Part shown: piece after piece, positions 1-64,000 of the stretch | Layout of the letters: every line of letters begins with the position of its first letter | Numbering within the stretch: the stretch's first letter is position 1 | Notes under the pieces: model-generated | Databases searched by the model: none | Told to the model about the DNA's origin: nothing | Seen by the model: the letters and a program-made list of their open reading frames with translations, nothing else | Made by a program: the position numbers and the translations under genes | Origin: a virus | Direction: 5' to 3' (one strand) | Length of the DNA stretch: 64,000 nucleotides | Virus record (IMG/VR): IMGVR_UViG_3300043436_003324

Positions 1-111
1 AAGATCATCATTCCCATAAAACAATTCGATTACAGGGTTTCTACCCGTATTTGTTAAACTGTTGGAAATTATGGTATTATTCCTACTGAAATATGAATTA
101 TTAATCGACAT
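1..111 (-). CDS. 5' end of a hypothetical (probably structural) protein, runs off the window
   Basis: ATG at 111 reads MSINNSYFSRNNTIISNSLTNTGRNPVIELFYGNDDL with no stop to the edge; preceded by the TATTTAT motif (125-131). Confidence 0.7.
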   Translation of the reverse strand, partial: MSINNSYFSRNNTIISNSLTNTGRNPVIELFYGNDDL

Positions 112-131
112 TTACTTTTTTATAATAAATA

Positions 132-1661
132 TCAATTAATTCTAATATTTTGATTTAATATTGTATTTGGTGCGTTTAATAGTTGTTCTAAAATTTCTGA
201 AGTTCTAGTTCCGTCCCTTCCGACAGGTACCGGAGATAATCCATGGAATGGATGTACGTGTGAAATTAAAAATTTAACGATCAAATTAATAAGTTTCATT
301 AATTCATCTCCCCTAACCATAGGGTCTGTTTTTGGAATTATTTCTTTGGTGTATTTATCTTCTTTTATTCCGTATAATGTTGAACTTAAATCTATTTTTC
401 CTTTTGACGGTATCTCTGTTCCGTGAGACAAAATAAATACTTTTTCGGCGCCCATTGTTGAATATGTTATTGGTGCGGTTGAGTATAGTATTGGAATATA
501 TGTTGATTTATTAATTCTAATTGGTCTTGAGGTTTTATTATAGTCCCAAACTAAATTATAACCTGTTTTTGTGTCGTTTGAATTTAATTTAACTTTGTTA
601 CTTATTTTACTAACATTGTCAATCTCTGTTGGTGTTGCTCCTGTAAGATTTATTAGTTTATCGTAAGTGTTTAGTGTAGGCCTAAAGTAAAATGGAAATT
701 GATCATAAACGTTATGTATTGTATATCCGCTAATATTAATTGACCCCTCATTAACCCCTTTAATAAAATCATTAATTAATGTGTAAGTTTCCTTTAATGA
801 TTTACCAACAAATTGGATATAGTATTCAGGGGCCCCTACTATTTGAGACACGTTACTGACAACACTAAAATCTTTTGACTCTAATGATACGTTTAGGGTT
901 CCTGTTAAATTATACGGAACGTTGTATAAATAAATTGTACCTGTAAATGCGTCCATCGTATTATCAGGATTTATGATGTCCCAATCAACAACTTTTCTTA
1001 TTGGTTTACTATCAACAAATATTGTTTGTTCTTCTTTTTCTTCACCATTTTCGGATTTTGTAGTGTAATTACTTAAATGTAAAAATGCTCTTTTTTCATT
1101 TTCTATTGGGAATTTATTAACATCAAAAATACTATTTGTTTTGCCGGCTCTTAATAGTAATTCATTTTTCTTAACAATAACATCCGCAGTTCCCCTACCC
1201 AATAAAGAATTATCACCAGGTTCAGGAAAGATTCCAAAACTTTTTATATTTCTATATTCACCTTTTTGGTTTTTAAGTGAAAGCGATTGTTTTATTTTAG
1301 AACCTGCGGCGGTAAATTTCTTTGCCGACTCAAAGTACTCAAAATTTGTTGTTTGTGGTGATGAGAATGGACCTTGTATGTAATACTGATTTAAATTATC
1401 AAAAGACTTATCTTGATAAATTATGTTAACTAACTCGTCTTTTTCTGGTATTTGATTAATATAAAACGGTAATAAAGGTATGAATAAAAACGGGTCTCTT
1501 TGAGTCCACGGATCTGTTTCATCACTCCAATTAGGAATAGAGTTAATTACCGCCTGATAATCTTTAACTTCAGGTCTAACTCTTAACCTTCCCAATACCA
1601 TGGGATCTTTATTATCTAAAACAACCCCAGGAAATATTATTTGATTTTCATTACCCGCCAT
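132..1661 (-). CDS. Baseplate central spike/hub protein (T4 gp5 / VgrG-like OB-fold, no lysozyme domain seen)
   Basis: N-terminal GVVLDNKDPMVLGRLRVR matches the gp5 OB-fold start; C-terminal HVHPFH resembles the HxH metal motif of spike tips. Confidence 0.75.
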   Translation of the reverse strand: MAGNENQIIFPGVVLDNKDPMVLGRLRVRPEVKDYQAVINSIPNWSDETDPWTQRDPFLFIPLLPFYINQIPEKDELVNIIYQDKSFDNLNQYYIQGPFSSPQTTNFEYFESAKKFTAAGSKIKQSLSLKNQKGEYRNIKSFGIFPEPGDNSLLGRGTADVIVKKNELLLRAGKTNSIFDVNKFPIENEKRAFLHLSNYTTKSENGEEKEEQTIFVDSKPIRKVVDWDIINPDNTMDAFTGTIYLYNVPYNLTGTLNVSLESKDFSVVSNVSQIVGAPEYYIQFVGKSLKETYTLINDFIKGVNEGSINISGYTIHNVYDQFPFYFRPTLNTYDKLINLTGATPTEIDNVSKISNKVKLNSNDTKTGYNLVWDYNKTSRPIRINKSTYIPILYSTAPITYSTMGAEKVFILSHGTEIPSKGKIDLSSTLYGIKEDKYTKEIIPKTDPMVRGDELMKLINLIVKFLISHVHPFHGLSPVPVGRDGTRTSEILEQLLNAPNTILNQNIRIN

Positions 1662-1878
1662 TTCTACTATTTTGTTCTTTTAAAATTGTGTTATATGTTG
1701 TTTCTATTTTGTCTAAATAATTAGACAACATTAATAATTTACTTTTAGTCTGATCAAATTCACCATTTAAAAATTCTAAAACTTTGGTTAAATCTTTATT
1801 AGATTTATTTTTATAATCTTTTACTATTTCCGCTATTTTTTCTGCGTCTTTAATATCCATGTTATATTTTTTTACCAC
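1651..1878 (-). CDS. Small coiled-coil hypothetical protein
   Basis: 75-aa ORF tightly packed between neighbours, helical heptad pattern. Confidence 0.6.
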   Translation of the reverse strand: MVKKYNMDIKDAEKIAEIVKDYKNKSNKDLTKVLEFLNGEFDQTKSKLLMLSNYLDKIETTYNTILKEQNSRNGG

Positions 1879-3763
1879 TTAAATTCATTGGCATTACGAT
1901 CCCGCCAGGAACCCAAGTACCATATCCTGTTATACCTTCTACTTTACTGTTTTCATCTTCTTCTTTTTTATTCGCCTTTAACTGTGAGAAAAGAGACGCC
2001 AATCCTAAATTGGGACTTCCGTCTGGCATAGGACCTGTTGGCAAACCTACTTTTTGATATTCCTCAATAGAATTTACAAAGGCTCTTGATGCCGAATATC
2101 CACTTAATAGTTTTGTTGCGACTAACAAAGGTTTTGGTACCGTATCACCAAATCCACTTATTGCGATTTTTAATAACTGTAAGATTTCATCAACCACTCC
2201 CTTACATTCTCTCCAATCCTTTATTAATCTTGCGACCGTTAAGATTATTTCAATTAGTCTTAATATAATTCTTAATCTTGTTTGAGAGGTCTCTTTTGTT
2301 ACATCTAAAATTATTGCTTGTAATAAGTTTTGAATATCTTTTTTAATGATGTTAAAAAGTTCCTGTATGAATATTGCACCTATTTGGGACATTATTTGGC
2401 TTACCATCCTAAAAAATTTCTTAACAAAATCCATTAAAGATTTTACCAAGTCCCCAATTGTGGACCCAAGAGATTTTAACATTACCATTATCGGTAATAA
2501 AACTTTAGGAGATAGTAATGCAAATAAAATTGATTTAGGTAAATTTTTTAATAGACTTAGATCAAAATTTATTTTAATTCCAAAACCACTATCATTAGAT
2601 GCGTTTACAACCGCAGAACTTGCGTTGTCAACCGTAGCATCAACAGTTTGTCCCGATATAAAAATTAACTCACTAATTGCGTCATTTATTAAAACAGGAT
2701 CTATAGGGACGTTTACATTATCACAATCCTCAAAAACAATAACCCCTTGATAGATATTATTTATTCTTTCCTCTATTTCAAATAGATCAACACTTGTAAA
2801 TTCAAAAAATGATTCGTCAACCTCATCTAATTCTGAAGTTTTTGATGTTCCAGCAACATCTATCTCTTTGTTTGAATCAAAACATAAACCTAAAATTCTT
2901 TGTAAGATTATTTGGAACTTTGAGAAGTCTCCAATTTTTAAATTACCTGAACCAGACTGTATTGATAAAAATCCTGTTAACATCTCAAACAACATAGCAA
3001 TTACATTGTTAAAATCTAAAATATCTAAAGACGCATAATAATCCTTTAATGTTTCTGAAATTTTATTTATACCTGAAGATCTTGACTGTAATGTTACTTT
3101 ATAAAATTGACCTGGGTTACCGATACCGTCCTGTAAAACAAACTCAATATCAAAAAGATTTTGACCCGAAGCCCCTCTATAGTATTGACCATATTGATTA
3201 AAAAATGAGGTACCCAATGATTGTATTCTATTATACAACTCTTTGTTCATTGCAAAAGGAATAGACCCAACGTTTATAGATTGTTTTTCGTATAAAATTT
3301 TATTCTTGTCATCTGATGGATCTTTTTTTAGTAATGATAATAAATCAATTGACCTAACAGGAATATATAATGGTTGGTTTGGATTAAACTCCTGATCTTG
3401 ACTACAACCAATTGTATTAATTGATTCTTTTAAAAGGATCTCGACTAACTTTGGTTTACAATTTGCTAAGGCTCTTACAAATGTTTTTTTTAAATATTCT
3501 ATAGTATTAGCCCCTTTTCTATTTGTTAAACTTGCAATATCAACTAATTCGTCTAATTGTGTTTTTTGTTTTTTTTGAGATCTTTTTTTTTCTTTCTCCG
3601 CCTCTGATTTAGACCTTCTATTTTTTTTAGAATTAACTTCTTCGTTATCTCCTTTTTTCTTAGATAATTGGGCAATATCTTGTCTTACCTGATTATAGGT
3701 TTTCGCGGCGTTTATTTTACTTTTAACATCGCCATAACTAAAGTTTAAATCTTGTGATGGCAT
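1862..3763 (-). CDS. Hypothetical protein (633 aa), basic N-terminus and helical C-half; possibly virion-associated
   Basis: Long ORF overlapping neighbours in an operon ending in the spike gene; no family recognised. Confidence 0.6.
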   Translation of the reverse strand: MPSQDLNFSYGDVKSKINAAKTYNQVRQDIAQLSKKKGDNEEVNSKKNRRSKSEAEKEKKRSQKKQKTQLDELVDIASLTNRKGANTIEYLKKTFVRALANCKPKLVEILLKESINTIGCSQDQEFNPNQPLYIPVRSIDLLSLLKKDPSDDKNKILYEKQSINVGSIPFAMNKELYNRIQSLGTSFFNQYGQYYRGASGQNLFDIEFVLQDGIGNPGQFYKVTLQSRSSGINKISETLKDYYASLDILDFNNVIAMLFEMLTGFLSIQSGSGNLKIGDFSKFQIILQRILGLCFDSNKEIDVAGTSKTSELDEVDESFFEFTSVDLFEIEERINNIYQGVIVFEDCDNVNVPIDPVLINDAISELIFISGQTVDATVDNASSAVVNASNDSGFGIKINFDLSLLKNLPKSILFALLSPKVLLPIMVMLKSLGSTIGDLVKSLMDFVKKFFRMVSQIMSQIGAIFIQELFNIIKKDIQNLLQAIILDVTKETSQTRLRIILRLIEIILTVARLIKDWRECKGVVDEILQLLKIAISGFGDTVPKPLLVATKLLSGYSASRAFVNSIEEYQKVGLPTGPMPDGSPNLGLASLFSQLKANKKEEDENSKVEGITGYGTWVPGGIVMPMNLSGKKI

Positions 3764-4131
3764 TACTTATTAAGTTTGTAGTTTTTATCGTCAGTGTCTT
3801 TATTAATTAAAGATTTTAAAATATCGTCGTCCATTTCTAAATCAGATAAAGTAAAGTTATCTTGTTTTTCTTGAGACTTTTGCCAAATTTGAGCTTGGAG
3901 TTTTGATAGAGAAAGTTTTTTTTCAACACAGTCATTTATAATTTTTTGTTGTTTTTCAATCACAGGACCTATAAGAGTCATATCTTCAGGTTCTTTCATC
4001 ATTGTTAACATTTTATTTTGAATCCTAATTGCGGTATTTCTTTGCTCAACAATTTCATTGTAGATTTCTTGCATTAAAGATAACAATGAGTCTTTAGTTA
4101 AATTAATTTCTTTTTTTGGCGGTCTTGGCAT
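3763..4131 (-). CDS. Helical hypothetical protein (122 aa)
   Basis: ORF with TATTTAT motif at 4136-4142 just upstream; coiled-coil character. Confidence 0.6.
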   Translation of the reverse strand: MPRPPKKEINLTKDSLLSLMQEIYNEIVEQRNTAIRIQNKMLTMMKEPEDMTLIGPVIEKQQKIINDCVEKKLSLSKLQAQIWQKSQEKQDNFTLSDLEMDDDILKSLINKDTDDKNYKLNK

Positions 4132-4151
4132 ATCAATAAATATTTTTGTTT

Positions 4152-4904
4152 TTATTTTAGGATTTCATTAATTATTTCTTGATATATTTTTTTATATCTC
4201 TTTAAAGAATTCCTTATTTCTTTTGTGGATAAATTTGTCATTTCTCGTATTTCAAATAAAACAACATTTTTATTGAACTTATTATTATTTGTATTTTCAA
4301 CAAAAATATTATTATAGTTTTTAAAGATTTCCATTAAAGCCTCACCTAACTTAATTTCTTGATCGCTAATGTTTTTTTCGTTCATAGAGTCAGATAATTT
4401 AATAATAAATTTATTTATTATTTCCTCAGTTGATACATCATCATTATCTATGTGGTAAATCATATCAGGAGCATTATGTAGGTCCGCAGAGATATCTTCA
4501 TAAGATACTTTACGATTCATTTCTTTTTGGTCTTTGAGTATTTGACCCATAAGATAGTTTTTACATATTGTGCCAAAATACGAGTAAGCCTTTTTTTCTT
4601 TTGATGGTTTAAATTTATCTACTTTAGTCATCAAAAATGAATGAGTGTCTGTATGGATCTCATTAAAATCCATATCTTTTCTGTATAATTTATATCGTCT
4701 TATAATTGACGATATCATTTTATCTAAGGGAAATTTTAAATAATCATTATATATTTTGTTCTTTTCGTCCATTGTAGTTGCGGTTAGATACATTCTAACC
4801 GCAGTCTCTTGTGGTTCGTCAAAATAATTATTTAACTTAGGTTTTCTTCCCTTCTTTTTCTTTTCATCCGTGTCTTCATTTAGTTCAACATTTAATTCCA
4901 TCAA
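4152..4904 (-). CDS. Phage RNA polymerase sigma factor, T4 gp55-like (late transcription)
   Basis: NYFDE..E.AV..Y start and KFKPSKEKKAYSYFGTICKNYL resemble sigma region 2 (gp55 AFAYFTQI-type motif). Confidence 0.7.
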   Translation of the reverse strand: MMELNVELNEDTDEKKKKGRKPKLNNYFDEPQETAVRMYLTATTMDEKNKIYNDYLKFPLDKMISSIIRRYKLYRKDMDFNEIHTDTHSFLMTKVDKFKPSKEKKAYSYFGTICKNYLMGQILKDQKEMNRKVSYEDISADLHNAPDMIYHIDNDDVSTEEIINKFIIKLSDSMNEKNISDQEIKLGEALMEIFKNYNNIFVENTNNNKFNKNVVLFEIREMTNLSTKEIRNSLKRYKKIYQEIINEILK

Positions 4905-5707
4905 ACCTCTTGTGGTTCATACTTTATCTCTCTTTGTTTGATATAGAAATATTCTTTTTTTGCTGAGTCAATCCAAAATTTAGCTTCATCTTCACTTATT
5001 CTGTTATCACCATTTTTGTAATTCCAAAAAATAGACCCTTCTCTTAAATTTATATGTTTGTAACCAATTTTAGGTATTGACATGACCTTAACGGAATTTT
5101 GTGTCAACCTTAAAAAGAATTCATAACCAAAAGTTAATTTAATATTATTTTTTAACCCTCCATTATTAATAAACTCTTCTTTTTTAATAACCAATCCCGA
5201 AATTTGAAAATTTTGATAGTTGAGTAGTGTTTCATTAGTTAGAACCCCCATGTCTTGTGAGATGTTTGCGGCAAAAGTGGCCTCATTAGTAAACCCAACA
5301 AAAACTCCTTGATCGTTAACGTCAACAACAATAGGTAAAAATGCCCCAACATTTTTATAAATTTCCATATATTTTGATGCGTTTTTAAACCAAACGTTAG
5401 AGTACTCATCATCAAACTCTAATAGAGATACCCAAGTTGAGTTTGCTGAAGACACACCATAGTTAACTTGGTCTGCAAAATTAGGTTCCTTTTCCCAAAC
5501 TAATTTTACAACATTAAGACCTTCAAAATCATATGAGTTAATGTGATCAGTTAAATCTGTTTCATCACAATAAACAATTACTAATTCATTCACAAAATCT
5601 TTTTGATTTTTAACTGAAGTGATACATTTATTAAAATAATCCTCGAAGTTTCTGGCTTTACCTGATTTAATAGGTAGTACTACCGATATTGTATTTTTAT
5701 TTTCCAT
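4901..5707 (-). CDS. Glycosyltransferase, GT-A/GT2-like
   Basis: ISVVLPI start, VNYGV...WVSLLEFDDEY DxD-like motif. Confidence 0.7.
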   Translation of the reverse strand: MENKNTISVVLPIKSGKARNFEDYFNKCITSVKNQKDFVNELVIVYCDETDLTDHINSYDFEGLNVVKLVWEKEPNFADQVNYGVSSANSTWVSLLEFDDEYSNVWFKNASKYMEIYKNVGAFLPIVVDVNDQGVFVGFTNEATFAANISQDMGVLTNETLLNYQNFQISGLVIKKEEFINNGGLKNNIKLTFGYEFFLRLTQNSVKVMSIPKIGYKHINLREGSIFWNYKNGDNRISEDEAKFWIDSAKKEYFYIKQREIKYEPQEV

Positions 5708-5709
5708 AT

Positions 5710-6768
5710 TTATATTGTTTCTAATTTATTTAATTGGGATTCAAAACTTTCCAATCTTGTGTTTATTGCTCCATTAAAGAATTCAAGAACATCTGATTTA
5801 AATTTTTCTTCATTGGATAAATTTTCTGATGTTTTTTCCATGTTTAAATAAAGTTCAGGGTTAATATTGTCTTCTAACCAATTTTGGATAAAGTCGGCAA
5901 TTACGTCAGGTAACATATTTTTATTGTTAATCCAAACACCATTATCTTCTCCCATCCAATTTGGAACTAAGTTAGGTACTAAACCAATAACAGGGATCCC
6001 CATTTTAATTGATTCCAATGGGAAAGTTCCCCAACCACTAACCTCGTCAATCCAGACAGAAACAAAACTATCTTTCATTGCTTCGGCAAATTCTACTTCA
6101 GATAGACCTCTTAAATCTCTAAATGTTAACCATCTATATTGTGGGAATTTGACGTAAAAAGTTTTAATTAAATTTGTTGTGTCTCTATGGTCTCTTGTGT
6201 GAATTGAGATAATTGTCTTAGGTGGAAGTTCCTGTTTTTTAAATGTCTCAGAAATTTTAGGCTCAATTACATCCACAGAAACATTTCTAACAACATTCTT
6301 AATATATTCTTTTTGATTTTCAGATGTTGTTAAACATTTTAAAAACCCTAAAAGAGGCCATGTTTGTCCAGGTTGTAAAGTTTCAAAAATATAGTCATAA
6401 GATTGACAAAGAACAATTTTACCACAAGGTAAGTTTGTAATTTGATCCATAACGAAACCATAAATTTCAGGAATTACAATAAGATCTTCAGGAGAGACAT
6501 CTAAGTTAGTACCTTCAATTGCCTTATGAGGTAACTCAGTCATATACTCTTCACTAAGCCAACTTGATACTCCGAAGTAATCTGGTTTTTCGTGAAGGAT
6601 AATAGGGTTAAATCCTTCTTTTTTTAATTCCATCGCAATTTCGTAGATATATCTAACCGATGCCTTGGCATTTCCTTTAGTGTCTTGTACTAGAAAATAA
6701 ATTCTAGATTTTTTGTCTTTCATGTTTTGAATAGACCTTTCTAACTTTGTTATTTGTTCAGCATTCAT
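5710..6768 (-). CDS. Glycosyltransferase, GT-B (GT4-like)
   Basis: DLIVIPE, and a C-terminal GWGTFPLESIKMGIPVIG donor-binding motif (E-x7-E type). Confidence 0.65.
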   Translation of the reverse strand: MNAEQITKLERSIQNMKDKKSRIYFLVQDTKGNAKASVRYIYEIAMELKKEGFNPIILHEKPDYFGVSSWLSEEYMTELPHKAIEGTNLDVSPEDLIVIPEIYGFVMDQITNLPCGKIVLCQSYDYIFETLQPGQTWPLLGFLKCLTTSENQKEYIKNVVRNVSVDVIEPKISETFKKQELPPKTIISIHTRDHRDTTNLIKTFYVKFPQYRWLTFRDLRGLSEVEFAEAMKDSFVSVWIDEVSGWGTFPLESIKMGIPVIGLVPNLVPNWMGEDNGVWINNKNMLPDVIADFIQNWLEDNINPELYLNMEKTSENLSNEEKFKSDVLEFFNGAINTRLESFESQLNKLETI

Positions 6769-6771
6769 ATT

Positions 6772-7026
6772 TTATAATTTAGTTATTATTTTTTTCATTA
6801 ATAGGGTGTTAAACGCGATTTTAAAAGGTATTGATACCTCATTACTTTTTAATCCTAAATCTTCGTCAACTTCGTTACTTTCCGTGAGAACAGTTTCTAG
6901 CATCGATTTAATAACCTCATATTTTACTAAATGTATTTGAGGTTCTCCGCTAACAATCGCCAAATTGACATAGTCCTCCATTACGTCAAGATCAACATAA
7001 TAGTTTTCATTCAATATTTTAAACAT
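6772..7026 (-). CDS. Hypothetical protein (84 aa)
   Basis: ORF translationally coupled to neighbours. Confidence 0.6.
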   Translation of the reverse strand: MFKILNENYYVDLDVMEDYVNLAIVSGEPQIHLVKYEVIKSMLETVLTESNEVDEDLGLKSNEVSIPFKIAFNTLLMKKIITKL

Positions 7027-7678
7027 CGTAATTTATTTTTTTTAATTCCTCCTCAAATTCAGATAATGATTTAATCGTAAATTCTGAAGGTATGTGTTTA
7101 TTGTATTGGGTTTCATATTTTATTAAAATTTTATCCTCATACTTATTCAATAATAAGTCAGGGTTTGATGTAAGTAAAATATCAATTTCATTAAACATTT
7201 TATTTTTTGTTATTTCACTATAAAATAATACTTTTTCTATTAAACAACCAAACTTGGACAAAAAGAACAAAGATGATGGTTTTGACCTACCGATTTCATC
7301 TGAAACAATCATTAAGTCGTAAGTATCTCTTAAGTTATAGTAAATATCATTTAATATATTAAATGATAACATTTCACTAGATGGGGCATGACCAAACAAT
7401 TCCATCGTATACTCCTCATACATAAAAGAATATAAATCATCTTTTGATGGAAATGAAAAATGAGAACTTAAATCTAAAGATGTGACATCATTTAATATTT
7501 CATATTTAAATTGACTTTCCGCTAATTCTAATTCAGTGTTGCCGGAAAGATCCATCAAATACGTCTGATTAGTTTGGTCAACCTCACTTTTATCAATCAT
7601 ATGTTTTTCATAAAGTTGTGTAAATTTACCGATGGTGTCTCTAAGAACACCATTAATTTCAATCCCTATTCTCTTCAT
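7019..7678 (-). CDS. HAD-fold 5'(3')-nucleotidase-like protein with degenerate motif I
   Basis: KRIGIEINGVLRD corresponds to NT5C-type IGIDxDGVLxD but with E/N in place of the two Asp. Confidence 0.55.
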   Translation of the reverse strand: MKRIGIEINGVLRDTIGKFTQLYEKHMIDKSEVDQTNQTYLMDLSGNTELELAESQFKYEILNDVTSLDLSSHFSFPSKDDLYSFMYEEYTMELFGHAPSSEMLSFNILNDIYYNLRDTYDLMIVSDEIGRSKPSSLFFLSKFGCLIEKVLFYSEITKNKMFNEIDILLTSNPDLLLNKYEDKILIKYETQYNKHIPSEFTIKSLSEFEEELKKINYDV

Positions 7679-8396
7679 ACTTATCTAAAATTTGAGTAAT
7701 TAATGGGTTTCTAACATTTTTGGCGTCTTTAAAATCATAAAGACCAATTTTATTAACATTTTTAAATCTTTTCAATGCGTCATATAATCCTGATTGAGTC
7801 TTGTCTTTATATCGGTCAGTTTGTTCAAGATCCCCTGATATGAAGAATTTACTATTATAACCAATTCTTGTTACCAATAGTTTCATCTGATTAGGGGTTG
7901 AGTTCTGAGCTTCTTCAAAAATAAGAATTGAGTTATCGATATTCATACCTCTCATATATGCCAAAGCAAATACCTCAATGATATCGGCTTTTTTTAATTC
8001 TTCCCTTGCCTCTTTACCAATGATTTTATTTAAAAGGTAATACGAGGGAAAAATGTAAGGGTCTAATTTTTCTTCTAAGTTTCCAGGTAAAGATCCTAAT
8101 TTTTCTTCGGCTTCAACCGCAGGTCTAACAATAATTATTTTCTCGTAAGAGTTGTTCGGATCAATTAACAAATCAACCGCCGCCTTCATTGAAATGAAAC
8201 TTTTACCGACTCCTGCAGGTCCTGAACAAATTGTGATTTCTTTTTCTTTCAGAAGGTTATAATATTCTTCTTGATGGTCAGATAAAAATTTATTTTTTTG
8301 TTTCTTTTTTATTATTGTATTAATAAAATCTTTTTTGGAAATTGGTTGTGATGTTGGGGTTTCTTCTTTTTGTGGTACTATTTTTTTTCTTGTCAT
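7659..8396 (-). CDS. phoH: PhoH-like ATPase
   Basis: SGPAGVGKS Walker A, IVRPAVE, LGSLPGNLEEKLDPY, YMRG, EEAQN, GDLEQTD. Confidence 0.95.
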   Translation of the reverse strand: MTRKKIVPQKEETPTSQPISKKDFINTIIKKKQKNKFLSDHQEEYYNLLKEKEITICSGPAGVGKSFISMKAAVDLLIDPNNSYEKIIIVRPAVEAEEKLGSLPGNLEEKLDPYIFPSYYLLNKIIGKEAREELKKADIIEVFALAYMRGMNIDNSILIFEEAQNSTPNQMKLLVTRIGYNSKFFISGDLEQTDRYKDKTQSGLYDALKRFKNVNKIGLYDFKDAKNVRNPLITQILDKYEENRD

Positions 8397-8446
8397 TTTA
8401 AATTATTATTTGTTTATTATGTTAACTGATTATTCTACATAGAGTT

Positions 8447-9157
8447 TTATTTACCTCTCAGTTCATAACCTTCTTCATCGTGTCGACAAGTTAAGTCATT
8501 AATATATTTACTTTTTAATTTATTATTAACAATAAATTTAGAGACCCTACTCCAGTATTCCGCATCTCCAGGAGACCCAACTGTACCTGTTTCTTTAAAC
8601 AAATCAATATATCTTAATGGAATAGTTTTAATATTCATACAAACTGAAGAATGTATTACCCCGCAAGGAACGGGTAAAAAATCAATATACTTATCGTTAG
8701 ATGTTATTCTTGGTAAATATCCATTCTTATGGGTTGATTTGGTGATAATAAAATCTGTTTTATCATTATTAACTAATTTGGCTATCTCTTCTAAGTGGTT
8801 TGGATACCAAAAATCGTCGTGATTTAAAAAACAAACGTAATCTATATTTTCTTTTACACAAAGATCCATAGCGTAATTTGTGGCAAAAGTTCCGGCATAT
8901 GACCATAGAGCTTGTTTGTTATCGCCATATACATCCCTTTCGTGTGCGAATTCTAAATTCTCACAATAATTGTCGGTTAAACCTATTAATTTTTTATATT
9001 GGTTAAACTCAATTTCGTCTTCATATCTATCCCCTATTAAAAATATTTTATAATTTTTATATGTTTGGTTTAATACGGAATTTAGAGTATTTGTTAAATA
9101 CTCAATAGTCTTACCGTCTTTTCTTTTATATGTACAAATTATTACCCCTATTTTCAT
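8447..9157 (-). CDS. Glycosyltransferase family 2
   Basis: IGVIICTY start, YVCFLNHDDFWYPNHL DxD-like region. Confidence 0.8.
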   Translation of the reverse strand: MKIGVIICTYKRKDGKTIEYLTNTLNSVLNQTYKNYKIFLIGDRYEDEIEFNQYKKLIGLTDNYCENLEFAHERDVYGDNKQALWSYAGTFATNYAMDLCVKENIDYVCFLNHDDFWYPNHLEEIAKLVNNDKTDFIITKSTHKNGYLPRITSNDKYIDFLPVPCGVIHSSVCMNIKTIPLRYIDLFKETGTVGSPGDAEYWSRVSKFIVNNKLKSKYINDLTCRHDEEGYELRGK

Positions 9158-10323
9158 TTTTTTCCTTTTTTACAAACAAACATTATACTAGAACATAGAT
9201 CAGGATATTGTTGGCCTAATTTAAAACAACCATCCAAATATTCTTTAGAAATAATGTCAGTACTTAATAATCTGTCCCATTGAAAGTTGGCTAAAGCCTT
9301 AAAAAAAATTCCACTCCTATGTAAGATTTCTAAACCTGATTCTGTTATATCTCGTTCTAAAGTATCTAACGTATAGGTTATATTGTGTCCGTGTTTTTTT
9401 TCTGATTCGGTAATCGCATTATTGTTTGATATAAGACCCATTTTAACCGCAATTTGTCTGGACGGAGCATTTGCATTTGGACAAACAACAAATAAGACAC
9501 CGTCATCTGTTAACCAGTTATCGTTTATTTTTTTTAATAACCTTACAGGGTTATCTATATGTTCTAAAACATGAGTTAAAATAACGTTATCAAACTTTTC
9601 TGACATATTTAAATCCTCAAAAGTCGATAAGATAATGTTTACATCATTATTAAATTTTTTATTTGCAATCTTAACCGCATCTTCAGATCCCTCAATACAA
9701 GTTATTTTTTTAAAAAAAGGAATAATTTTTTCTGTAAAATCTCCTTTATAACTACCTAATTCTAAAACATTATCTCCTTTAAAAAAAGGGATAAAAGATT
9801 TAACCATGTAGTTGTGCATCACATCAAAATCAAAGTTGTAAGAGTATTTGTGATCTTTAGTGTCTAAAGATTCTTCATTATAATTTCTTGTTGTATCTAA
9901 TTTCATAATTAACTTATTTTCAGTTTGATCATTTATTTTAAATTTATTTCTTTTATAAAATTTAATAGCATTTAGGTTATTTTTAAATACTTCTAAGGTT
10001 ATTTCACAATAATTTTGAGATATTACATATTCTTTACAATTATATAATAGTTCTTTGGCAATACCATTTTTTTGATAATTGTACTCAACGCTTACATTAG
10101 TAATAAAGGATGTTTTATTTTTTGGGTTGGTGTATAGAACTAACAACCCAATTAAGTTGGAGTTATGGTAACATTCAAATCTTACTCCCTTATTATGTAA
10201 TTTTTTAGAATACATTTCTATGTCAACATAATCACCTAAACTTGGGGTAAATAGATTTGAGCATTTTTTTAAATGGTCTGTAATGTTCTCTAAACTAGAA
10301 TTATTTACTTTATACTCAAACAT
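9154..10323 (-). CDS. GNAT acetyltransferase fused to class I SAM-dependent methyltransferase
   Basis: N-half: ITNVSV..NYQKNGIAKELL...A..FY (GNAT); C-half: VLELGSYKG, FDNVILTHVLEH (methyltransferase). Confidence 0.85.
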   Translation of the reverse strand: MFEYKVNNSSLENITDHLKKCSNLFTPSLGDYVDIEMYSKKLHNKGVRFECYHNSNLIGLLVLYTNPKNKTSFITNVSVEYNYQKNGIAKELLYNCKEYVISQNYCEITLEVFKNNLNAIKFYKRNKFKINDQTENKLIMKLDTTRNYNEESLDTKDHKYSYNFDFDVMHNYMVKSFIPFFKGDNVLELGSYKGDFTEKIIPFFKKITCIEGSEDAVKIANKKFNNDVNIILSTFEDLNMSEKFDNVILTHVLEHIDNPVRLLKKINDNWLTDDGVLFVVCPNANAPSRQIAVKMGLISNNNAITESEKKHGHNITYTLDTLERDITESGLEILHRSGIFFKALANFQWDRLLSTDIISKEYLDGCFKLGQQYPDLCSSIMFVCKKGKK

Positions 10324-11284
10324 TTTTTTCTAAGATTGCTAAACCAAAACCATATTTACCAAAATCATTGCCGTTATAAGTCATATATGTTTCATTATTT
10401 ATTTTAAAAACGTGAGGGTAGTGTTGCATTGTACTGTCCCACCCGCCTTCTGAATAGGATATTCCTGACTCACTGTCTTTACGATTCCAATTGAATAAAT
10501 CTTTTGACGTTGCGTAACCTATTTTATATCCTCTCCCTAAAGTCTCTCTAAAATCTGTCCCCTCTCTGTACACAAAATACATATGATATTCTCCGTTATA
10601 TTCAAAAACATCGGGACCTGCTTGGCATTCATTTTCACCTAAAACATCGTTTATAATATTTTTATTATATCTTTCCCATTTTATTCCATCTTTAGATGTT
10701 GCCATTCTATTTTTATAAATTATTTCTGGTCTACCGTTTACGTTTATCCATTTTGTTCCTGATAAATAAAACATAAACCATTCATTATTAAATTTTCTAA
10801 TTTTTGGTCCACTAATAACAAAAGGTTCGTCTAAATCTGCAGAAATGATTGGTCCTTTACCTAATCTTTTAAATGTTTCTCCATTATCATAACTAATCGC
10901 AACCCCAATTGAGGTGTTAAATGGTACTGATTGTCCTCTTGTCCATCCCGCATAATAGAAAAGAATTTTGTCTCCATCAACAATATTAGAAGATGGATAA
11001 ACCGCAAATTCATCAAATGTTCCTAATTCCCCTAGATCCATTATTGGTTTATCTGAAACTCTTATTATTTTAGTTAGATCTTCTTTATCAACGTCTAAAA
11101 ATGTGGTGTATGATTTTGCAAATCCATTTATATCGTTTTCAGGTCTACAAGAAAAATATATCCTTACAACCTCATCCAATACTAAAGTATGAGTACATTG
11201 GGAGTGGGTCTTCATCCAAGACCGATCAATCCCATCATTCCATTTTGTTGGATCAAATATATGTCCTAGTTTTTTCCATTTCAT
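10316..11284 (-). CDS. Five-bladed beta-propeller glycoside hydrolase-like protein (GH32/43/130 clan)
   Basis: Repeated blades ending in W (ATSKDGIKW, ATSKDLFNW), GTFDEFAVYP, YNGNDFGK; typical partner of WbqC in bacterial sugar loci. Confidence 0.7.
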   Translation of the reverse strand: MKWKKLGHIFDPTKWNDGIDRSWMKTHSQCTHTLVLDEVVRIYFSCRPENDINGFAKSYTTFLDVDKEDLTKIIRVSDKPIMDLGELGTFDEFAVYPSSNIVDGDKILFYYAGWTRGQSVPFNTSIGVAISYDNGETFKRLGKGPIISADLDEPFVISGPKIRKFNNEWFMFYLSGTKWINVNGRPEIIYKNRMATSKDGIKWERYNKNIINDVLGENECQAGPDVFEYNGEYHMYFVYREGTDFRETLGRGYKIGYATSKDLFNWNRKDSESGISYSEGGWDSTMQHYPHVFKINNETYMTYNGNDFGKYGFGLAILEKNV

Positions 11285-11982
11285 ATTAAAGTATAATTAT
11301 TTAAATATTCTTTTATTTGGTCTCTTGAATTAAACATCATTACATCAATTATTGACAACCAAGGAACAAATTCATTATTAAATTGTGTATATTGGATTGG
11401 GTTTGATTTGATGAAATTGAGTTCAATATTATTTTGTTTAAAGGTTTCTTTGTTATATAATTCTACCCCACCTATAGAGTTTATATAAATATCCGCATTT
11501 TGTTCTTTACATAAGGATAAGACTTTATCTTGAGATTTCAAAGTATGGTCTGTATCTATTGTAGAAGAGATTATAATAGGTGTTTTAATTTCTAAATGAT
11601 CATTCATTAAAACGATACTATCGTATATAAATTTAAATAAATTAACCTCAGAATTATTTAAACATTTTGAAATTAACTCAAATGTTTCTTGAAAATAAGG
11701 GGATTTACCATATGAAGACTTAATAATATTTAACATCTTACTTTTATCTTTCTCCCATGACTTAGATAATTCTCGTTTTACTACATCTAAATAATCTGAG
11801 TCTTTTTTAATGGGTAAGGTAATAAGATGGTCTTTTCCATTTGATAAGATGCGGTTTCTATTTATCCACCCCTTTTTTGTGTATTGAATGTTATCATAAA
11901 TTATAAACTCATCAACAGAATTTATTAATTGGAAGTACCCGATGTAAGGTAAAAAGTATGGTTGCATTATTGCAAGTTTCAT
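11281..11982 (-). CDS. wbqC: WbqC-like family protein
   Basis: MKLAIMQPYFLPYIGYFQLI, YDNIQYTKKGWINRNRI, LSIIDVMMFN signature. Confidence 0.9.
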   Translation of the reverse strand: MKLAIMQPYFLPYIGYFQLINSVDEFIIYDNIQYTKKGWINRNRILSNGKDHLITLPIKKDSDYLDVVKRELSKSWEKDKSKMLNIIKSSYGKSPYFQETFELISKCLNNSEVNLFKFIYDSIVLMNDHLEIKTPIIISSTIDTDHTLKSQDKVLSLCKEQNADIYINSIGGVELYNKETFKQNNIELNFIKSNPIQYTQFNNEFVPWLSIIDVMMFNSRDQIKEYLNNYTLI

Positions 11983-11984
11983 TT

Positions 11985-12824
11985 CTATAAATTATGTTTT
12001 ATAATTATTTTTTTTATATCTTCAGGGATTTCAATTAAATTAGGCATAAACCATTCATATAATCTGTTTTTTACTGAGATCTCATCTTCTAATATAAGAT
12101 ATTCCTTACAATACGAATATAATTCAATAGTCTTTTTGTAGTTTTCTAACATTGTAGTTATATCCATTTCTCTTAAGTGAACGGTATACAATTCAAATGG
12201 ATAATTTTTATCCTTTAAACCCTCAGTATATTCTGTGTATTCTTTAGCGTGTCTTCCTATAGTTCTTGGTAAGTAATTATTTTTATATATTGTCAATTTA
12301 CAATACCATGACGTTTCTTTTGTTTGGACGATGTCACACCAAACACCAAAATTTCTTTGTTCTAAAAATAATTTATTATTTGTAAACTCAGATTCAGGAA
12401 TCTCTAAATTTTGAACTATTTCAAATCCCTGAGAAAAACAATAGTCCTCTTTTTTATCTAAAAACCAATCTAAATTATCGCAAAGTAATAATTCATCAGG
12501 ATCGGTATAAATTATATTTTTATATCCTAAATTATAAAATTTTCTAAATATATCAGAAAAAAACATAACATTATTAATTTCATTTATATTTCCATAGTTA
12601 GAGACATCAACCACATTAATATTTGATTCTGGATAATTCAACTTAAACTCATCAATATAGCTTATCAAGTTAAGATTTTTATCAAATTTGTCAATTAAAA
12701 TAATTACGTCAATATTATAATTAATTGCATTTTTTAACCATAAAGGAAAAAAAATATTAAATCTATCAAATCTTGACGATATACAAGAGTTTGATTTTTT
12801 TATAAAATTAAAATCATAAATCAT
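11985..12824 (-). CDS. Putative GT-A glycosyltransferase
   Basis: IIYTDPDELL DxD motif; sugar-gene context. Confidence 0.5.
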   Translation of the reverse strand: MIYDFNFIKKSNSCISSRFDRFNIFFPLWLKNAINYNIDVIILIDKFDKNLNLISYIDEFKLNYPESNINVVDVSNYGNINEINNVMFFSDIFRKFYNLGYKNIIYTDPDELLLCDNLDWFLDKKEDYCFSQGFEIVQNLEIPESEFTNNKLFLEQRNFGVWCDIVQTKETSWYCKLTIYKNNYLPRTIGRHAKEYTEYTEGLKDKNYPFELYTVHLREMDITTMLENYKKTIELYSYCKEYLILEDEISVKNRLYEWFMPNLIEIPEDIKKIIIKHNL

Positions 12825-13462
12825 TTTTTATATATTTCAAATTTAGATAAATCAGGGTATGGCATTTCTAAATCTTCATTATGTTTAGGAGTTTCCCCAT
12901 GATAAAATTGATTCATAAGTAACAAACCTCTTGCTGCCAATTCTGGCATCATATAAAAATTCCACCCCAACATATCAAAATGGTCATTATGATATGAACA
13001 TTCTCTTCTTCCAGAATATCTTGCTCTTTTAAACCAAAGATATGCATCATGATCATCGGTTAAAATGGCCCCTCCTTTTGATAATTTAAAATGTTTATAA
13101 GGTCCAGTAAAAGAAATGCACATATGCGTATTATGTTTATACATATTATGAGTAAAACTTAATGCCGAATCCCAAACATTACTACCAACTAAATTATAGG
13201 ACCCTTTTATTGTCTTACCCTCAACAGGTAAAAAATTTACTTTTAAACCTGCATGTATAATTTCACATGGTACGGATGGGTATGTCCTTGAAGGTATTGA
13301 TATTGTTTCTTCTGTTATACTTTTTTTTACATTTTTTTCATAAAAAAGAGATAAGAATAACGCATTACTTTGGTTATCAACAGTGACCACATACGGGGCT
13401 CCCGTATAGTCAGATAAAGATTTTTCAAAATCTTCGGTTATTTTATAAACACCATTTGCCAT
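12821..13462 (-). CDS. Short DegT/DnrJ/EryC1/StrS-family PLP aminotransferase (213 aa)
   Basis: FEKSLSDYTGAPYVV..N.SNALFLSL, WDSA, SFTGPYKH (PLP Lys), GGAILTDD, GWNFYMMPELAARGL. Confidence 0.8.
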   Translation of the reverse strand: MANGVYKITEDFEKSLSDYTGAPYVVTVDNQSNALFLSLFYEKNVKKSITEETISIPSRTYPSVPCEIIHAGLKVNFLPVEGKTIKGSYNLVGSNVWDSALSFTHNMYKHNTHMCISFTGPYKHFKLSKGGAILTDDHDAYLWFKRARYSGRRECSYHNDHFDMLGWNFYMMPELAARGLLLMNQFYHGETPKHNEDLEMPYPDLSKFEIYKK

Positions 13463-13464
13463 TT

Positions 13465-14982
13465 TTAAACTATTATAATTTTGTCTTTTATTTTTTCAAT
13501 TACATTTTCATTAATCATAGGAATAAAATTATGATTGTAATCATAAATAAAGTCTTCATCTTTTTTTGGGTCTTCGTTTCTTGTTTTAGATTCATAGTGG
13601 TAAGCAACACAATCCCCACAAATATAATTTTTATGATTACCACATAATAATTTAATATTTAATTCCACATCTTCTAAACAAGAAATGTAATTTTCATTAA
13701 ACATACCTTGTTTAATAAATGTGGTTTTTCTTACCAATAACAAACCTCCAGTACTTCCAATCACCTCTTTTAAATTATTATGATAGTTATAATAGTTTTT
13801 AAAATTAATATGTCCTAATCCAAAATTTGGGTTATTCTTTCTATTTAATGTAATAAAAATTCCGTCATGTTGTATGGTATTATCCTCAAAATGTAATCTA
13901 CAACCAACGCTACCCGTATTTTTGTGTTCATTAAAAACGTTTAACATTCCGGATATTACATCATTTAAAATTTTAATATCGTTATTACAGAATAGTAAAA
14001 ATTCATAATCATCACTAATTTGGTTTTTAACTACATCATTATTTATTTTTGCAAAATTATAATAATCGTAAGTGATTAATTTTACATTACCAATCGGTAG
14101 TATTTTATTTTTTATAATTTCTAGTTCATCATTATTTGACCCTGTGTCCGCAATAAAGACATCAAAAATATTTGAGTCGCAATTATCATAAAATGATTTT
14201 ACACATTCGTGTAACATACTAACATTTCCTTTTGTTGGTATTATAACTGCAATTTTTTTAAACTTTTTAAATTGTTTACGTTTTATTTGTGGAGCATAGA
14301 CTGACTCAGGTTTTAAATCTAAAGGTAATTTATCTCCCCACTTAGCAACAAATTTATTTTTACTCTCCCAAAATTCTTGGTTTGGTTGACCTACAGATTG
14401 GTGGGTAATTTCAAATGAGGTAGTAACCCCAATTTTAACATCATCAAGATAATTTGGAATACAAAATCCGTGATCGTAAAAATGGAACTTACCAATTGTT
14501 TCATCAAAGGTATGTTTAATTTTTGTTTTGTCAAAAGAAATAAATAAACCATCAATTGTTACAACAGGGATTATAAAAGGTAATTTAGGTGAATATCTAC
14601 TTAACCATTTTTTTTGTCCGTCAGGGTGGTGATAAACTTGACCCACCATAGTCTGACTTAATTTTTCCCAATATACTCCCGACTCAGGAAAGTAACAAGA
14701 TCCTGCCTTTCCTATAATTCCAAATTCAGGATTAGATACGAAATCATTAATTAATTTTTTACCCCAATTTTTTTCTAATTTAATGTCGTTGTGACAACAA
14801 ACTATAATATTGTGTTTAGATTCTTTAATACCTTTATTATAAAGTTCGGATAATGAATACTGGTTGTGGTTTATGTACTCCAATATTTGGATGTTATCAA
14901 TACCTGATGTTTGTAATAAATGTTGTTTAAATTTAGAATTATATTCTAAGTCTTTATGTGTTGAGTATAATATTGTTATCAT
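13465..14982 (-). CDS. Two-domain glycosyltransferase (two GT-A/GT2-like domains)
   Basis: N-domain IVCCHNDI...FHFYDH; C-domain IAVIIPT, NFAKINN, LFCNNDI, EDVELN, YHYESKTR. Confidence 0.8.
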   Translation of the reverse strand: MITILYSTHKDLEYNSKFKQHLLQTSGIDNIQILEYINHNQYSLSELYNKGIKESKHNIIVCCHNDIKLEKNWGKKLINDFVSNPEFGIIGKAGSCYFPESGVYWEKLSQTMVGQVYHHPDGQKKWLSRYSPKLPFIIPVVTIDGLFISFDKTKIKHTFDETIGKFHFYDHGFCIPNYLDDVKIGVTTSFEITHQSVGQPNQEFWESKNKFVAKWGDKLPLDLKPESVYAPQIKRKQFKKFKKIAVIIPTKGNVSMLHECVKSFYDNCDSNIFDVFIADTGSNNDELEIIKNKILPIGNVKLITYDYYNFAKINNDVVKNQISDDYEFLLFCNNDIKILNDVISGMLNVFNEHKNTGSVGCRLHFEDNTIQHDGIFITLNRKNNPNFGLGHINFKNYYNYHNNLKEVIGSTGGLLLVRKTTFIKQGMFNENYISCLEDVELNIKLLCGNHKNYICGDCVAYHYESKTRNEDPKKDEDFIYDYNHNFIPMINENVIEKIKDKIIIV

Positions 14983-15000
14983 AGTTTTCTAAATTCATTT

Positions 15001-15603
15001 TTATATACCAGTACTCCCAAACCCGTTGTCGGATCTATCTTTATTTTCAACCTCAGAAACTTTAACAATGTCAATCCATTTACCACAAACAACAGGACAT
15101 AAAACCGCTTGAGCTATTTTCATTCCTTTTGTTACTATAAAGTCTTCTTTATTTGTGTTAAATAATATTACTTTTATTTCTCCTGTATATCCTTGATCAA
15201 CAGTTCCTGGCGAATTTAAAACAAATAACCCTTGGTTTAATGCCAATCCACTTTTAGATCTAATTTGTATTTCATGATTTTCGGGAACATCAATTACAAT
15301 TCCTGTTGGGATTAGTTGTCTACCCATAGATGGTATTACAAATTCATCTACAGAATATAAATCCACACCAGAATCTGTGTCATATGCAAATTTAGGTAAA
15401 ACTGCGTCCTCATGAGTTAATTTAATTTTCATTTGAACTTTAGGGACATCTTCGGTAAAAACCCTTTCCAACTCATTAAGATCAATGCCATACTCATTCA
15501 TTAGAGCTTCTAACTCTAAGTCATCATTTACTTCATTCTCACTAAATAAACTTTCAAGATCTTTAGTTTGTGATAATATTTTATTTAATTGATTTTTATC
15601 CAT
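15001..15603 (-). CDS. dut: dUTPase (trimeric) with acidic N-terminal extension
   Basis: SGVDL, RSKSGLA, GTVDQGYTGEI, KIAQ, RSDNGFGSTG motifs 1-5. Confidence 0.95.
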   Translation of the reverse strand: MDKNQLNKILSQTKDLESLFSENEVNDDLELEALMNEYGIDLNELERVFTEDVPKVQMKIKLTHEDAVLPKFAYDTDSGVDLYSVDEFVIPSMGRQLIPTGIVIDVPENHEIQIRSKSGLALNQGLFVLNSPGTVDQGYTGEIKVILFNTNKEDFIVTKGMKIAQAVLCPVVCGKWIDIVKVSEVENKDRSDNGFGSTGI

Positions 15604-16304
15604 TATTTTAAATCTTTTAATTGTTTTATGAATTCAACTAACACATCAACATCTTTTTCACAATACTCAGCAATTTGGGGTAATTTTTGTTCTACCCAAT
15701 AAGCGTGATGTACTTTATCTCCTGTTATTTCTCCGTCTTTAGGTGTTGGTATTCCCATTGTGGAACAAACCAAATCTAAGGAACCTATTGACGTGTAAGA
15801 ACCATATTGCCAAATTTCTTTTGTGTCAATTGCTTTAACCTCCCAAGGCTTCGTATCGTAAGATGGTAATAACTTAGACGGTAAAATTCCATTTATTATC
15901 ATTCTTTTTGCTAACATAGGAATATCAAAATTCTTTAAGTTATGTCCACATAGATAGAAATCTAATTTATGGCATCTATCTAGAAGACTTCTCACTTGTG
16001 TTAATAAAACTTTTTCATCATCACCTGAGAATGTTTGTTTTTTTACTTCTCCGTTATCCATAACGAACGCCATAGAAACACAAACAATTTTTGCAAACTC
16101 AGGAACTAATGATGAACGTTTTTTAAAAACTTCTTCTTTTGATAACCCAATATCTTCTGGAAATCTTTTTTGAAACCAATCAAAATATTTCTCAAACTGT
16201 TCTGCAATTTCAGGACTAAATCTTTCGCAAGATTCTAAATCAGGACAACCCCCAACAGTTTCAATGTCAAGGAATAAAATTTTTGTAATGGGTATGTTTA
16301 TCAT
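15603..16304 (-). CDS. Stand-alone DEDD 3'-5' exonuclease (PolB-exonuclease-like)
   Basis: FLDIET (ExoI), HNLKNFD (ExoII), YCEKD (ExoIII). Confidence 0.85.
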   Translation of the reverse strand: MINIPITKILFLDIETVGGCPDLESCERFSPEIAEQFEKYFDWFQKRFPEDIGLSKEEVFKKRSSLVPEFAKIVCVSMAFVMDNGEVKKQTFSGDDEKVLLTQVRSLLDRCHKLDFYLCGHNLKNFDIPMLAKRMIINGILPSKLLPSYDTKPWEVKAIDTKEIWQYGSYTSIGSLDLVCSTMGIPTPKDGEITGDKVHHAYWVEQKLPQIAEYCEKDVDVLVEFIKQLKDLK

Positions 16305-16307
16305 AAT

Positions 16308-17525
16308 TTATTTAATTAAAGATTTGTAAAATTGATATCTTTCGCGAGTAACGTTATTAAGGTCATATTTGTCTTTCACGGTTTCATAAAGTCTTTCTCC
16401 AAGATCAACAATCATACTTGGATTGTCGACCAACTTTTTAATATTTTTTGCCCAATCACTATGATTATTATTTTCGTTAACCAATAAAGCGTTACCATCG
16501 GTAAATTTACCTTGATGTAAAGCGTGTTTTAAATCAATCGTGTATGGACCAACATTTGATGCAATTAAAGCTTTCTTATAAAATCCTGCCTCAATAACTT
16601 TCAATTGAGACTTCATTCTATTAAAGATATGATTTTGAATTGGTGATAACGATATGTCAAATTTAGAATAATTTTTAGCATATGACGTTACAGGTTTTGT
16701 CCATACTCTTACATAGTTCTCGTTATTTAAAGACCCAAAATAGGTTTCATCCGTAAATTTATTTAAAAACTCTTTGTATTTTGGTGAAACTATTTTGTAG
16801 TTATTAGTAAAAATTTCTTCGTACTTAACCCATACAGTTTCTTCAGGGTTGATTGGTCTTTGTTTCTTTTCTCCTGTTTGTTTATTTATTTCAGTAACCA
16901 TACCTCTTGTGTCAAAACCACAAACATAAAATTGTAATTTATCTTGTATTTGGGATAATTTGCTAACCGTCCCATCTAATAATTTTAAATCATGTAAGTG
17001 AGAGGATCCCCCTAACCAACCTACTCTTATTTTATCTGAAGGTAGTGTTTCCTCATTGTATTGAGGATCCTGTGGATCTATTGCGTTTGGTAACACAATA
17101 ACATTTTTATTAAATTTTCTAATCTCATTAGCAAAAATTTCAGTGGTTGTTGTTACGTATGAGGCGGCTTTAAGATTTTGAACTATTTTTTCATGTATCT
17201 TATTTGCCAAGATAAGTTGTTGTATTGGATGTTCCTTTGTTGGTAACCAATAATCGTCAATATCCCCAACAACAATAATTCCTTCTAATTTTAATTTATT
17301 TATTAAAGATAAAGATTTCTCATAATCTTGCCCAATACTTCTATGAAAATGAACAATTTGGTATTTTTTAAAATAGTTTATGTCATCAACGTTTGGTTGA
17401 TAATCAATATCAATATGAAATTCTTCAGGGTACATGTTTTGTAATTTAACATGTGGATCTATAGATCTATATTTACCAACACCTGATTGATCTGAAGGTA
17501 ATACTAATACGTTAATTTTTTCCAT
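16308..17525 (-). CDS. Glycosyltransferase GT-B (GT4-like)
   Basis: VTTTT..A, VLPNAID, VGWLGG.SH..D, FNRMKSQLKVIEAG, IASNVGPY. Confidence 0.85.
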   Translation of the reverse strand: MEKINVLVLPSDQSGVGKYRSIDPHVKLQNMYPEEFHIDIDYQPNVDDINYFKKYQIVHFHRSIGQDYEKSLSLINKLKLEGIIVVGDIDDYWLPTKEHPIQQLILANKIHEKIVQNLKAASYVTTTTEIFANEIRKFNKNVIVLPNAIDPQDPQYNEETLPSDKIRVGWLGGSSHLHDLKLLDGTVSKLSQIQDKLQFYVCGFDTRGMVTEINKQTGEKKQRPINPEETVWVKYEEIFTNNYKIVSPKYKEFLNKFTDETYFGSLNNENYVRVWTKPVTSYAKNYSKFDISLSPIQNHIFNRMKSQLKVIEAGFYKKALIASNVGPYTIDLKHALHQGKFTDGNALLVNENNNHSDWAKNIKKLVDNPSMIVDLGERLYETVKDKYDLNNVTRERYQFYKSLIK

Positions 17526-17531
17526 AACAAA

Positions 17532-17560
17532 AATATATCTAAATATTATGGAAATATCAA
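17532..17560 (-). promoter_or_regulatory. Sigma70-like promoter heading the sugar/nucleotide operon
   Basis: Minus strand TTGATA (17560-17555), 17-nt spacer, TATATT (17537-17532). Confidence 0.5.
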
Positions 17561-17573
17561 CCTAAAAGACAAT

Positions 17574-17604
17574 AAAAAATCCCCGTCTTAAAAGACGAGG
17601 ATTT
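17574..17604 (-). terminator. Intrinsic terminator
   Basis: Minus-strand hairpin AAAUCCUCGUCU/AGACGGGGAUUU (one G-U pair) followed by a U-run. Confidence 0.75.
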
Positions 17605-17627
17605 AAAAATTTTTAGTATAGTTAAAC

Positions 17628-18233
17628 TTATCTTGCAATCTTTTTAACTTTTAAAAGTTTACCTTCAAAAATATGTTGACCAACTCTAAATTTAAAAATA
17701 TCATTAGTACTTGATTCTGACTCGGTTAATAATCCATTACTTCTTAAAACATCCTCAACTGTCTCTTTCACTATGTTTTTAATATCATTTGCGGTAAGAC
17801 CTATCTGAGGTACTTTATTTTGAATTGTTGGACTTTGTTTTTTTGATTCCCCTATGTTATCTCCTTTGGCATTAATATTCATAAGTCTTGATGCCTTTTC
17901 AACTAAGTCATCAGATAATACGGAATTGTTTAAAGGTCCTGATGGTTGTTGTATTGGGTGTTCAATCATCAATCTTTTAATTTCATCGGGTAATCTAGAA
18001 TTTAAAATTTTATCTTCTGTGTTATCAAATTGGTTTTGTTTTTTTTGTTTTACTGCGTCTTCAGATAAATATTCTTGAGGTATGTTGTAAGTTCCTTTTA
18101 CAGGTTCGTACGTATCAACATTTATATTATTATCTAAAGATTCTGTTACTGTGTTTCTACCCATATTATTATGTTTTTGCATAATTTGTTTTGATATCTG
18201 TAGTTTTTGTAATAACGCTTCTTCTGAATTCAT
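17628..18233 (-). CDS. Hypothetical protein (about 201 aa; likely start MNSEE at 18233)
   Basis: ORF; the longer start at 18278 would overlap the WYL gene. Confidence 0.6.
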   Translation of the reverse strand: MNSEEALLQKLQISKQIMQKHNNMGRNTVTESLDNNINVDTYEPVKGTYNIPQEYLSEDAVKQKKQNQFDNTEDKILNSRLPDEIKRLMIEHPIQQPSGPLNNSVLSDDLVEKASRLMNINAKGDNIGESKKQSPTIQNKVPQIGLTANDIKNIVKETVEDVLRSNGLLTESESSTNDIFKFRVGQHIFEGKLLKVKKIAR

Positions 18234-18252
18234 ATTATTTAAATTTTTTTTA

Positions 18253-18636
18253 TTAATCAAAAATTGCGTTAATAACAACTCTTGACATACTTTTATCTCC
18301 GTTAGGGTTATAGTTTGGTCTAGGTTCGTTAAATTTCTCCATAGTTGGTTTTAATGCTATTATTTTATCTACTCTAAATAATCTCCAGCTTGGTAATGGT
18401 TTTTTACCTTTATACCCCCTATGTGAAGCTCCTTCCATATCCCATGCTCTTAAGACAGGGTTTCCGGATTTACTATACCCAAAACAAACAGGTTCAATAA
18501 TTCTTAAACCTTTTCCTCCCGGTTCATCACCATCATAATAAACAATCACCCTACGCTTTTTTTTAATTGCGTCGACTATTGAGGATATTGATGCTACCTC
18601 AACAATAATGTCTTTAAATGAATTGTAAAGTTTCAT
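18253..18636 (-). CDS. Stand-alone WYL-domain protein
   Basis: IVYY....G.RIIEPVCFG......LRAWD.....WRLFRVDKI matches the WYL SH3-like pattern. Confidence 0.8.
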   Translation of the reverse strand: MKLYNSFKDIIVEVASISSIVDAIKKKRRVIVYYDGDEPGGKGLRIIEPVCFGYSKSGNPVLRAWDMEGASHRGYKGKKPLPSWRLFRVDKIIALKPTMEKFNEPRPNYNPNGDKSMSRVVINAIFD

Positions 18637-18926
18637 TAGGTTAACGAAGCGTAAGGATATGGGTTGTCTGCTTTATATTTGTTAATAACAATTTCTGATT
18701 TTCTTTCTAATTGGTCGGTTTTTGTTCCGCCATTTACAGTATCTAAGAAAACACCGGTACCTCTACCTTTATCATCACCATCACTCATTGCATCTTTATT
18801 AGTTGATGAATACTCGTTTGTGGTCTTATAATCATTTTTAGGTATTAGTTTTTTTCTTTCTTGATCTGCATATTTAGACAACAAATTATTTGGTTGACTA
18901 AAATCTAAAGGTTCTAAAGTTGGCAT
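18636..18926 (-). CDS. Hypothetical protein (96 aa)
   Basis: Coupled ORF. Confidence 0.6.
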   Translation of the reverse strand: MPTLEPLDFSQPNNLLSKYADQERKKLIPKNDYKTTNEYSSTNKDAMSDGDDKGRGTGVFLDTVNGGTKTDQLERKSEIVINKYKADNPYPYASLT

Positions 18927-18927
18927 A

Positions 18928-19389
18928 TTAAATTATTTTTTTTATTAAATCGTTTATCCTAATTAGGGTTTCTTTTATTTTTAAATTGTCTGTCATATCA
19001 GACGCATCAAATTCACTCGCTAAAGGGCCCAAGTCTTTAAGAAAATTCTTATCTATTGGATCCTCTGGCATGTAATCATTTTTAATGGTCTTTGTAAAAT
19101 TATCGGTATCTCTTAAACCTTTTATTGTGTTTGTTACCCAATTTCTCATTAAATCACCACCATTTAGTATGTACGGAGCATCTTCCTTGTTTCCATTATA
19201 ATATCTAAACCAATTATCAATTCTTTCTAACTGTTGGAAAGTTGCGTTTTTAGAACTCCTTAATTCCTCATTTCTTTTATGTCCCTCAACAGAAGAATCA
19301 GAATTAGGGACTTGTTGAAAACAAATTGTTAAATGATCCAACAGTTCTTTTGGTACATCAATAATTTTATTATATAAATCTTTATTCAC
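18928..19389 (-). CDS. Hypothetical protein (153 aa)
   Basis: Coupled ORF. Confidence 0.6.
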   Translation of the reverse strand: MNKDLYNKIIDVPKELLDHLTICFQQVPNSDSSVEGHKRNEELRSSKNATFQQLERIDNWFRYYNGNKEDAPYILNGGDLMRNWVTNTIKGLRDTDNFTKTIKNDYMPEDPIDKNFLKDLGPLASEFDASDMTDNLKIKETLIRINDLIKKII

Positions 19390-20365
19390 CTTTTTTTAAG
19401 ATTTGTATTAATTTATTTAAGTTAATGTCTTCTTTATCTGCAATTGATTTAATTGATTGTAGATTTTTTTTTATAATCCTATAAATAGGCGTCTCATCGT
19501 CAGATTTAAGTTTTTCTTTTTTTACAATATCTTCACTATCTGATTTTTTACTTAAAACTATTTCATCAATTAAAGTGTCTAACTTATCTTTTTCTAATTC
19601 AAACAATCTTCTTTTTGTATAACAATTTTTACACCTACCTTGTTTTTTTTCTTGTTTTAGTTCTAAATCTAATTTTTTATCAAAACCAAAAACTTTACAT
19701 CTCTCATCTCTTTCTAAAAAATCTTCAACTCCAAGTTCTTCCATAGATTTCATACATTCAGAATATGTTTTATCATATTCTGTTTCTTCACTACCAAACG
19801 TACCTGTTATGTCTTCTTCATCTATCACAGGTTTGTTTTCTTCGGATTCACCATAATAAATTCTTGCAAATGGGAATTGACTTACTTTAGACATTCTTGC
19901 CGTTTGATCCGTTGTTTTTCTTGGGTGATGACTTAATTTTAAAATAGGAACATTAGATCCAATTGGAGATCCGTCGGACGAAACCAATTCGTCAATTTCA
20001 CCATCGGTTTTTACTTCTTTATATTTTTCAGGAACTTTACTTGTTAGTTTAATCCCTAACTTTTGACCAAGTTTAACAATGAATGGTGTTGCAATTGATG
20101 ATCCAGGGACCAACTGAAAAACAATTAGAGGTATTAATTTTAATATATCTGAAGATTGATCTTTAATAAATTTTTTCTCTTCTTCATTTAAATCAAAATC
20201 TTTATTTTTTAAATAATCTTTGGTTGTTGAAATAAGTATTTTTACAAGTAACCTTGTTTCTTTTACTTCGCTAATTGCCAAATCTTTATATTTTTTTAAT
20301 GCACCCAAAACCGAACCAGTATTTTTTGGTTTGTCTTCACTTAACAAATTATTTGAATGTGACAT
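19382..20365 (-). CDS. Hypothetical protein with LETM1-like hydrophobic segment in the N-third
   Basis: EEEKKFIKDQSSDILKLIPLIVFQLVPG resembles the LETM1-family D-L-x-x-L-I-P...P-G segment; late motif at 20380-20386. Confidence 0.5.
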   Translation of the reverse strand: MSHSNNLLSEDKPKNTGSVLGALKKYKDLAISEVKETRLLVKILISTTKDYLKNKDFDLNEEEKKFIKDQSSDILKLIPLIVFQLVPGSSIATPFIVKLGQKLGIKLTSKVPEKYKEVKTDGEIDELVSSDGSPIGSNVPILKLSHHPRKTTDQTARMSKVSQFPFARIYYGESEENKPVIDEEDITGTFGSEETEYDKTYSECMKSMEELGVEDFLERDERCKVFGFDKKLDLELKQEKKQGRCKNCYTKRRLFELEKDKLDTLIDEIVLSKKSDSEDIVKKEKLKSDDETPIYRIIKKNLQSIKSIADKEDINLNKLIQILKKGE

Positions 20366-20379
20366 ATACAGTTTTTAAT

Positions 20380-20406
20380 ATAAATACTTTGATCTGTTGT
20401 ATTTAT
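20380..20406. promoter_or_regulatory. Back-to-back pair of putative late promoters (TATTTAT) at a strand switch
   Basis: ATAAATA 20380-20386 (minus) and TATTTAT 20400-20406 (plus), each 12-15 nt from a divergent start codon. Confidence 0.6.
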
Positions 20407-20418
20407 TAAATAAAAAGA

Positions 20419-23274
20419 ATGGCGGGACAAAATATTAATCAATATGTGTTTCAAAAATATAAAATAAACACCGTTAATGAGTCAATGGATATGTCATTGT
20501 CGTCAGATGAAAGAGATTATAACGAGGAAGTTATTTTTTCTCCATACCTTATTGCGGAAACCTACGGTAATAAATTACCAATTAATATTGATATTAATAA
20601 TCCATTAACATCTCAAGGATTAATATTAAATTATAAAAATTTTAATTCTAATAATGTTTTTGTTTCTCAAAATTACTATAACCCAAACAATGAAGATCTA
20701 ACTTGTTTTTCATCATCAACATTATGTGATGTAGGTTTAACAGGTATAGATAATGGTTTGGTTGATAAAATGACGGGGGAGACCTTAAATTATACAAAAG
20801 GATTATATAATGATTTTTTAAAATTTGACAGATTACATTTTGATAGAAGAATTAAATTATTCCAAGTAACGGGACACACCCAAAGTAATAATAAATTTTC
20901 AGGAATTACAAAAGACACTCTTTATGAGGTTGTAAGTAAAAACGATCCTCAGTTTGGTAAGTACCATGAATTGTACGGTGGTTTCTACCAAGGATTTTAC
21001 AAACTATTTGGATTTGATTATGAGGTTTTACCTGAAAGATCTTCTAAAGGTTGGTCGGTAGAAATGTTATTAAGACCTAGATTTGTTAATGAATACAATC
21101 CATTACCTACTGAAACAACTCTTAATGAGATGTACCCAAAAAATAAAAATACGTTTTTTTATTTTGGTACAAGAGCCGAAAATAAATTTTACCATCATGC
21201 TGATGGACACCCAAATTGTTTAACTGGTTATACAAGAGTTACTAATTCATTAAGTGGTTGTCCGTCAACATGTGCTTGTTGTGATAGAACAGTTACGGAT
21301 AGTAGATGTGTTTATGTTTACCCACCAAGATCTTATAATAACCAACATGATCCACATTTAAATTATGGATGTCCACTTTGTGGTGGGGACAAAAAAATCT
21401 CACTAACATGTGGTTGTGGTTGTAATGAAAGTTCATGTGAAACTTGTGGGTGGGAATGTCAAATACATAATTGTGAAACAGTAATTTTACCAACACCTAC
21501 CCCGTCACCAACACCAACACCTACCCCGTCATGTGAAACACAAACACCGGTATGTACACCAACCTGTACTAAATGTGAAACGTGCGATGAGTGTACAACT
21601 TGTGGACCAACGGGTTTTACTTCTATTGAGTACACATGTGAGACTGATCCATTGTTTGATGTTATGTCAAATAATATATCGTTTAAACTTTGTGGTGATG
21701 TGAAAAACCCACAGATTGGTGTAAAGGTATTAAGGTTTACTGGTGGTTGTGAAACAACGGGAACTTGCGTAACGGGTAAAACATATGTTACAGGATATAC
21801 TATTGATGAATATTGTTCACCACCAATTTATCCTTATTGTGAAATTGTTAACCCTGATTTCTTAAATGAGGAGCATTGGTTTTTAGTTAACGTAACTTGG
21901 GAAAGATATTCATGGTTTGATTTCTGCGATTTAAAATTTTATGGAGGTTTGTTTGACATTACTAAATTTGAATACTTGGAATCTTTGGCAAACAACAGTG
22001 TTGAATTAATAAGACCTCCTTTAACCCATAACAATAAAAGCGGAGAATTAATAGAATTAGTTAACTTAAATGAAACTTGGTTAGATGAAAAAAAACATAG
22101 ATTAGGAAGATTAAAGATTTATGTTAACGGTAAAAAAATATATACAATAGAGGACTTTGAAGAAGTAATACCAAGAGGTTTGTTTACCGATAAAGAAAAA
22201 CAAATAGGGGTTCCTTTTAATATCTCTTGGGGTGGTGGAACACAAGGATTACATGAAAATTTAACTTTTTCATCTTGTTCTGCGTTAACATCAAATTACA
22301 TACAAGATCCAGAATGTTTACCTAATAATATATTAAGTGGTACTACTTTATCGGGGTTAAGTACTAACATACTACTTGAACAAAATTTCGGGGGAACCTT
22401 TGATGGGGGGATATCTCAGTTCAGATTTTATATTGAACCTTTAGAATCCGACGAGATCAAACATAATTTTAAATTGTTGAAAGATAAATTTATTTTATTT
22501 GATCCTGATTGTCCTGATTGTGATACTAAATTTTGTAAGACAAATGATTTAACATATCAGATAAATGATGTTGTTACAAGTACAACAACAATAAATTCTT
22601 TACCACATAGTTTAGGTAGGGTTTATATTGAGGACAAAAGAGATTTAAATTATCTTATAAAAAACAACCAACGAACACTCCAACAAATATCAACACCACC
22701 AAAAGTTTTAACTCAAAGGTATTGGGACGCCAATGGATGGTGGGGAGATCAAGGAAACACACCTCAATGTGTTGGGTATTCGTGGTCACATTGGTTAGAA
22801 GATGGTCCTGTACAACAATCAGGAATTCCACCAATAATTAAACCTTTTGATATTTACAAGAACGCACAAAAATTAGACCAGTGGATTGGCGAAAATTATG
22901 AAGGAACATCGGTTCGTGGTGGTGTAAAATATTTAAAAAATATTGGTAAAGTAAAATCATATTATTGGGCATTTGATGTACAAACATTGTCTGAAACAAT
23001 TTTAAAATTAGGTCCTGTGGTTGTTGGGACTAATTGGTATAATGGAATGTTTTATCCTAATAAAACTGGGTTAATTAAAATTAGTGGACAGATGGTTGGT
23101 GGTCATGCCTACTTAATAAATGGTGTTGACACAAAAACAAAACAATTTAGAATAAAGAACAGTTGGGGTAAATCTTGGGGTAATGGTGGACATGCGTTTA
23201 TTTCGTTTAATGATATGTCAAGGTTAATAAAAGAAAATGGAGAAATCTGTTTGGCAATTGAATTAGGAAGTTAA
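20419..23274 (+). CDS. Large virion-associated protein: LamG/ConA-like scaffold with Cys-rich and PT inserts, plus a C-terminal papain-like (C1A) cysteine peptidase
   Basis: GGWSVE-type strands, LKIYVNG, FDGGISQFRFY..PL (LamG-like); DQG...QCVG, GGHA, KNSWG papain catalytic motifs from 22606. Confidence 0.75.
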   Translation: MAGQNINQYVFQKYKINTVNESMDMSLSSDERDYNEEVIFSPYLIAETYGNKLPINIDINNPLTSQGLILNYKNFNSNNVFVSQNYYNPNNEDLTCFSSSTLCDVGLTGIDNGLVDKMTGETLNYTKGLYNDFLKFDRLHFDRRIKLFQVTGHTQSNNKFSGITKDTLYEVVSKNDPQFGKYHELYGGFYQGFYKLFGFDYEVLPERSSKGWSVEMLLRPRFVNEYNPLPTETTLNEMYPKNKNTFFYFGTRAENKFYHHADGHPNCLTGYTRVTNSLSGCPSTCACCDRTVTDSRCVYVYPPRSYNNQHDPHLNYGCPLCGGDKKISLTCGCGCNESSCETCGWECQIHNCETVILPTPTPSPTPTPTPSCETQTPVCTPTCTKCETCDECTTCGPTGFTSIEYTCETDPLFDVMSNNISFKLCGDVKNPQIGVKVLRFTGGCETTGTCVTGKTYVTGYTIDEYCSPPIYPYCEIVNPDFLNEEHWFLVNVTWERYSWFDFCDLKFYGGLFDITKFEYLESLANNSVELIRPPLTHNNKSGELIELVNLNETWLDEKKHRLGRLKIYVNGKKIYTIEDFEEVIPRGLFTDKEKQIGVPFNISWGGGTQGLHENLTFSSCSALTSNYIQDPECLPNNILSGTTLSGLSTNILLEQNFGGTFDGGISQFRFYIEPLESDEIKHNFKLLKDKFILFDPDCPDCDTKFCKTNDLTYQINDVVTSTTTINSLPHSLGRVYIEDKRDLNYLIKNNQRTLQQISTPPKVLTQRYWDANGWWGDQGNTPQCVGYSWSHWLEDGPVQQSGIPPIIKPFDIYKNAQKLDQWIGENYEGTSVRGGVKYLKNIGKVKSYYWAFDVQTLSETILKLGPVVVGTNWYNGMFYPNKTGLIKISGQMVGGHAYLINGVDTKTKQFRIKNSWGKSWGNGGHAFISFNDMSRLIKENGEICLAIELGS

Positions 23275-23873
23275 TGAGTACAAGTATTACAATAGAAAGT
23301 ATTAATTTTATTGGGGAAAGTGTTACAGTACTTTTCAAACCCGATAACGATTTGGTTACAATTAATTTGGGTCCAATAACTCTACCGTTTATATTTTTTC
23401 CGGCTTCTTTAAACCCACCAAGAGAAGTATATGGAACATACACAATATTAGTGGATGAAAATAAATGTGTTAACATACTTAATGTTCCAAGAGTTACGCC
23501 AACACCAACACCGACGATTACTCCAACAAGAACTCAAACACCAACACCAACACCTACTAACACTCCAACAACGACTTTGGATCCTTGTAAAGTACCAACA
23601 CCAACACCTACGGTAACGCCAACAATAAGTTTAACTCCAACAATAACACCTACACCAAGTGCGACTTGTACTAATCCTTGTGGGTGTGGTGACCCAACAC
23701 CAACACCAACAGTTAAACCACCTAAACCAACACAAACTTGTACAAACCCTTGTGGATGTACCCCAACACCTACACCAACAGGAACTAATACTCCTATTTT
23801 TATATTTTATATTACCGGTGAAAACGGGAATAGGATATTGTCGGAAATAAGTGAGTACATAATTGCAGAATAA
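23274..23873 (+). CDS. Pro/Thr-repeat virion protein with small N-terminal beta domain
   Basis: About half the protein is (PT)n, with two CTNPCGC repeats. Confidence 0.7.
   Translation: MSTSITIESINFIGESVTVLFKPDNDLVTINLGPITLPFIFFPASLNPPREVYGTYTILVDENKCVNILNVPRVTPTPTPTITPTRTQTPTPTPTNTPTTTLDPCKVPTPTPTVTPTISLTPTITPTPSATCTNPCGCGDPTPTPTVKPPKPTQTCTNPCGCTPTPTPTGTNTPIFIFYITGENGNRILSEISEYIIAE
23500..23780 (+). repeat. Degenerate (ACACCA)n hexamer tracts encoding Pro-Thr repeats
   Basis: ccaacaccaacaccgacg..., caaacaccaacaccaacacctact..., gacccaacaccaacaccaaca. Confidence 0.85.
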
Positions 23874-23899
23874 ACTATTTATAAATTAAAAAATAAAAA

Positions 23900-25201
23900 A
23901 TGTCAGACGTTAAAATATCTCAATTTCCATATGTGGGTAATACAGGTTATACACCAAATGATTTGTTTGTGTTTGTTAACTACTTAAATCCTACCGGAAC
24001 AACAAGTAACACAAAAATAGACGACTTTAAAAATTTCATAATAATTGATTCTTATGATTATTTTCTACCATTAAGTGGGGGGAGTGTAACAGGATCAACA
24101 ACATTTACAAATGGATTAACCGCAAACACAATATCCGCAACAACATATCAAAATTTACCTAAAGATATATTTGTTACAGGAGGTACATATTCAAACGGGA
24201 GTACCACGTTTATAAACAATACAGGTGGTACATTTACAATTACAGGGTTTAGTACAACAACACCATTTACAGGTGGTACCGTATCAGGGGCGACTAATTT
24301 CACAAATGGTTTAACTGCGAACACAATATCTGCAACAACATATCAAAACTTACCTGTTGATCCTGATACTTTTGTGACAGGATTTACATACGGTAATAAT
24401 GTTTTTACAATAAAACAAAATAACGGACAACCTGATTTAACCGCAACAATTAATTCGGTAACAGGATTAACGGTTAATGGTAATCTAAATGTTACAGGTA
24501 ATACTTCTTTACAAGGATTAACCGCAACAACAATATCGGCAACAACAATATACGTTAGTCCTGGAGGTGCGAATGGAATAGTTCAAACTATTACTGGGTT
24601 AAACACAAACAATACTAATCCTGAAAATCCCGTTATTAATATTTCAGTTGATGGTGTTAGTATTACAGGTGATGGAACACCTGCAAATCCTTTAGTTTCT
24701 TCTAACCCAAATATAAATTTGCCGTCTTGTAAAATAAATATAAATGGTACCACAGGTTTATCAAACACAAACAATGGGGTTTTATTTTTATCTTTATTTA
24801 ATAATACCGTTTATAATACAAGTCCTTCTAATTTTGTAATTACAAATAGTAAAATTCAAATTGTAAATAATGGCAAATATCTAATATTAGGTAGATATTC
24901 AAGTTATGATATGTCAGATGGTACCGACTTTTTAAGTATTGGGGTTTTAAGTGCAACAACATCAGGTAATTTGGATTTAGGGACAACAATAGAGTATTTA
25001 GATAAAGGTTATATTGGGACAACAACAAATGGTGAAGCCAGTAAGAGTGGTAGTATGGTATATGTTGCCTCAGGAGGTGAATGGATTGGTCTTAATGCTT
25101 TACATGGTGGTGCTTCTGGTGGTAGTGGCACACAAGGGTACCCTGTTTTTGACAATTCACTTTTTAATCAACCATATCTTGAAATAATAAAAATATCATA
25201 A
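23900..25201 (+). CDS. Tail fibre/adhesin-like protein with GLTANTISATT repeats and probable C1q/TNF-like C-terminal head
   Basis: KISQFP fibre-type N-terminus; repeats at about 24101, 24299 and 24515; IQIVNNGKYLI...S..G jelly-roll pattern. Confidence 0.65.
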   Translation: MSDVKISQFPYVGNTGYTPNDLFVFVNYLNPTGTTSNTKIDDFKNFIIIDSYDYFLPLSGGSVTGSTTFTNGLTANTISATTYQNLPKDIFVTGGTYSNGSTTFINNTGGTFTITGFSTTTPFTGGTVSGATNFTNGLTANTISATTYQNLPVDPDTFVTGFTYGNNVFTIKQNNGQPDLTATINSVTGLTVNGNLNVTGNTSLQGLTATTISATTIYVSPGGANGIVQTITGLNTNNTNPENPVINISVDGVSITGDGTPANPLVSSNPNINLPSCKININGTTGLSNTNNGVLFLSLFNNTVYNTSPSNFVITNSKIQIVNNGKYLILGRYSSYDMSDGTDFLSIGVLSATTSGNLDLGTTIEYLDKGYIGTTTNGEASKSGSMVYVASGGEWIGLNALHGGASGGSGTQGYPVFDNSLFNQPYLEIIKIS

Positions 25202-25216
25202 ATAAAAATTAAAAAT

Positions 25217-25363
25217 ATGAATAATACTTGGGATAGTGTTACTTATTATATCTTAAATGGTGATATTAAATCTGAAGAAATTTATAAAACCAAAACAGAA
25301 ATAAACCAATGCCCGTCATATGGTGAAGGAATTTTTATTATTTATAATGAAATAAACCAATAA
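25217..25363 (+). CDS. Small hypothetical protein (48 aa), absent from the ORF track
   Basis: ATG 25217 after an A-run, MNNTWDSVTYYILNG...EINQ, TAA 25361-25363 directly before the next ATG. Confidence 0.55.
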   Translation: MNNTWDSVTYYILNGDIKSEEIYKTKTEINQCPSYGEGIFIIYNEINQ

Positions 25364-25364
25364 G

Positions 25365-25832
25365 ATGCCAAACGATATTACAATAACAAATATAACAGGA
25401 ACATCGCCATATGATTTATATGTTTGTGATGTTACAAATACTTTGTGTGTTTTTATATCAGGATTAACATCTGTTCCACCAAGTTATACTTTTATTGTTC
25501 CTCCACCATTAAATACTTCAGGGTCTTTATTAATTAAAATTATAGACGGAGATGGGTGTGAGAGGTTTGAGTATTACTCATGTGTAAGTCCCACACCAAC
25601 ACCAACCCCCACACCAACACCAAGTCCTTTACCAATATGTTATTGTACTGAGGCCATTGCATTAACCGATTCGGATGGTACTTTAGATTTTGTGGATTGT
25701 CTTGGCGTTACAAATACATCAGTCCCAATAATCTACACATCACCAACTTATTTTTGTGCGTCTGTTGTAACAAATTTATCTAATGTTAATATTGTTACCG
25801 GACCACCTTGTGTTTCTAATCTTTGTGTTTAA
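25365..25832 (+). CDS. Cys-containing Pro/Thr-repeat virion protein
   Basis: SPTPTPTPTPTPSP linker between two small Cys-rich beta domains. Confidence 0.65.
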   Translation: MPNDITITNITGTSPYDLYVCDVTNTLCVFISGLTSVPPSYTFIVPPPLNTSGSLLIKIIDGDGCERFEYYSCVSPTPTPTPTPTPSPLPICYCTEAIALTDSDGTLDFVDCLGVTNTSVPIIYTSPTYFCASVVTNLSNVNIVTGPPCVSNLCV

Positions 25833-25879
25833 ATTATTTATTTTAGTTCATTTGTTTATTATTTTTTAAAAAAAAAGTA

Positions 25880-27127
25880 ATGAAAATTTTTATACAAATT
25901 GCGTCTTATAGGGACCCACAATTAATACCAACAATCAAAAATTGTGTAGACAACTCAAAAAATCCACAGAATTTAGTTTTTTCAATTGCAAGACAATTTA
26001 ATCCTGAAGATAAGTTTGATGATCTCTCAGAATTTGAGTCCGATAAAAGATTTAAAATTTTAAACATTCCTTATCAAGAATCAAAAGGAGTTTGTTGGGC
26101 AAGAAATCTAACTCAACAACAATATGATGGTGAAGAATATACTTTACAGATAGATTCCCATATGCGTTTTGAAAAGGATTGGGATCAAACTTTAATTGAC
26201 ATGATTAAAGATTTACAAACCAAAGGTCATAAAAAACCATTATTAACTGGTTATGTGTCGTCTTTTGATCCTGACAATGATCCCCAAGGTAGAGTTTTAG
26301 AACCGTGGAGAATGACGTTTGACAGATTTACACCTGAAGGTTGTGTCTTCTTTCTTCCTGAAGTTATACCTAATTGGAAAAACCTAACGGAACCAATACC
26401 ATCAAGATTTTACTCGGCTCACTTTTGTTTCACATTAGGAGAATTTTCAAAAGAAGTTCAACACGATCCCGAATATTATTTTCACGGAGAAGAAATCTCA
26501 ATTGCCGTAAGGGCCTATACTCATGGATATGATTTATTTCATCCACATAAAATTGTTATTTGGCATGAGTACACAAGAAAAGGTAGAACAAAACAATGGG
26601 ACGACGATAAAGAATGGTATAAGAAAAATGAATCATCACATTCTAAAAATAGAAAACTTTTAGGTGTTGATGGTGAAATATTAAACGAGGAGATTGGAAT
26701 CTATGGGATGGGAACAGAACGTACCGTTACAGAGTACGAAAAATACTCAGGCATACTATTTTCAAAAAGAGCGGTACAACAATATACAATAGATAAGAAA
26801 TATCCACCAAACCCATACGATTATAAGAACGAGGAAGAATGGATTAATAGTTTCTCAATGATCTTTAAACATTGTATTGATGTTTCATTTAACGATGTTC
26901 CAGAAAATGATTATGAGTTTTGGGTTGTTGCATTTCACAATGAAAAAGATGAAACGCTCTTTAGAAAAGATGCGGACACAGGAGAAATTCTTAGGATGAA
27001 ACAAGATCCTGACGGATATTGTAAAGTATGGAGAGAGTTTAACACAACAGAGAAACCAAAGTACTGGGTTGTTTGGCCGTACTCAAAATCAAAAGGATGG
27101 TGTAATAGATTAACGGGAAATTTATAA
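25880..27127 (+). CDS. GT60-like polypeptide N-acetylglucosaminyltransferase (Gnt1/OGNT family)
   Basis: IFIQIASYRD, GVCWAR, YTLQIDSHMRF..DWD, FHGEEISIAVRAYTHGYD are the Gnt1-family signature. Confidence 0.85.
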   Translation: MKIFIQIASYRDPQLIPTIKNCVDNSKNPQNLVFSIARQFNPEDKFDDLSEFESDKRFKILNIPYQESKGVCWARNLTQQQYDGEEYTLQIDSHMRFEKDWDQTLIDMIKDLQTKGHKKPLLTGYVSSFDPDNDPQGRVLEPWRMTFDRFTPEGCVFFLPEVIPNWKNLTEPIPSRFYSAHFCFTLGEFSKEVQHDPEYYFHGEEISIAVRAYTHGYDLFHPHKIVIWHEYTRKGRTKQWDDDKEWYKKNESSHSKNRKLLGVDGEILNEEIGIYGMGTERTVTEYEKYSGILFSKRAVQQYTIDKKYPPNPYDYKNEEEWINSFSMIFKHCIDVSFNDVPENDYEFWVVAFHNEKDETLFRKDADTGEILRMKQDPDGYCKVWREFNTTEKPKYWVVWPYSKSKGWCNRLTGNL

Positions 27128-27130
27128 ATT

Positions 27131-28135
27131 GTGAATTTAGAAATTAGACACGAATTTAGGGACATTAGATTTGGTAATGATGAATTTTATGTGACAAGTT
27201 TTTTTAAAAAATTTTACGAAAAACTTAAAACAAAATATCCTAATCACAATTTTACGGTTAACAATAAAAAAGAATACGAAAAATATGGTCAAGGAGGAAT
27301 TCATAGTTGTATGAATTTTTCAATTATAAATCCGTTAAACAAAAATTATATACTAATTTCTTTTTTTGATAATTGGAAATATCATTTCATGTCTCACTTA
27401 GGGTGGGAGGCGAACAAAATGAAACAATTTTTTTACCCTGGAGGGTTTAATTTTTTAGACTATTTTAATTTTAAAGAAATCTCTAAAACTAACAGAGATT
27501 TAATATTCCCAAAAAACATAGATTCAATTTATAATTCATTTTATTACGGACCTTATTTTGATTCTTGTTATGATGAAATGAAAGTTTTATATAATAACAA
27601 ATCAAATATAGAAAAAAGTGATAAATTATATTTTAGAGGATGGTTATGGGATTTTAGAAAAGAAATGGTTAAAAACATTAATAGAGAAGATGTTTTAATA
27701 ATTGATAAAAATGAGAACAATCAAAATTTAAATTATAATACTTATTTAAACGAAACTTCACAATACGCCGCAGCACTAAGTTTACCTGGTGGTAATGAAA
27801 TGTGTAATAGGGATATTGAATGTTTTGGTATTGGTGTTCCTGTTATAAGACCTACATTGAATATTGAATATAATGATCCATTGATACCTAACTATCATTA
27901 CATTAGTTGTTATCATTTTTGTGACTATAGTGATGGGGGGCACCCAAAATACTTATCTTATGAAGATTTTAAAAAAAATTTATTAATAACATGGGATAAA
28001 GTAAAAAATAATAAAGAATATTTAAATTTTGTTTCTACTAATGCAAGGTCTTGGTTTGAAAGAAATTGTACTGTGGAAAACAACATTAATCATATTTTAG
28101 ATAAACTTAATTTAGAAAAATTATTAGAGGAATGA
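27131..28135 (+). CDS. Putative GT-B glycosyltransferase (GT90/CAP10- or exostosin-like)
   Basis: LYFRG, ALSLPG..C.RDIECFGIGVPVI, LIPNYHYI, NARSWFE; sits between two GTs. Confidence 0.55.
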   Translation: MNLEIRHEFRDIRFGNDEFYVTSFFKKFYEKLKTKYPNHNFTVNNKKEYEKYGQGGIHSCMNFSIINPLNKNYILISFFDNWKYHFMSHLGWEANKMKQFFYPGGFNFLDYFNFKEISKTNRDLIFPKNIDSIYNSFYYGPYFDSCYDEMKVLYNNKSNIEKSDKLYFRGWLWDFRKEMVKNINREDVLIIDKNENNQNLNYNTYLNETSQYAAALSLPGGNEMCNRDIECFGIGVPVIRPTLNIEYNDPLIPNYHYISCYHFCDYSDGGHPKYLSYEDFKKNLLITWDKVKNNKEYLNFVSTNARSWFERNCTVENNINHILDKLNLEKLLEE

Positions 28136-29805
28136 TAACATTAGTAACAGGTTTATGGGATATCGGTAGAGGTAATATGGCAGAGGGTTGGTCAAGAAAC
28201 TTTGATTTTTATTTAGAAAAATTTAAAGAACTGTTAAAGATTGATTGTAACATGATAATTTTTGGTGATATAGAATTACAAAAATTTGTTACTGATCAAA
28301 ACAGAGACTTAAATAAAACTAGGTTTATATTAAGAGATTTAAGTTGGTTTAGAAATAACGATTACTATGAAAAAATACAAACCATAAGAACAAATCCTAA
28401 TTGGTATAACCAAGTTGGTTGGTTAAAAGACTCGACACAAGGTAAGTTAGAAATGTATAACCCATTAGTTATGTCTAAAATGTTTTTATTACATGACGCA
28501 ATGTTACTTGATCCTTTTAATTCTGAAAAACTTTATTGGATAGATGCCGGATTAACAAACACAGTTAGTGTTGGTTATTTTACTCATGATAATGTTTTAG
28601 AAAAAATAAATAAAACATTTAATAACTTTACGTTTATATGTTTTCCGTATGAAACAAATACTGAAGTACACGGATTTGAGATAAATAAAATGACAGATCA
28701 TATTGGTAAAAAACCAAATATGGTATCAAGAGGAGGATTTTTTGGGGGAACCAAAGAAACAATTTCCCAAATGAATTCATTATATTATCAATTATTGTTT
28801 CAAACCTTGAACTACGGTTTAATGGGCACAGAAGAAAGTTTATTCACAATTTTAACCTACACTCAACCTAATATAATTGATTACGTAAAAATAGAATCAA
28901 ATGGGTTATTATATAAATTTTTTGAGGATGTTAAAACCAACAATGTGGTCATAGAAAATAAAAAACCAAAAATAATAACTAACAATGAAAATAATGGGGG
29001 GGTTGGTTTATACGTGATAACATTTAATTCTCCTAAACAGTTTGAAGTTTTGGTTGAGTCTATGATGGAATATGATCCTTCATTTATATCCAAAACCAAA
29101 AAATTTTTATTAGATAATTCAACTGATTTAACAACAACAAATGAATACTTGAGAATTTGTGAGATGTATGGTTTTGTTCACATAAAAAAGGATAATATTG
29201 GAATAACAGGTGGTAGGCAGTTTATTGCTGAACACTTTAACGAACAAAATGATCTATCAACATATTATTTTTTTGAAGACGATATGGCTTTCTACCCAAA
29301 GGAAAGTGATACATGTAAAAATGGTTTTAATCGATTTGTTAAAAATTTATTTAACATAACTCAAGAAATAATAAAAAAAGAAAATTTTGATTTTTTAAAA
29401 TTAAATTTTACTGAATTTTTTGGTAGTCACGATAAACAATGGGCTTGGTATAATGTTCCCCAAAGTTTTAGGGAGTCTCATTGGGAAAATAATAAATTAT
29501 TACCAAAACAAGGTCTTGACCCTAATTCACCAAACTTAGAATATAAACATATAAAATCACATAAAGGGGTTCCATATGCTAGCGGTGAAGTTTATTTATC
29601 TAATTGGCCGATATTAATGACAAAGGAAGGAAATTATAAATGTTATATTAAAACAAAATTTCAAAACCCATACGAACAAACATTAATGAGTCATTGTTAT
29701 CAAGAAACAATTAAAGGAAACATTAATCCATCTGTTTTATTACTTACACCAACGGAACATAATAGATTTGATTTTTATAGTTCCGATTTAAGAAAAGAAT
29801 GTTAG
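28132..29805 (+). CDS. Bifunctional glycosyltransferase: HtrL/YibB(WlaTC)-like domain plus GT-A domain
   Basis: TLVTGLWDIGR, Y..LVMSKMFLL..A, YWIDAG, GGFFGG, GTEE (HtrL-like); YVITFN...YFFFEDD (GT-A). Confidence 0.75.
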   Translation: MITLVTGLWDIGRGNMAEGWSRNFDFYLEKFKELLKIDCNMIIFGDIELQKFVTDQNRDLNKTRFILRDLSWFRNNDYYEKIQTIRTNPNWYNQVGWLKDSTQGKLEMYNPLVMSKMFLLHDAMLLDPFNSEKLYWIDAGLTNTVSVGYFTHDNVLEKINKTFNNFTFICFPYETNTEVHGFEINKMTDHIGKKPNMVSRGGFFGGTKETISQMNSLYYQLLFQTLNYGLMGTEESLFTILTYTQPNIIDYVKIESNGLLYKFFEDVKTNNVVIENKKPKIITNNENNGGVGLYVITFNSPKQFEVLVESMMEYDPSFISKTKKFLLDNSTDLTTTNEYLRICEMYGFVHIKKDNIGITGGRQFIAEHFNEQNDLSTYYFFEDDMAFYPKESDTCKNGFNRFVKNLFNITQEIIKKENFDFLKLNFTEFFGSHDKQWAWYNVPQSFRESHWENNKLLPKQGLDPNSPNLEYKHIKSHKGVPYASGEVYLSNWPILMTKEGNYKCYIKTKFQNPYEQTLMSHCYQETIKGNINPSVLLLTPTEHNRFDFYSSDLRKEC

Positions 29806-29833
29806 TTGTTATATTTATAATTAAAAACAATTA

Positions 29834-30778
29834 ATGGAATTCTTTATTAAGAAAAACGCTACATTACCAATTTTAAAAATGCAAGTTGTTAAAGATGGTC
29901 GTAGTGATTTCAATAAAATGATGGGACTAATCGAAAATTCTGCCATATTCTTTTCTATGGTGGATATAGAAACAGGTATTCCTAAAATTACAACTAGACC
30001 TGCGGGGTTTGTATCTAAAAAAATGTTAGACCCAAATGCCGATCCTGAATATTATGTTTACTATCAATTTACAAATAAAGACACAAGAAAAGTTGGTAGG
30101 TATGAAGGCCAATTTCTATTAAGAAATGAAGATGGTGTTTTAATATTACCAATAAGAGATAAGTTATTTATTAACATACAAGAAAGTTTTATTGCGGAAG
30201 ACCTTCCATATGACAGTTGTTATGTTAGTGAATTTCCTTGTTGTATTTTACCAACCCCCACACCATCACCAAACCCCACACCAATAGTAACAACTACAAC
30301 AACATTTCAACCAACACCAACACCTTCACCATTACCTTTAGAGGTTGTTTTGGAAGCAATAATCACATCAGGATCAACAATAATAGATTATAATCTTACG
30401 TCAAATATTCAATTTGATGAACCAATATTAATTTATTTTAATCATACTCTTAATGTTTACACGGGTTCTCCAATAAATATTACAACAGGAGTTACAATAT
30501 CTGTTGGGGAAATTTCTGGAAATACACGAGTTATTTTAGATGAAAATTTTAATAATTTAACAAGAATAGATAGTTTTGGTAATATAATTACCTACCCAAA
30601 CCCTCTTAATTTTACTATAACAGAAAATTACCCAATTACACCAACACCAACACCTACTATAACGCCAACACCAACTCCAACACCAGTTGACGTATTAATT
30701 AATCCTATAATAACTGAGAACGATTATTATATAATAATTGGGGATAACGAATATTTTAAATTCGTAGATCCAATATAA
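29834..30778 (+). CDS. Virion adaptor-like protein (Ig/BppU-like N-domain) with Pro/Thr repeats
   Basis: FFIKKNATLPILKMQ...G.YEGQF N-domain; two PT tracts; late motif 29812-29818. Confidence 0.6.
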   Translation: MEFFIKKNATLPILKMQVVKDGRSDFNKMMGLIENSAIFFSMVDIETGIPKITTRPAGFVSKKMLDPNADPEYYVYYQFTNKDTRKVGRYEGQFLLRNEDGVLILPIRDKLFINIQESFIAEDLPYDSCYVSEFPCCILPTPTPSPNPTPIVTTTTTFQPTPTPSPLPLEVVLEAIITSGSTIIDYNLTSNIQFDEPILIYFNHTLNVYTGSPINITTGVTISVGEISGNTRVILDENFNNLTRIDSFGNIITYPNPLNFTITENYPITPTPTPTITPTPTPTPVDVLINPIITENDYYIIIGDNEYFKFVDPI

Positions 30779-30810
30779 AATTTAAAAGATATTTATAAAA
30801 TAAAAAGATT

Positions 30811-32394
30811 ATGGCATTAACAGGTAAAACAATTGGAGAATTAGAATTTCTACAATTCCCAAATAACGAAACATTACTCCCTGTAGAATACAGTGGGGAT
30901 ACTTATCATATTGCATTTTCGTCAATTACATACAACGAGGGAACATATTCACAGTTTGTTGCGGAAGCCAATTCGGGTGTATTAACACCAGGTAGATTTT
31001 ACTTGATGACCGATTATCAAACTTGTTATGACCAACCAAACTATGATACTAATGGCATCCCAATAACGATTGGTAATTATAAGACAGGAACAACAGAACC
31101 TATATTATTGTTGGCAATTTCAACAACAGGATTCTCCCCTACAGTTTATTCAACACTATATCCACAAGATAAAATCTCTTATGATATTACTTGGAATGCA
31201 ACTGAAGTTACAGATAATCCTGCTAAAGGTAGAATTACTGAAAGAATTGACGAGTTTAATAACAGAACAGATTATGACCATAGACAAGTGGTATTTAAAC
31301 GATACGAAACATCACCTTCAAGTGGTATTTATACAGTAATTAAAGATAATGGGAATCCTTACATTGATGATATTCCAACTTTTGGAACAGGTTGTTATTC
31401 TAATAAAATAGGGAACTTTTATACCACCTTAGATTTAAACAATACAGGTTTTATTTTATCAAATAATATATTTGATGATGATTGTTGGGACAATACAACA
31501 GGGGCAGATTTTTATAATAATACAATCGGTTCAATAGTTTATGAAAATAAATTTGGGGATTCATGTCATGATAATGTGATAGAAGGAGATGCTTATAACA
31601 ATGTGGTAAATAACAACTTTAGTTTAAACACAATAGGTGGTCAATTTTATAATAATACCATATTCAATGGATTTAGATTAAATGTGATAGGGTCACAATT
31701 TGGAGGAAATGAAATTTTAAGTGGATTTAGAGAAAATCAAACATCTGCAGGATTTGCTAAAAATAGAATTGGTTATGATTTTAGAAATGTAGGTATAACT
31801 ATTGGAACAAACTTTTTAGATAATCAAATAGGGAACAATTTTACTGATAATATTGCTATTGGAGATGACTTCCAAAATAATGTGATAGGTAACAATTTTC
31901 AAGAAAATAACATTGGAAATGGATTTTTTTCAAATCAAATAGGAATCCTATTTAATAATAACACTTGTTATGGTTCATTTGCATATAACACCATAGGAGC
32001 TTATTTTAGTTATAATGAAGTACAAGATGGGTTTGGTTATGGAGCATCTGCACTACAAGGTAATAGAATCGGGAATAATTTTTACAATAATATCATTGGC
32101 GAATATTTCTACAATAATATTATTCCTGATAACTTTTACAATAACACAATTGGCGATTCATTCCAATGGAATATTGTTAATACTGAAGTTAATAATGTTT
32201 GTTTAAGTACAGGTATGTTATATGATATCACAACAGTTAATGTATTCAAAAATAAAAATGGAGATAATAGATTATCGTATTACGATGAAGTGGATGTTCT
32301 AACAATAGAAACATTAACTGAAGCTCCTTGTTTAGGTGGGTTAAACGTATTAGACATACCAGAAAATGATTTAAATTTCGGATTAATATTATAA
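30811..32394 (+). CDS. Fibre/adhesin with Asn-rich 11-residue repeats (F-x-x-N-x-I-G-N), probable beta-solenoid
   Basis: More than 15 consecutive repeats; paralogous to 35008-38229. Confidence 0.7.
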   Translation: MALTGKTIGELEFLQFPNNETLLPVEYSGDTYHIAFSSITYNEGTYSQFVAEANSGVLTPGRFYLMTDYQTCYDQPNYDTNGIPITIGNYKTGTTEPILLLAISTTGFSPTVYSTLYPQDKISYDITWNATEVTDNPAKGRITERIDEFNNRTDYDHRQVVFKRYETSPSSGIYTVIKDNGNPYIDDIPTFGTGCYSNKIGNFYTTLDLNNTGFILSNNIFDDDCWDNTTGADFYNNTIGSIVYENKFGDSCHDNVIEGDAYNNVVNNNFSLNTIGGQFYNNTIFNGFRLNVIGSQFGGNEILSGFRENQTSAGFAKNRIGYDFRNVGITIGTNFLDNQIGNNFTDNIAIGDDFQNNVIGNNFQENNIGNGFFSNQIGILFNNNTCYGSFAYNTIGAYFSYNEVQDGFGYGASALQGNRIGNNFYNNIIGEYFYNNIIPDNFYNNTIGDSFQWNIVNTEVNNVCLSTGMLYDITTVNVFKNKNGDNRLSYYDEVDVLTIETLTEAPCLGGLNVLDIPENDLNFGLIL

Positions 32395-32421
32395 ATAAAT
32401 AAAAAATAAAAAAACAAAAAA

Positions 32422-33498
32422 ATGATACAAGGAATTAGAATAACAAGCACAAATTTATCAGGACTAACGGCAAACGTTACTTTTTATCCCACAACTGGTG
32501 GGTCAGAAAATTTAGGATCTGAAGTAATACCATTTAACAATATTTCGGATTATCCTTACGGAACATACGAATTAGACGTTCCGTTATATGATAGAATGTA
32601 TGAAATAAATGTTCCAGCACCATTAACAGGTCAGAGCGCATATACTCAAACAGTAAGATCGGTTACCGTTGACGGAGGATACCAACCATTCTCAGGAGCG
32701 GTATTATCTGAAGTATGGGGAACATATACAACACAATATATTACAGATGAAGGAATACCATCAACTGATATTGTTTTAGCTGAAGGTATTTGTTCTGATG
32801 ACGTTGATGCGTCAAAAGTACCTGGAAATATTGGTGGATGGCCAAATAGTATTAATTCATTTTTAGGACCATTTATGTCAGGTGGATTGGCGGGTTATCC
32901 GTTTGTTGGTAGTGTTGGGTTTGGAGCCTTTTCAAGTCACGTAGCAACAACTCTTGATGGAACCTTGTTTGTAACGAGTATGCCACACATTGGTGTTACT
33001 GAAGATGGTCGTTCAGGTAGAATGTTACGTAGAGGTAAAGCCGATAGTAGTACAGATAATACTTGTGGTGCCGTTGCGGGAGCAATTGACCAAGTTGTAA
33101 ATGTATTATCTAATGCTCCAAATCAAAATAATGCACCTTTTAATAATGGTAATTATTCTTTTTGGAAATTAACTGATATTTTATGGCCACACAAATATTC
33201 ATTATCAAATTTTACAGGTACTACTGAAGAAGTATATAATAAACAAATGATTTTAGCAACTGAAATAATTAGAGATTCTGCTTATGATTATATTATTGCA
33301 AATTTACCTGCAGCAACCGAAGCAAACACTGAGAATGACGTATATTTTTTAAGTGGTATTTTTATTAATAGTGATGTTAGTTCGGGTACAACACAATTTG
33401 AATCATATGTTGTTGTTGATAAAGTTATGAAATATGTGTTTGATGATCAGTGGTATGATATAACGGTTGATTATATGGCTGGATTACCAATTGACTAA
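32422..33498 (+). CDS. LCIB/theta-type beta-carbonic-anhydrase-like protein fused to an N-terminal virion module
   Basis: ICSDD (Cys124), GGLAGYPFVG..GF.AF..H, MPHIG..EDG..G...R.G (His189), TCGA (Cys215): Cys-His-Cys Zn triad pattern. Confidence 0.8.
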   Translation: MIQGIRITSTNLSGLTANVTFYPTTGGSENLGSEVIPFNNISDYPYGTYELDVPLYDRMYEINVPAPLTGQSAYTQTVRSVTVDGGYQPFSGAVLSEVWGTYTTQYITDEGIPSTDIVLAEGICSDDVDASKVPGNIGGWPNSINSFLGPFMSGGLAGYPFVGSVGFGAFSSHVATTLDGTLFVTSMPHIGVTEDGRSGRMLRRGKADSSTDNTCGAVAGAIDQVVNVLSNAPNQNNAPFNNGNYSFWKLTDILWPHKYSLSNFTGTTEEVYNKQMILATEIIRDSAYDYIIANLPAATEANTENDVYFLSGIFINSDVSSGTTQFESYVVVDKVMKYVFDDQWYDITVDYMAGLPID

Positions 33499-33518
33499 AT
33501 AAATTAAAAAAAAGAAAA

Positions 33519-34733
33519 ATGGCAACAAAATATATAGTAAATAACTTATCAGGTCAAACAATAGATGGTGATATAACTATCAACGGAAATTTAAGTGTTA
33601 CCGGGGTTACAACAGGAAGTTTATCAACTTACAAAGCACTATTAACTCAGTTAGGGGTTCAGACAGGTACCGAATTAATTGATTTTAATGATGGTTTAAT
33701 TATAGGTGAAACCTATACAATAACTGATTATGTTAGTGATGATGATTTTAGTAATATTGCTAATGTAATTAGTGGTGGTGTTCTTACATATAGTTATAGT
33801 GGAACGTCAGTAACCGGATTTACTAGCACATATGATTCTGGTGGTGCCACAAGTGGTGAAGGTTCTGGTGTTGAGTTTGAAATTTATATAAACAATGATG
33901 TTTATGAATCAATCAGTATCGTTAACCTTGGTTATGGATATGCAAGTGGTGATACAATAACGATATTGGGTACAAATGTTGGGGGTATCAGTCCAGATAA
34001 CGACATAACAATAACAGTTGATAGTGTGACTACCAATAACCCTAACGTAACAGGTTGTGCATTCATTGCAACAGGAGAAATACCAACAAATTGGAGTAAC
34101 GGTTCTACTTTAGTATCTAGCGGTAATTTAGTGGTGACAGTATTAGAAAACAATTTGGGATTTGACATTGAGTGGGTTGAGGAAATTTTTGGGTCAGGAA
34201 TTTATTTCGGATATAATTCAACCACAGGACCATTGTATAATACTTTTAATAGAAACACAACATTTGTTTTAAATGGTTCAAATCCAAATCCGTATTTTGG
34301 TCCTAACCTATTAGAAACTTTTGTAGGTCCTATAAGTTTATCCGAGAAAGATGAAACAATTGTTGTTGCGGTTTTTGATACGGATATACTTGAACCAGTT
34401 GGTGATAGTTTGTATTATTTTCCTATAGAGATTCAACAACAAAATACCGACACAACACCAATTGTAATAAGTGGAACTGTAGAATCATCATTTCCTATTA
34501 ATTTTACTAGTATTGCTTTGTTTTGTAATGGAAATTACATTCAAGCACTTTACGGGGATGGTACAGTAAATGATATGTCAGAACTTATAACTTACTTAAA
34601 CTCTTTACCAAATATGAGTTATTTAGGTACATACTCTAATGATGGAGATGGAGTTCTTTTAGAAATGTCAACCAATTTAGTAAATCAATTCTGTTCTAGT
34701 GGAACATTAACTTTTGAGGTCTTCAACGACTAA
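33519..34733 (+). CDS. Putative fibre/structural protein
   Basis: GDITINGNLSVTG shaft motif, YKALLTQ, GYGYASGDTITILG..GG..P.NDITITV repeat typical of myovirus structural proteins. Confidence 0.6.
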   Translation: MATKYIVNNLSGQTIDGDITINGNLSVTGVTTGSLSTYKALLTQLGVQTGTELIDFNDGLIIGETYTITDYVSDDDFSNIANVISGGVLTYSYSGTSVTGFTSTYDSGGATSGEGSGVEFEIYINNDVYESISIVNLGYGYASGDTITILGTNVGGISPDNDITITVDSVTTNNPNVTGCAFIATGEIPTNWSNGSTLVSSGNLVVTVLENNLGFDIEWVEEIFGSGIYFGYNSTTGPLYNTFNRNTTFVLNGSNPNPYFGPNLLETFVGPISLSEKDETIVVAVFDTDILEPVGDSLYYFPIEIQQQNTDTTPIVISGTVESSFPINFTSIALFCNGNYIQALYGDGTVNDMSELITYLNSLPNMSYLGTYSNDGDGVLLEMSTNLVNQFCSSGTLTFEVFND

Positions 34734-34752
34734 CTTTATAAAAATTAAAAAA

Positions 34753-34992
34753 ATGATAAAATATATTAAAAGAAAAAGTGATAATAAGTTTCTACAATCT
34801 TTAGAAAATGATGTTTGGGTTGATAACGCAAAGGATGCTTATGAAATGACATATAGAGAATGTGAGAATACAAAAACCACATTACTTAACACATATACTT
34901 CTGAAGAAATAACTGAAGTTTTTAATATGTTTAAGAGTAAACCAATGTCAAGAGAAGAAAAAAAAGAACTACTTAATTTACTAAAAAAATAA
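34753..34992 (+). CDS. Small hypothetical protein (79 aa), possible fibre chaperone
   Basis: Better start at ATG 34753 after an A-run; lies between fibre genes. Confidence 0.55.
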   Translation: MIKYIKRKSDNKFLQSLENDVWVDNAKDAYEMTYRECENTKTTLLNTYTSEEITEVFNMFKSKPMSREEKKELLNLLKK

Positions 34993-35007
34993 ATAATAAA
35001 ATAAAAA

Positions 35008-38000
35008 ATGGCAAATAAAAAAATATCAGACTTACCTTACGTTGGTAATACGGGGTACACCTCAATAGACATAATACCTATTGTAAATTATGATGTACCC
35101 ACAGGAACAACTAAACACACACCTATTTTAGATTTTGCAAGTTACATTTTAAGTGCAACACCTGTAAGTTACTCAAGTTTATTTACTTTAATGTTCACTA
35201 GTAACCTAACTCAAGGTTCTTATTATCTAATAGAAGATTTTAAAACATGTTATGATCAACCTGATTTTGATTATAATGGAAACCCAATTACTTCTGGAAA
35301 TTATAAACAAGGTCCTGTTGAGCCAATTGTAGTATTGGCCACAAGTATTAATACAATTAGTCCTGTTGCTTATCAACCAATACACCCTAACGACTTTATA
35401 CGTTATGATATAATGTATAATACAACTGAAGTTACTAATGGTGTTGCCTTTGGTAGGATTACTGAAAGAATTGATGAGTTTAATAATAGGACTGATTATG
35501 ATCATAGAAATATTTTATTTAAAAGATATAAATTATTTACATATAGAGACGAGTTAAGATTAAATGGTACAATTGAGTTATTAAGTAATGGTACAGTTAA
35601 TGGTGTTGATACTTCTTTCACTTCTCTGTCGGTAGGTGATGTTATTTATATACCTAATACTTACCCTAGTTATTATGAAATAACAGGAATTACCGACAAT
35701 GTAACTATGAACGTGTCAGGTGACACTATAACGGCGATTGGTGCGGGTCAAAGTTTTTATCTTACAATAGAAGAAACTAACGGTAATGGTTACTTTAGTC
35801 ATAAAAGAACAAACGTTAGATCAAACGATTACGAACAGTACACCACTTTTGGGGATGCAATATTAAATGATTATGCAAAAAATAACTATATAGGTAATTA
35901 CACAAATAACTATACAAATGTTAGTAGTGGAACATTCTTACTACCAAACAATGTATTTTTAGAAGGACAATACGAAAGTAATAAATTTGGTGATTACTGT
36001 TACAATAATACGTTTGGAACTGACAATCAAAATAACGTTTGGGGTGATTTGTGTTACAATAACGTTTCAACAAATGATATTGATGATAATATAATTGGTA
36101 ACAATTTTCATGATAACCTAATAAACGCAAATTTAATCTCTAACCATATTGGTAATGATTTTAATAATAACCAATTATTGGGTGAGAATAGTAATGTCAA
36201 TGATTTTCAAGACAACATTATTGGAAATGGGTTTAGTAACAATCTTATTTATTCTGAGTTTTATAAAAATGAAATATTAGATGACTTTCAAGATAATTTA
36301 ATTGGTGACTTTGGTAACTTAGATAATTTTGAATTTTATAGAAATTATATTCGTAACGGATTTGGAAAAAATACAGTAAGACAAAATTTCCAAAATAATC
36401 AAATCGGTACAAACTACCAAGAGAATACTATTAATGGGTCATCTCAAGGAAACACAATACTTAATGGGTTTAATAAAAATAAAATTGGGTCTGACTTTAA
36501 TGTCAATCTTATTGGTAATGGTTTTAATTATAATACAGTTAATGATAGTTTTTATAATAATGAAACTAAATATTATTTTAATGGGAATATAATCCCTAAT
36601 CAATTTTTCAACAATAAAATAGGGCAGTACTTTGAAAATAATCAACCAATTAATACTCTTTTTGGTTGGGGTGATTTATCTAATATCACGGGTAGAACTT
36701 ATGATATTTTTAATGATTCTTTAGGTGGCTCTATTGATTATAGAATCTTAGGTAAAGAATTGGTAATGAAAGTTACATCCACATCTCAGTATTTTAAAAT
36801 TAAATTTAATCAATGGACATTAGATGGTAACGGAGGAGGTTTCCAATACGAAAGAACTGAAATGGATTCACTTGGTAATAACATAGGACCTACAGTTACA
36901 TTTACAAAAAGAAATGGTGTTAATGATATTGATATTATTATACCAGGAGTCTTGGAAATCGCTAGAGATAATAGTGGGGCAATTTATAATATTGCAACAG
37001 AAGGATCGTGGAATAGTTCTGTAAGTCCACAAGACACAGAATGGAATTCAGTATATACCGAACCTAATAGCGGTGTCAGATTTTCAAGTAATAAAATAGG
37101 TGATTTTTTCATAGAAAATAAATTTGATAATGATTTTGGTTATGGTGCTTCACAAAATCAGGGTAACGTAATAAATGATTCTTTTCAGAAAAATTTGATT
37201 GGTCAATTTATGTACAATAATGTTATAGGTAATTACTTTACCAACAATATTATCGGTGATAACTTTGAGGCTAACTCAATTAACAATTATTTTAATAGTA
37301 ACTCTATTGGAAATGCATTTGAAAATAACACCATTAAAAATTATTTTATAGGAAACTCTATATTAAATGGTTTTGAAAGTAATGAAATTGGTAACTACTT
37401 TGGGAATGATGGTTCGGGTCCTGGTTCACCAGTTCAAAATATTATTTTTAGTGATTTTAAATACAACAAGATTGGTAATTTCTTTGGTAATGACACTAAT
37501 TTCCCTTCAGTTGGTGGTGGTACAAACGGTGACGGTGGAAACATCATAAACACTGGCTTCCAATTTAACGTGATTGGTGATAATGTGTTATTTAACGCAT
37601 TAAACCTAAACTTCACTAATAATAAAATTGGTAACGACTTTTGGTTTAACGTATTTGGTCAAAACACATCAGATAATACAATAGGTAATTTATTTGTCGG
37701 TAACTCAGGTATCGGTGGATTCCCAACTGAAATTGGTGGTAACTTTATATCTAATAACTTGGGTAACTACTCATCATTTAACGAAATTGATACAAACTTC
37801 CAATATAACAAAATAGGTAATTTCTTTGGTAACGCTGGTGGTGGAACACAAAATATTATTTCTACTGGATTTAACAATAACAATATCGGTAATTACTTTG
37901 GTGATGACGGTTCTCAAATTAGTGGGGGTAATAATATTGGGATTAACTTTACATTGAATGAAATTGTTTCTCTTTTCTATTCCAACACTATTGGTGATGA

Positions 38001-38229
38001 CTTTAACAACAACACATTGAGTAATGGCTTCTTAGAAAACACAGTGGGAAATGACTTCAAAAGAAATCAAATAGACTACTCACCAAATAGTATAGATTTC
38101 ACAACGGGACCAGCAACTCACGTATACGGTGATTATAACTGTACAATATTCAAAAGACCTGATAGTACATTAAGATTATCTTACTACAATAACTCAGATG
38201 TATTAAACATAACAAACATTGACGCATAA
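35008..38229 (+). CDS. Long fibre/adhesin with Asn-rich 11-residue solenoid repeats and an inserted globular module
   Basis: KISDLP N-terminus; GRITERIDEFNNRTDYDHR block identical to the 30811 gene; dozens of N-x-I-G-N-x-F repeats. Confidence 0.75.
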   Translation: MANKKISDLPYVGNTGYTSIDIIPIVNYDVPTGTTKHTPILDFASYILSATPVSYSSLFTLMFTSNLTQGSYYLIEDFKTCYDQPDFDYNGNPITSGNYKQGPVEPIVVLATSINTISPVAYQPIHPNDFIRYDIMYNTTEVTNGVAFGRITERIDEFNNRTDYDHRNILFKRYKLFTYRDELRLNGTIELLSNGTVNGVDTSFTSLSVGDVIYIPNTYPSYYEITGITDNVTMNVSGDTITAIGAGQSFYLTIEETNGNGYFSHKRTNVRSNDYEQYTTFGDAILNDYAKNNYIGNYTNNYTNVSSGTFLLPNNVFLEGQYESNKFGDYCYNNTFGTDNQNNVWGDLCYNNVSTNDIDDNIIGNNFHDNLINANLISNHIGNDFNNNQLLGENSNVNDFQDNIIGNGFSNNLIYSEFYKNEILDDFQDNLIGDFGNLDNFEFYRNYIRNGFGKNTVRQNFQNNQIGTNYQENTINGSSQGNTILNGFNKNKIGSDFNVNLIGNGFNYNTVNDSFYNNETKYYFNGNIIPNQFFNNKIGQYFENNQPINTLFGWGDLSNITGRTYDIFNDSLGGSIDYRILGKELVMKVTSTSQYFKIKFNQWTLDGNGGGFQYERTEMDSLGNNIGPTVTFTKRNGVNDIDIIIPGVLEIARDNSGAIYNIATEGSWNSSVSPQDTEWNSVYTEPNSGVRFSSNKIGDFFIENKFDNDFGYGASQNQGNVINDSFQKNLIGQFMYNNVIGNYFTNNIIGDNFEANSINNYFNSNSIGNAFENNTIKNYFIGNSILNGFESNEIGNYFGNDGSGPGSPVQNIIFSDFKYNKIGNFFGNDTNFPSVGGGTNGDGGNIINTGFQFNVIGDNVLFNALNLNFTNNKIGNDFWFNVFGQNTSDNTIGNLFVGNSGIGGFPTEIGGNFISNNLGNYSSFNEIDTNFQYNKIGNFFGNAGGGTQNIISTGFNNNNIGNYFGDDGSQISGGNNIGINFTLNEIVSLFYSNTIGDDFNNNTLSNGFLENTVGNDFKRNQIDYSPNSIDFTTGPATHVYGDYNCTIFKRPDSTLRLSYYNNSDVLNITNIDA

Positions 38230-38258
38230 TAATAAAAAAATTAAAAAATAAAAATAAA

Positions 38259-38645
38259 ATGGCAAGTGCAAATTTTAATAAACAAATACTTTCATCAAAT
38301 TATAAAAAACAAAATACTGAATATTTTTTAGATGATGTAATAACAAAAGATTTTAACGGTCCTTATTCGTATCGTTTTACTAATGAAGTCCCTAATGGTG
38401 TAACATTATTTAAAGATAAATTAACAATAGCGGAAAGATTAACTTTTGTTTTGTCAATAACAGTAAATGCTGGAGATAAAAATAACCCTACATCTGCTAT
38501 AGCAACAACAAACGTAACTATTGACACCACAAAAGATTATGCTAAAGAGGTGGAAATTCTATTGGACAATCCAGGAATAACTCAAAAAGTAACTGACACT
38601 AAAAATAAATGGACTTCAATAATTAATGGTCAAGAACCTGCTTAA
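38259..38645 (+). CDS. Hypothetical protein (128 aa)
   Basis: ORF with A-rich leader. Confidence 0.6.
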   Translation: MASANFNKQILSSNYKKQNTEYFLDDVITKDFNGPYSYRFTNEVPNGVTLFKDKLTIAERLTFVLSITVNAGDKNNPTSAIATTNVTIDTTKDYAKEVEILLDNPGITQKVTDTKNKWTSIINGQEPA

Positions 38646-38714
38646 ATTATTTTGAAACATTAAAAAATGATTCGGAAATAGTTGGTCCAGTAACTCCTCG
38701 TGGTTAAAATTTAA

Positions 38715-38746
38715 TTGACTTAGACGGATAAAAAATATATATTTAT
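38715..38746 (+). promoter_or_regulatory. Sigma70-like promoter overlapping a TATTTAT motif upstream of the DNA polymerase
   Basis: TTGACT 38715-38720, 17 nt, TATATT 38738-38743; TATTTAT 38740-38746. Confidence 0.55.
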
Positions 38747-38807
38747 TAATGTAAGGTAAATGTCATCTTTGTATGATAGATAATAAACCAAACTTTAAAA
38801 AAAATAT

Positions 38808-41741
38808 ATGATATCACAAGAAGAAATTAAGTCATTTCTAGAAGGAAATGATTCGGAAGAGCACATCGTTGCGATTGAGTTTGACTACGTGTCGGACCAT
38901 ATTTATAAAATCAAAGAAATACCGGGAAAAGGAAAATCTATTGTAAGAGATAGTTTGATCGCATTTGCTTGGGTAGGAGACCTAAAAGGGTTAAACTTTT
39001 ATCAAGGATCTAAAGCACTACAAAAAGAGGCGATGTCTAAGTACGGAATTGTAATAGATAAATTAAGAACTGATGGAAATGAAAGATTAGAAAATGGTCT
39101 AACATTTATGGTTAAGTCAATGAAAGGTTATCGATCTCTAACACAATTTTTTCGTGATGGAGGTATTGATCCTTGGGGTGAAAATACAAAAAATAAATTT
39201 TTAATGTTACCCCCTGTCGAACAGTACCTCATCTCAAAAGAAAAAAGATTGTTCAAAGGATTTGAGGAATATAATGATATCACTAGATTTGGATTTGACC
39301 TTGAGACAACCGCATTAGAACCAAAAGACGGTCGTATCTTTATGATTGGAATGAAAACCAATAAAGGATTCCTAAAAGTTATTGAATGTAAAGATGAAGA
39401 TGATGAAAGAAGTGGTCTTGTTGAGTTCTTCAGAACAATAGACGAACTTAAACCATCAATTATTTCAGGATACAATTCAGCAAATTTTGACTGGTTTTGG
39501 ATATTCGAAAGATGTAAGGCTTTAAATCTTGATATTAAAAAAATAGCAAAGTCCCTTAACCCAAAAAGAACAATATCCCAAAAGGAATCAATGTTAAAAT
39601 TAGCAAATGAGGTTGAGAAATTTAATCAGGTTCAGTTGTGGGGATATAATGTGATTGATATTATCCACTCTGTTCGTAGAGCTCAAGCAATCAATTCAAA
39701 TATTAAAGAGGCGGGATTGAAGTACATTACCAAATTTATAGATGGTGAGGCTAAAGATCGTATATATATTGACCACACAAAGATTGGTCCTATGTACGCT
39801 GAAAAAGACGAGTATTGGTTAAACACTGAAAATGGTAAGTATAAGAAAGTTGGTATTGATTCTAAAATTGATGAGGTTTGTTTTAGACGAGGAGACATTT
39901 ATATAAAAACAACTGGGGACGATATAGTTGAGCGTTATCTTGACGATGACCTTGAGGAAACCTTGATAGTGGATGACGAGTTCAATCAAGGAACTTTCCT
40001 ACTTGCGTCTTTAGTTCCAACAACATATGAAAGGGTCTCAACAATGGGGACCGCAACATTATGGAAAATGATAATGCTTGCTTGGTCATATAAGTTTGGT
40101 TTGGCAATTCCTAAAAAAGAAGAACAAAGAAGATTTGTTGGTGGGTTATCACGATTACTTAAAGTGGGTTATTCAAAAGACGTGTTAAAACTTGACTACT
40201 CATCACTATATCCGTCTATTCAGTTGGTACACGATGTATTTCCTGAATGTGATATTACGGGGGCGATGAAAGGTTTATTAACATTTTTCCGTAATTCTCG
40301 TATTATGTATAAGAATTTGGCTTCGGAATATAAGGGTATTGATAAAAAGAAATCATTGTCATTCGATAGAAAACAATTACCAATTAAGATTTTTATTAAT
40401 GCATTCTTTGGTTCCTTATCGGCACCTCAAGTATTCCCGTGGGGGGATATAAATATGGGCGAACAGATCACTTGTACAGGAAGACAATATCTTCGTCAGA
40501 TGTTAAAGTTCTTTGTTAAAAGAGGATATACCCCACTTGTATGCGATACGGACGGTATGAACTTTTCATTACCTGAAGGTGGTGTGGATCATAAAGTTTA
40601 TATCGGTAAAGGATTAAATTGGTTGGTTAAAGTAGGTGAAGAATATAGAGGTTATAATGCTGATGTTGCAGAATTTAATGATACATTCATGAAAGGTGAA
40701 ATGGGTCTTGATTGTGATGGTACGTGGGACTCTTGTATAAACTTAGCACGTAAGAACTACGCAACTATGGAACATAACGGTAAAATTAAATTAACGGGTA
40801 ATTCAATCAAATCTAAAAAAATGCCAAAGTATATTGAGGTTTTCTTAGATAAGGGGATAAGACAACTTTTAGAGGGAGATGGTCAATCTTTTGTGGAATA
40901 CTATTATGAATACGTACAAAAGATATTCGACCAAAAAATTCCATTAATGCAAATTGCGTCTAAATCAAGAATAAAACAATCAATTGATGATTACATTAAA
41001 CGAAGTAAACAAACAACTAAAGCCGGATCACTTATGTCAAGACAGGCTCATATGGAACTTGCAATACGTGACAATCTTAATGTAAATTTGGGTGATATAA
41101 TCTACTACGTAAATAACGGAACTAAGGCCTCACACGGAGATGTTCAAAAAGTTAATAAACCAAAGGCCGGTTGGAATGATGATCAGATAAATTTATTTTA
41201 CTCTGATTCTACAAAATCTAAAGTATCTTATAAAGAAAAGGAAACTTTACTACTTAATAATGGTTGGGAAAAATCTTGGTCTGAAGATAATTGGGTACGT
41301 AGTAATTCTAAAAATAAAGAAGCAAATACCGGAATACCAACAGATATGGCATATAAACTTGCTACAACAGATTCTGTTGTCCAGTTAAACTCATACATGT
41401 TAAACCCATCAGACATTGAAAATAATCCTGATATGTTAGGGGAATACAATATCCAAAGGGCGATTGCAACATTTAATAAAAGGGTCGAACCTTTATTAAT
41501 AGTTTTTAAAGAAGAAGTGAGAGATGGATTATTAGTTAAGAATCCTGAAGAAAGAGGGTTCTTTACAAAAACACAATGTGAGTTAATTAATGGTGTTCCG
41601 TTTGAAGAAAAGGACCAAGATGATATTGAAGAACATTTAATTAAACTGGAAGATGGTGAAATAGAGTTTTGGGAAAAGGTTGGTATTGACCCTAACTATA
41701 TGTATGAATTGGCAGAACCTGGATGGGAAGAGTTGGTTTAA
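38808..41741 (+). CDS. polB: DNA polymerase family B with 3'-5' exonuclease
   Basis: FDLETT, GYNSANFD, YLDDD (Exo); LDYSSLYPS (A), KIFINAFFG (B), CDTDG (C), KNYA, GNSIKSK. Confidence 0.95.
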   Translation: MISQEEIKSFLEGNDSEEHIVAIEFDYVSDHIYKIKEIPGKGKSIVRDSLIAFAWVGDLKGLNFYQGSKALQKEAMSKYGIVIDKLRTDGNERLENGLTFMVKSMKGYRSLTQFFRDGGIDPWGENTKNKFLMLPPVEQYLISKEKRLFKGFEEYNDITRFGFDLETTALEPKDGRIFMIGMKTNKGFLKVIECKDEDDERSGLVEFFRTIDELKPSIISGYNSANFDWFWIFERCKALNLDIKKIAKSLNPKRTISQKESMLKLANEVEKFNQVQLWGYNVIDIIHSVRRAQAINSNIKEAGLKYITKFIDGEAKDRIYIDHTKIGPMYAEKDEYWLNTENGKYKKVGIDSKIDEVCFRRGDIYIKTTGDDIVERYLDDDLEETLIVDDEFNQGTFLLASLVPTTYERVSTMGTATLWKMIMLAWSYKFGLAIPKKEEQRRFVGGLSRLLKVGYSKDVLKLDYSSLYPSIQLVHDVFPECDITGAMKGLLTFFRNSRIMYKNLASEYKGIDKKKSLSFDRKQLPIKIFINAFFGSLSAPQVFPWGDINMGEQITCTGRQYLRQMLKFFVKRGYTPLVCDTDGMNFSLPEGGVDHKVYIGKGLNWLVKVGEEYRGYNADVAEFNDTFMKGEMGLDCDGTWDSCINLARKNYATMEHNGKIKLTGNSIKSKKMPKYIEVFLDKGIRQLLEGDGQSFVEYYYEYVQKIFDQKIPLMQIASKSRIKQSIDDYIKRSKQTTKAGSLMSRQAHMELAIRDNLNVNLGDIIYYVNNGTKASHGDVQKVNKPKAGWNDDQINLFYSDSTKSKVSYKEKETLLLNNGWEKSWSEDNWVRSNSKNKEANTGIPTDMAYKLATTDSVVQLNSYMLNPSDIENNPDMLGEYNIQRAIATFNKRVEPLLIVFKEEVRDGLLVKNPEERGFFTKTQCELINGVPFEEKDQDDIEEHLIKLEDGEIEFWEKVGIDPNYMYELAEPGWEELV

Positions 41742-42082
41742 GATATTTTTAAACCATCTGAAGATAAGATATACCAATTACCTTGAACAAATTGGAATTG
41801 GACACAAGATCCTTTTTCTAAAAGTAATTCATCCCACTCTTCATCTATCATACCCATATCAGGTTTTACTAAAACTGAAGTTAATGATTTAACAACAATT
41901 CTTTTTGTAACCGTAGAATTTAAAGTTACCTCAGAATTTGAAACTCCTCTTACTATTAAGAGGGTTTCATCGTTTGTGGTGTACTTATCTTTAGAAATGA
42001 TTAACGACTTGTCTTGTTCTTTTGGTGGATCAATAGACGTTTGATATTTAATAACATTTTTTCTTTGTGGTGTATTTGTCAT
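41738..42082 (-). CDS. Small beta-rich hypothetical protein, possibly neck/collar-associated
   Basis: Coupled to the neck gene; ends VQFQFVQGNWYIL. Confidence 0.55.
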   Translation of the reverse strand: MTNTPQRKNVIKYQTSIDPPKEQDKSLIISKDKYTTNDETLLIVRGVSNSEVTLNSTVTKRIVVKSLTSVLVKPDMGMIDEEWDELLLEKGSCVQFQFVQGNWYILSSDGLKIS

Positions 42083-43206
42083 ATTACATAAATTTGTCTT
42101 GGCATGGCTCTAAATTTAAGAGTCTTGTTTAAGTTTTCCGCAATTAACGCTTCTCTTTCCATTACCTTTTCCGGTTTTAATCTTGTGAGTCTACCTTCAG
42201 TACCAATCAATTCGTCAAGTAATTTAGTTTTTTCATCTTTACCTTCCGTAGCCAATGACTGATAATCCATAGTAAGATCACCATCAGGAGCCTTTAAATT
42301 ACCACTAAACTTACCTCTTACTTTTGATAATAATTCTTTCGCCGACGCCACAAACCACCTTCTAACCCAAATTTGTGACGGGTTATTTAGTTCGGTCCAA
42401 CTTACTCTTTCAAAGGGAACATCAGAAGGCATTTTAATTATATCTGGATTCTCTTTTAAACATCTGTCTCTATCGTTTTCGTTTGTTGGATAATACCAAT
42501 ACCAAACCTTACCTTTTGCTAATGTTGAGTTACCAAAATCAAATTTACTACCGGGAGTATTCATTAAGTGAATTGCCTTTTTACCTCCAGGTAATGCGGT
42601 AATCCTATACGTCAAATCCCCAACAATAATTCTTCTTTGTATATTAATTTCTTGCATTCTTAATAACATATCAAAAGCCGGCATCATAAAGTAACTACCT
42701 GCCATATTACCCATTTGAGCAAGACCTCCACCACCTCCAAGTCCACCACCGACACCTAAAGAACCAAAAGACCATGGATCAAACATTGTATTGTTTAAGG
42801 TTGCAGGACTGAACCATAAAAGTTCATTAATTTCTCTACCTGCAGGTATTTCATATATTTGTTGATTAGGAACTAATTGGATGTAATCTTTTTTCATTAC
42901 AGAATCTCCTCCTGCCTGTAGTCCTACAATTTTAGAATATGCGTAAGTGTATCTTGTTTCATAATCTAAACTTTTTGTCATAAATGCGTTAGACAATGAT
43001 TGGGTCTCAACATTAAGACCCCAAAGACTTGTCCACTGACTCTCAATTAACCAATCTTGGATGTACTGAGAGTAGTCCTCAATAGAGAACTCTAATAAAG
43101 TGTCTAACTGTTCATCCTCAAGTTCAACAGATCTTAAAGGTGCTCCCAAGACATGTCGTACTCTCGTATATAGTCTTTCTCTTTCTTCATTACTTATTAT
43201 CGACAT
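42079..43206 (-). CDS. Neck/head-tail connector protein (T4 gp13-like)
   Basis: VRHVLGAPLRSVELEDEQLDTLLEFSIEDY N-terminus; WVRRW..A.AKE.L..VRGKF.G..L.PDG C-terminus. Confidence 0.75.
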   Translation of the reverse strand: MSIISNEERERLYTRVRHVLGAPLRSVELEDEQLDTLLEFSIEDYSQYIQDWLIESQWTSLWGLNVETQSLSNAFMTKSLDYETRYTYAYSKIVGLQAGGDSVMKKDYIQLVPNQQIYEIPAGREINELLWFSPATLNNTMFDPWSFGSLGVGGGLGGGGGLAQMGNMAGSYFMMPAFDMLLRMQEINIQRRIIVGDLTYRITALPGGKKAIHLMNTPGSKFDFGNSTLAKGKVWYWYYPTNENDRDRCLKENPDIIKMPSDVPFERVSWTELNNPSQIWVRRWFVASAKELLSKVRGKFSGNLKAPDGDLTMDYQSLATEGKDEKTKLLDELIGTEGRLTRLKPEKVMEREALIAENLNKTLKFRAMPRQIYVI

Positions 43207-43236
43207 AATGGTTGTTTTTATATAAATATCTTTATA

Positions 43237-45363
43237 TTAATTAATAAGTTGATATAACTCTTCATTGTAATACTTGATCATTTCAGTTATATTTTCAGAA
43301 TCGCCAAGTTCACGTAATTTATCTTTATAATATTGTATCCTTTCTCTATAGTACTCAATTTCTGTTTGGGTGTCTCTTGTAAGTTTAAGTTTTGATTCTA
43401 CCTTATCAGGCTCGACTATAACCTCAAAATCCATATTTGTTTTTAAAGGATTCTCGTAATATATTACAAAAAATTTAGGGAATGTTGTTGGGTTCGCAAC
43501 TGTTTGAATTCTCGCAAAATCATTTCTAAACATAACAAATTTTTCTTTTGGTCTATCAACATATAAAATAACATCAACGTTACTTTCAGTATATTTAGAA
43601 TGGTAATGCCAAGAAGGTACCTTATAATAGTATCCCCTCTCTGACCCAATCTTTTCAATTTTTTTATAATCAATTGGCTTTACCTGAATGTAATATGAGA
43701 CATTATCAATAACAACATCAAAGTCTTGACCTAATTTTCTATCCCTAACATCCCCAGCACACCTTTCTATAATATTCCAAGTAAGACCTTCCTCTTCAGG
43801 GTTTAACTTAAATGAAGTAACTAAAACTGACTTTGCATAATTCTCATTTGCTCTACCGTCAACTATTGTTTTTACGTTTAGATTCACCAATCTTTCAGTA
43901 AATCTTCCTTCATCCCCAACCAGTTCTCCCATGTTATTTGTAATCCATGTTCTAAAATTTTCTACGGAATTAGTTTCCTCTGACCAAATTTTTTGAATCT
44001 CTTTATGTACGGAACTATTCGTATCAAATCTATTTATAATAGACCAATTACCAATACCTCCATAATTTTGCTCAGTATATTTACCACCAATGATCCCTTC
44101 ATCAGTTTTACATTGTTCTGTCTCAATTTTTCCTAAACAACCGTTTGTGTGTTTTAAACCATCACATTTAGGGTAAGCATCGTTTATTAAACCTCTAAAA
44201 GATTTTGAGGTTAATGGGAAGACCTCTTTAGCTTCAGATAAAATAGAATCCTCAGTTAATGACTCATTTATGTTTTTTGTCCTACTTAAGTACAATTCAT
44301 TAACAAATTCCCAATTAACACTATTCCAAAAATTTTTAATGTATTCATCCCTTTTATTTTGATATTTTAAATAATACGAATGCTCCCAAAGATCAAGACC
44401 AAGTAGTGGATAACCACCGTCTTTTATAACGTTCATTAATGGATTATCTTGATTTGGTGTAGACATAATTTTTAATCTATTTGTCTTTGTTAAGAATAAC
44501 CAAACCCAACCAGAACCAAACCTTTTCTTTGCAACATCATTAAACTCATCTTTCATTTTTTTAATGTTACCGTATTGTTTGTTGATCTTTTCAAATACCT
44601 CTCCTTTAGGTATCTGTTTCTTTGGGGACAACATTTTCCAAAATAATGCGTGGTTAAATGCACCTCCGGCATTATTTCTTATGGTGTCATCATATTTACC
44701 AATTGATTTAATAATATCTTCTAACTCTAAATCACCATATTTTTTTTTAGATAAAGCGTCATTAAGTTTTTTTACATATCCTTTATAATGTTTATTATAG
44801 TGGATATCCATAGTTTTTGGATCAACAAATTGTTTTATTGCCGAATATGAATAAGGTAATTTATCAATACCAATCTTTTTCATTTCCATAATAAAGTTAT
44901 TTTTTATATTAACTTTATCGTAGATAATAATTTCCTCTTTTAGTAAATCAATTCTTTTATAGATTGTGCCGTACCCTTCATATATTATATTATCTAAATC
45001 AGGATTTTCTTTTTCAAAAGATTTAACTAAAGATCCTGACAATGAATTTGCTTCATCTTCATTTTGACCTCCGATATCTGGTCCCCTATCTCTGCCAATA
45101 ACATTTCTTTGATATGAATGAACCCATTCGTGAGCCAAAGTTCTTAAGATATCCCTATTCATTCTATTATTTATTAATACCTTAATACCCTTTTCTTTAT
45201 GTTGACTACCTGTTGTCATTCTGCCAATTTTTTCACCCATAAGATGGATAGTAATATCCTCTTTTAATTTGTGATTTTTTTGTAAAAATTTACAAAACTT
45301 CTTTAATAGATCGTTTTTCTTATCATCTATATTTGCCCCTATGTTTTTAAAAGTAACTTTCAT
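43237..45363 (-). CDS. Three-domain fusion: zincin-like HExxH domain, Fe/Mn superoxide dismutase, PD-(D/E)XK-like domain
   Basis: TLAHEWVH...EDEAN; IHYNKH, FNHALFW, FGSGW, PNQD, DLWEHSYY (all four SOD ligands); G..E..A...D..LGQD.D...IQVKP. Confidence 0.85.
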   Translation of the reverse strand: MKVTFKNIGANIDDKKNDLLKKFCKFLQKNHKLKEDITIHLMGEKIGRMTTGSQHKEKGIKVLINNRMNRDILRTLAHEWVHSYQRNVIGRDRGPDIGGQNEDEANSLSGSLVKSFEKENPDLDNIIYEGYGTIYKRIDLLKEEIIIYDKVNIKNNFIMEMKKIGIDKLPYSYSAIKQFVDPKTMDIHYNKHYKGYVKKLNDALSKKKYGDLELEDIIKSIGKYDDTIRNNAGGAFNHALFWKMLSPKKQIPKGEVFEKINKQYGNIKKMKDEFNDVAKKRFGSGWVWLFLTKTNRLKIMSTPNQDNPLMNVIKDGGYPLLGLDLWEHSYYLKYQNKRDEYIKNFWNSVNWEFVNELYLSRTKNINESLTEDSILSEAKEVFPLTSKSFRGLINDAYPKCDGLKHTNGCLGKIETEQCKTDEGIIGGKYTEQNYGGIGNWSIINRFDTNSSVHKEIQKIWSEETNSVENFRTWITNNMGELVGDEGRFTERLVNLNVKTIVDGRANENYAKSVLVTSFKLNPEEEGLTWNIIERCAGDVRDRKLGQDFDVVIDNVSYYIQVKPIDYKKIEKIGSERGYYYKVPSWHYHSKYTESNVDVILYVDRPKEKFVMFRNDFARIQTVANPTTFPKFFVIYYENPLKTNMDFEVIVEPDKVESKLKLTRDTQTEIEYYRERIQYYKDKLRELGDSENITEMIKYYNEELYQLIN

Positions 45364-45386
45364 TAAAAATAAATATCAAAAGAAAT

Positions 45387-45413
45387 AAAAAACCCCACCG
45401 TTATGGTAGGGTT
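45387..45413 (-). terminator. Intrinsic terminator
   Basis: Minus-strand AACCCUACC/GGUGGGGUU stem plus U-run. Confidence 0.75.
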
Positions 45414-45845
45414 ATAAGATGAGAATATATTTTTTATTGTTTTTTTTCTTTAATTTTTGAATCTAATTTATCACAACGAGAATCTAAATTCCTTTGTAAT
45501 AGTGATAATTCATTTTGAAGTACTCTTTCGGTTTCCATAAACCTATAGTTTACCTGATCACCGTGATCATTTAAATTTGTTGATAATTCTTTATGCAATC
45601 TTTCAACATGATTGTTTAATTCAGAGATAGAGTTTACTCTTTCCCTTTCAATGTGGTCAATATAATCATGAAATGATTTAACCTCTGTAAAAAATGTGTC
45701 TTTACCAACCTTACCTTTTAACTTTAAAAACATAACCACAACTGAAGTAACAACTGCAACTACACCCAAAGTAGATAAAACTGATAGTAAAATAACTATT
45801 CCCATAATTTCTTTTTTTTTTAATGTTTATTAATTCTCATCTTAT
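45414..45845. repeat. Perfect 13-bp inverted repeat bracketing the 123-aa gene
   Basis: ATAAGATGAGAAT 45414-45426 and ATTCTCATCTTAT 45833-45845. Confidence 0.85.
45434..45805 (-). CDS. Small membrane protein: N-terminal TM helix plus coiled coil
   Basis: MGIVILLSVLSTLGVVAVVTSVVVMFL followed by KLKGK and heptads. Confidence 0.7.
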   Translation of the reverse strand: MGIVILLSVLSTLGVVAVVTSVVVMFLKLKGKVGKDTFFTEVKSFHDYIDHIERERVNSISELNNHVERLHKELSTNLNDHGDQVNYRFMETERVLQNELSLLQRNLDSRCDKLDSKIKEKKQ

Positions 45846-45878
45846 TAATATGATAACATATTAATTATTTTAATAAAC

Positions 45879-45904
45879 AAAAAACCCCACCTGTTAAGAT
45901 GGGG
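45879..45904 (-). terminator. Intrinsic terminator
   Basis: Minus-strand CCCCAUC/GGUGGGG stem plus UUUUUU. Confidence 0.75.
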
Positions 45905-45928
45905 AATATTAAATATTTTTTATTTTAT

Positions 45929-46234
45929 TTAGTATCTTCTTCTATTTAAAGATCTTCTTCTTGATTCTGCTTGTATTCCTTTTTCGTCCATAAGACCTTT
46001 TAATGCATTTGCAATATCCATTACTTGTTGATTTGCCTTTTGAAATTCATCAAAACACGATTTAATATTAGATGAAATTTCTCCTGTTGAGGTGTCTGTA
46101 CTTGGTTTACATGCTTCAGGAATATTTGAATATCCTTTTTCTTTAAAGATTGAGGTTAGTTCACTTTCTTCTTCCTCTTCTCTTAAAATTCTTCTTAAGA
46201 TATTCTCTATTTTTTTTGTACTATATCTATCCAT
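45929..46234 (-). CDS. Small hypothetical protein, candidate internal head protein
   Basis: IENILRRILREEEEESE leader; late motif 46250-46256. Confidence 0.55.
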   Translation of the reverse strand: MDRYSTKKIENILRRILREEEEESELTSIFKEKGYSNIPEACKPSTDTSTGEISSNIKSCFDEFQKANQQVMDIANALKGLMDEKGIQAESRRRSLNRRRY

Positions 46235-46274
46235 AATTAATTTTTTATTATAAATATCACATACATTTAAAATA

Positions 46275-48038
46275 TTAACGACGTTTGTTTATTAAAGATA
46301 AAATTTCTTCCACAACATCCCCTACGTTTTCCGATATCTCATCTCCCATCACAGTACTAATAATTTTTTTCTTATGATTTAAAATATCATAAACCGCACC
46401 CTCTATTGTATTTTCAAATAACGGGTAGTAGACTAATACATTATTTTTTTGACCGTATCTATATGCCCTATCTTCCGCTTGAGCGTGTTCCGCAGGTACA
46501 AAAGATAAGTCATTCATTATTACCGCCTCGGCTGAAGTCAAAGTTAACCCAACCCCCGCGGCCTTTAAGTTCCCAACAAATACGGTTATTTTTTCATTGT
46601 CTTGAAATTGGTCAACCGCAAATTGTCTTTGGACTTTGTTACAACTACCATCAAGATAAACCGCTTGTTTACCAAAATGTTGATATATTGTTTGTAGAGT
46701 GTCGGTAAAGTTTGTGAATATAATAACTTTTTTTCCCTGATCAATAATGTTTTCCACAAATTCTATAGTTTGTTTTACTTTTTCGTTTGAGATCACTTTT
46801 CTGACTTTCATTAATTTAGAAAACTGAACAGTTAATGAAGAAGACTCATTTGAGTTTTTATCAAACCATTCATAATATTCTCCCATTAAATCTTCATATT
46901 CTTTTGATTTTAATCTTAAATAAACAGGAGTAATAATTTTATCAGGTAAGTCTAACACTTCTTCCTTTAGTCTTCTTAAAATTTGTTTTGAGGTTCTATC
47001 CCTTAATTCCTCCAAATTGGATGCTCCCGTTACGTTCCAAACTTTTCTTTTTCCCGCAGTAAATTGGTATCCTTGACAATAACGAATAGCATAAGCCATC
47101 CAATTTTGTGCGACGGGACTTTCAATTATATTTAAAAGGTTATAGTAATTCATAGGTCTTGATGTCATCGGGGTTCCAGTTAACAACCAAACTCTTTTTA
47201 TAGTTTTAACGTAACTATTAATAATTTTAGTTCTTTGTGCTTGAGCGTTAGAAACCATATGTGCCTCATCTAAAATAACCAACTCAAATTCAGATTTAAA
47301 TAACAAAGAATTGTCCTTCTCCTTTGGATCGTGGAAATTTTTTAATATATCATAGTTTACAATTACAAAATCAGATTCAGTTGAAAACTTTTTTCCTTCC
47401 GCAATATAAACGGACCTGTCTGTATAATTTGCAATTTCTCTTTCCCAATTTATCTTAAGTGATGCGGGACAAATAATTAAAATCTTTTTTGCTCCCGTTT
47501 CTAATGCTGCGATAATAGTCGAGGTTGTTTTACCAAGTCCCATATCATCCGCTAATATAAACCTTCTTGATCCTGTTAATTTTTCAATAGCTTCTTTTTG
47601 ATGAGTTAATGGAGGCCTGTGGTCGTACTTTGAATAATCTATTGTTACCTCCTCAATAATGTGAGTTTTAATTAACGCCGATTTAGGAACCCAAAATTCA
47701 GATAAAGAATCAGTCTCAAAAAACTTACCCCATATATGGTAAGATTTTTCTTTCTCAACCAATAACTTCTCAACATATATTTTTTCAGGAACATTTAATA
47801 GGTATCGTTCTTCTGAAAACTTTTTTGCAAAGTAAGTATCTAAATCAACCCATTTCCTTGCTACCTTTGGTTTTACATTTTCATAATTAATTATGTAATC
47901 GGATTGAGACCTTGTTGGGTAGAATTTTTTATTAGTTTCTTTTTTTGTTTTAAGATACAATATATGGTTATTGGACCCACTATATGTATCCAAAATGTCC
48001 AAAGCTTGGTGTTCAATAATTTGTTTAATATTAGACAA
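46275..48038 (-). CDS. SNF2-family (SMARCAL1/HARP-like) helicase/annealing ATPase
   Basis: LADDMGLGKT, DEAH, LTGTP, LRRLKEEV, GVGLTLT, QAEDRAYRYGQ; TTG start. Confidence 0.9.
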   Translation of the reverse strand: MSNIKQIIEHQALDILDTYSGSNNHILYLKTKKETNKKFYPTRSQSDYIINYENVKPKVARKWVDLDTYFAKKFSEERYLLNVPEKIYVEKLLVEKEKSYHIWGKFFETDSLSEFWVPKSALIKTHIIEEVTIDYSKYDHRPPLTHQKEAIEKLTGSRRFILADDMGLGKTTSTIIAALETGAKKILIICPASLKINWEREIANYTDRSVYIAEGKKFSTESDFVIVNYDILKNFHDPKEKDNSLLFKSEFELVILDEAHMVSNAQAQRTKIINSYVKTIKRVWLLTGTPMTSRPMNYYNLLNIIESPVAQNWMAYAIRYCQGYQFTAGKRKVWNVTGASNLEELRDRTSKQILRRLKEEVLDLPDKIITPVYLRLKSKEYEDLMGEYYEWFDKNSNESSSLTVQFSKLMKVRKVISNEKVKQTIEFVENIIDQGKKVIIFTNFTDTLQTIYQHFGKQAVYLDGSCNKVQRQFAVDQFQDNEKITVFVGNLKAAGVGLTLTSAEAVIMNDLSFVPAEHAQAEDRAYRYGQKNNVLVYYPLFENTIEGAVYDILNHKKKIISTVMGDEISENVGDVVEEILSLINKRR

Positions 48039-48071
48039 AACTTTTTTTATAAAAAATAAACAAAAAAAAGA

Positions 48072-48078
48072 TATTTAT
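48072..48078 (+). promoter_or_regulatory. Putative late promoter TATTTAT
   Basis: GATATTTAT 15 nt before the ATG of the neck/tail operon. Confidence 0.55.
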
Positions 48079-48093
48079 CAATAAAAGATTTAA

Positions 48094-48606
48094 ATGGATA
48101 ATAAAATTCCAATAACAAGGTTAGGTAAATTTTTTGGGGAAAAGGATTTTTCTCTTGAAATTTCTATGGGACAAGAATGGTTATATGGAGATATGAACTA
48201 TACTTGTGTTTTATATCGTGTTGATAGAATCAAAACAAAAATTGATGATGTTTACGGTGAAACTACTTCGGATAGTATTAATTTTTTACCTCCCGTTGAG
48301 TTTAATGCTTATGTTGGAATCGCAGCCCCTGAAAACAAACTTATGGGGTCAACTAAAATTGATCAGTTTGAACCAGGTAATATTACAATATCTGTTTATT
48401 TAAAAACTTTAGAAGAATTAAATATTGATATTAGTTTTGGTGATTATATTGGGTATTACGATACTGAGAATTTTGTGAGATATTATACAGTTGCTAATGA
48501 TGGACGTGTAATTTCCGACATAAAACACACATATAAAGGATTTAAACCTTTTTATAGAACAATAATTGCATCACCAGTAACGTCTAATGAATTTAGAGGA
48601 TTATAA
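48094..48606 (+). CDS. Head-completion/neck protein (T4 gp14-like)
   Basis: LYRVD...DDVYGE pattern and position before terminator and sheath. Confidence 0.6.
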   Translation: MDNKIPITRLGKFFGEKDFSLEISMGQEWLYGDMNYTCVLYRVDRIKTKIDDVYGETTSDSINFLPPVEFNAYVGIAAPENKLMGSTKIDQFEPGNITISVYLKTLEELNIDISFGDYIGYYDTENFVRYYTVANDGRVISDIKHTYKGFKPFYRTIIASPVTSNEFRGL

Positions 48607-48615
48607 TAAAGAATT

Positions 48616-49647
48616 ATGGGATTACCAAAGAAAATAAAAAAACACATACCATTAGAATTTGGGGTTAGTCCTTTAGAAAGGAGACAACAACTTGCTGATA
48701 TGATTGGGGAACATGGTACTTTTTTACCTAAAGGTCTTTTACATGCGGATTTAGATAAAGGATTTTTAGAATTTGTTAAAGAAAACTTTTCAATAACAAT
48801 AGACGGTAAAAAAATATCTATGGTTGATATTTTAATAACAACCCAAAATTGGTCTCAGTTTACTGAAACTTGGAATTTTCAAAACATAGATAAAAATGCC
48901 GAACCTCCATTTGTAACTGTAGTAAGACAACCTGAAGTAAAGTTTGGGGACCCTCAAATAAAATATAACATTCCTAATAGAAGACTTTATCATTATGCTC
49001 AAGTACCAACATGGGACGGACAAAGACATGGTATGGATGTTTATAAAATACCACAACCAATTCCCGTACAAATAAATTATACTGTTATAATAATATGTAA
49101 CAGAATGAGGGAGATTAATGAATTTAATAAAGTGGTCATGCAAGTCTTTGCCTCAAGACAGGCATATCAAAAAATAAAAGGACACTATATTCCTATAATT
49201 ATGGGAGATGTTGCCGATGAATCGGTTTTGGATTTGGAGAAAAGAAAATACTATATTCAAAAATACCCAATGACGTTACAAGGGTTTCTTTTAGATGAGA
49301 ATGATTTTGTTGTGGAACCTGCGATTGTAAGAACAATGCAAGTTTATGAAACCGACACATCAATTAAAAAACGTAAACCTAAAAAAAATGATTTATTACC
49401 ACTTGATTTGACCTTTAACTATAAAGTGGGATCTGAATCATTTACGGATAAAATATTTTTTACAACGGATATGAAAGTTTCTAACACAGATAACGTTGAT
49501 TCGTATAGTATTTTTATTAATGGTGATTTTTATGGTAATAATATTACTGAGATACAAATCAATACGGGCGACATAATTAAAATTGATATTGTTAAGGACG
49601 ATATAACAAAGGATTCTAATTTAATTTTACAACAAAAGTTAATATAA
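48616..49647 (+). CDS. Tail terminator/sheath stabiliser (T4 gp15-like)
   Basis: PIPVQINYTVIIIC..MREINE pattern; synteny. Confidence 0.6.
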   Translation: MGLPKKIKKHIPLEFGVSPLERRQQLADMIGEHGTFLPKGLLHADLDKGFLEFVKENFSITIDGKKISMVDILITTQNWSQFTETWNFQNIDKNAEPPFVTVVRQPEVKFGDPQIKYNIPNRRLYHYAQVPTWDGQRHGMDVYKIPQPIPVQINYTVIIICNRMREINEFNKVVMQVFASRQAYQKIKGHYIPIIMGDVADESVLDLEKRKYYIQKYPMTLQGFLLDENDFVVEPAIVRTMQVYETDTSIKKRKPKKNDLLPLDLTFNYKVGSESFTDKIFFTTDMKVSNTDNVDSYSIFINGDFYGNNITEIQINTGDIIKIDIVKDDITKDSNLILQQKLI

Positions 49648-49809
49648 TTATTCTCCGTAAACGTCTTTCTTTTCCTTACATTTTTCTATAATTAGATTCT
49701 CTAAAAACCTATACATTTTAATACCTCTTTTGTCACAATATTTTTTTAAAATTTCGTGAGCATCCTTATCAATTTTTAAATTTTTTATTTTTTTTGGTTC
49801 TTTATCCAT
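49648..49809 (-). CDS. Ribbon-helix-helix DNA-binding protein (53 aa)
   Basis: KNLKIDKDAHEILKKYCDKRGIKMYRFLENLI strand-helix-helix pattern; start at 49809. Confidence 0.7.
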   Translation of the reverse strand: MDKEPKKIKNLKIDKDAHEILKKYCDKRGIKMYRFLENLIIEKCKEKKDVYGE

Positions 49810-49845
49810 AGGTAGAAAAAAGGCAGAAAAAAATCTTACCAAGAT

Positions 49846-49895
49846 ATAAATAGTTTGATATAAGTAAAGTTTTTGCGGAAAACACCGGTATTTAT
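49846..49895. promoter_or_regulatory. Divergent TATTTAT pair for the RHH gene (-) and the sheath gene (+)
   Basis: ATAAATA 49846-49852 and TATTTAT 49889-49895. Confidence 0.55.
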
Positions 49896-49934
49896 ATATA
49901 AAAATAAATTATAATAAATTAATATTAAAAAAAT

Positions 49935-52900
49935 ATGGCAACTAACAGTAAAATTTTCGTTTCACCTGGTGTCTATACTTCAGAAGTAGATTTAAGTTTT
50001 GTGGCACAGAGTGTTGGTGTTACAACTTTAGGGATTGTCGGAGAAACTTTAAAAGGTCCAGCATTTGAACCAATCTTTATAAAAAACTTTGACGAATTCC
50101 AATCCTACTTTGGTGGTACAACACCTGAAAAATTTGTTAATACACAAATTCCAAAATATGAGGCGGCTTATATCGCTAAATCCTACTTACAACAATCAAA
50201 TCAATTGTTTGTTACAAGAGTATTAGGTTTATCAGGATATGACGCAGGACCATCTTGGTCTATAATTACAAGTGCAAATTTAGATCCAGCAACATTAACA
50301 CCATATTGTTTAAGTGCAGTTACCCCTTCTGGTTCTTGTGAACCTGTTTGTGTATTGGCTAAAACAATTCCTTTCACAGTAACGTTTACGGGATGTTCAA
50401 ACAGTGCATCATCAGTTGAATTTGGTTTATTCCCTGATGAGATCGAAGATATTTTAACTAATCAATATGAACAATTTAATGGTAGTACCTCAACATTGTT
50501 AAACGATTTACAATTCTTCACATACCAAAGAATATTAAACCCACCTTCAGAAAATACGTCTATTGCATATTTTGGTACAATTGACGGAGATGATTATGAT
50601 GTGTTATCAACAGGATATACCGCATCTACAAACGTGTTTAATGTTCCATCACCATCAAGTTCATTAACTGATTTTACATCACCATTTAATGATCCTTGGT
50701 ATTATGCCTTATTTGAAAATACTGGAAATGGTTTATACACAGGTTATTCTTTTTGGAATGTAATTACAGGTTTAACTTTAATTAACCCTATTACAACAAC
50801 AACAACGTCTCAACCTACACCAACCCCACCTCCAAATCCTTGTGTTACCCCTACACCTGTTGTACCAACAACTACAACTACAACAACTGTTTTAGATTGT
50901 TATTCAGGTACCGTTGTGGGTATGATTTATGTTTATAGTGGTAATTCATATACAGAATATGATGATATGGTTGTTGCGACTTTAAGATCAAGAGGTATTG
51001 CCGACTATAGTGATGATGTTAATCCAAGATTTGAAATAACAGGTTTAACAGATGTTAACATTGATTGTACAGGACAATATGATGACGTACTTAAAAATCC
51101 TTTTGCAAAATTCGTAATAAACGCAACAAATTACCTTGGTAATAATTTTAGTTTTGTAACTTCTTTCTCTAATTCAGATTCCGAATATATTTCTAAAGTG
51201 TTTGGAGGTAGTAATTTTGGTAAACCAAGAAACGTAGTTCCTTTATTTGTTGAGGAAAGATTCCAATCATTATTAAGATGGGCATACAATAAAGGTTATA
51301 TTAGAGGTTTAAAATGTGATTTAGTATCTTTACCTGAAGCACAAAGTGAAGACCCAACATCAATTGGATGGTATTTAGAAAAATATCAATCACCTGAAAG
51401 TCCATGGGTTGTTTCTGAATTAAGAGGTTCTAAAGTTTATAATCTATTTAAATTCTATACAATTTCTGATGGTAATAGTGCAAATACAGAAGTTAAAGTA
51501 TCAATATCTGATATCTCATTTGCAAATGAAACATTCACAGTTTTAGTTCGCGATTATTATGATACCGATTCTAACCCTGTTGTTGTTGAGAAATTTACCA
51601 ACTGTTCTATGAACCCAAATGAAAATAATTTTATCGCTAAAAAAATAGGTACGTTAGACGGTGAGTATGAATTAAAATCAAGATACGTAATGGTAGAAAT
51701 GAATGAGGATGCTCCTATTGATTCTTTACCTTGTGGTTTTGAGGGATACAATTTTAGAGAGTACTCAGGAGCAAGATCTCCATTCCCTATTATTAAAACA
51801 AAATATGATTTCCCTGGTGAATTAGTATTTAATCCTCCGTTTGGTACTCCATCAGGAACTGATGATGCAGGACTTTCTTCGGGAGATAATATTAGAAAAA
51901 CTTACTTAGGATTTTCTACAAGTGCAGATTATGGATACGATCCTAGTTTCTTTGAATACAAAGGAAAAAGAAACCCGTCCAACATATGTTTCGCCACTGA
52001 ATCTTCTCCTTGGTTATATAGAACAAGAGGTTTCCACATGGATAAAAACGCAAGTGGTATCACAATTGCAAATGTATTTGCAACAAGTGGAACTCCTAGG
52101 TTCTACGCAGGAGCGGCAGACTTTAGTAGTGAACCTACAGTTGAGACAAACCCATACTATAGATTATTCGCTCGTAAATTTACAGTATTAGTACAAGGTG
52201 GATTTGACGGTTGGGACATTTACAGAGAAAGAAGAACAAACGCCGACAAATACCAATTAGGTAGAACAGGTTACCTTAACGGAGCTTGTGCTACAACAAG
52301 ATATCCAAACGCAATTGGTTGGGGAGCGTTCAAACAAATCACTGTTGGTGATGGAACAAGAGAATACGCAAATACCGATTATTACGCATATTTGTTAGGA
52401 ATTAGAACATTTGCTAACCCTGAAGCGGTTAACATTAACGTATTCGTAACTCCTGGTATTGATTATGTAAATAATAGTGACCTTGTTGAAGACACTATTG
52501 ATATGGTTGAGAATGATAGAGCGGATTCATTGTACATTACAACAACACCTGATTACAATTTGTTATTACCAACAACAACAGGTATTGACGGATTAATTTA
52601 CCCACAAGAGGCAGTAGATAATCTTGACGGTACGGGAATCGACTCTAACTACACGGCCACTTATTACCCTTGGGTATTAACTCGTGATAGTGTAAATAAT
52701 ACTCAAATTTATTTACCACCAACCGCTGAAGTAACAAGAAACTTGGCGTTAACTGATAACATCGCGTTCCCTTGGTTCGCAGCGGCGGGTTACACTCGTG
52801 GTATTGTTAACTCAATTAAAGCACGTAAGAAGTTGACTCAAGAAGATAGAGATGTTTTATATCTTGGAAGAATTAACCCAATTGCAACTTTCTCAGATGT

Positions 52901-53264
52901 AGGTACGGTAATATGGGGTAACAAAACTTTACAAGTTAGACAATCAGCCCTTGATAGAATCAACGTTAGAAGATTGTTATTACAAGCACGTAAATTAATA
53001 TCTGCGGTTTCAGTTAGATTACTTTTCGATCAAAACGATGAAAAAGTAAGACAAGATTTCTTAAATGCGGTTAACCCTATTTTAGACGGAATCAGAAGAG
53101 ACAGAGGTCTTTACGACTTTAGAGTAACGGTTTCAAGTGACACTGCTGATTTAGATAGAAATCAAATGACAGGTAAAATTTACATCAAACCAACAAGATC
53201 GTTAGAGTTCATAGATATTACATTCTTTATAACACCAACGGGAGCTTCTTTCGAAGATGTTTGA
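49935..53264 (+). CDS. Contractile tail sheath protein (1109 aa, with large inserts)
   Basis: FVSPGVYTSEVD, G...KGPAFEP, FVTPG, YYPW, PPT..V, PWFAAAG..RG, INPI, WGNKTLQ, LDRINVRRL, IKPTRSLEFI. Confidence 0.95.
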   Translation: MATNSKIFVSPGVYTSEVDLSFVAQSVGVTTLGIVGETLKGPAFEPIFIKNFDEFQSYFGGTTPEKFVNTQIPKYEAAYIAKSYLQQSNQLFVTRVLGLSGYDAGPSWSIITSANLDPATLTPYCLSAVTPSGSCEPVCVLAKTIPFTVTFTGCSNSASSVEFGLFPDEIEDILTNQYEQFNGSTSTLLNDLQFFTYQRILNPPSENTSIAYFGTIDGDDYDVLSTGYTASTNVFNVPSPSSSLTDFTSPFNDPWYYALFENTGNGLYTGYSFWNVITGLTLINPITTTTTSQPTPTPPPNPCVTPTPVVPTTTTTTTVLDCYSGTVVGMIYVYSGNSYTEYDDMVVATLRSRGIADYSDDVNPRFEITGLTDVNIDCTGQYDDVLKNPFAKFVINATNYLGNNFSFVTSFSNSDSEYISKVFGGSNFGKPRNVVPLFVEERFQSLLRWAYNKGYIRGLKCDLVSLPEAQSEDPTSIGWYLEKYQSPESPWVVSELRGSKVYNLFKFYTISDGNSANTEVKVSISDISFANETFTVLVRDYYDTDSNPVVVEKFTNCSMNPNENNFIAKKIGTLDGEYELKSRYVMVEMNEDAPIDSLPCGFEGYNFREYSGARSPFPIIKTKYDFPGELVFNPPFGTPSGTDDAGLSSGDNIRKTYLGFSTSADYGYDPSFFEYKGKRNPSNICFATESSPWLYRTRGFHMDKNASGITIANVFATSGTPRFYAGAADFSSEPTVETNPYYRLFARKFTVLVQGGFDGWDIYRERRTNADKYQLGRTGYLNGACATTRYPNAIGWGAFKQITVGDGTREYANTDYYAYLLGIRTFANPEAVNINVFVTPGIDYVNNSDLVEDTIDMVENDRADSLYITTTPDYNLLLPTTTGIDGLIYPQEAVDNLDGTGIDSNYTATYYPWVLTRDSVNNTQIYLPPTAEVTRNLALTDNIAFPWFAAAGYTRGIVNSIKARKKLTQEDRDVLYLGRINPIATFSDVGTVIWGNKTLQVRQSALDRINVRRLLLQARKLISAVSVRLLFDQNDEKVRQDFLNAVNPILDGIRRDRGLYDFRVTVSSDTADLDRNQMTGKIYIKPTRSLEFIDITFFITPTGASFEDV

Positions 53265-53284
53265 TAAATAAAAAATCTAAATTT

Positions 53285-53313
53285 AAAAGAGGGGTAATTC
53301 CCTCTTTTTTTTT
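53285..53313 (+). terminator. Intrinsic terminator after sheath
   Basis: AAAAGAGGG-GTAATT-CCCTCTTTT plus T-run. Confidence 0.85.
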
Positions 53314-53337
53314 ATACATATGATATATTTATATGAT

Positions 53338-54240
53338 ATGAATTATTACAAATTTTTAGCAAAAAAAATATTAAAAGAAGTGGTTGATCAAAAATCAACA
53401 AATTATGCTTCTAAATATTATGCTTTTGATTGGGATGATAACCTCATGAAAATGCCAACTAAAATTTATTTTAAAGATGAGGACGGTAATGTTATAGGAA
53501 TGAATACGGAGGATTTTGCTGAGTATCGAACTTTAATAGGAAATCCTTTTGAGTATGAAGGACAAACTATAGTTGGTTATGATACAGACCCATTTAGAGA
53601 CTTTAGTGTTACGGGAGATAGAAAGTTTTTAGAAGACATCAAACAAGCACCAATAGCGTCTAAGGAAGTATGGAATGACTTTAAAGAGGCTATTAACAAT
53701 GGTTCTGTAATTGCAATTGTAACCGCTAGAGGACATTCACCGGCAGCACTTAAAAAGGCCGTTAAATATATTATAGAAAATAATATGTACGGTATTGAAA
53801 AAAGTGAGTTGGTTAGACATTTAAAGGAATACAGGAGACTTTCAGGATTAAAACAAATTGAAAATGAAAGTTGGTTAATAACTGATTACTTGGACAGATG
53901 TCAGTTCTCTCCCGTGTCTTACGGTAGTGGATCTGCGTCAAACCCAGAAGAGGCCAAATTTAATGAGTTATTAAAATTCTACAATAAAATGATGAGGTCG
54001 TCCAAAAAATTCCAAAAGGCTCAATTTGTAAATCACGTTAACACAGGTAAAGAGTCTATTGGAGGAGGTCTATTTAAATTCAATAAACCTTCATTTGGTT
54101 TTTCAGATGATGATGAAAGAAATGTACAATCAGTAAAGAAAAGATTTTCAGATATAGGTAATAAAGATTTAAATATATATTTAACTAAAGGAGGTGAAAA
54201 AAGATTATATGAGCACCGGTCTAGTAGAAGAATATTTTAA
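53338..54240 (+). CDS. HAD-superfamily phosphatase between sheath and tube
   Basis: AFDWDDN (motif I), IVTARG (II), FSDDDERN (IV); start 53338 lies downstream of TATTTAT 53326-53332. Confidence 0.75.
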   Translation: MNYYKFLAKKILKEVVDQKSTNYASKYYAFDWDDNLMKMPTKIYFKDEDGNVIGMNTEDFAEYRTLIGNPFEYEGQTIVGYDTDPFRDFSVTGDRKFLEDIKQAPIASKEVWNDFKEAINNGSVIAIVTARGHSPAALKKAVKYIIENNMYGIEKSELVRHLKEYRRLSGLKQIENESWLITDYLDRCQFSPVSYGSGSASNPEEAKFNELLKFYNKMMRSSKKFQKAQFVNHVNTGKESIGGGLFKFNKPSFGFSDDDERNVQSVKKRFSDIGNKDLNIYLTKGGEKRLYEHRSSRRIF

Positions 54241-54257
54241 AAAAAACTTGAAGTAAA

Positions 54258-54286
54258 TAGAAAAATTTTTTCTACCGTATATTTAT
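54258..54286 (+). promoter_or_regulatory. 8-bp palindrome plus TATTTAT late motif upstream of tail tube
   Basis: TAGAAAAA-T-TTTTTCTA 54258-54274; TATTTAT 54280-54286. Confidence 0.5.
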
Positions 54287-54326
54287 AATAAAAATAAAAA
54301 TAAACTTAAATTAAAAAATTGAAAAC

Positions 54327-54815
54327 ATGGCGGATCTTTTAATGAAAATGCCGATACCGTATGAACCAAAAAAACAGAACCGATTTATATTGAGGTTCCC
54401 TACTGATTTGGGTATCAATGAATGGTTCGTTCAAACTGCATCAAGACCAAAAATTACCATAACACCAAATACAATAAAATTCCTTAACACTGAAACATAT
54501 GTTGCAGGTTCGTTTAGCTGGGGGGATATTACTGTTAAGATGTTGGACCCAATTGGACCTTCATCAACCCAAGCGGTTATGGAATGGGTAAGATTGGTTG
54601 CGGAATCAGTGACTGGTCGTATGGGATATGCGGCAGGATATAAAAGAAATGTAGATTTAGAAATGTTAGATCCTACAGGGGTTGTAATTGAAAGATGGAT
54701 TCTAGTTAACGCTTTCCCGACAAGTGCCGATTTTGGTTCAGTTGGTTATGGTACTGACGGTCCTGTTGAAGTTTCAATGACCTTAAAGATGGATAGAGCA
54801 ATTCTTGTTTACTAA
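54327..54815 (+). CDS. Tail tube protein (T4 gp19-like)
   Basis: EPKKQNRF, RPKI, W.DI.V..LDPI, EW, LDPTG..IERW.L..AFP..ADFG. Confidence 0.9.
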   Translation: MADLLMKMPIPYEPKKQNRFILRFPTDLGINEWFVQTASRPKITITPNTIKFLNTETYVAGSFSWGDITVKMLDPIGPSSTQAVMEWVRLVAESVTGRMGYAAGYKRNVDLEMLDPTGVVIERWILVNAFPTSADFGSVGYGTDGPVEVSMTLKMDRAILVY

Positions 54816-54841
54816 AAAATCTTTTTACATATAAAATATTT

Positions 54842-54876
54842 AATCCATATTGTGTTGAACGGTATGGATTTTTATT
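54842..54876 (+). terminator. Intrinsic terminator after tube
   Basis: AATCCATATTGT/ACGGTATGGATT stem (G-U pairs) plus T-rich tail. Confidence 0.75.
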
Positions 54877-54918
54877 TACTATAAAACAAATGTAATTATT
54901 TTTATAATAAAAAAGTAT

Positions 54919-55674
54919 ATGGAAAATGAAATTTTATATGGACAGACTAATTTTAATTTACCTCACGATGTTGTTGAGTTACCGTCTAGAGGTTTATATT
55001 ATAAAAATAAAAAATCTGGGGTAAAAATTGGTTACTTAAACGCAACAGATGAGGACGTTTTAAGTTCGGGAGTAAAAAATAATAATTTATTAATAACTTT
55101 GTTAAGAAATAAATTATATGAACCTGAAATAAAACCTGAAGATCTTTTGGATGGAGACATTGAAGCAATTTTAATCTTCTTAAGAAATACGTCATTCGGT
55201 CCTGAGTACACAATAAATTTAATGGATCCCGCAACAGGAAAGATGTTCCAACACACTTTTATTATTGATGAGATTAATTTTAAAAAACCAAACACAACAC
55301 CAAACGAAGACGGTACTTTTACAACGACTTTACCAAGAACTGGAGCGACAGTTAAATTAAGACTTTTAACTTTGGGAGATAAGACTAAAATTACTGATAT
55401 GGAAACCAAATATCCTAAAGGTAGAGTTGCTCCATTAACAATATGGACACTACAAGAACAAATTGTTGAATTAAATGGTGAATCAGATAGAGGTAAAATA
55501 ATTGAGTTTGTTCAGAACATGCCAATTATGGATTCAAAATATATAAAAAGATTCATTTCACAAAATGAGCCAGGGTTAGATTTAACCTTAGAAGTAATAG
55601 CCCCGTCTGGAGAAAACGTATCGACCTCGATAACGTTTGGGGTTGACTTTTTTCGGCCTTTCTTTGACATATAA
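54919..55674 (+). CDS. Tail/baseplate assembly chaperone (T4 gp26-like)
   Basis: VELPSRG..Y, YLNATDEDVL, GD..AILIFLR...FG, D..YI, FGVDFF; sits between tube and tape measure. Confidence 0.7.
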   Translation: MENEILYGQTNFNLPHDVVELPSRGLYYKNKKSGVKIGYLNATDEDVLSSGVKNNNLLITLLRNKLYEPEIKPEDLLDGDIEAILIFLRNTSFGPEYTINLMDPATGKMFQHTFIIDEINFKKPNTTPNEDGTFTTTLPRTGATVKLRLLTLGDKTKITDMETKYPKGRVAPLTIWTLQEQIVELNGESDRGKIIEFVQNMPIMDSKYIKRFISQNEPGLDLTLEVIAPSGENVSTSITFGVDFFRPFFDI

Positions 55675-55810
55675 ACAATATCTATTAGATCAATATATCT
55701 TTTTAGCAAAATTTCTTAGAATGTCATATTCTGATTTTCTTAAAGTTCCTACGTATCAGAGAAATTATATTATAGATAAGGTTATTGAGATGAATAACCC
55801 AAAACAATAA
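55634..55810 (+). CDS. +1-frame continuation of the chaperone (gpT/gp51-like), absent from the ORF track
   Basis: Open frame ...FFGLSLTYKQYLLDQYIFLAKFLRMSYSDFLKVPTYQRNYIIDKVIEMNNPKQ overlaps the chaperone end at TTT-TTT-CGG. Confidence 0.65.
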   Translation, partial: RLGLTFFGLSLTYKQYLLDQYIFLAKFLRMSYSDFLKVPTYQRNYIIDKVIEMNNPKQ

Positions 55811-55837
55811 AATAGGTATTTATAAAATAAAAAGAAT

Positions 55838-57841
55838 ATGATGATGTTTGCGGTTACAGGAACTACATTTGGTGCGGATACTTTAAAAGATGTTGCGGCG
55901 GCATTAAAGAAAAACATAACGGGCATCCAAGAGATGGTTGAGAATATCGACCAACAATTTTCGAGTATTGCAAATAATATCGGTGCGGGTAGGGAACAAG
56001 CATTTCTATTAAAACAAACACTCACTGAAGGTCTTACTGAAATTACAAGATTAGGAGGTGATGTTAGTAAAATTACGTTACAAGTAGAAGGGTTACAAAA
56101 AACATTTGGAACGCAATTAGTTCTTAATAAGAATGTAACAGATGAGTTATTTGCAACAACACAAGCCACAGGAATCGCTGCGGATGTTTTATTTGAAAGT
56201 TATGCAAATGTAGGTAAGTCCATTTATGATGTTAACAGTGAGATGGCCCAAATAATGGAAAATGCCAATCTTATTGGTGTTAATGCTAAAAATGTAACTG
56301 TTGCGGTACAAGCTAATATGTCTGCCTTGTCTAAATTTAATTTTAAAGACGGGGTTATGGGTCTTGCCGACATGGCAGCCAAATCTGCGGTATTAAGGGT
56401 TGGTATGGAAAAGGCGGTGGCATCGGCTGAAGAACTTTACAAACCTGAAAAGGCACAAGCTTTTGTTAATACCTTATCAAGATTAGGAGCGACAGGATCG
56501 TCCGAATTGATGAATGTTGAGAGAGTAAGATTCTTGGCCAGAAATGAACCCGCAAAACTACAAGAAGAGATTGCAAAAATGGCATCAAAATTTGTTGATG
56601 AAACAGGTAAAATGTCTGCAGTTGGTATGGATTTCTTAAAAGAAATTTCCCAAGAAGCTGGTTATGGTTCTGACGAACTTTCTAAGATGGGTATTGCGTT
56701 TTCTCAAATACAAGAAAAGAAAGATTTAATAAATACAACAGGACTTCAGATTGCAGACCCTAAAGAGATAGAAAAATTAACAAATTTACTTACTAAAGGT
56801 AAAGATGGTAAGTTTGAGGTTACATACGAACAAGACGGACAACAAGTTACCAGGGCACTCCAAGACATGAATGCCTTTGAAAAAGGAAAATTACAAGAAT
56901 TTTTATCCAACCAAAACAAACAAATAAAAGAAACATTTGAGGCAAAACCTGGAGAAGATAAGGACCTAAAAAAACTTATCGAACAACAAATGGATGTTAA
57001 TACAAAGTTTACTAAAGCTATTGCGGCATTAGAAACTGTAATACCATCTCAAATCGCAGGGTCAAAAACAGGAGAAAAAATGATACAGAGTATTATTGAT
57101 AATACTAACAAACTATCCACAACCGCATTATCAAAACTTGATGAATTATCTGATGAGGCTGGTAAGGCAATTGATGCAAAAATAAAAGTAATTGAGGGTG
57201 CGGTTGGTGTAATGGAACCCATTATGCAAACAATTGTTAATAGTATGGAAACTTTGTCAACATCAGCAATTCCGACGTTGACTGATTCGTTGGGTAAGTT
57301 TGCTACTACTTTAGGTGATGTGGGGACTTTTTTGGCGACTACTTTTAATTTAGATGACTTCGTTAGTTTACCGGGTAATGATAGATTAATAATGGGACCC
57401 GAAGGGTCAATAGGTAGAATAAACAGTAAGGATACTATTATCTCAACAACAGACGGACCAAAAAGTGAAGATGAGGTTAAGATGATGATGGACCTTATTA
57501 AAAATCCGCAAGGAGCCGTTACCCCGGCAACAATAGAAACAAAACCCATTTTAACAAATGAGACTATGGGTACTATTTCATCAACAGATAGTCTGAGAGA
57601 AAAAGAATTGTCAAAAATTATGATGGAAAATTCTAAAGTATCGGGAGAAACCATAAAAGAAATAAAGTCGACAAACGATATTAACCATAAATTGGATATG
57701 ACAATTGATTTAAAAAATGTGCCAACAAATATGAATCAAAACGAATTAAAAGGCGTTCTTGAGACAATGATACTTAAACCCGAATTTTTAGATAAAGTAA
57801 GGGCGGCAACAAAATCAATCGAAGGAACAAGTTTTTATTAA
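55838..57841 (+). CDS. Tape measure protein (667 aa)
   Basis: Long Ala/Gly/Met-rich helical protein after tube and chaperone; late motif 55817-55823. Confidence 0.75.
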   Translation: MMMFAVTGTTFGADTLKDVAAALKKNITGIQEMVENIDQQFSSIANNIGAGREQAFLLKQTLTEGLTEITRLGGDVSKITLQVEGLQKTFGTQLVLNKNVTDELFATTQATGIAADVLFESYANVGKSIYDVNSEMAQIMENANLIGVNAKNVTVAVQANMSALSKFNFKDGVMGLADMAAKSAVLRVGMEKAVASAEELYKPEKAQAFVNTLSRLGATGSSELMNVERVRFLARNEPAKLQEEIAKMASKFVDETGKMSAVGMDFLKEISQEAGYGSDELSKMGIAFSQIQEKKDLINTTGLQIADPKEIEKLTNLLTKGKDGKFEVTYEQDGQQVTRALQDMNAFEKGKLQEFLSNQNKQIKETFEAKPGEDKDLKKLIEQQMDVNTKFTKAIAALETVIPSQIAGSKTGEKMIQSIIDNTNKLSTTALSKLDELSDEAGKAIDAKIKVIEGAVGVMEPIMQTIVNSMETLSTSAIPTLTDSLGKFATTLGDVGTFLATTFNLDDFVSLPGNDRLIMGPEGSIGRINSKDTIISTTDGPKSEDEVKMMMDLIKNPQGAVTPATIETKPILTNETMGTISSTDSLREKELSKIMMENSKVSGETIKEIKSTNDINHKLDMTIDLKNVPTNMNQNELKGVLETMILKPEFLDKVRAATKSIEGTSFY

Positions 57842-57882
57842 AAAAACATTCTTAAATTCTATTTATTAAATAAAATTGGATA

Positions 57883-60800
57883 ATGCCAGAAAGTAGTTTA
57901 AGTTTTAATAATAGTTCGGATTTTAGAAATTCATTAGTTTCAAGAACCTTACCACCCTATAATGTTAGTGGTGCGTTTAGTGCCCCGTTAGGACCACAAA
58001 ACTTTGAGGAAACGTTATCTGACTACTCAAATGTAAATTTACCAAACATAGGATCAACAAATGTTGCTGATGAATTTTATACGTTAAACAAATACGGACC
58101 AAATGGTGGATTTGTTAATACTATTGGATTACAACAGGACCCAATAATACCCGCAACAAATGCGGGGGAGTATAACCCATCTGAAACAAATTTAGATATT
58201 GTAAATGAATTTTTCATTGACTCGGCCTATAGTAAAAACAAGTACGGGCCTATTGGAGGATTTAATGAGATGTTTGATGTTACTGAATTTCTATTAGCAA
58301 ATCAGGTTCATCAACCGTACTTTGACCCAATATTTTTTACACCATCAAAATACGATCCTTATTTATTATATACTCAAAGTAATCCTATAGGTAGTGACGG
58401 TTCATTATCAAGTGATTCATATTTGATGAGATTATCGGCAACAAAATTAGAGACAAATTTTAACGCTAACGTTGCCGCTGAAGAACAAAGACAATTATTT
58501 AGAGAAACAAATACAAATTTAACATCACCTTCCGCTTTAGCAGGAAGTGGTCTTGGTGGAAGTAGAGATTATAGAATTACAATACCATCAAGTACAATAA
58601 CATTTTTAGATAGATTAAGAGGAGACTTTAGTCCTGGATCACCATTAGTTGGTCCATTATTTATTGACGAAGACTCAAATAGAAATCCATCAACAGGAAA
58701 TCAAATTGCAAACGTTTTACAAAATACCGCCGCTGGGTCATTTAATTTATTAGCGGATGGGTCAAGTAGATTTTTACAACCATCTAAAAGATTATTAGAA
58801 CAAACAGGAGCGGGACAAATATCTACACTATATTCATTATTAAATAAAAATTTATATAGACCATCTTATGAAATAGGAGGTTTAGGAAACGTAGCAATTG
58901 CAGGCGTAAACTCAATATTAAGAGCGGTTGGGGCCACAGTTAGTGGAGGTTATTATATAGGTTCTGACATTAATAATCCTGAATATATAACATCACCTGT
59001 AAATGCAGTGCCCGTTAATTCATATGGTAAATTAACAAATGCGATTGTCTTTGGTCCTGATGAAATGGGTAACCAATTTGAAGGTAACGGAATGGAAGAG
59101 GCCAAATTTGGACTTAACAGTATTGCATCTGAAAACGGAGGAAAACCTGATGGTGGGTTTGTTTGGACATCACCAAGATTTAAAGAGGCCGCAGGATATA
59201 AAGTTAAACAAGGAGGAGACTTAGTGTCCCAAGATGGAGACTTTAATCAAATAAGCTCTTCTTACTTATTTAACGAATCAACAAACTTTGGATTAAAACA
59301 AGGTTCAATATTAGATAACACACAAAGATTAGTTAATTCCGCAGACAATTTACTTGGTAAAAGAAGATTAAAACATGCGGGTAATGCGATTAATCAAGTT
59401 AGTAAAGTTTTCCATGATGGGTATAAAGAAATAACTAAAGGTTCTAAAGTAATGTCATATGTTGATAATTCAACGGGAGAAGAAGCGGGAATAGAATACT
59501 GTAGAATTTTTACTAAAGATACACCATATTATACATTTAATGATCTTCAAAAGTCAGAAGGTATAACAACTGAAAATAGAAGATTTTCATATTCAGTTCT
59601 TGACAAAACATATAATTTAAATATTGCACCGATAAAAGGAATTGGATCAACAAATGTAACATCTAAGGGGGCCAAAAAGTATATGATCTCAATTGAGAAC
59701 TTGGCTTGGAGAACATCCGATAGACCGGGGTTTACTGTTGATGAATTACCATTATGTGAAAGAGGACCTAACGGAGGTCGTATTATGTGGTTTCCACCAT
59801 ATGATGTTGAGTTCAGTGATGGTAGTACGGCAAACTTTGATGAGATACCTTTCTTAGGTAGACCTGAACCAATATATACGTATAAGAACACAACAAGAAC
59901 AGGAAAATTAGGGTTTAAAATAGTTGTCGATCACCCATCTATAATGAATTTATTGGTGAATAAACAATTAGAAAAATTGGGTAAAGAAAAGTTTGATAAT
60001 GTTGTTAAATCATTTATTGCGGGTTGTACAAAATATGATCTATATGAGTTGGCCGCCAAATTTAACACATTACCATTAAGGGAACTTGAGATGTATCAGA
60101 ACTTATTGAACGACCCAAGACTAACACCTGAAGAATTAGCTCAAATACAAAATGAAATACCGGCAGAAAATACATCACCCGAAAACGCAAATACAATAGG
60201 AAATACTCCTGAAGAAGAAAAAAACTTTAGTTTAAACTATGAAGGTTTAGGGTTTTATTTTGGTCCGGAAACTACAAATTTTAACTTTGAACAACAAGTA
60301 ACAAAATACATTTCAGATGTTAGTACAATTACCGCATTATCGCCCGTTGAATGTTTAATCCAAGGAAACACAAACGCAACATACCTTAAATCTAACACTG
60401 AATCGTTTATTAAAACTATAGTACAAACAAATTACGATTCAATTAATAATGACTTTATTTCCGGAATTAGAAGTATTGTCTCAAATAAAAATATTGTTGA
60501 CATAAAAATTGAAGGTAAAACAATTGAATTTGCAGAATCCGCAAAAACTTTCCTTTCTGAAAAACTTAAATCAGAAATAGATAATAAAAAATTAACAATA
60601 TCGGCAAGCGGAGGTCTATCAAAAATAACTATAAAAAATTATTTTGACTCTAATCAACCACAAAATGGACAAGACTTTAATACAAACCAAACTATAGTTG
60701 CCCCATTAAGTTCTACAATAAACCTAACTCAAAAAGAAATACTTTATAGTTATCCTAATTTGGCGGTAAATGCGGCAATAGTTAGTAAAATAACTATAGT

Positions 60801-62727
60801 TGATGATGTTACTTCGACTGACCCTACAAATCAAAATAACGTAAATCAAAGTTCTCCTGACCAAGTTAATTCTCAAGCAGTTAAACCACAACCAAATACA
60901 GACATTCAAGATAAACTTAAACAGGCTATAGGTAAAAAATTAATAAGAAGATTATTAACTGAATGTGATTATTTTGAATTATTGAAAGAAAGTGACCCAA
61001 TGGTCCTTGAAACTTTAAAAGATAAATTAAAGTTCTTCAACCCGGCATTTCACTCAATGACACCTGAAGGATTAAATTCAAGACTTACGTTTTTAAATCA
61101 ATGTGTTAGACCTGGTCAAACAATTCCTGTTATTGGAAGTGATGGTAGACCAAAATATGATGATGCGTTAAATACAACATTTGGGGCCCCACCTGTTTTA
61201 GTAATTAGAGTTGGAGATTTCTACCATACTAAGGCAATACCCGGAAGTTTATCTATAACTTATGAAGCACCATTTTTTGATATAAACCCTGAAGGTATTG
61301 GTATACAACCAATGGTTGTTAAGGTTAGTTTGGATCTTAAATTTATTGGAGGACACGGATTGGCAAGACCAATAGAAAGTTTACAAAATGCATTGTCGTT
61401 TAATTTTTATGCAAATACAGAAATGTATGATGAAAGGGCGGAAGAAACTGAACTTAACTACGCTTTAGTGGAGTTGGTTGATAAGGCTATTGCAAATGCA
61501 ACAGTTAATAATGAACAAACTAATGATGGTGGAGATACTATAGGTTCGGTATTAACAACAATTAAAAGTGGGGATACTGAAAGTGGGGATATTGATTATA
61601 CAAAAATTTACACACAATTGGCAGATCAAACTAGAGATTATATTAATGTTAGTACAAACCAATATAATACTATTGTAGATCAATTTAATTATAGTATGTT
61701 ACAGTTAGTAACTTTTGAAAGGAATTATTCTTCAGGGAATACAATAATTAATACCGCAAGTAAAATTGATACAAAACTTTATGGGAAACCAAATGAGTTT
61801 GAAAAAAGAATAAATAAACTAAGTTCTAAAATAAAAGAAGATATAGATAATGAAACAAATTCGTTAATAAGCTCTTTTAAAGAAATTTTATCTTTATCTG
61901 GTCAAGAAAATATAATTAGAGACACTAAAAGGAAATTAAAGGCCTATGTAGAAAGTGTTGAAAAAGAAATTATAAGAGATTTAGCACAACCAATAAATAC
62001 TATAACCGATAATGAACAAAACCTAATAAAGACTTTTAACAAACTTAATGTTGTCACAACAAAAAAATTAGGAAACGTAGAACCAATAACAGGTATTGAT
62101 GGTAAAATTTTACCTGACGGTAATGTTAAGATATATAACTTAACAGGTGATACTACAGTATTTGAGAAAATGATAACAGATTATTTAACAGTCGCCAAAA
62201 AATTAAATGATTATGCGATTGAAAAAAGTGATTTAAAAATAATACCATTACCTAATGAAAAATTTTATGATAATGAAAATTGTTTTGAAATAACAGACTA
62301 TTCCCTTTCTGAATTAGATAAAGACGAAGATAAACGTTTATACACATTATTATCACAAACATTTACAAATAAAGATAAATATGAACTATTGTTTATAGAA
62401 TTTGTCTCAACCCCCGAAATAGAAGCCATATCAGGAGCAAAGGCCGATCTAACAAAAAAATATGACGCTTTAAGGGTGAATTTTGAGGAGGCTTACGGTA
62501 GGGATAAAGAAAAAATGACACAAGATTCTAACGATAATATTCTTAAAGAATTAAAAACTTTTAAATTTGAGGATAATGTGAATAGAAGATTAAAATATGA
62601 AACACAACCATTAGATAGTAATGATAGTTTATCTAAAGATAAGAAAACTCAAATCACTCAAATATATGGTCAAACAAATTGGGACAATAAAAAAGATACC
62701 TTTGATGGTAAAGTTAAATTAAATTAA
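57883..62727 (+). CDS. Large baseplate/tube-initiator protein (1614 aa)
   Basis: IMWFPPYD...FLGRPEPIYTY...R.G.L.FKI and IRVGDFYHTK....L...Y...G.GIQP..V.VSL resemble gp48/gp54-type tube-initiator segments; synteny. Confidence 0.6.
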   Translation: MPESSLSFNNSSDFRNSLVSRTLPPYNVSGAFSAPLGPQNFEETLSDYSNVNLPNIGSTNVADEFYTLNKYGPNGGFVNTIGLQQDPIIPATNAGEYNPSETNLDIVNEFFIDSAYSKNKYGPIGGFNEMFDVTEFLLANQVHQPYFDPIFFTPSKYDPYLLYTQSNPIGSDGSLSSDSYLMRLSATKLETNFNANVAAEEQRQLFRETNTNLTSPSALAGSGLGGSRDYRITIPSSTITFLDRLRGDFSPGSPLVGPLFIDEDSNRNPSTGNQIANVLQNTAAGSFNLLADGSSRFLQPSKRLLEQTGAGQISTLYSLLNKNLYRPSYEIGGLGNVAIAGVNSILRAVGATVSGGYYIGSDINNPEYITSPVNAVPVNSYGKLTNAIVFGPDEMGNQFEGNGMEEAKFGLNSIASENGGKPDGGFVWTSPRFKEAAGYKVKQGGDLVSQDGDFNQISSSYLFNESTNFGLKQGSILDNTQRLVNSADNLLGKRRLKHAGNAINQVSKVFHDGYKEITKGSKVMSYVDNSTGEEAGIEYCRIFTKDTPYYTFNDLQKSEGITTENRRFSYSVLDKTYNLNIAPIKGIGSTNVTSKGAKKYMISIENLAWRTSDRPGFTVDELPLCERGPNGGRIMWFPPYDVEFSDGSTANFDEIPFLGRPEPIYTYKNTTRTGKLGFKIVVDHPSIMNLLVNKQLEKLGKEKFDNVVKSFIAGCTKYDLYELAAKFNTLPLRELEMYQNLLNDPRLTPEELAQIQNEIPAENTSPENANTIGNTPEEEKNFSLNYEGLGFYFGPETTNFNFEQQVTKYISDVSTITALSPVECLIQGNTNATYLKSNTESFIKTIVQTNYDSINNDFISGIRSIVSNKNIVDIKIEGKTIEFAESAKTFLSEKLKSEIDNKKLTISASGGLSKITIKNYFDSNQPQNGQDFNTNQTIVAPLSSTINLTQKEILYSYPNLAVNAAIVSKITIVDDVTSTDPTNQNNVNQSSPDQVNSQAVKPQPNTDIQDKLKQAIGKKLIRRLLTECDYFELLKESDPMVLETLKDKLKFFNPAFHSMTPEGLNSRLTFLNQCVRPGQTIPVIGSDGRPKYDDALNTTFGAPPVLVIRVGDFYHTKAIPGSLSITYEAPFFDINPEGIGIQPMVVKVSLDLKFIGGHGLARPIESLQNALSFNFYANTEMYDERAEETELNYALVELVDKAIANATVNNEQTNDGGDTIGSVLTTIKSGDTESGDIDYTKIYTQLADQTRDYINVSTNQYNTIVDQFNYSMLQLVTFERNYSSGNTIINTASKIDTKLYGKPNEFEKRINKLSSKIKEDIDNETNSLISSFKEILSLSGQENIIRDTKRKLKAYVESVEKEIIRDLAQPINTITDNEQNLIKTFNKLNVVTTKKLGNVEPITGIDGKILPDGNVKIYNLTGDTTVFEKMITDYLTVAKKLNDYAIEKSDLKIIPLPNEKFYDNENCFEITDYSLSELDKDEDKRLYTLLSQTFTNKDKYELLFIEFVSTPEIEAISGAKADLTKKYDALRVNFEEAYGRDKEKMTQDSNDNILKELKTFKFEDNVNRRLKYETQPLDSNDSLSKDKKTQITQIYGQTNWDNKKDTFDGKVKLN

Positions 62728-62728
62728 T

Positions 62729-63052
62729 ATGGGATTACAATATTATAATAGGTATAACCAATTTTTAATTAATGGAGAACAAAATATTGTTCCTTTTGTA
62801 AAATTAGATACAAAACCGTCAGATAAGAACTATATTTATAAAGTCGGACAATCTAGACTTGACAAGATATCACAACAATATTATGGAACACCATTTTTTG
62901 GTTGGTTGGTATTAGCAGCAAATCCTCAGTTTGGGGGTGAAGAATGGAATATTCCTGACGGATCAATTTTACGTGTACCTTTCCCTTTAGTTGGTTCACT
63001 ACAAGATTATAAAAATACGATAGAAAATTATTACTTTTATTATGGCGATTGA
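62729..63052 (+). CDS. LysM-like baseplate wedge protein (gp53/gpX-like)
   Basis: YKVGQSRLDKISQQYYG...GWLVLAANP......IPDG..LRVP. Confidence 0.75.
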   Translation: MGLQYYNRYNQFLINGEQNIVPFVKLDTKPSDKNYIYKVGQSRLDKISQQYYGTPFFGWLVLAANPQFGGEEWNIPDGSILRVPFPLVGSLQDYKNTIENYYFYYGD

Positions 63053-64000
63053 AAATGAAAATATTTTAGTAGACTTTGATTACCAGAATATAATAATTAT
63101 AGATCCCAATAAAATTATAGATAACGACGGTAATGTAAAAGAACGTGCAGTTAAACATGAAAATTTGGTAATGTATGCAAATTTAGAGTGTAAGGTTTTA
63201 CCAAGAACAAAATTAATTATTGGGACAACACCTGACACAACAGACTTACAAAACTTATCAATAGCAACTATTAATTTTTTAAACCCTGGAAATAAAAAAT
63301 TTTTAGATAATTCATATACAGATCAAATTACAGGTAAAGGGGCTTTACAAGGACAAGGAGTTAACCAAGCAAATCAAACTGCGGTAAAAAACCCTAAAAA
63401 CTCAAATGAGTTTTATTTAAATCAAACTTTTTTAAGTGAAGGTAAAAATCAAACAACAGACACTGGTTTATTAGGGATTAGAAGTATTAAAGTTAGTACT
63501 GAAACAAGTTTAAGAACTGAAGTGTCAATTTCACTAATTGATGTTAGAGGAAGAGCATTATTTGAATTAGCAGATAATTCGCCCTATGCGGTCTTTTTCC
63601 AATTTCCATACCCACCATTTACCTTAACTTTAAAAGGGTGGTATGGAAAGGCAATTAGATATAAATTACAGTTATCCGATTTTAAAAGTAGATTTGATGC
63701 CGAATCAGGAAGTTTTAATATAGACCTAAAATTTCAACCATATCAATTTACAGTATTAAATGAGATTAAACTTTCCGATACATTAGCATTACCTCACATG
63801 TATGAGGCAAATGCAACTGTAACCTCAACACCAAATGTTGCTACCCAAAATAGTGTTGCATCAAGTGCAAAATTAACAAGAGGATATCAAAAGATAAGGG
63901 AGGTTTACAAAGAGTATAAAAAGAAAAAATTGATGGATGAAAATATGCCTGAATATACTGTTTATGAGTTTAAAGAAAAACTTAAAACGTTTATTACGGA
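63042..64000 (+). CDS. Baseplate hub-like protein, partial (runs off window)
   Basis: Open frame from ATG 63042 (MAIENENILVDFDYQN...LLGIRSIKV...DVRGRALFE...FTLTLKGWYGKAIRY) to the edge. Confidence 0.65.
   Translation, partial: MAIENENILVDFDYQNIIIIDPNKIIDNDGNVKERAVKHENLVMYANLECKVLPRTKLIIGTTPDTTDLQNLSIATINFLNPGNKKFLDNSYTDQITGKGALQGQGVNQANQTAVKNPKNSNEFYLNQTFLSEGKNQTTDTGLLGIRSIKVSTETSLRTEVSISLIDVRGRALFELADNSPYAVFFQFPYPPFTLTLKGWYGKAIRYKLQLSDFKSRFDAESGSFNIDLKFQPYQFTVLNEIKLSDTLALPHMYEANATVTSTPNVATQNSVASSAKLTRGYQKIREVYKEYKKKKLMDENMPEYTVYEFKEKLKTFIT

Follow-up and report, generated by a model that had tools for sequence, protein, structure and literature searches.

Where would a carbonic anhydrase encoded by a phage act, inside the infected cell or on the phage particle? 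The question is raised by a gene in a 64,000 nucleotide stretch of viral DNA (IMG/VR record IMGVR_UViG_3300043436_003324, hereafter the window), the product of which was described in an initial annotation as an LCIB/theta-type carbonic anhydrase (CA) grafted onto a virion docking module. LCIB/theta CAs are known as parts of algal CO2-concentrating mechanisms. Our analysis supports this description of the open reading frame (ORF 32422) in so far as its product has the LCIB/theta-type CA fold, retains the complete zinc site and is joined to a widely shuffled N-terminal module (N-module). The gene and its two parts are located as follows.

32422..33498, + strand: whole gene, encoding the N-module and the LCIB-type CA domain (358 aa).
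32422..32619, + strand: N-module, residues 1-66, a six-strand beta-sandwich (metagenomic recurrence, model).
32632..33495, + strand: LCIB/theta-CA domain, residues 71-358 (Pfam, PDB profile search, Foldseek, dN/dS 0.22).

The window has a GC content of 30% and encodes a 1109-aa tail sheath protein, a tube protein, a baseplate hub, a wedge subunit and a head-tail adaptor, together with a family-B DNA polymerase (PolB) and a helicase; no tRNAs were found in it. Orthologues of the LCIB protein with 80-94% identity were present on contigs of up to 320 kb, from which we conclude that the window derives from an uncultured jumbo myovirus. A megablast search with 6 kb of the window returned no near relative among GenBank phages, and tblastn searches of 50,697 GenBank phage records, for which the queries were the window protein and a divergent homologue (L081), gave no match, so that no cultured relative came to light. 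The nearest virus record in the collection searched, G001, is a 26-kb fragment that lacks an LCIB gene. Shine-Dalgarno-like 4-mers are scarce, occurring in only 3 of 52 genes, and the leaders are 55% A, which is in keeping with translation initiation of the Bacteroidota type. As the nearest cellular LCIB homologues are also mostly from Bacteroidota, these leaders are a weak hint that the host belongs to this group.

The assignment of the protein to the LCIB/theta type was borne out by comparisons of both sequence and structure. Pfam family LCIB_C_CA (PF18599) matches residues 104-334 with an E-value of 2.6e-29 and a score of 102.5 bits, against a cut-off of 25. Among PDB sequences, a phmmer search with the ORF 32422 protein retrieved 6kfs (E 2e-12) and PtLCIB4 (5b5y, E 3e-9), and a profile built from 19 viral-type homologues (A2) matched PtLCIB4 with an E-value of 2.7e-27 across residues 14-272 of 284, approximately the whole chain. 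An AlphaFold2 (AF2) model of the 358-aa protein (pLDDT 86.8, pTM 0.82) has a beta-CA-like alpha/beta fold that is superposable on the solved LCIB proteins, with a Foldseek E-value of 4e-15 and a target TM-score of 0.82 to 6kfs and 5b5y. The domain had been thought to span residues ~115-358; the LCIB domain itself stands but its start does not, as homology to full-length bacterial proteins places this at approximately residue 71, immediately past the N-module. The ORF 32422 protein is thus an LCIB-family protein that lies outside the canonical beta-CA family PF00484, for which there was no Pfam match at E <= 0.1. Canonical beta-CAs such as E. coli CynT2/Can and H. influenzae HICA have the same superfold and type of zinc ligand, but are only weak structural matches to ORF 32422 (Foldseek E 2e-4 or weaker, TM 0.4-0.5). 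Both the LCIB part (median dN/dS 0.22) and the N-module (median dN/dS 0.30) are under purifying selection.

The Cys-His-Cys triad that had been read from the motifs ICSDD, MPHIG and TCGA was recovered as C124, H189 and C215, which align to Cys46, His102 and Cys126 of PtLCIB4. These residues and the other features of the active site are encoded at the following positions.

32791..32799, + strand: C124-S125-D126 codons, comprising the first zinc ligand, a Ser (Arg in the PtLCIB4 S47R chain) and a conserved Asp (alignments).
32803..32844, + strand: virus-specific insert, residues 128-141, with invariant N136 and G138 (alignment, AF2 model).
32938..32940, + strand: H173 codon, equivalent to PtLCIB4 His88 (Ala at this column in the H88A chain).
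32986..32988, + strand: H189 codon, second zinc ligand (alignments).
33028..33030, + strand: R203 codon, a conserved Arg, the first of the RRG motif (alignments).
33064..33066, + strand: C215 codon, third zinc ligand (alignments).

Because the PDB includes S47R and H88A mutant chains of PtLCIB4, the alignment columns could be fixed exactly, with S125, D126 and H173 equivalent to Ser47, Asp48 and His88, respectively. C124, D126, H173, H189, R203, C215 and all of the glycine-rich motifs are invariant in 23 of 23 diverse viral and 19 of 19 bacterial sequences. Every known active-site residue is present in the window protein (C124, S125, D126, H173, H189, R203 and C215): the second-shell residues D126, H173 and R203 have been kept, and the equivalent of position 47 is Ser (S125) rather than Arg, the S47R change being one that reportedly abolishes activity. 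By alignment, C124, H189 and C215 would be the residues that bind zinc. The insert at residues 128-141, which follows the first zinc ligand, is absent from bacterial homologues and forms a lower-confidence loop in the AF2 model.

The closest solved relatives are PtLCIB4 and PtLCIB3 of Phaeodactylum tricornutum and related LCIB-family (theta-CA) proteins (PDB 5b5y, 6kfs and 9vzj), which share with ORF 32422 the PF18599 family, the fold, the Cys-His-Cys ligands, the Asp, the His88-equivalent and the Arg; wild-type PtLCIB4 likewise has Ser, not Arg, after the first Cys. In contrast to these proteins, ORF 32422 (only 17-22% identical to them over the structural alignment) belongs to a phage-only branch, carries the insert after the first ligand and is fused to an N-terminal beta-sandwich in a tailed-phage gene, with no phototroph and no CO2-concentrating-mechanism context. 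Chlamydomonas LCIB/LCIC (PDB 5k5w and 5b5x) belong to the same family and have the same zinc-site architecture, but stand further away from ORF 32422, with a Foldseek TM-score of 0.68 and profile E-values of 1e-8 to 5e-10; they surround the pyrenoid in the chloroplast and show no activity in vitro (PMC5876011).

Among cellular proteins, the nearest homologues found (26-35% identity) consist of the LCIB domain alone, at ~240 aa, without add-ons or signal peptides, and come mostly from Bacteroidota. Those of Lacibacter, Flectobacillus rivi, Flavobacterium caeni and Chitinophaga are examples and have the invariant residues in common with the viral proteins, including ICSDDV, but at ~240 aa they have neither N-module nor insert, and they are set apart by a long branch with 100% support. 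A bestrophin-type anion channel gene adjoins the bacterial LCIB gene in 4 of 7 genomes checked, and a PEP carboxylase gene does so in one. The bestrophin genes (family PF25539) lie beside LCIB in Flectobacillus, Flavobacterium caeni, Chitinophaga and Hymenobacter (L086, L096, L109 and L120, at ~4800-7700), while the PEP carboxylase gene adjoins the LCIB-like gene of a Prolixibacteraceae genome (L121, 4660-6657). These neighbours point to inorganic-carbon metabolism and support a real role in CO2/bicarbonate chemistry for the cellular family. Algae pair bestrophin with LCIB, and the bacterial adjacency parallels this arrangement.

LCIB relatives are encoded on 150 contigs of IMG/VR, and the viral proteins carry lineage-specific N- or C-terminal add-ons. 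The fusion of the N-module to LCIB has been kept in ~50 viral loci, with identities from 93% down to 45%. Other viral architectures include bare proteins of ~310 aa, proteins with different N-terminal domains of 90-120 aa, a 776-aa form with a long C-terminal body, forms with a C-terminal extension of ~100 aa, and tandem pairs. The tandem LCIB-type pairs belong to another phage lineage (L069, 9605-11729; L073, 9581-11647; L074, 5323-7389) and consist of a copy of ~401-406 aa with an N-terminal domain of 100-120 aa, followed by a copy of 285-299 aa. A quick maximum-likelihood tree, built from viral and bacterial sequences only, the latter picked through a common motif, split 23 viral from 19 bacterial domains by one long branch (SH-aLRT 100), such that the viral LCIB domains appear as a phage-only branch within this set. 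We found no paper describing phage LCIB proteins, their phage-only branch or the N-module.

The second part of the protein, the N-module, was traced in metagenomes. In an exhaustive search of 1.8 billion representatives, dozens of metagenomic proteins of 83-702 aa were found to start with a stretch that is 50-64% identical to residues 3-75; the module begins at residue 1-3 of these proteins, and their bodies differ. The cargo includes Pro/Thr linkers, a DUF5122 beta-propeller, a Laminin_G_3 (ConA-like) lectin domain and unassigned bodies of ~690 aa, so that one N-module is found with many cargoes; N-module genes are clustered, at 2-4 per block, in L001, L009 and L028. The N-module is thereby supported as a real and widely shuffled N-terminal module. 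Within the window it occurs a second time.

23274..23873, + strand: paralogue, with N-module residues 1-72 (loop-insert subtype), a Pro/Thr tract of ~100 aa and a short C-terminal strand (profile match).

The similarity between the N-termini of ORF 32422 and ORF 23274 had been noticed by eye and proved weak in a pairwise BLASTP comparison (E 0.074, not significant), for which reason a profile was needed. A profile of 31 metagenomic N-termini searched against the 419 six-frame ORFs of the window matched ORF 23274 with an E-value of 9.6e-10, the next match having an E-value of 0.036, and returned no other significant match among them.

Modelled alone, the N-module is a six-strand beta-sandwich (pLDDT 81.7). 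A fold search retrieved generic Ig/FN3-like sandwiches only, with a best Z-score of 6.1 (VIA-align), and a search of BFVD structures returned nothing below E 0.03; structural comparison of this half therefore gave a beta-sandwich and no specific relative. The C-terminal domains of type-9 secretion proteins (Z 5-6) were among the sandwiches retrieved and, being generic, were not taken as homologues. Searches of PHROGs, Pfam and the PDB with the N-module and its cargo proteins returned no known family of fibres, spikes or baseplate proteins; PHROGs gave PT-linker matches to an unnamed family only, and a PDB sequence search with the protein P0171 gave no match. In having a constant extreme N-terminus, variable C-terminal cargo, paralogues clustered in a hypervariable block and a beta-sandwich fold, the N-module proteins resemble the modular appendage proteins of phages (tail fibres and tailspikes) and Ig-like decoration domains. 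They differ from known phage anchor and Ig families in that the N-module has no sequence match or specific structural match to these and the cargo here is a metabolic-type enzyme.

The gene had also been said to sit among fibre genes, a description for which inspection of its neighbours gave no confirmation. ORFs 30811 and 35008 match no fibre family in PHROGs, Pfam or the PDB, and the tail module becomes recognisable only 16 kb downstream of the LCIB gene, with PolB and helicase genes in between. The two neighbours are repeat-rich, solenoid-like and mutually related (30811-32394 and 35008-38229); they have in common an N-terminal domain of ~130 aa (E 4e-45 overall), bodies of NNxIG-type repeats and a similar C-terminal end, and PDB sequence searches linked neither of them to a known family. 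Many relatives retain the C-terminal peptide of the upstream gene, ...IPENDLNFGLIL, next to LCIB, including relatives in which the body of the protein is a different one. The LCIB protein and ORFs 23274, 30811, 33519 and 35008 had no match in PHROGs, apart from the PT-linker matches to the unnamed family, and searches of PHROGs, Pfam and the PDB likewise did not link ORF 33519, the downstream neighbour, to a known fibre, spike or baseplate family.

33519..34733, + strand: downstream neighbour of the LCIB gene, encoding 404 aa, of which the final ~83 are similar to an extension found C-terminal to LCIB in L058 and P0122.

The C-terminus of ORF 33519 aligns to the extension of the L058 protein (L058, 10037-11236) end to end with a pairwise E-value of 4e-4, both finishing in VFND. 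The L058 and P0122 proteins may be a fused form that links two neighbouring genes, LCIB and an ORF 33519-like gene. The short metagenome contigs that encode P0121 and P0122 gave no informative gene context.

In the lineage of the window the LCIB gene is the last of a variable plus-strand block, shortly before PolB. The block contains a LamG-papain protein, N-module genes, a glycosyltransferase cassette, ORF 29834-like genes and solenoid proteins, and its flanking members differ in presence between relatives. It is opened by a 951-aa protein (20419-23274) with a C-terminal papain-like peptidase (PF00112, E 5e-7; phrog_16701, E 5e-55) that has the same position in many relatives. A GlcNAc-transferase-like protein (25880-27127; PF11397, E 2e-72), encoded among Pro/Thr-rich proteins, is 42-47% identical to proteins of the Xanthomonas/Stenotrophomonas jumbo phages XacN1, Xoo-sp13, CM1 and RAS14. 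ORF 29834-30778 (314 aa), the counterpart of which immediately precedes LCIB in many relatives, has an N-terminal domain of ~125 aa that gave no Pfam match and two Pro/Thr tracts; the pattern of its N-terminus recalls the N-terminal Ig-like baseplate domains of the BppU type.

The position of the gene was also compared in other phages. At 8 loci of one myovirus lineage, a head-tail adaptor gene is followed, after further genes, by LCIB, an 82-aa gene, sheath, tube and hub; at 11 loci of another, portal and major capsid come first, then LCIB, then a virion structural protein and a short-tail-fibre-like protein, with other genes between them. A second graft was also identified: in the LCIB protein of L064, residues 1-59 match the N-terminus of a 307-aa protein of L062, a sister phage, with 83% identity (E 4e-28). 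In L062 the gene for the 307-aa protein is directly upstream of an unfused LCIB gene. The fused LCIB gene (L064, 9833-10957) lies between adaptor and sheath genes; the L062 counterpart is at 8902-9825. By this comparison the L064 protein acquired its N-terminus in a recent module transfer from a neck-region protein, independent of the N-module fusion.

A promoter-like motif was found upstream of many genes of the window and, in an imperfect form, upstream of the LCIB gene.

32385..32404, + strand: degenerate version, aatattataaataaataaaa, of the promoter-like motif, lacking one T of the consensus ATATTTATAAA; it overlaps the stop codon of ORF 30811.

The perfect motif, ATATTTATA, is present 12-55 nt upstream of 15 of the 53 window genes, among them the sheath, tube and adaptor genes, the tail genes at 55838 and 57883 and six members of the LCIB block, but not PolB, the helicase or the sugar cluster on the minus strand. 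Examples of the form (A/G)TATTTATA are at 30790-30796, 49889-49895, 54280-54286 and 55817-55823. In many orthologues, and in other architectures, the perfect motif precedes the LCIB gene by 15-25 nt. Over the whole window TATTTAT is no commoner than expected (63 occurrences, 64 expected), and it departs from random only in its placement before gene starts. The motif is probably a late promoter of this phage group that is conserved in distant relatives, and its sharing with the tail genes suggests that the LCIB gene is transcribed late.

The reading we prefer is that the protein is an LCIB-type zinc enzyme, competent in catalysis, which an exchangeable adaptor at its N-terminus tethers to the virion; taken as a whole, we give this reading about an even chance of being correct. 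The product would be a two-part late protein. Its residues ~71-358 would form a zinc-binding LCIB/theta-type CA domain, probably a dimer by analogy with other LCIB and beta-CA proteins, that most likely still catalyses the reaction CO2 + H2O <-> HCO3- + H+. Residues 1-66 would form a small beta-sandwich adaptor, found at the extreme N-terminus of many otherwise unrelated proteins of the phage group, the most likely role of which is to dock cargo onto a conserved part of the virion, so that the enzyme would ride on the particle. Virion mounting is the best-supported reading because homologues are found inside morphogenesis modules and because the N-terminal graft of L064 is independent. The synteny in other phage lineages, the common promoter-like motif and this second graft strengthen the case for display on the virion, and the add-ons of the viral copies, as against the bare cellular proteins of ~240 aa, and the retention of the fusion in ~50 loci also speak for it; the LCIB protein is thus probably attached to the virion. 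Against mounting on the virion count the generic nature of the N-module sandwich, the lack of annotated fibre, spike or baseplate matches for the cargo and flanking genes, the 16 kb to the tail module and the degenerate motif of the window copy. In addition, a beta-CA-type dimer fits poorly with the trimeric symmetry of fibres, late regions can contain non-structural auxiliary genes and, on physical reasoning, a few enzyme molecules per free particle could hardly alter bulk carbonate chemistry.

The alternative that best survives these data is a cytoplasmic auxiliary metabolic enzyme, a soluble CA made late in infection to supply bicarbonate or CO2 to the carboxylations of host nucleotide, amino-acid and lipid synthesis, with the N-module serving solubility, oligomerisation or intracellular targeting only. 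We regard this as possible though on the unlikely side. It accounts well for a set of catalytic residues that is wholly intact and under purifying selection, for cytoplasmic-looking, standalone nearest cellular relatives in Bacteroidota with bestrophin (4 of 7) or PEP carboxylase (one) genes beside them, and for the location of the window gene a short way upstream of replication genes. However, it leaves unexplained why viral copies have repeatedly gained N-termini in common with Pro/Thr-stalk, lectin, propeller or neck-region proteins, and why, in other lineages, LCIB genes have adaptor and sheath genes, or capsid and fibre-like genes, on either side; nor is it favoured by the long, fully supported branch that sets the viral clade apart from the sampled bacterial sequences.

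The LCIB fold could instead have been recruited for structure or ligand binding, without catalysis, as the oligomeric head at the distal end of an appendage; its zinc site would then provide stability or bind an anion or other ligand. There is precedent in the recombinant Chlamydomonas LCIB homologues, which have the fold and zinc site yet show no activity (reviewed in PMC5876011), and the virus-specific insert with invariant N136 and G138 directly after the first zinc ligand, the long branch to the cellular enzymes and the shuffling of the domain in the manner of a fibre module would all suit such a head. We nevertheless consider it improbable, as the second-shell residues D126, H173 and R203, which are relevant only to catalysis and are usually lost in recruited binding domains, are invariant, and Ser125 has been kept where the PtLCIB4 S47R chain has Arg. 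Least probable is that CO2 is not the substrate and that the zinc site hydrolyses COS, CS2 or some other small molecule: the Cys-His-Cys site is indeed retained in COS and CS2 hydrolases of the beta-CA fold, and the insert near the active site could reshape its entrance, but there is no positive evidence for such a substrate and the closest solved relatives are CA-type LCIB proteins.

The preferred reading, a CA carried on the virion, can be extended to LCIB-type CAs as genuine virion components in several lineages of uncultured, probably freshwater myoviruses, placed near the neck or on appendages and active, catalytically or allosterically, outside the cell; in this broad form we think the proposal a long shot. 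A virion CA could sense CO2, bicarbonate or pH and so gate fibre deployment or ejection, or could act on the carbonate chemistry of the host envelope.

For the LCIB/theta family, these data add a large phage-only branch on 150 IMG/VR contigs, in which a complete active site is kept under purifying selection and the domain has repeatedly become linked to modules of the phage attachment type and located within head-tail gene modules. The N-module, an orphan that has been widely shuffled, is useful in itself as a handle by which candidate appendage proteins of uncultured giant phages can be recognised. Should the enzyme work in the cell, it would represent a new type of auxiliary gene, for inorganic-carbon supply in heterotrophic hosts; should it be borne on the particle, it would constitute a new class of virion-associated activity, and these proteins would be the first virion-borne carbonic anhydrases.
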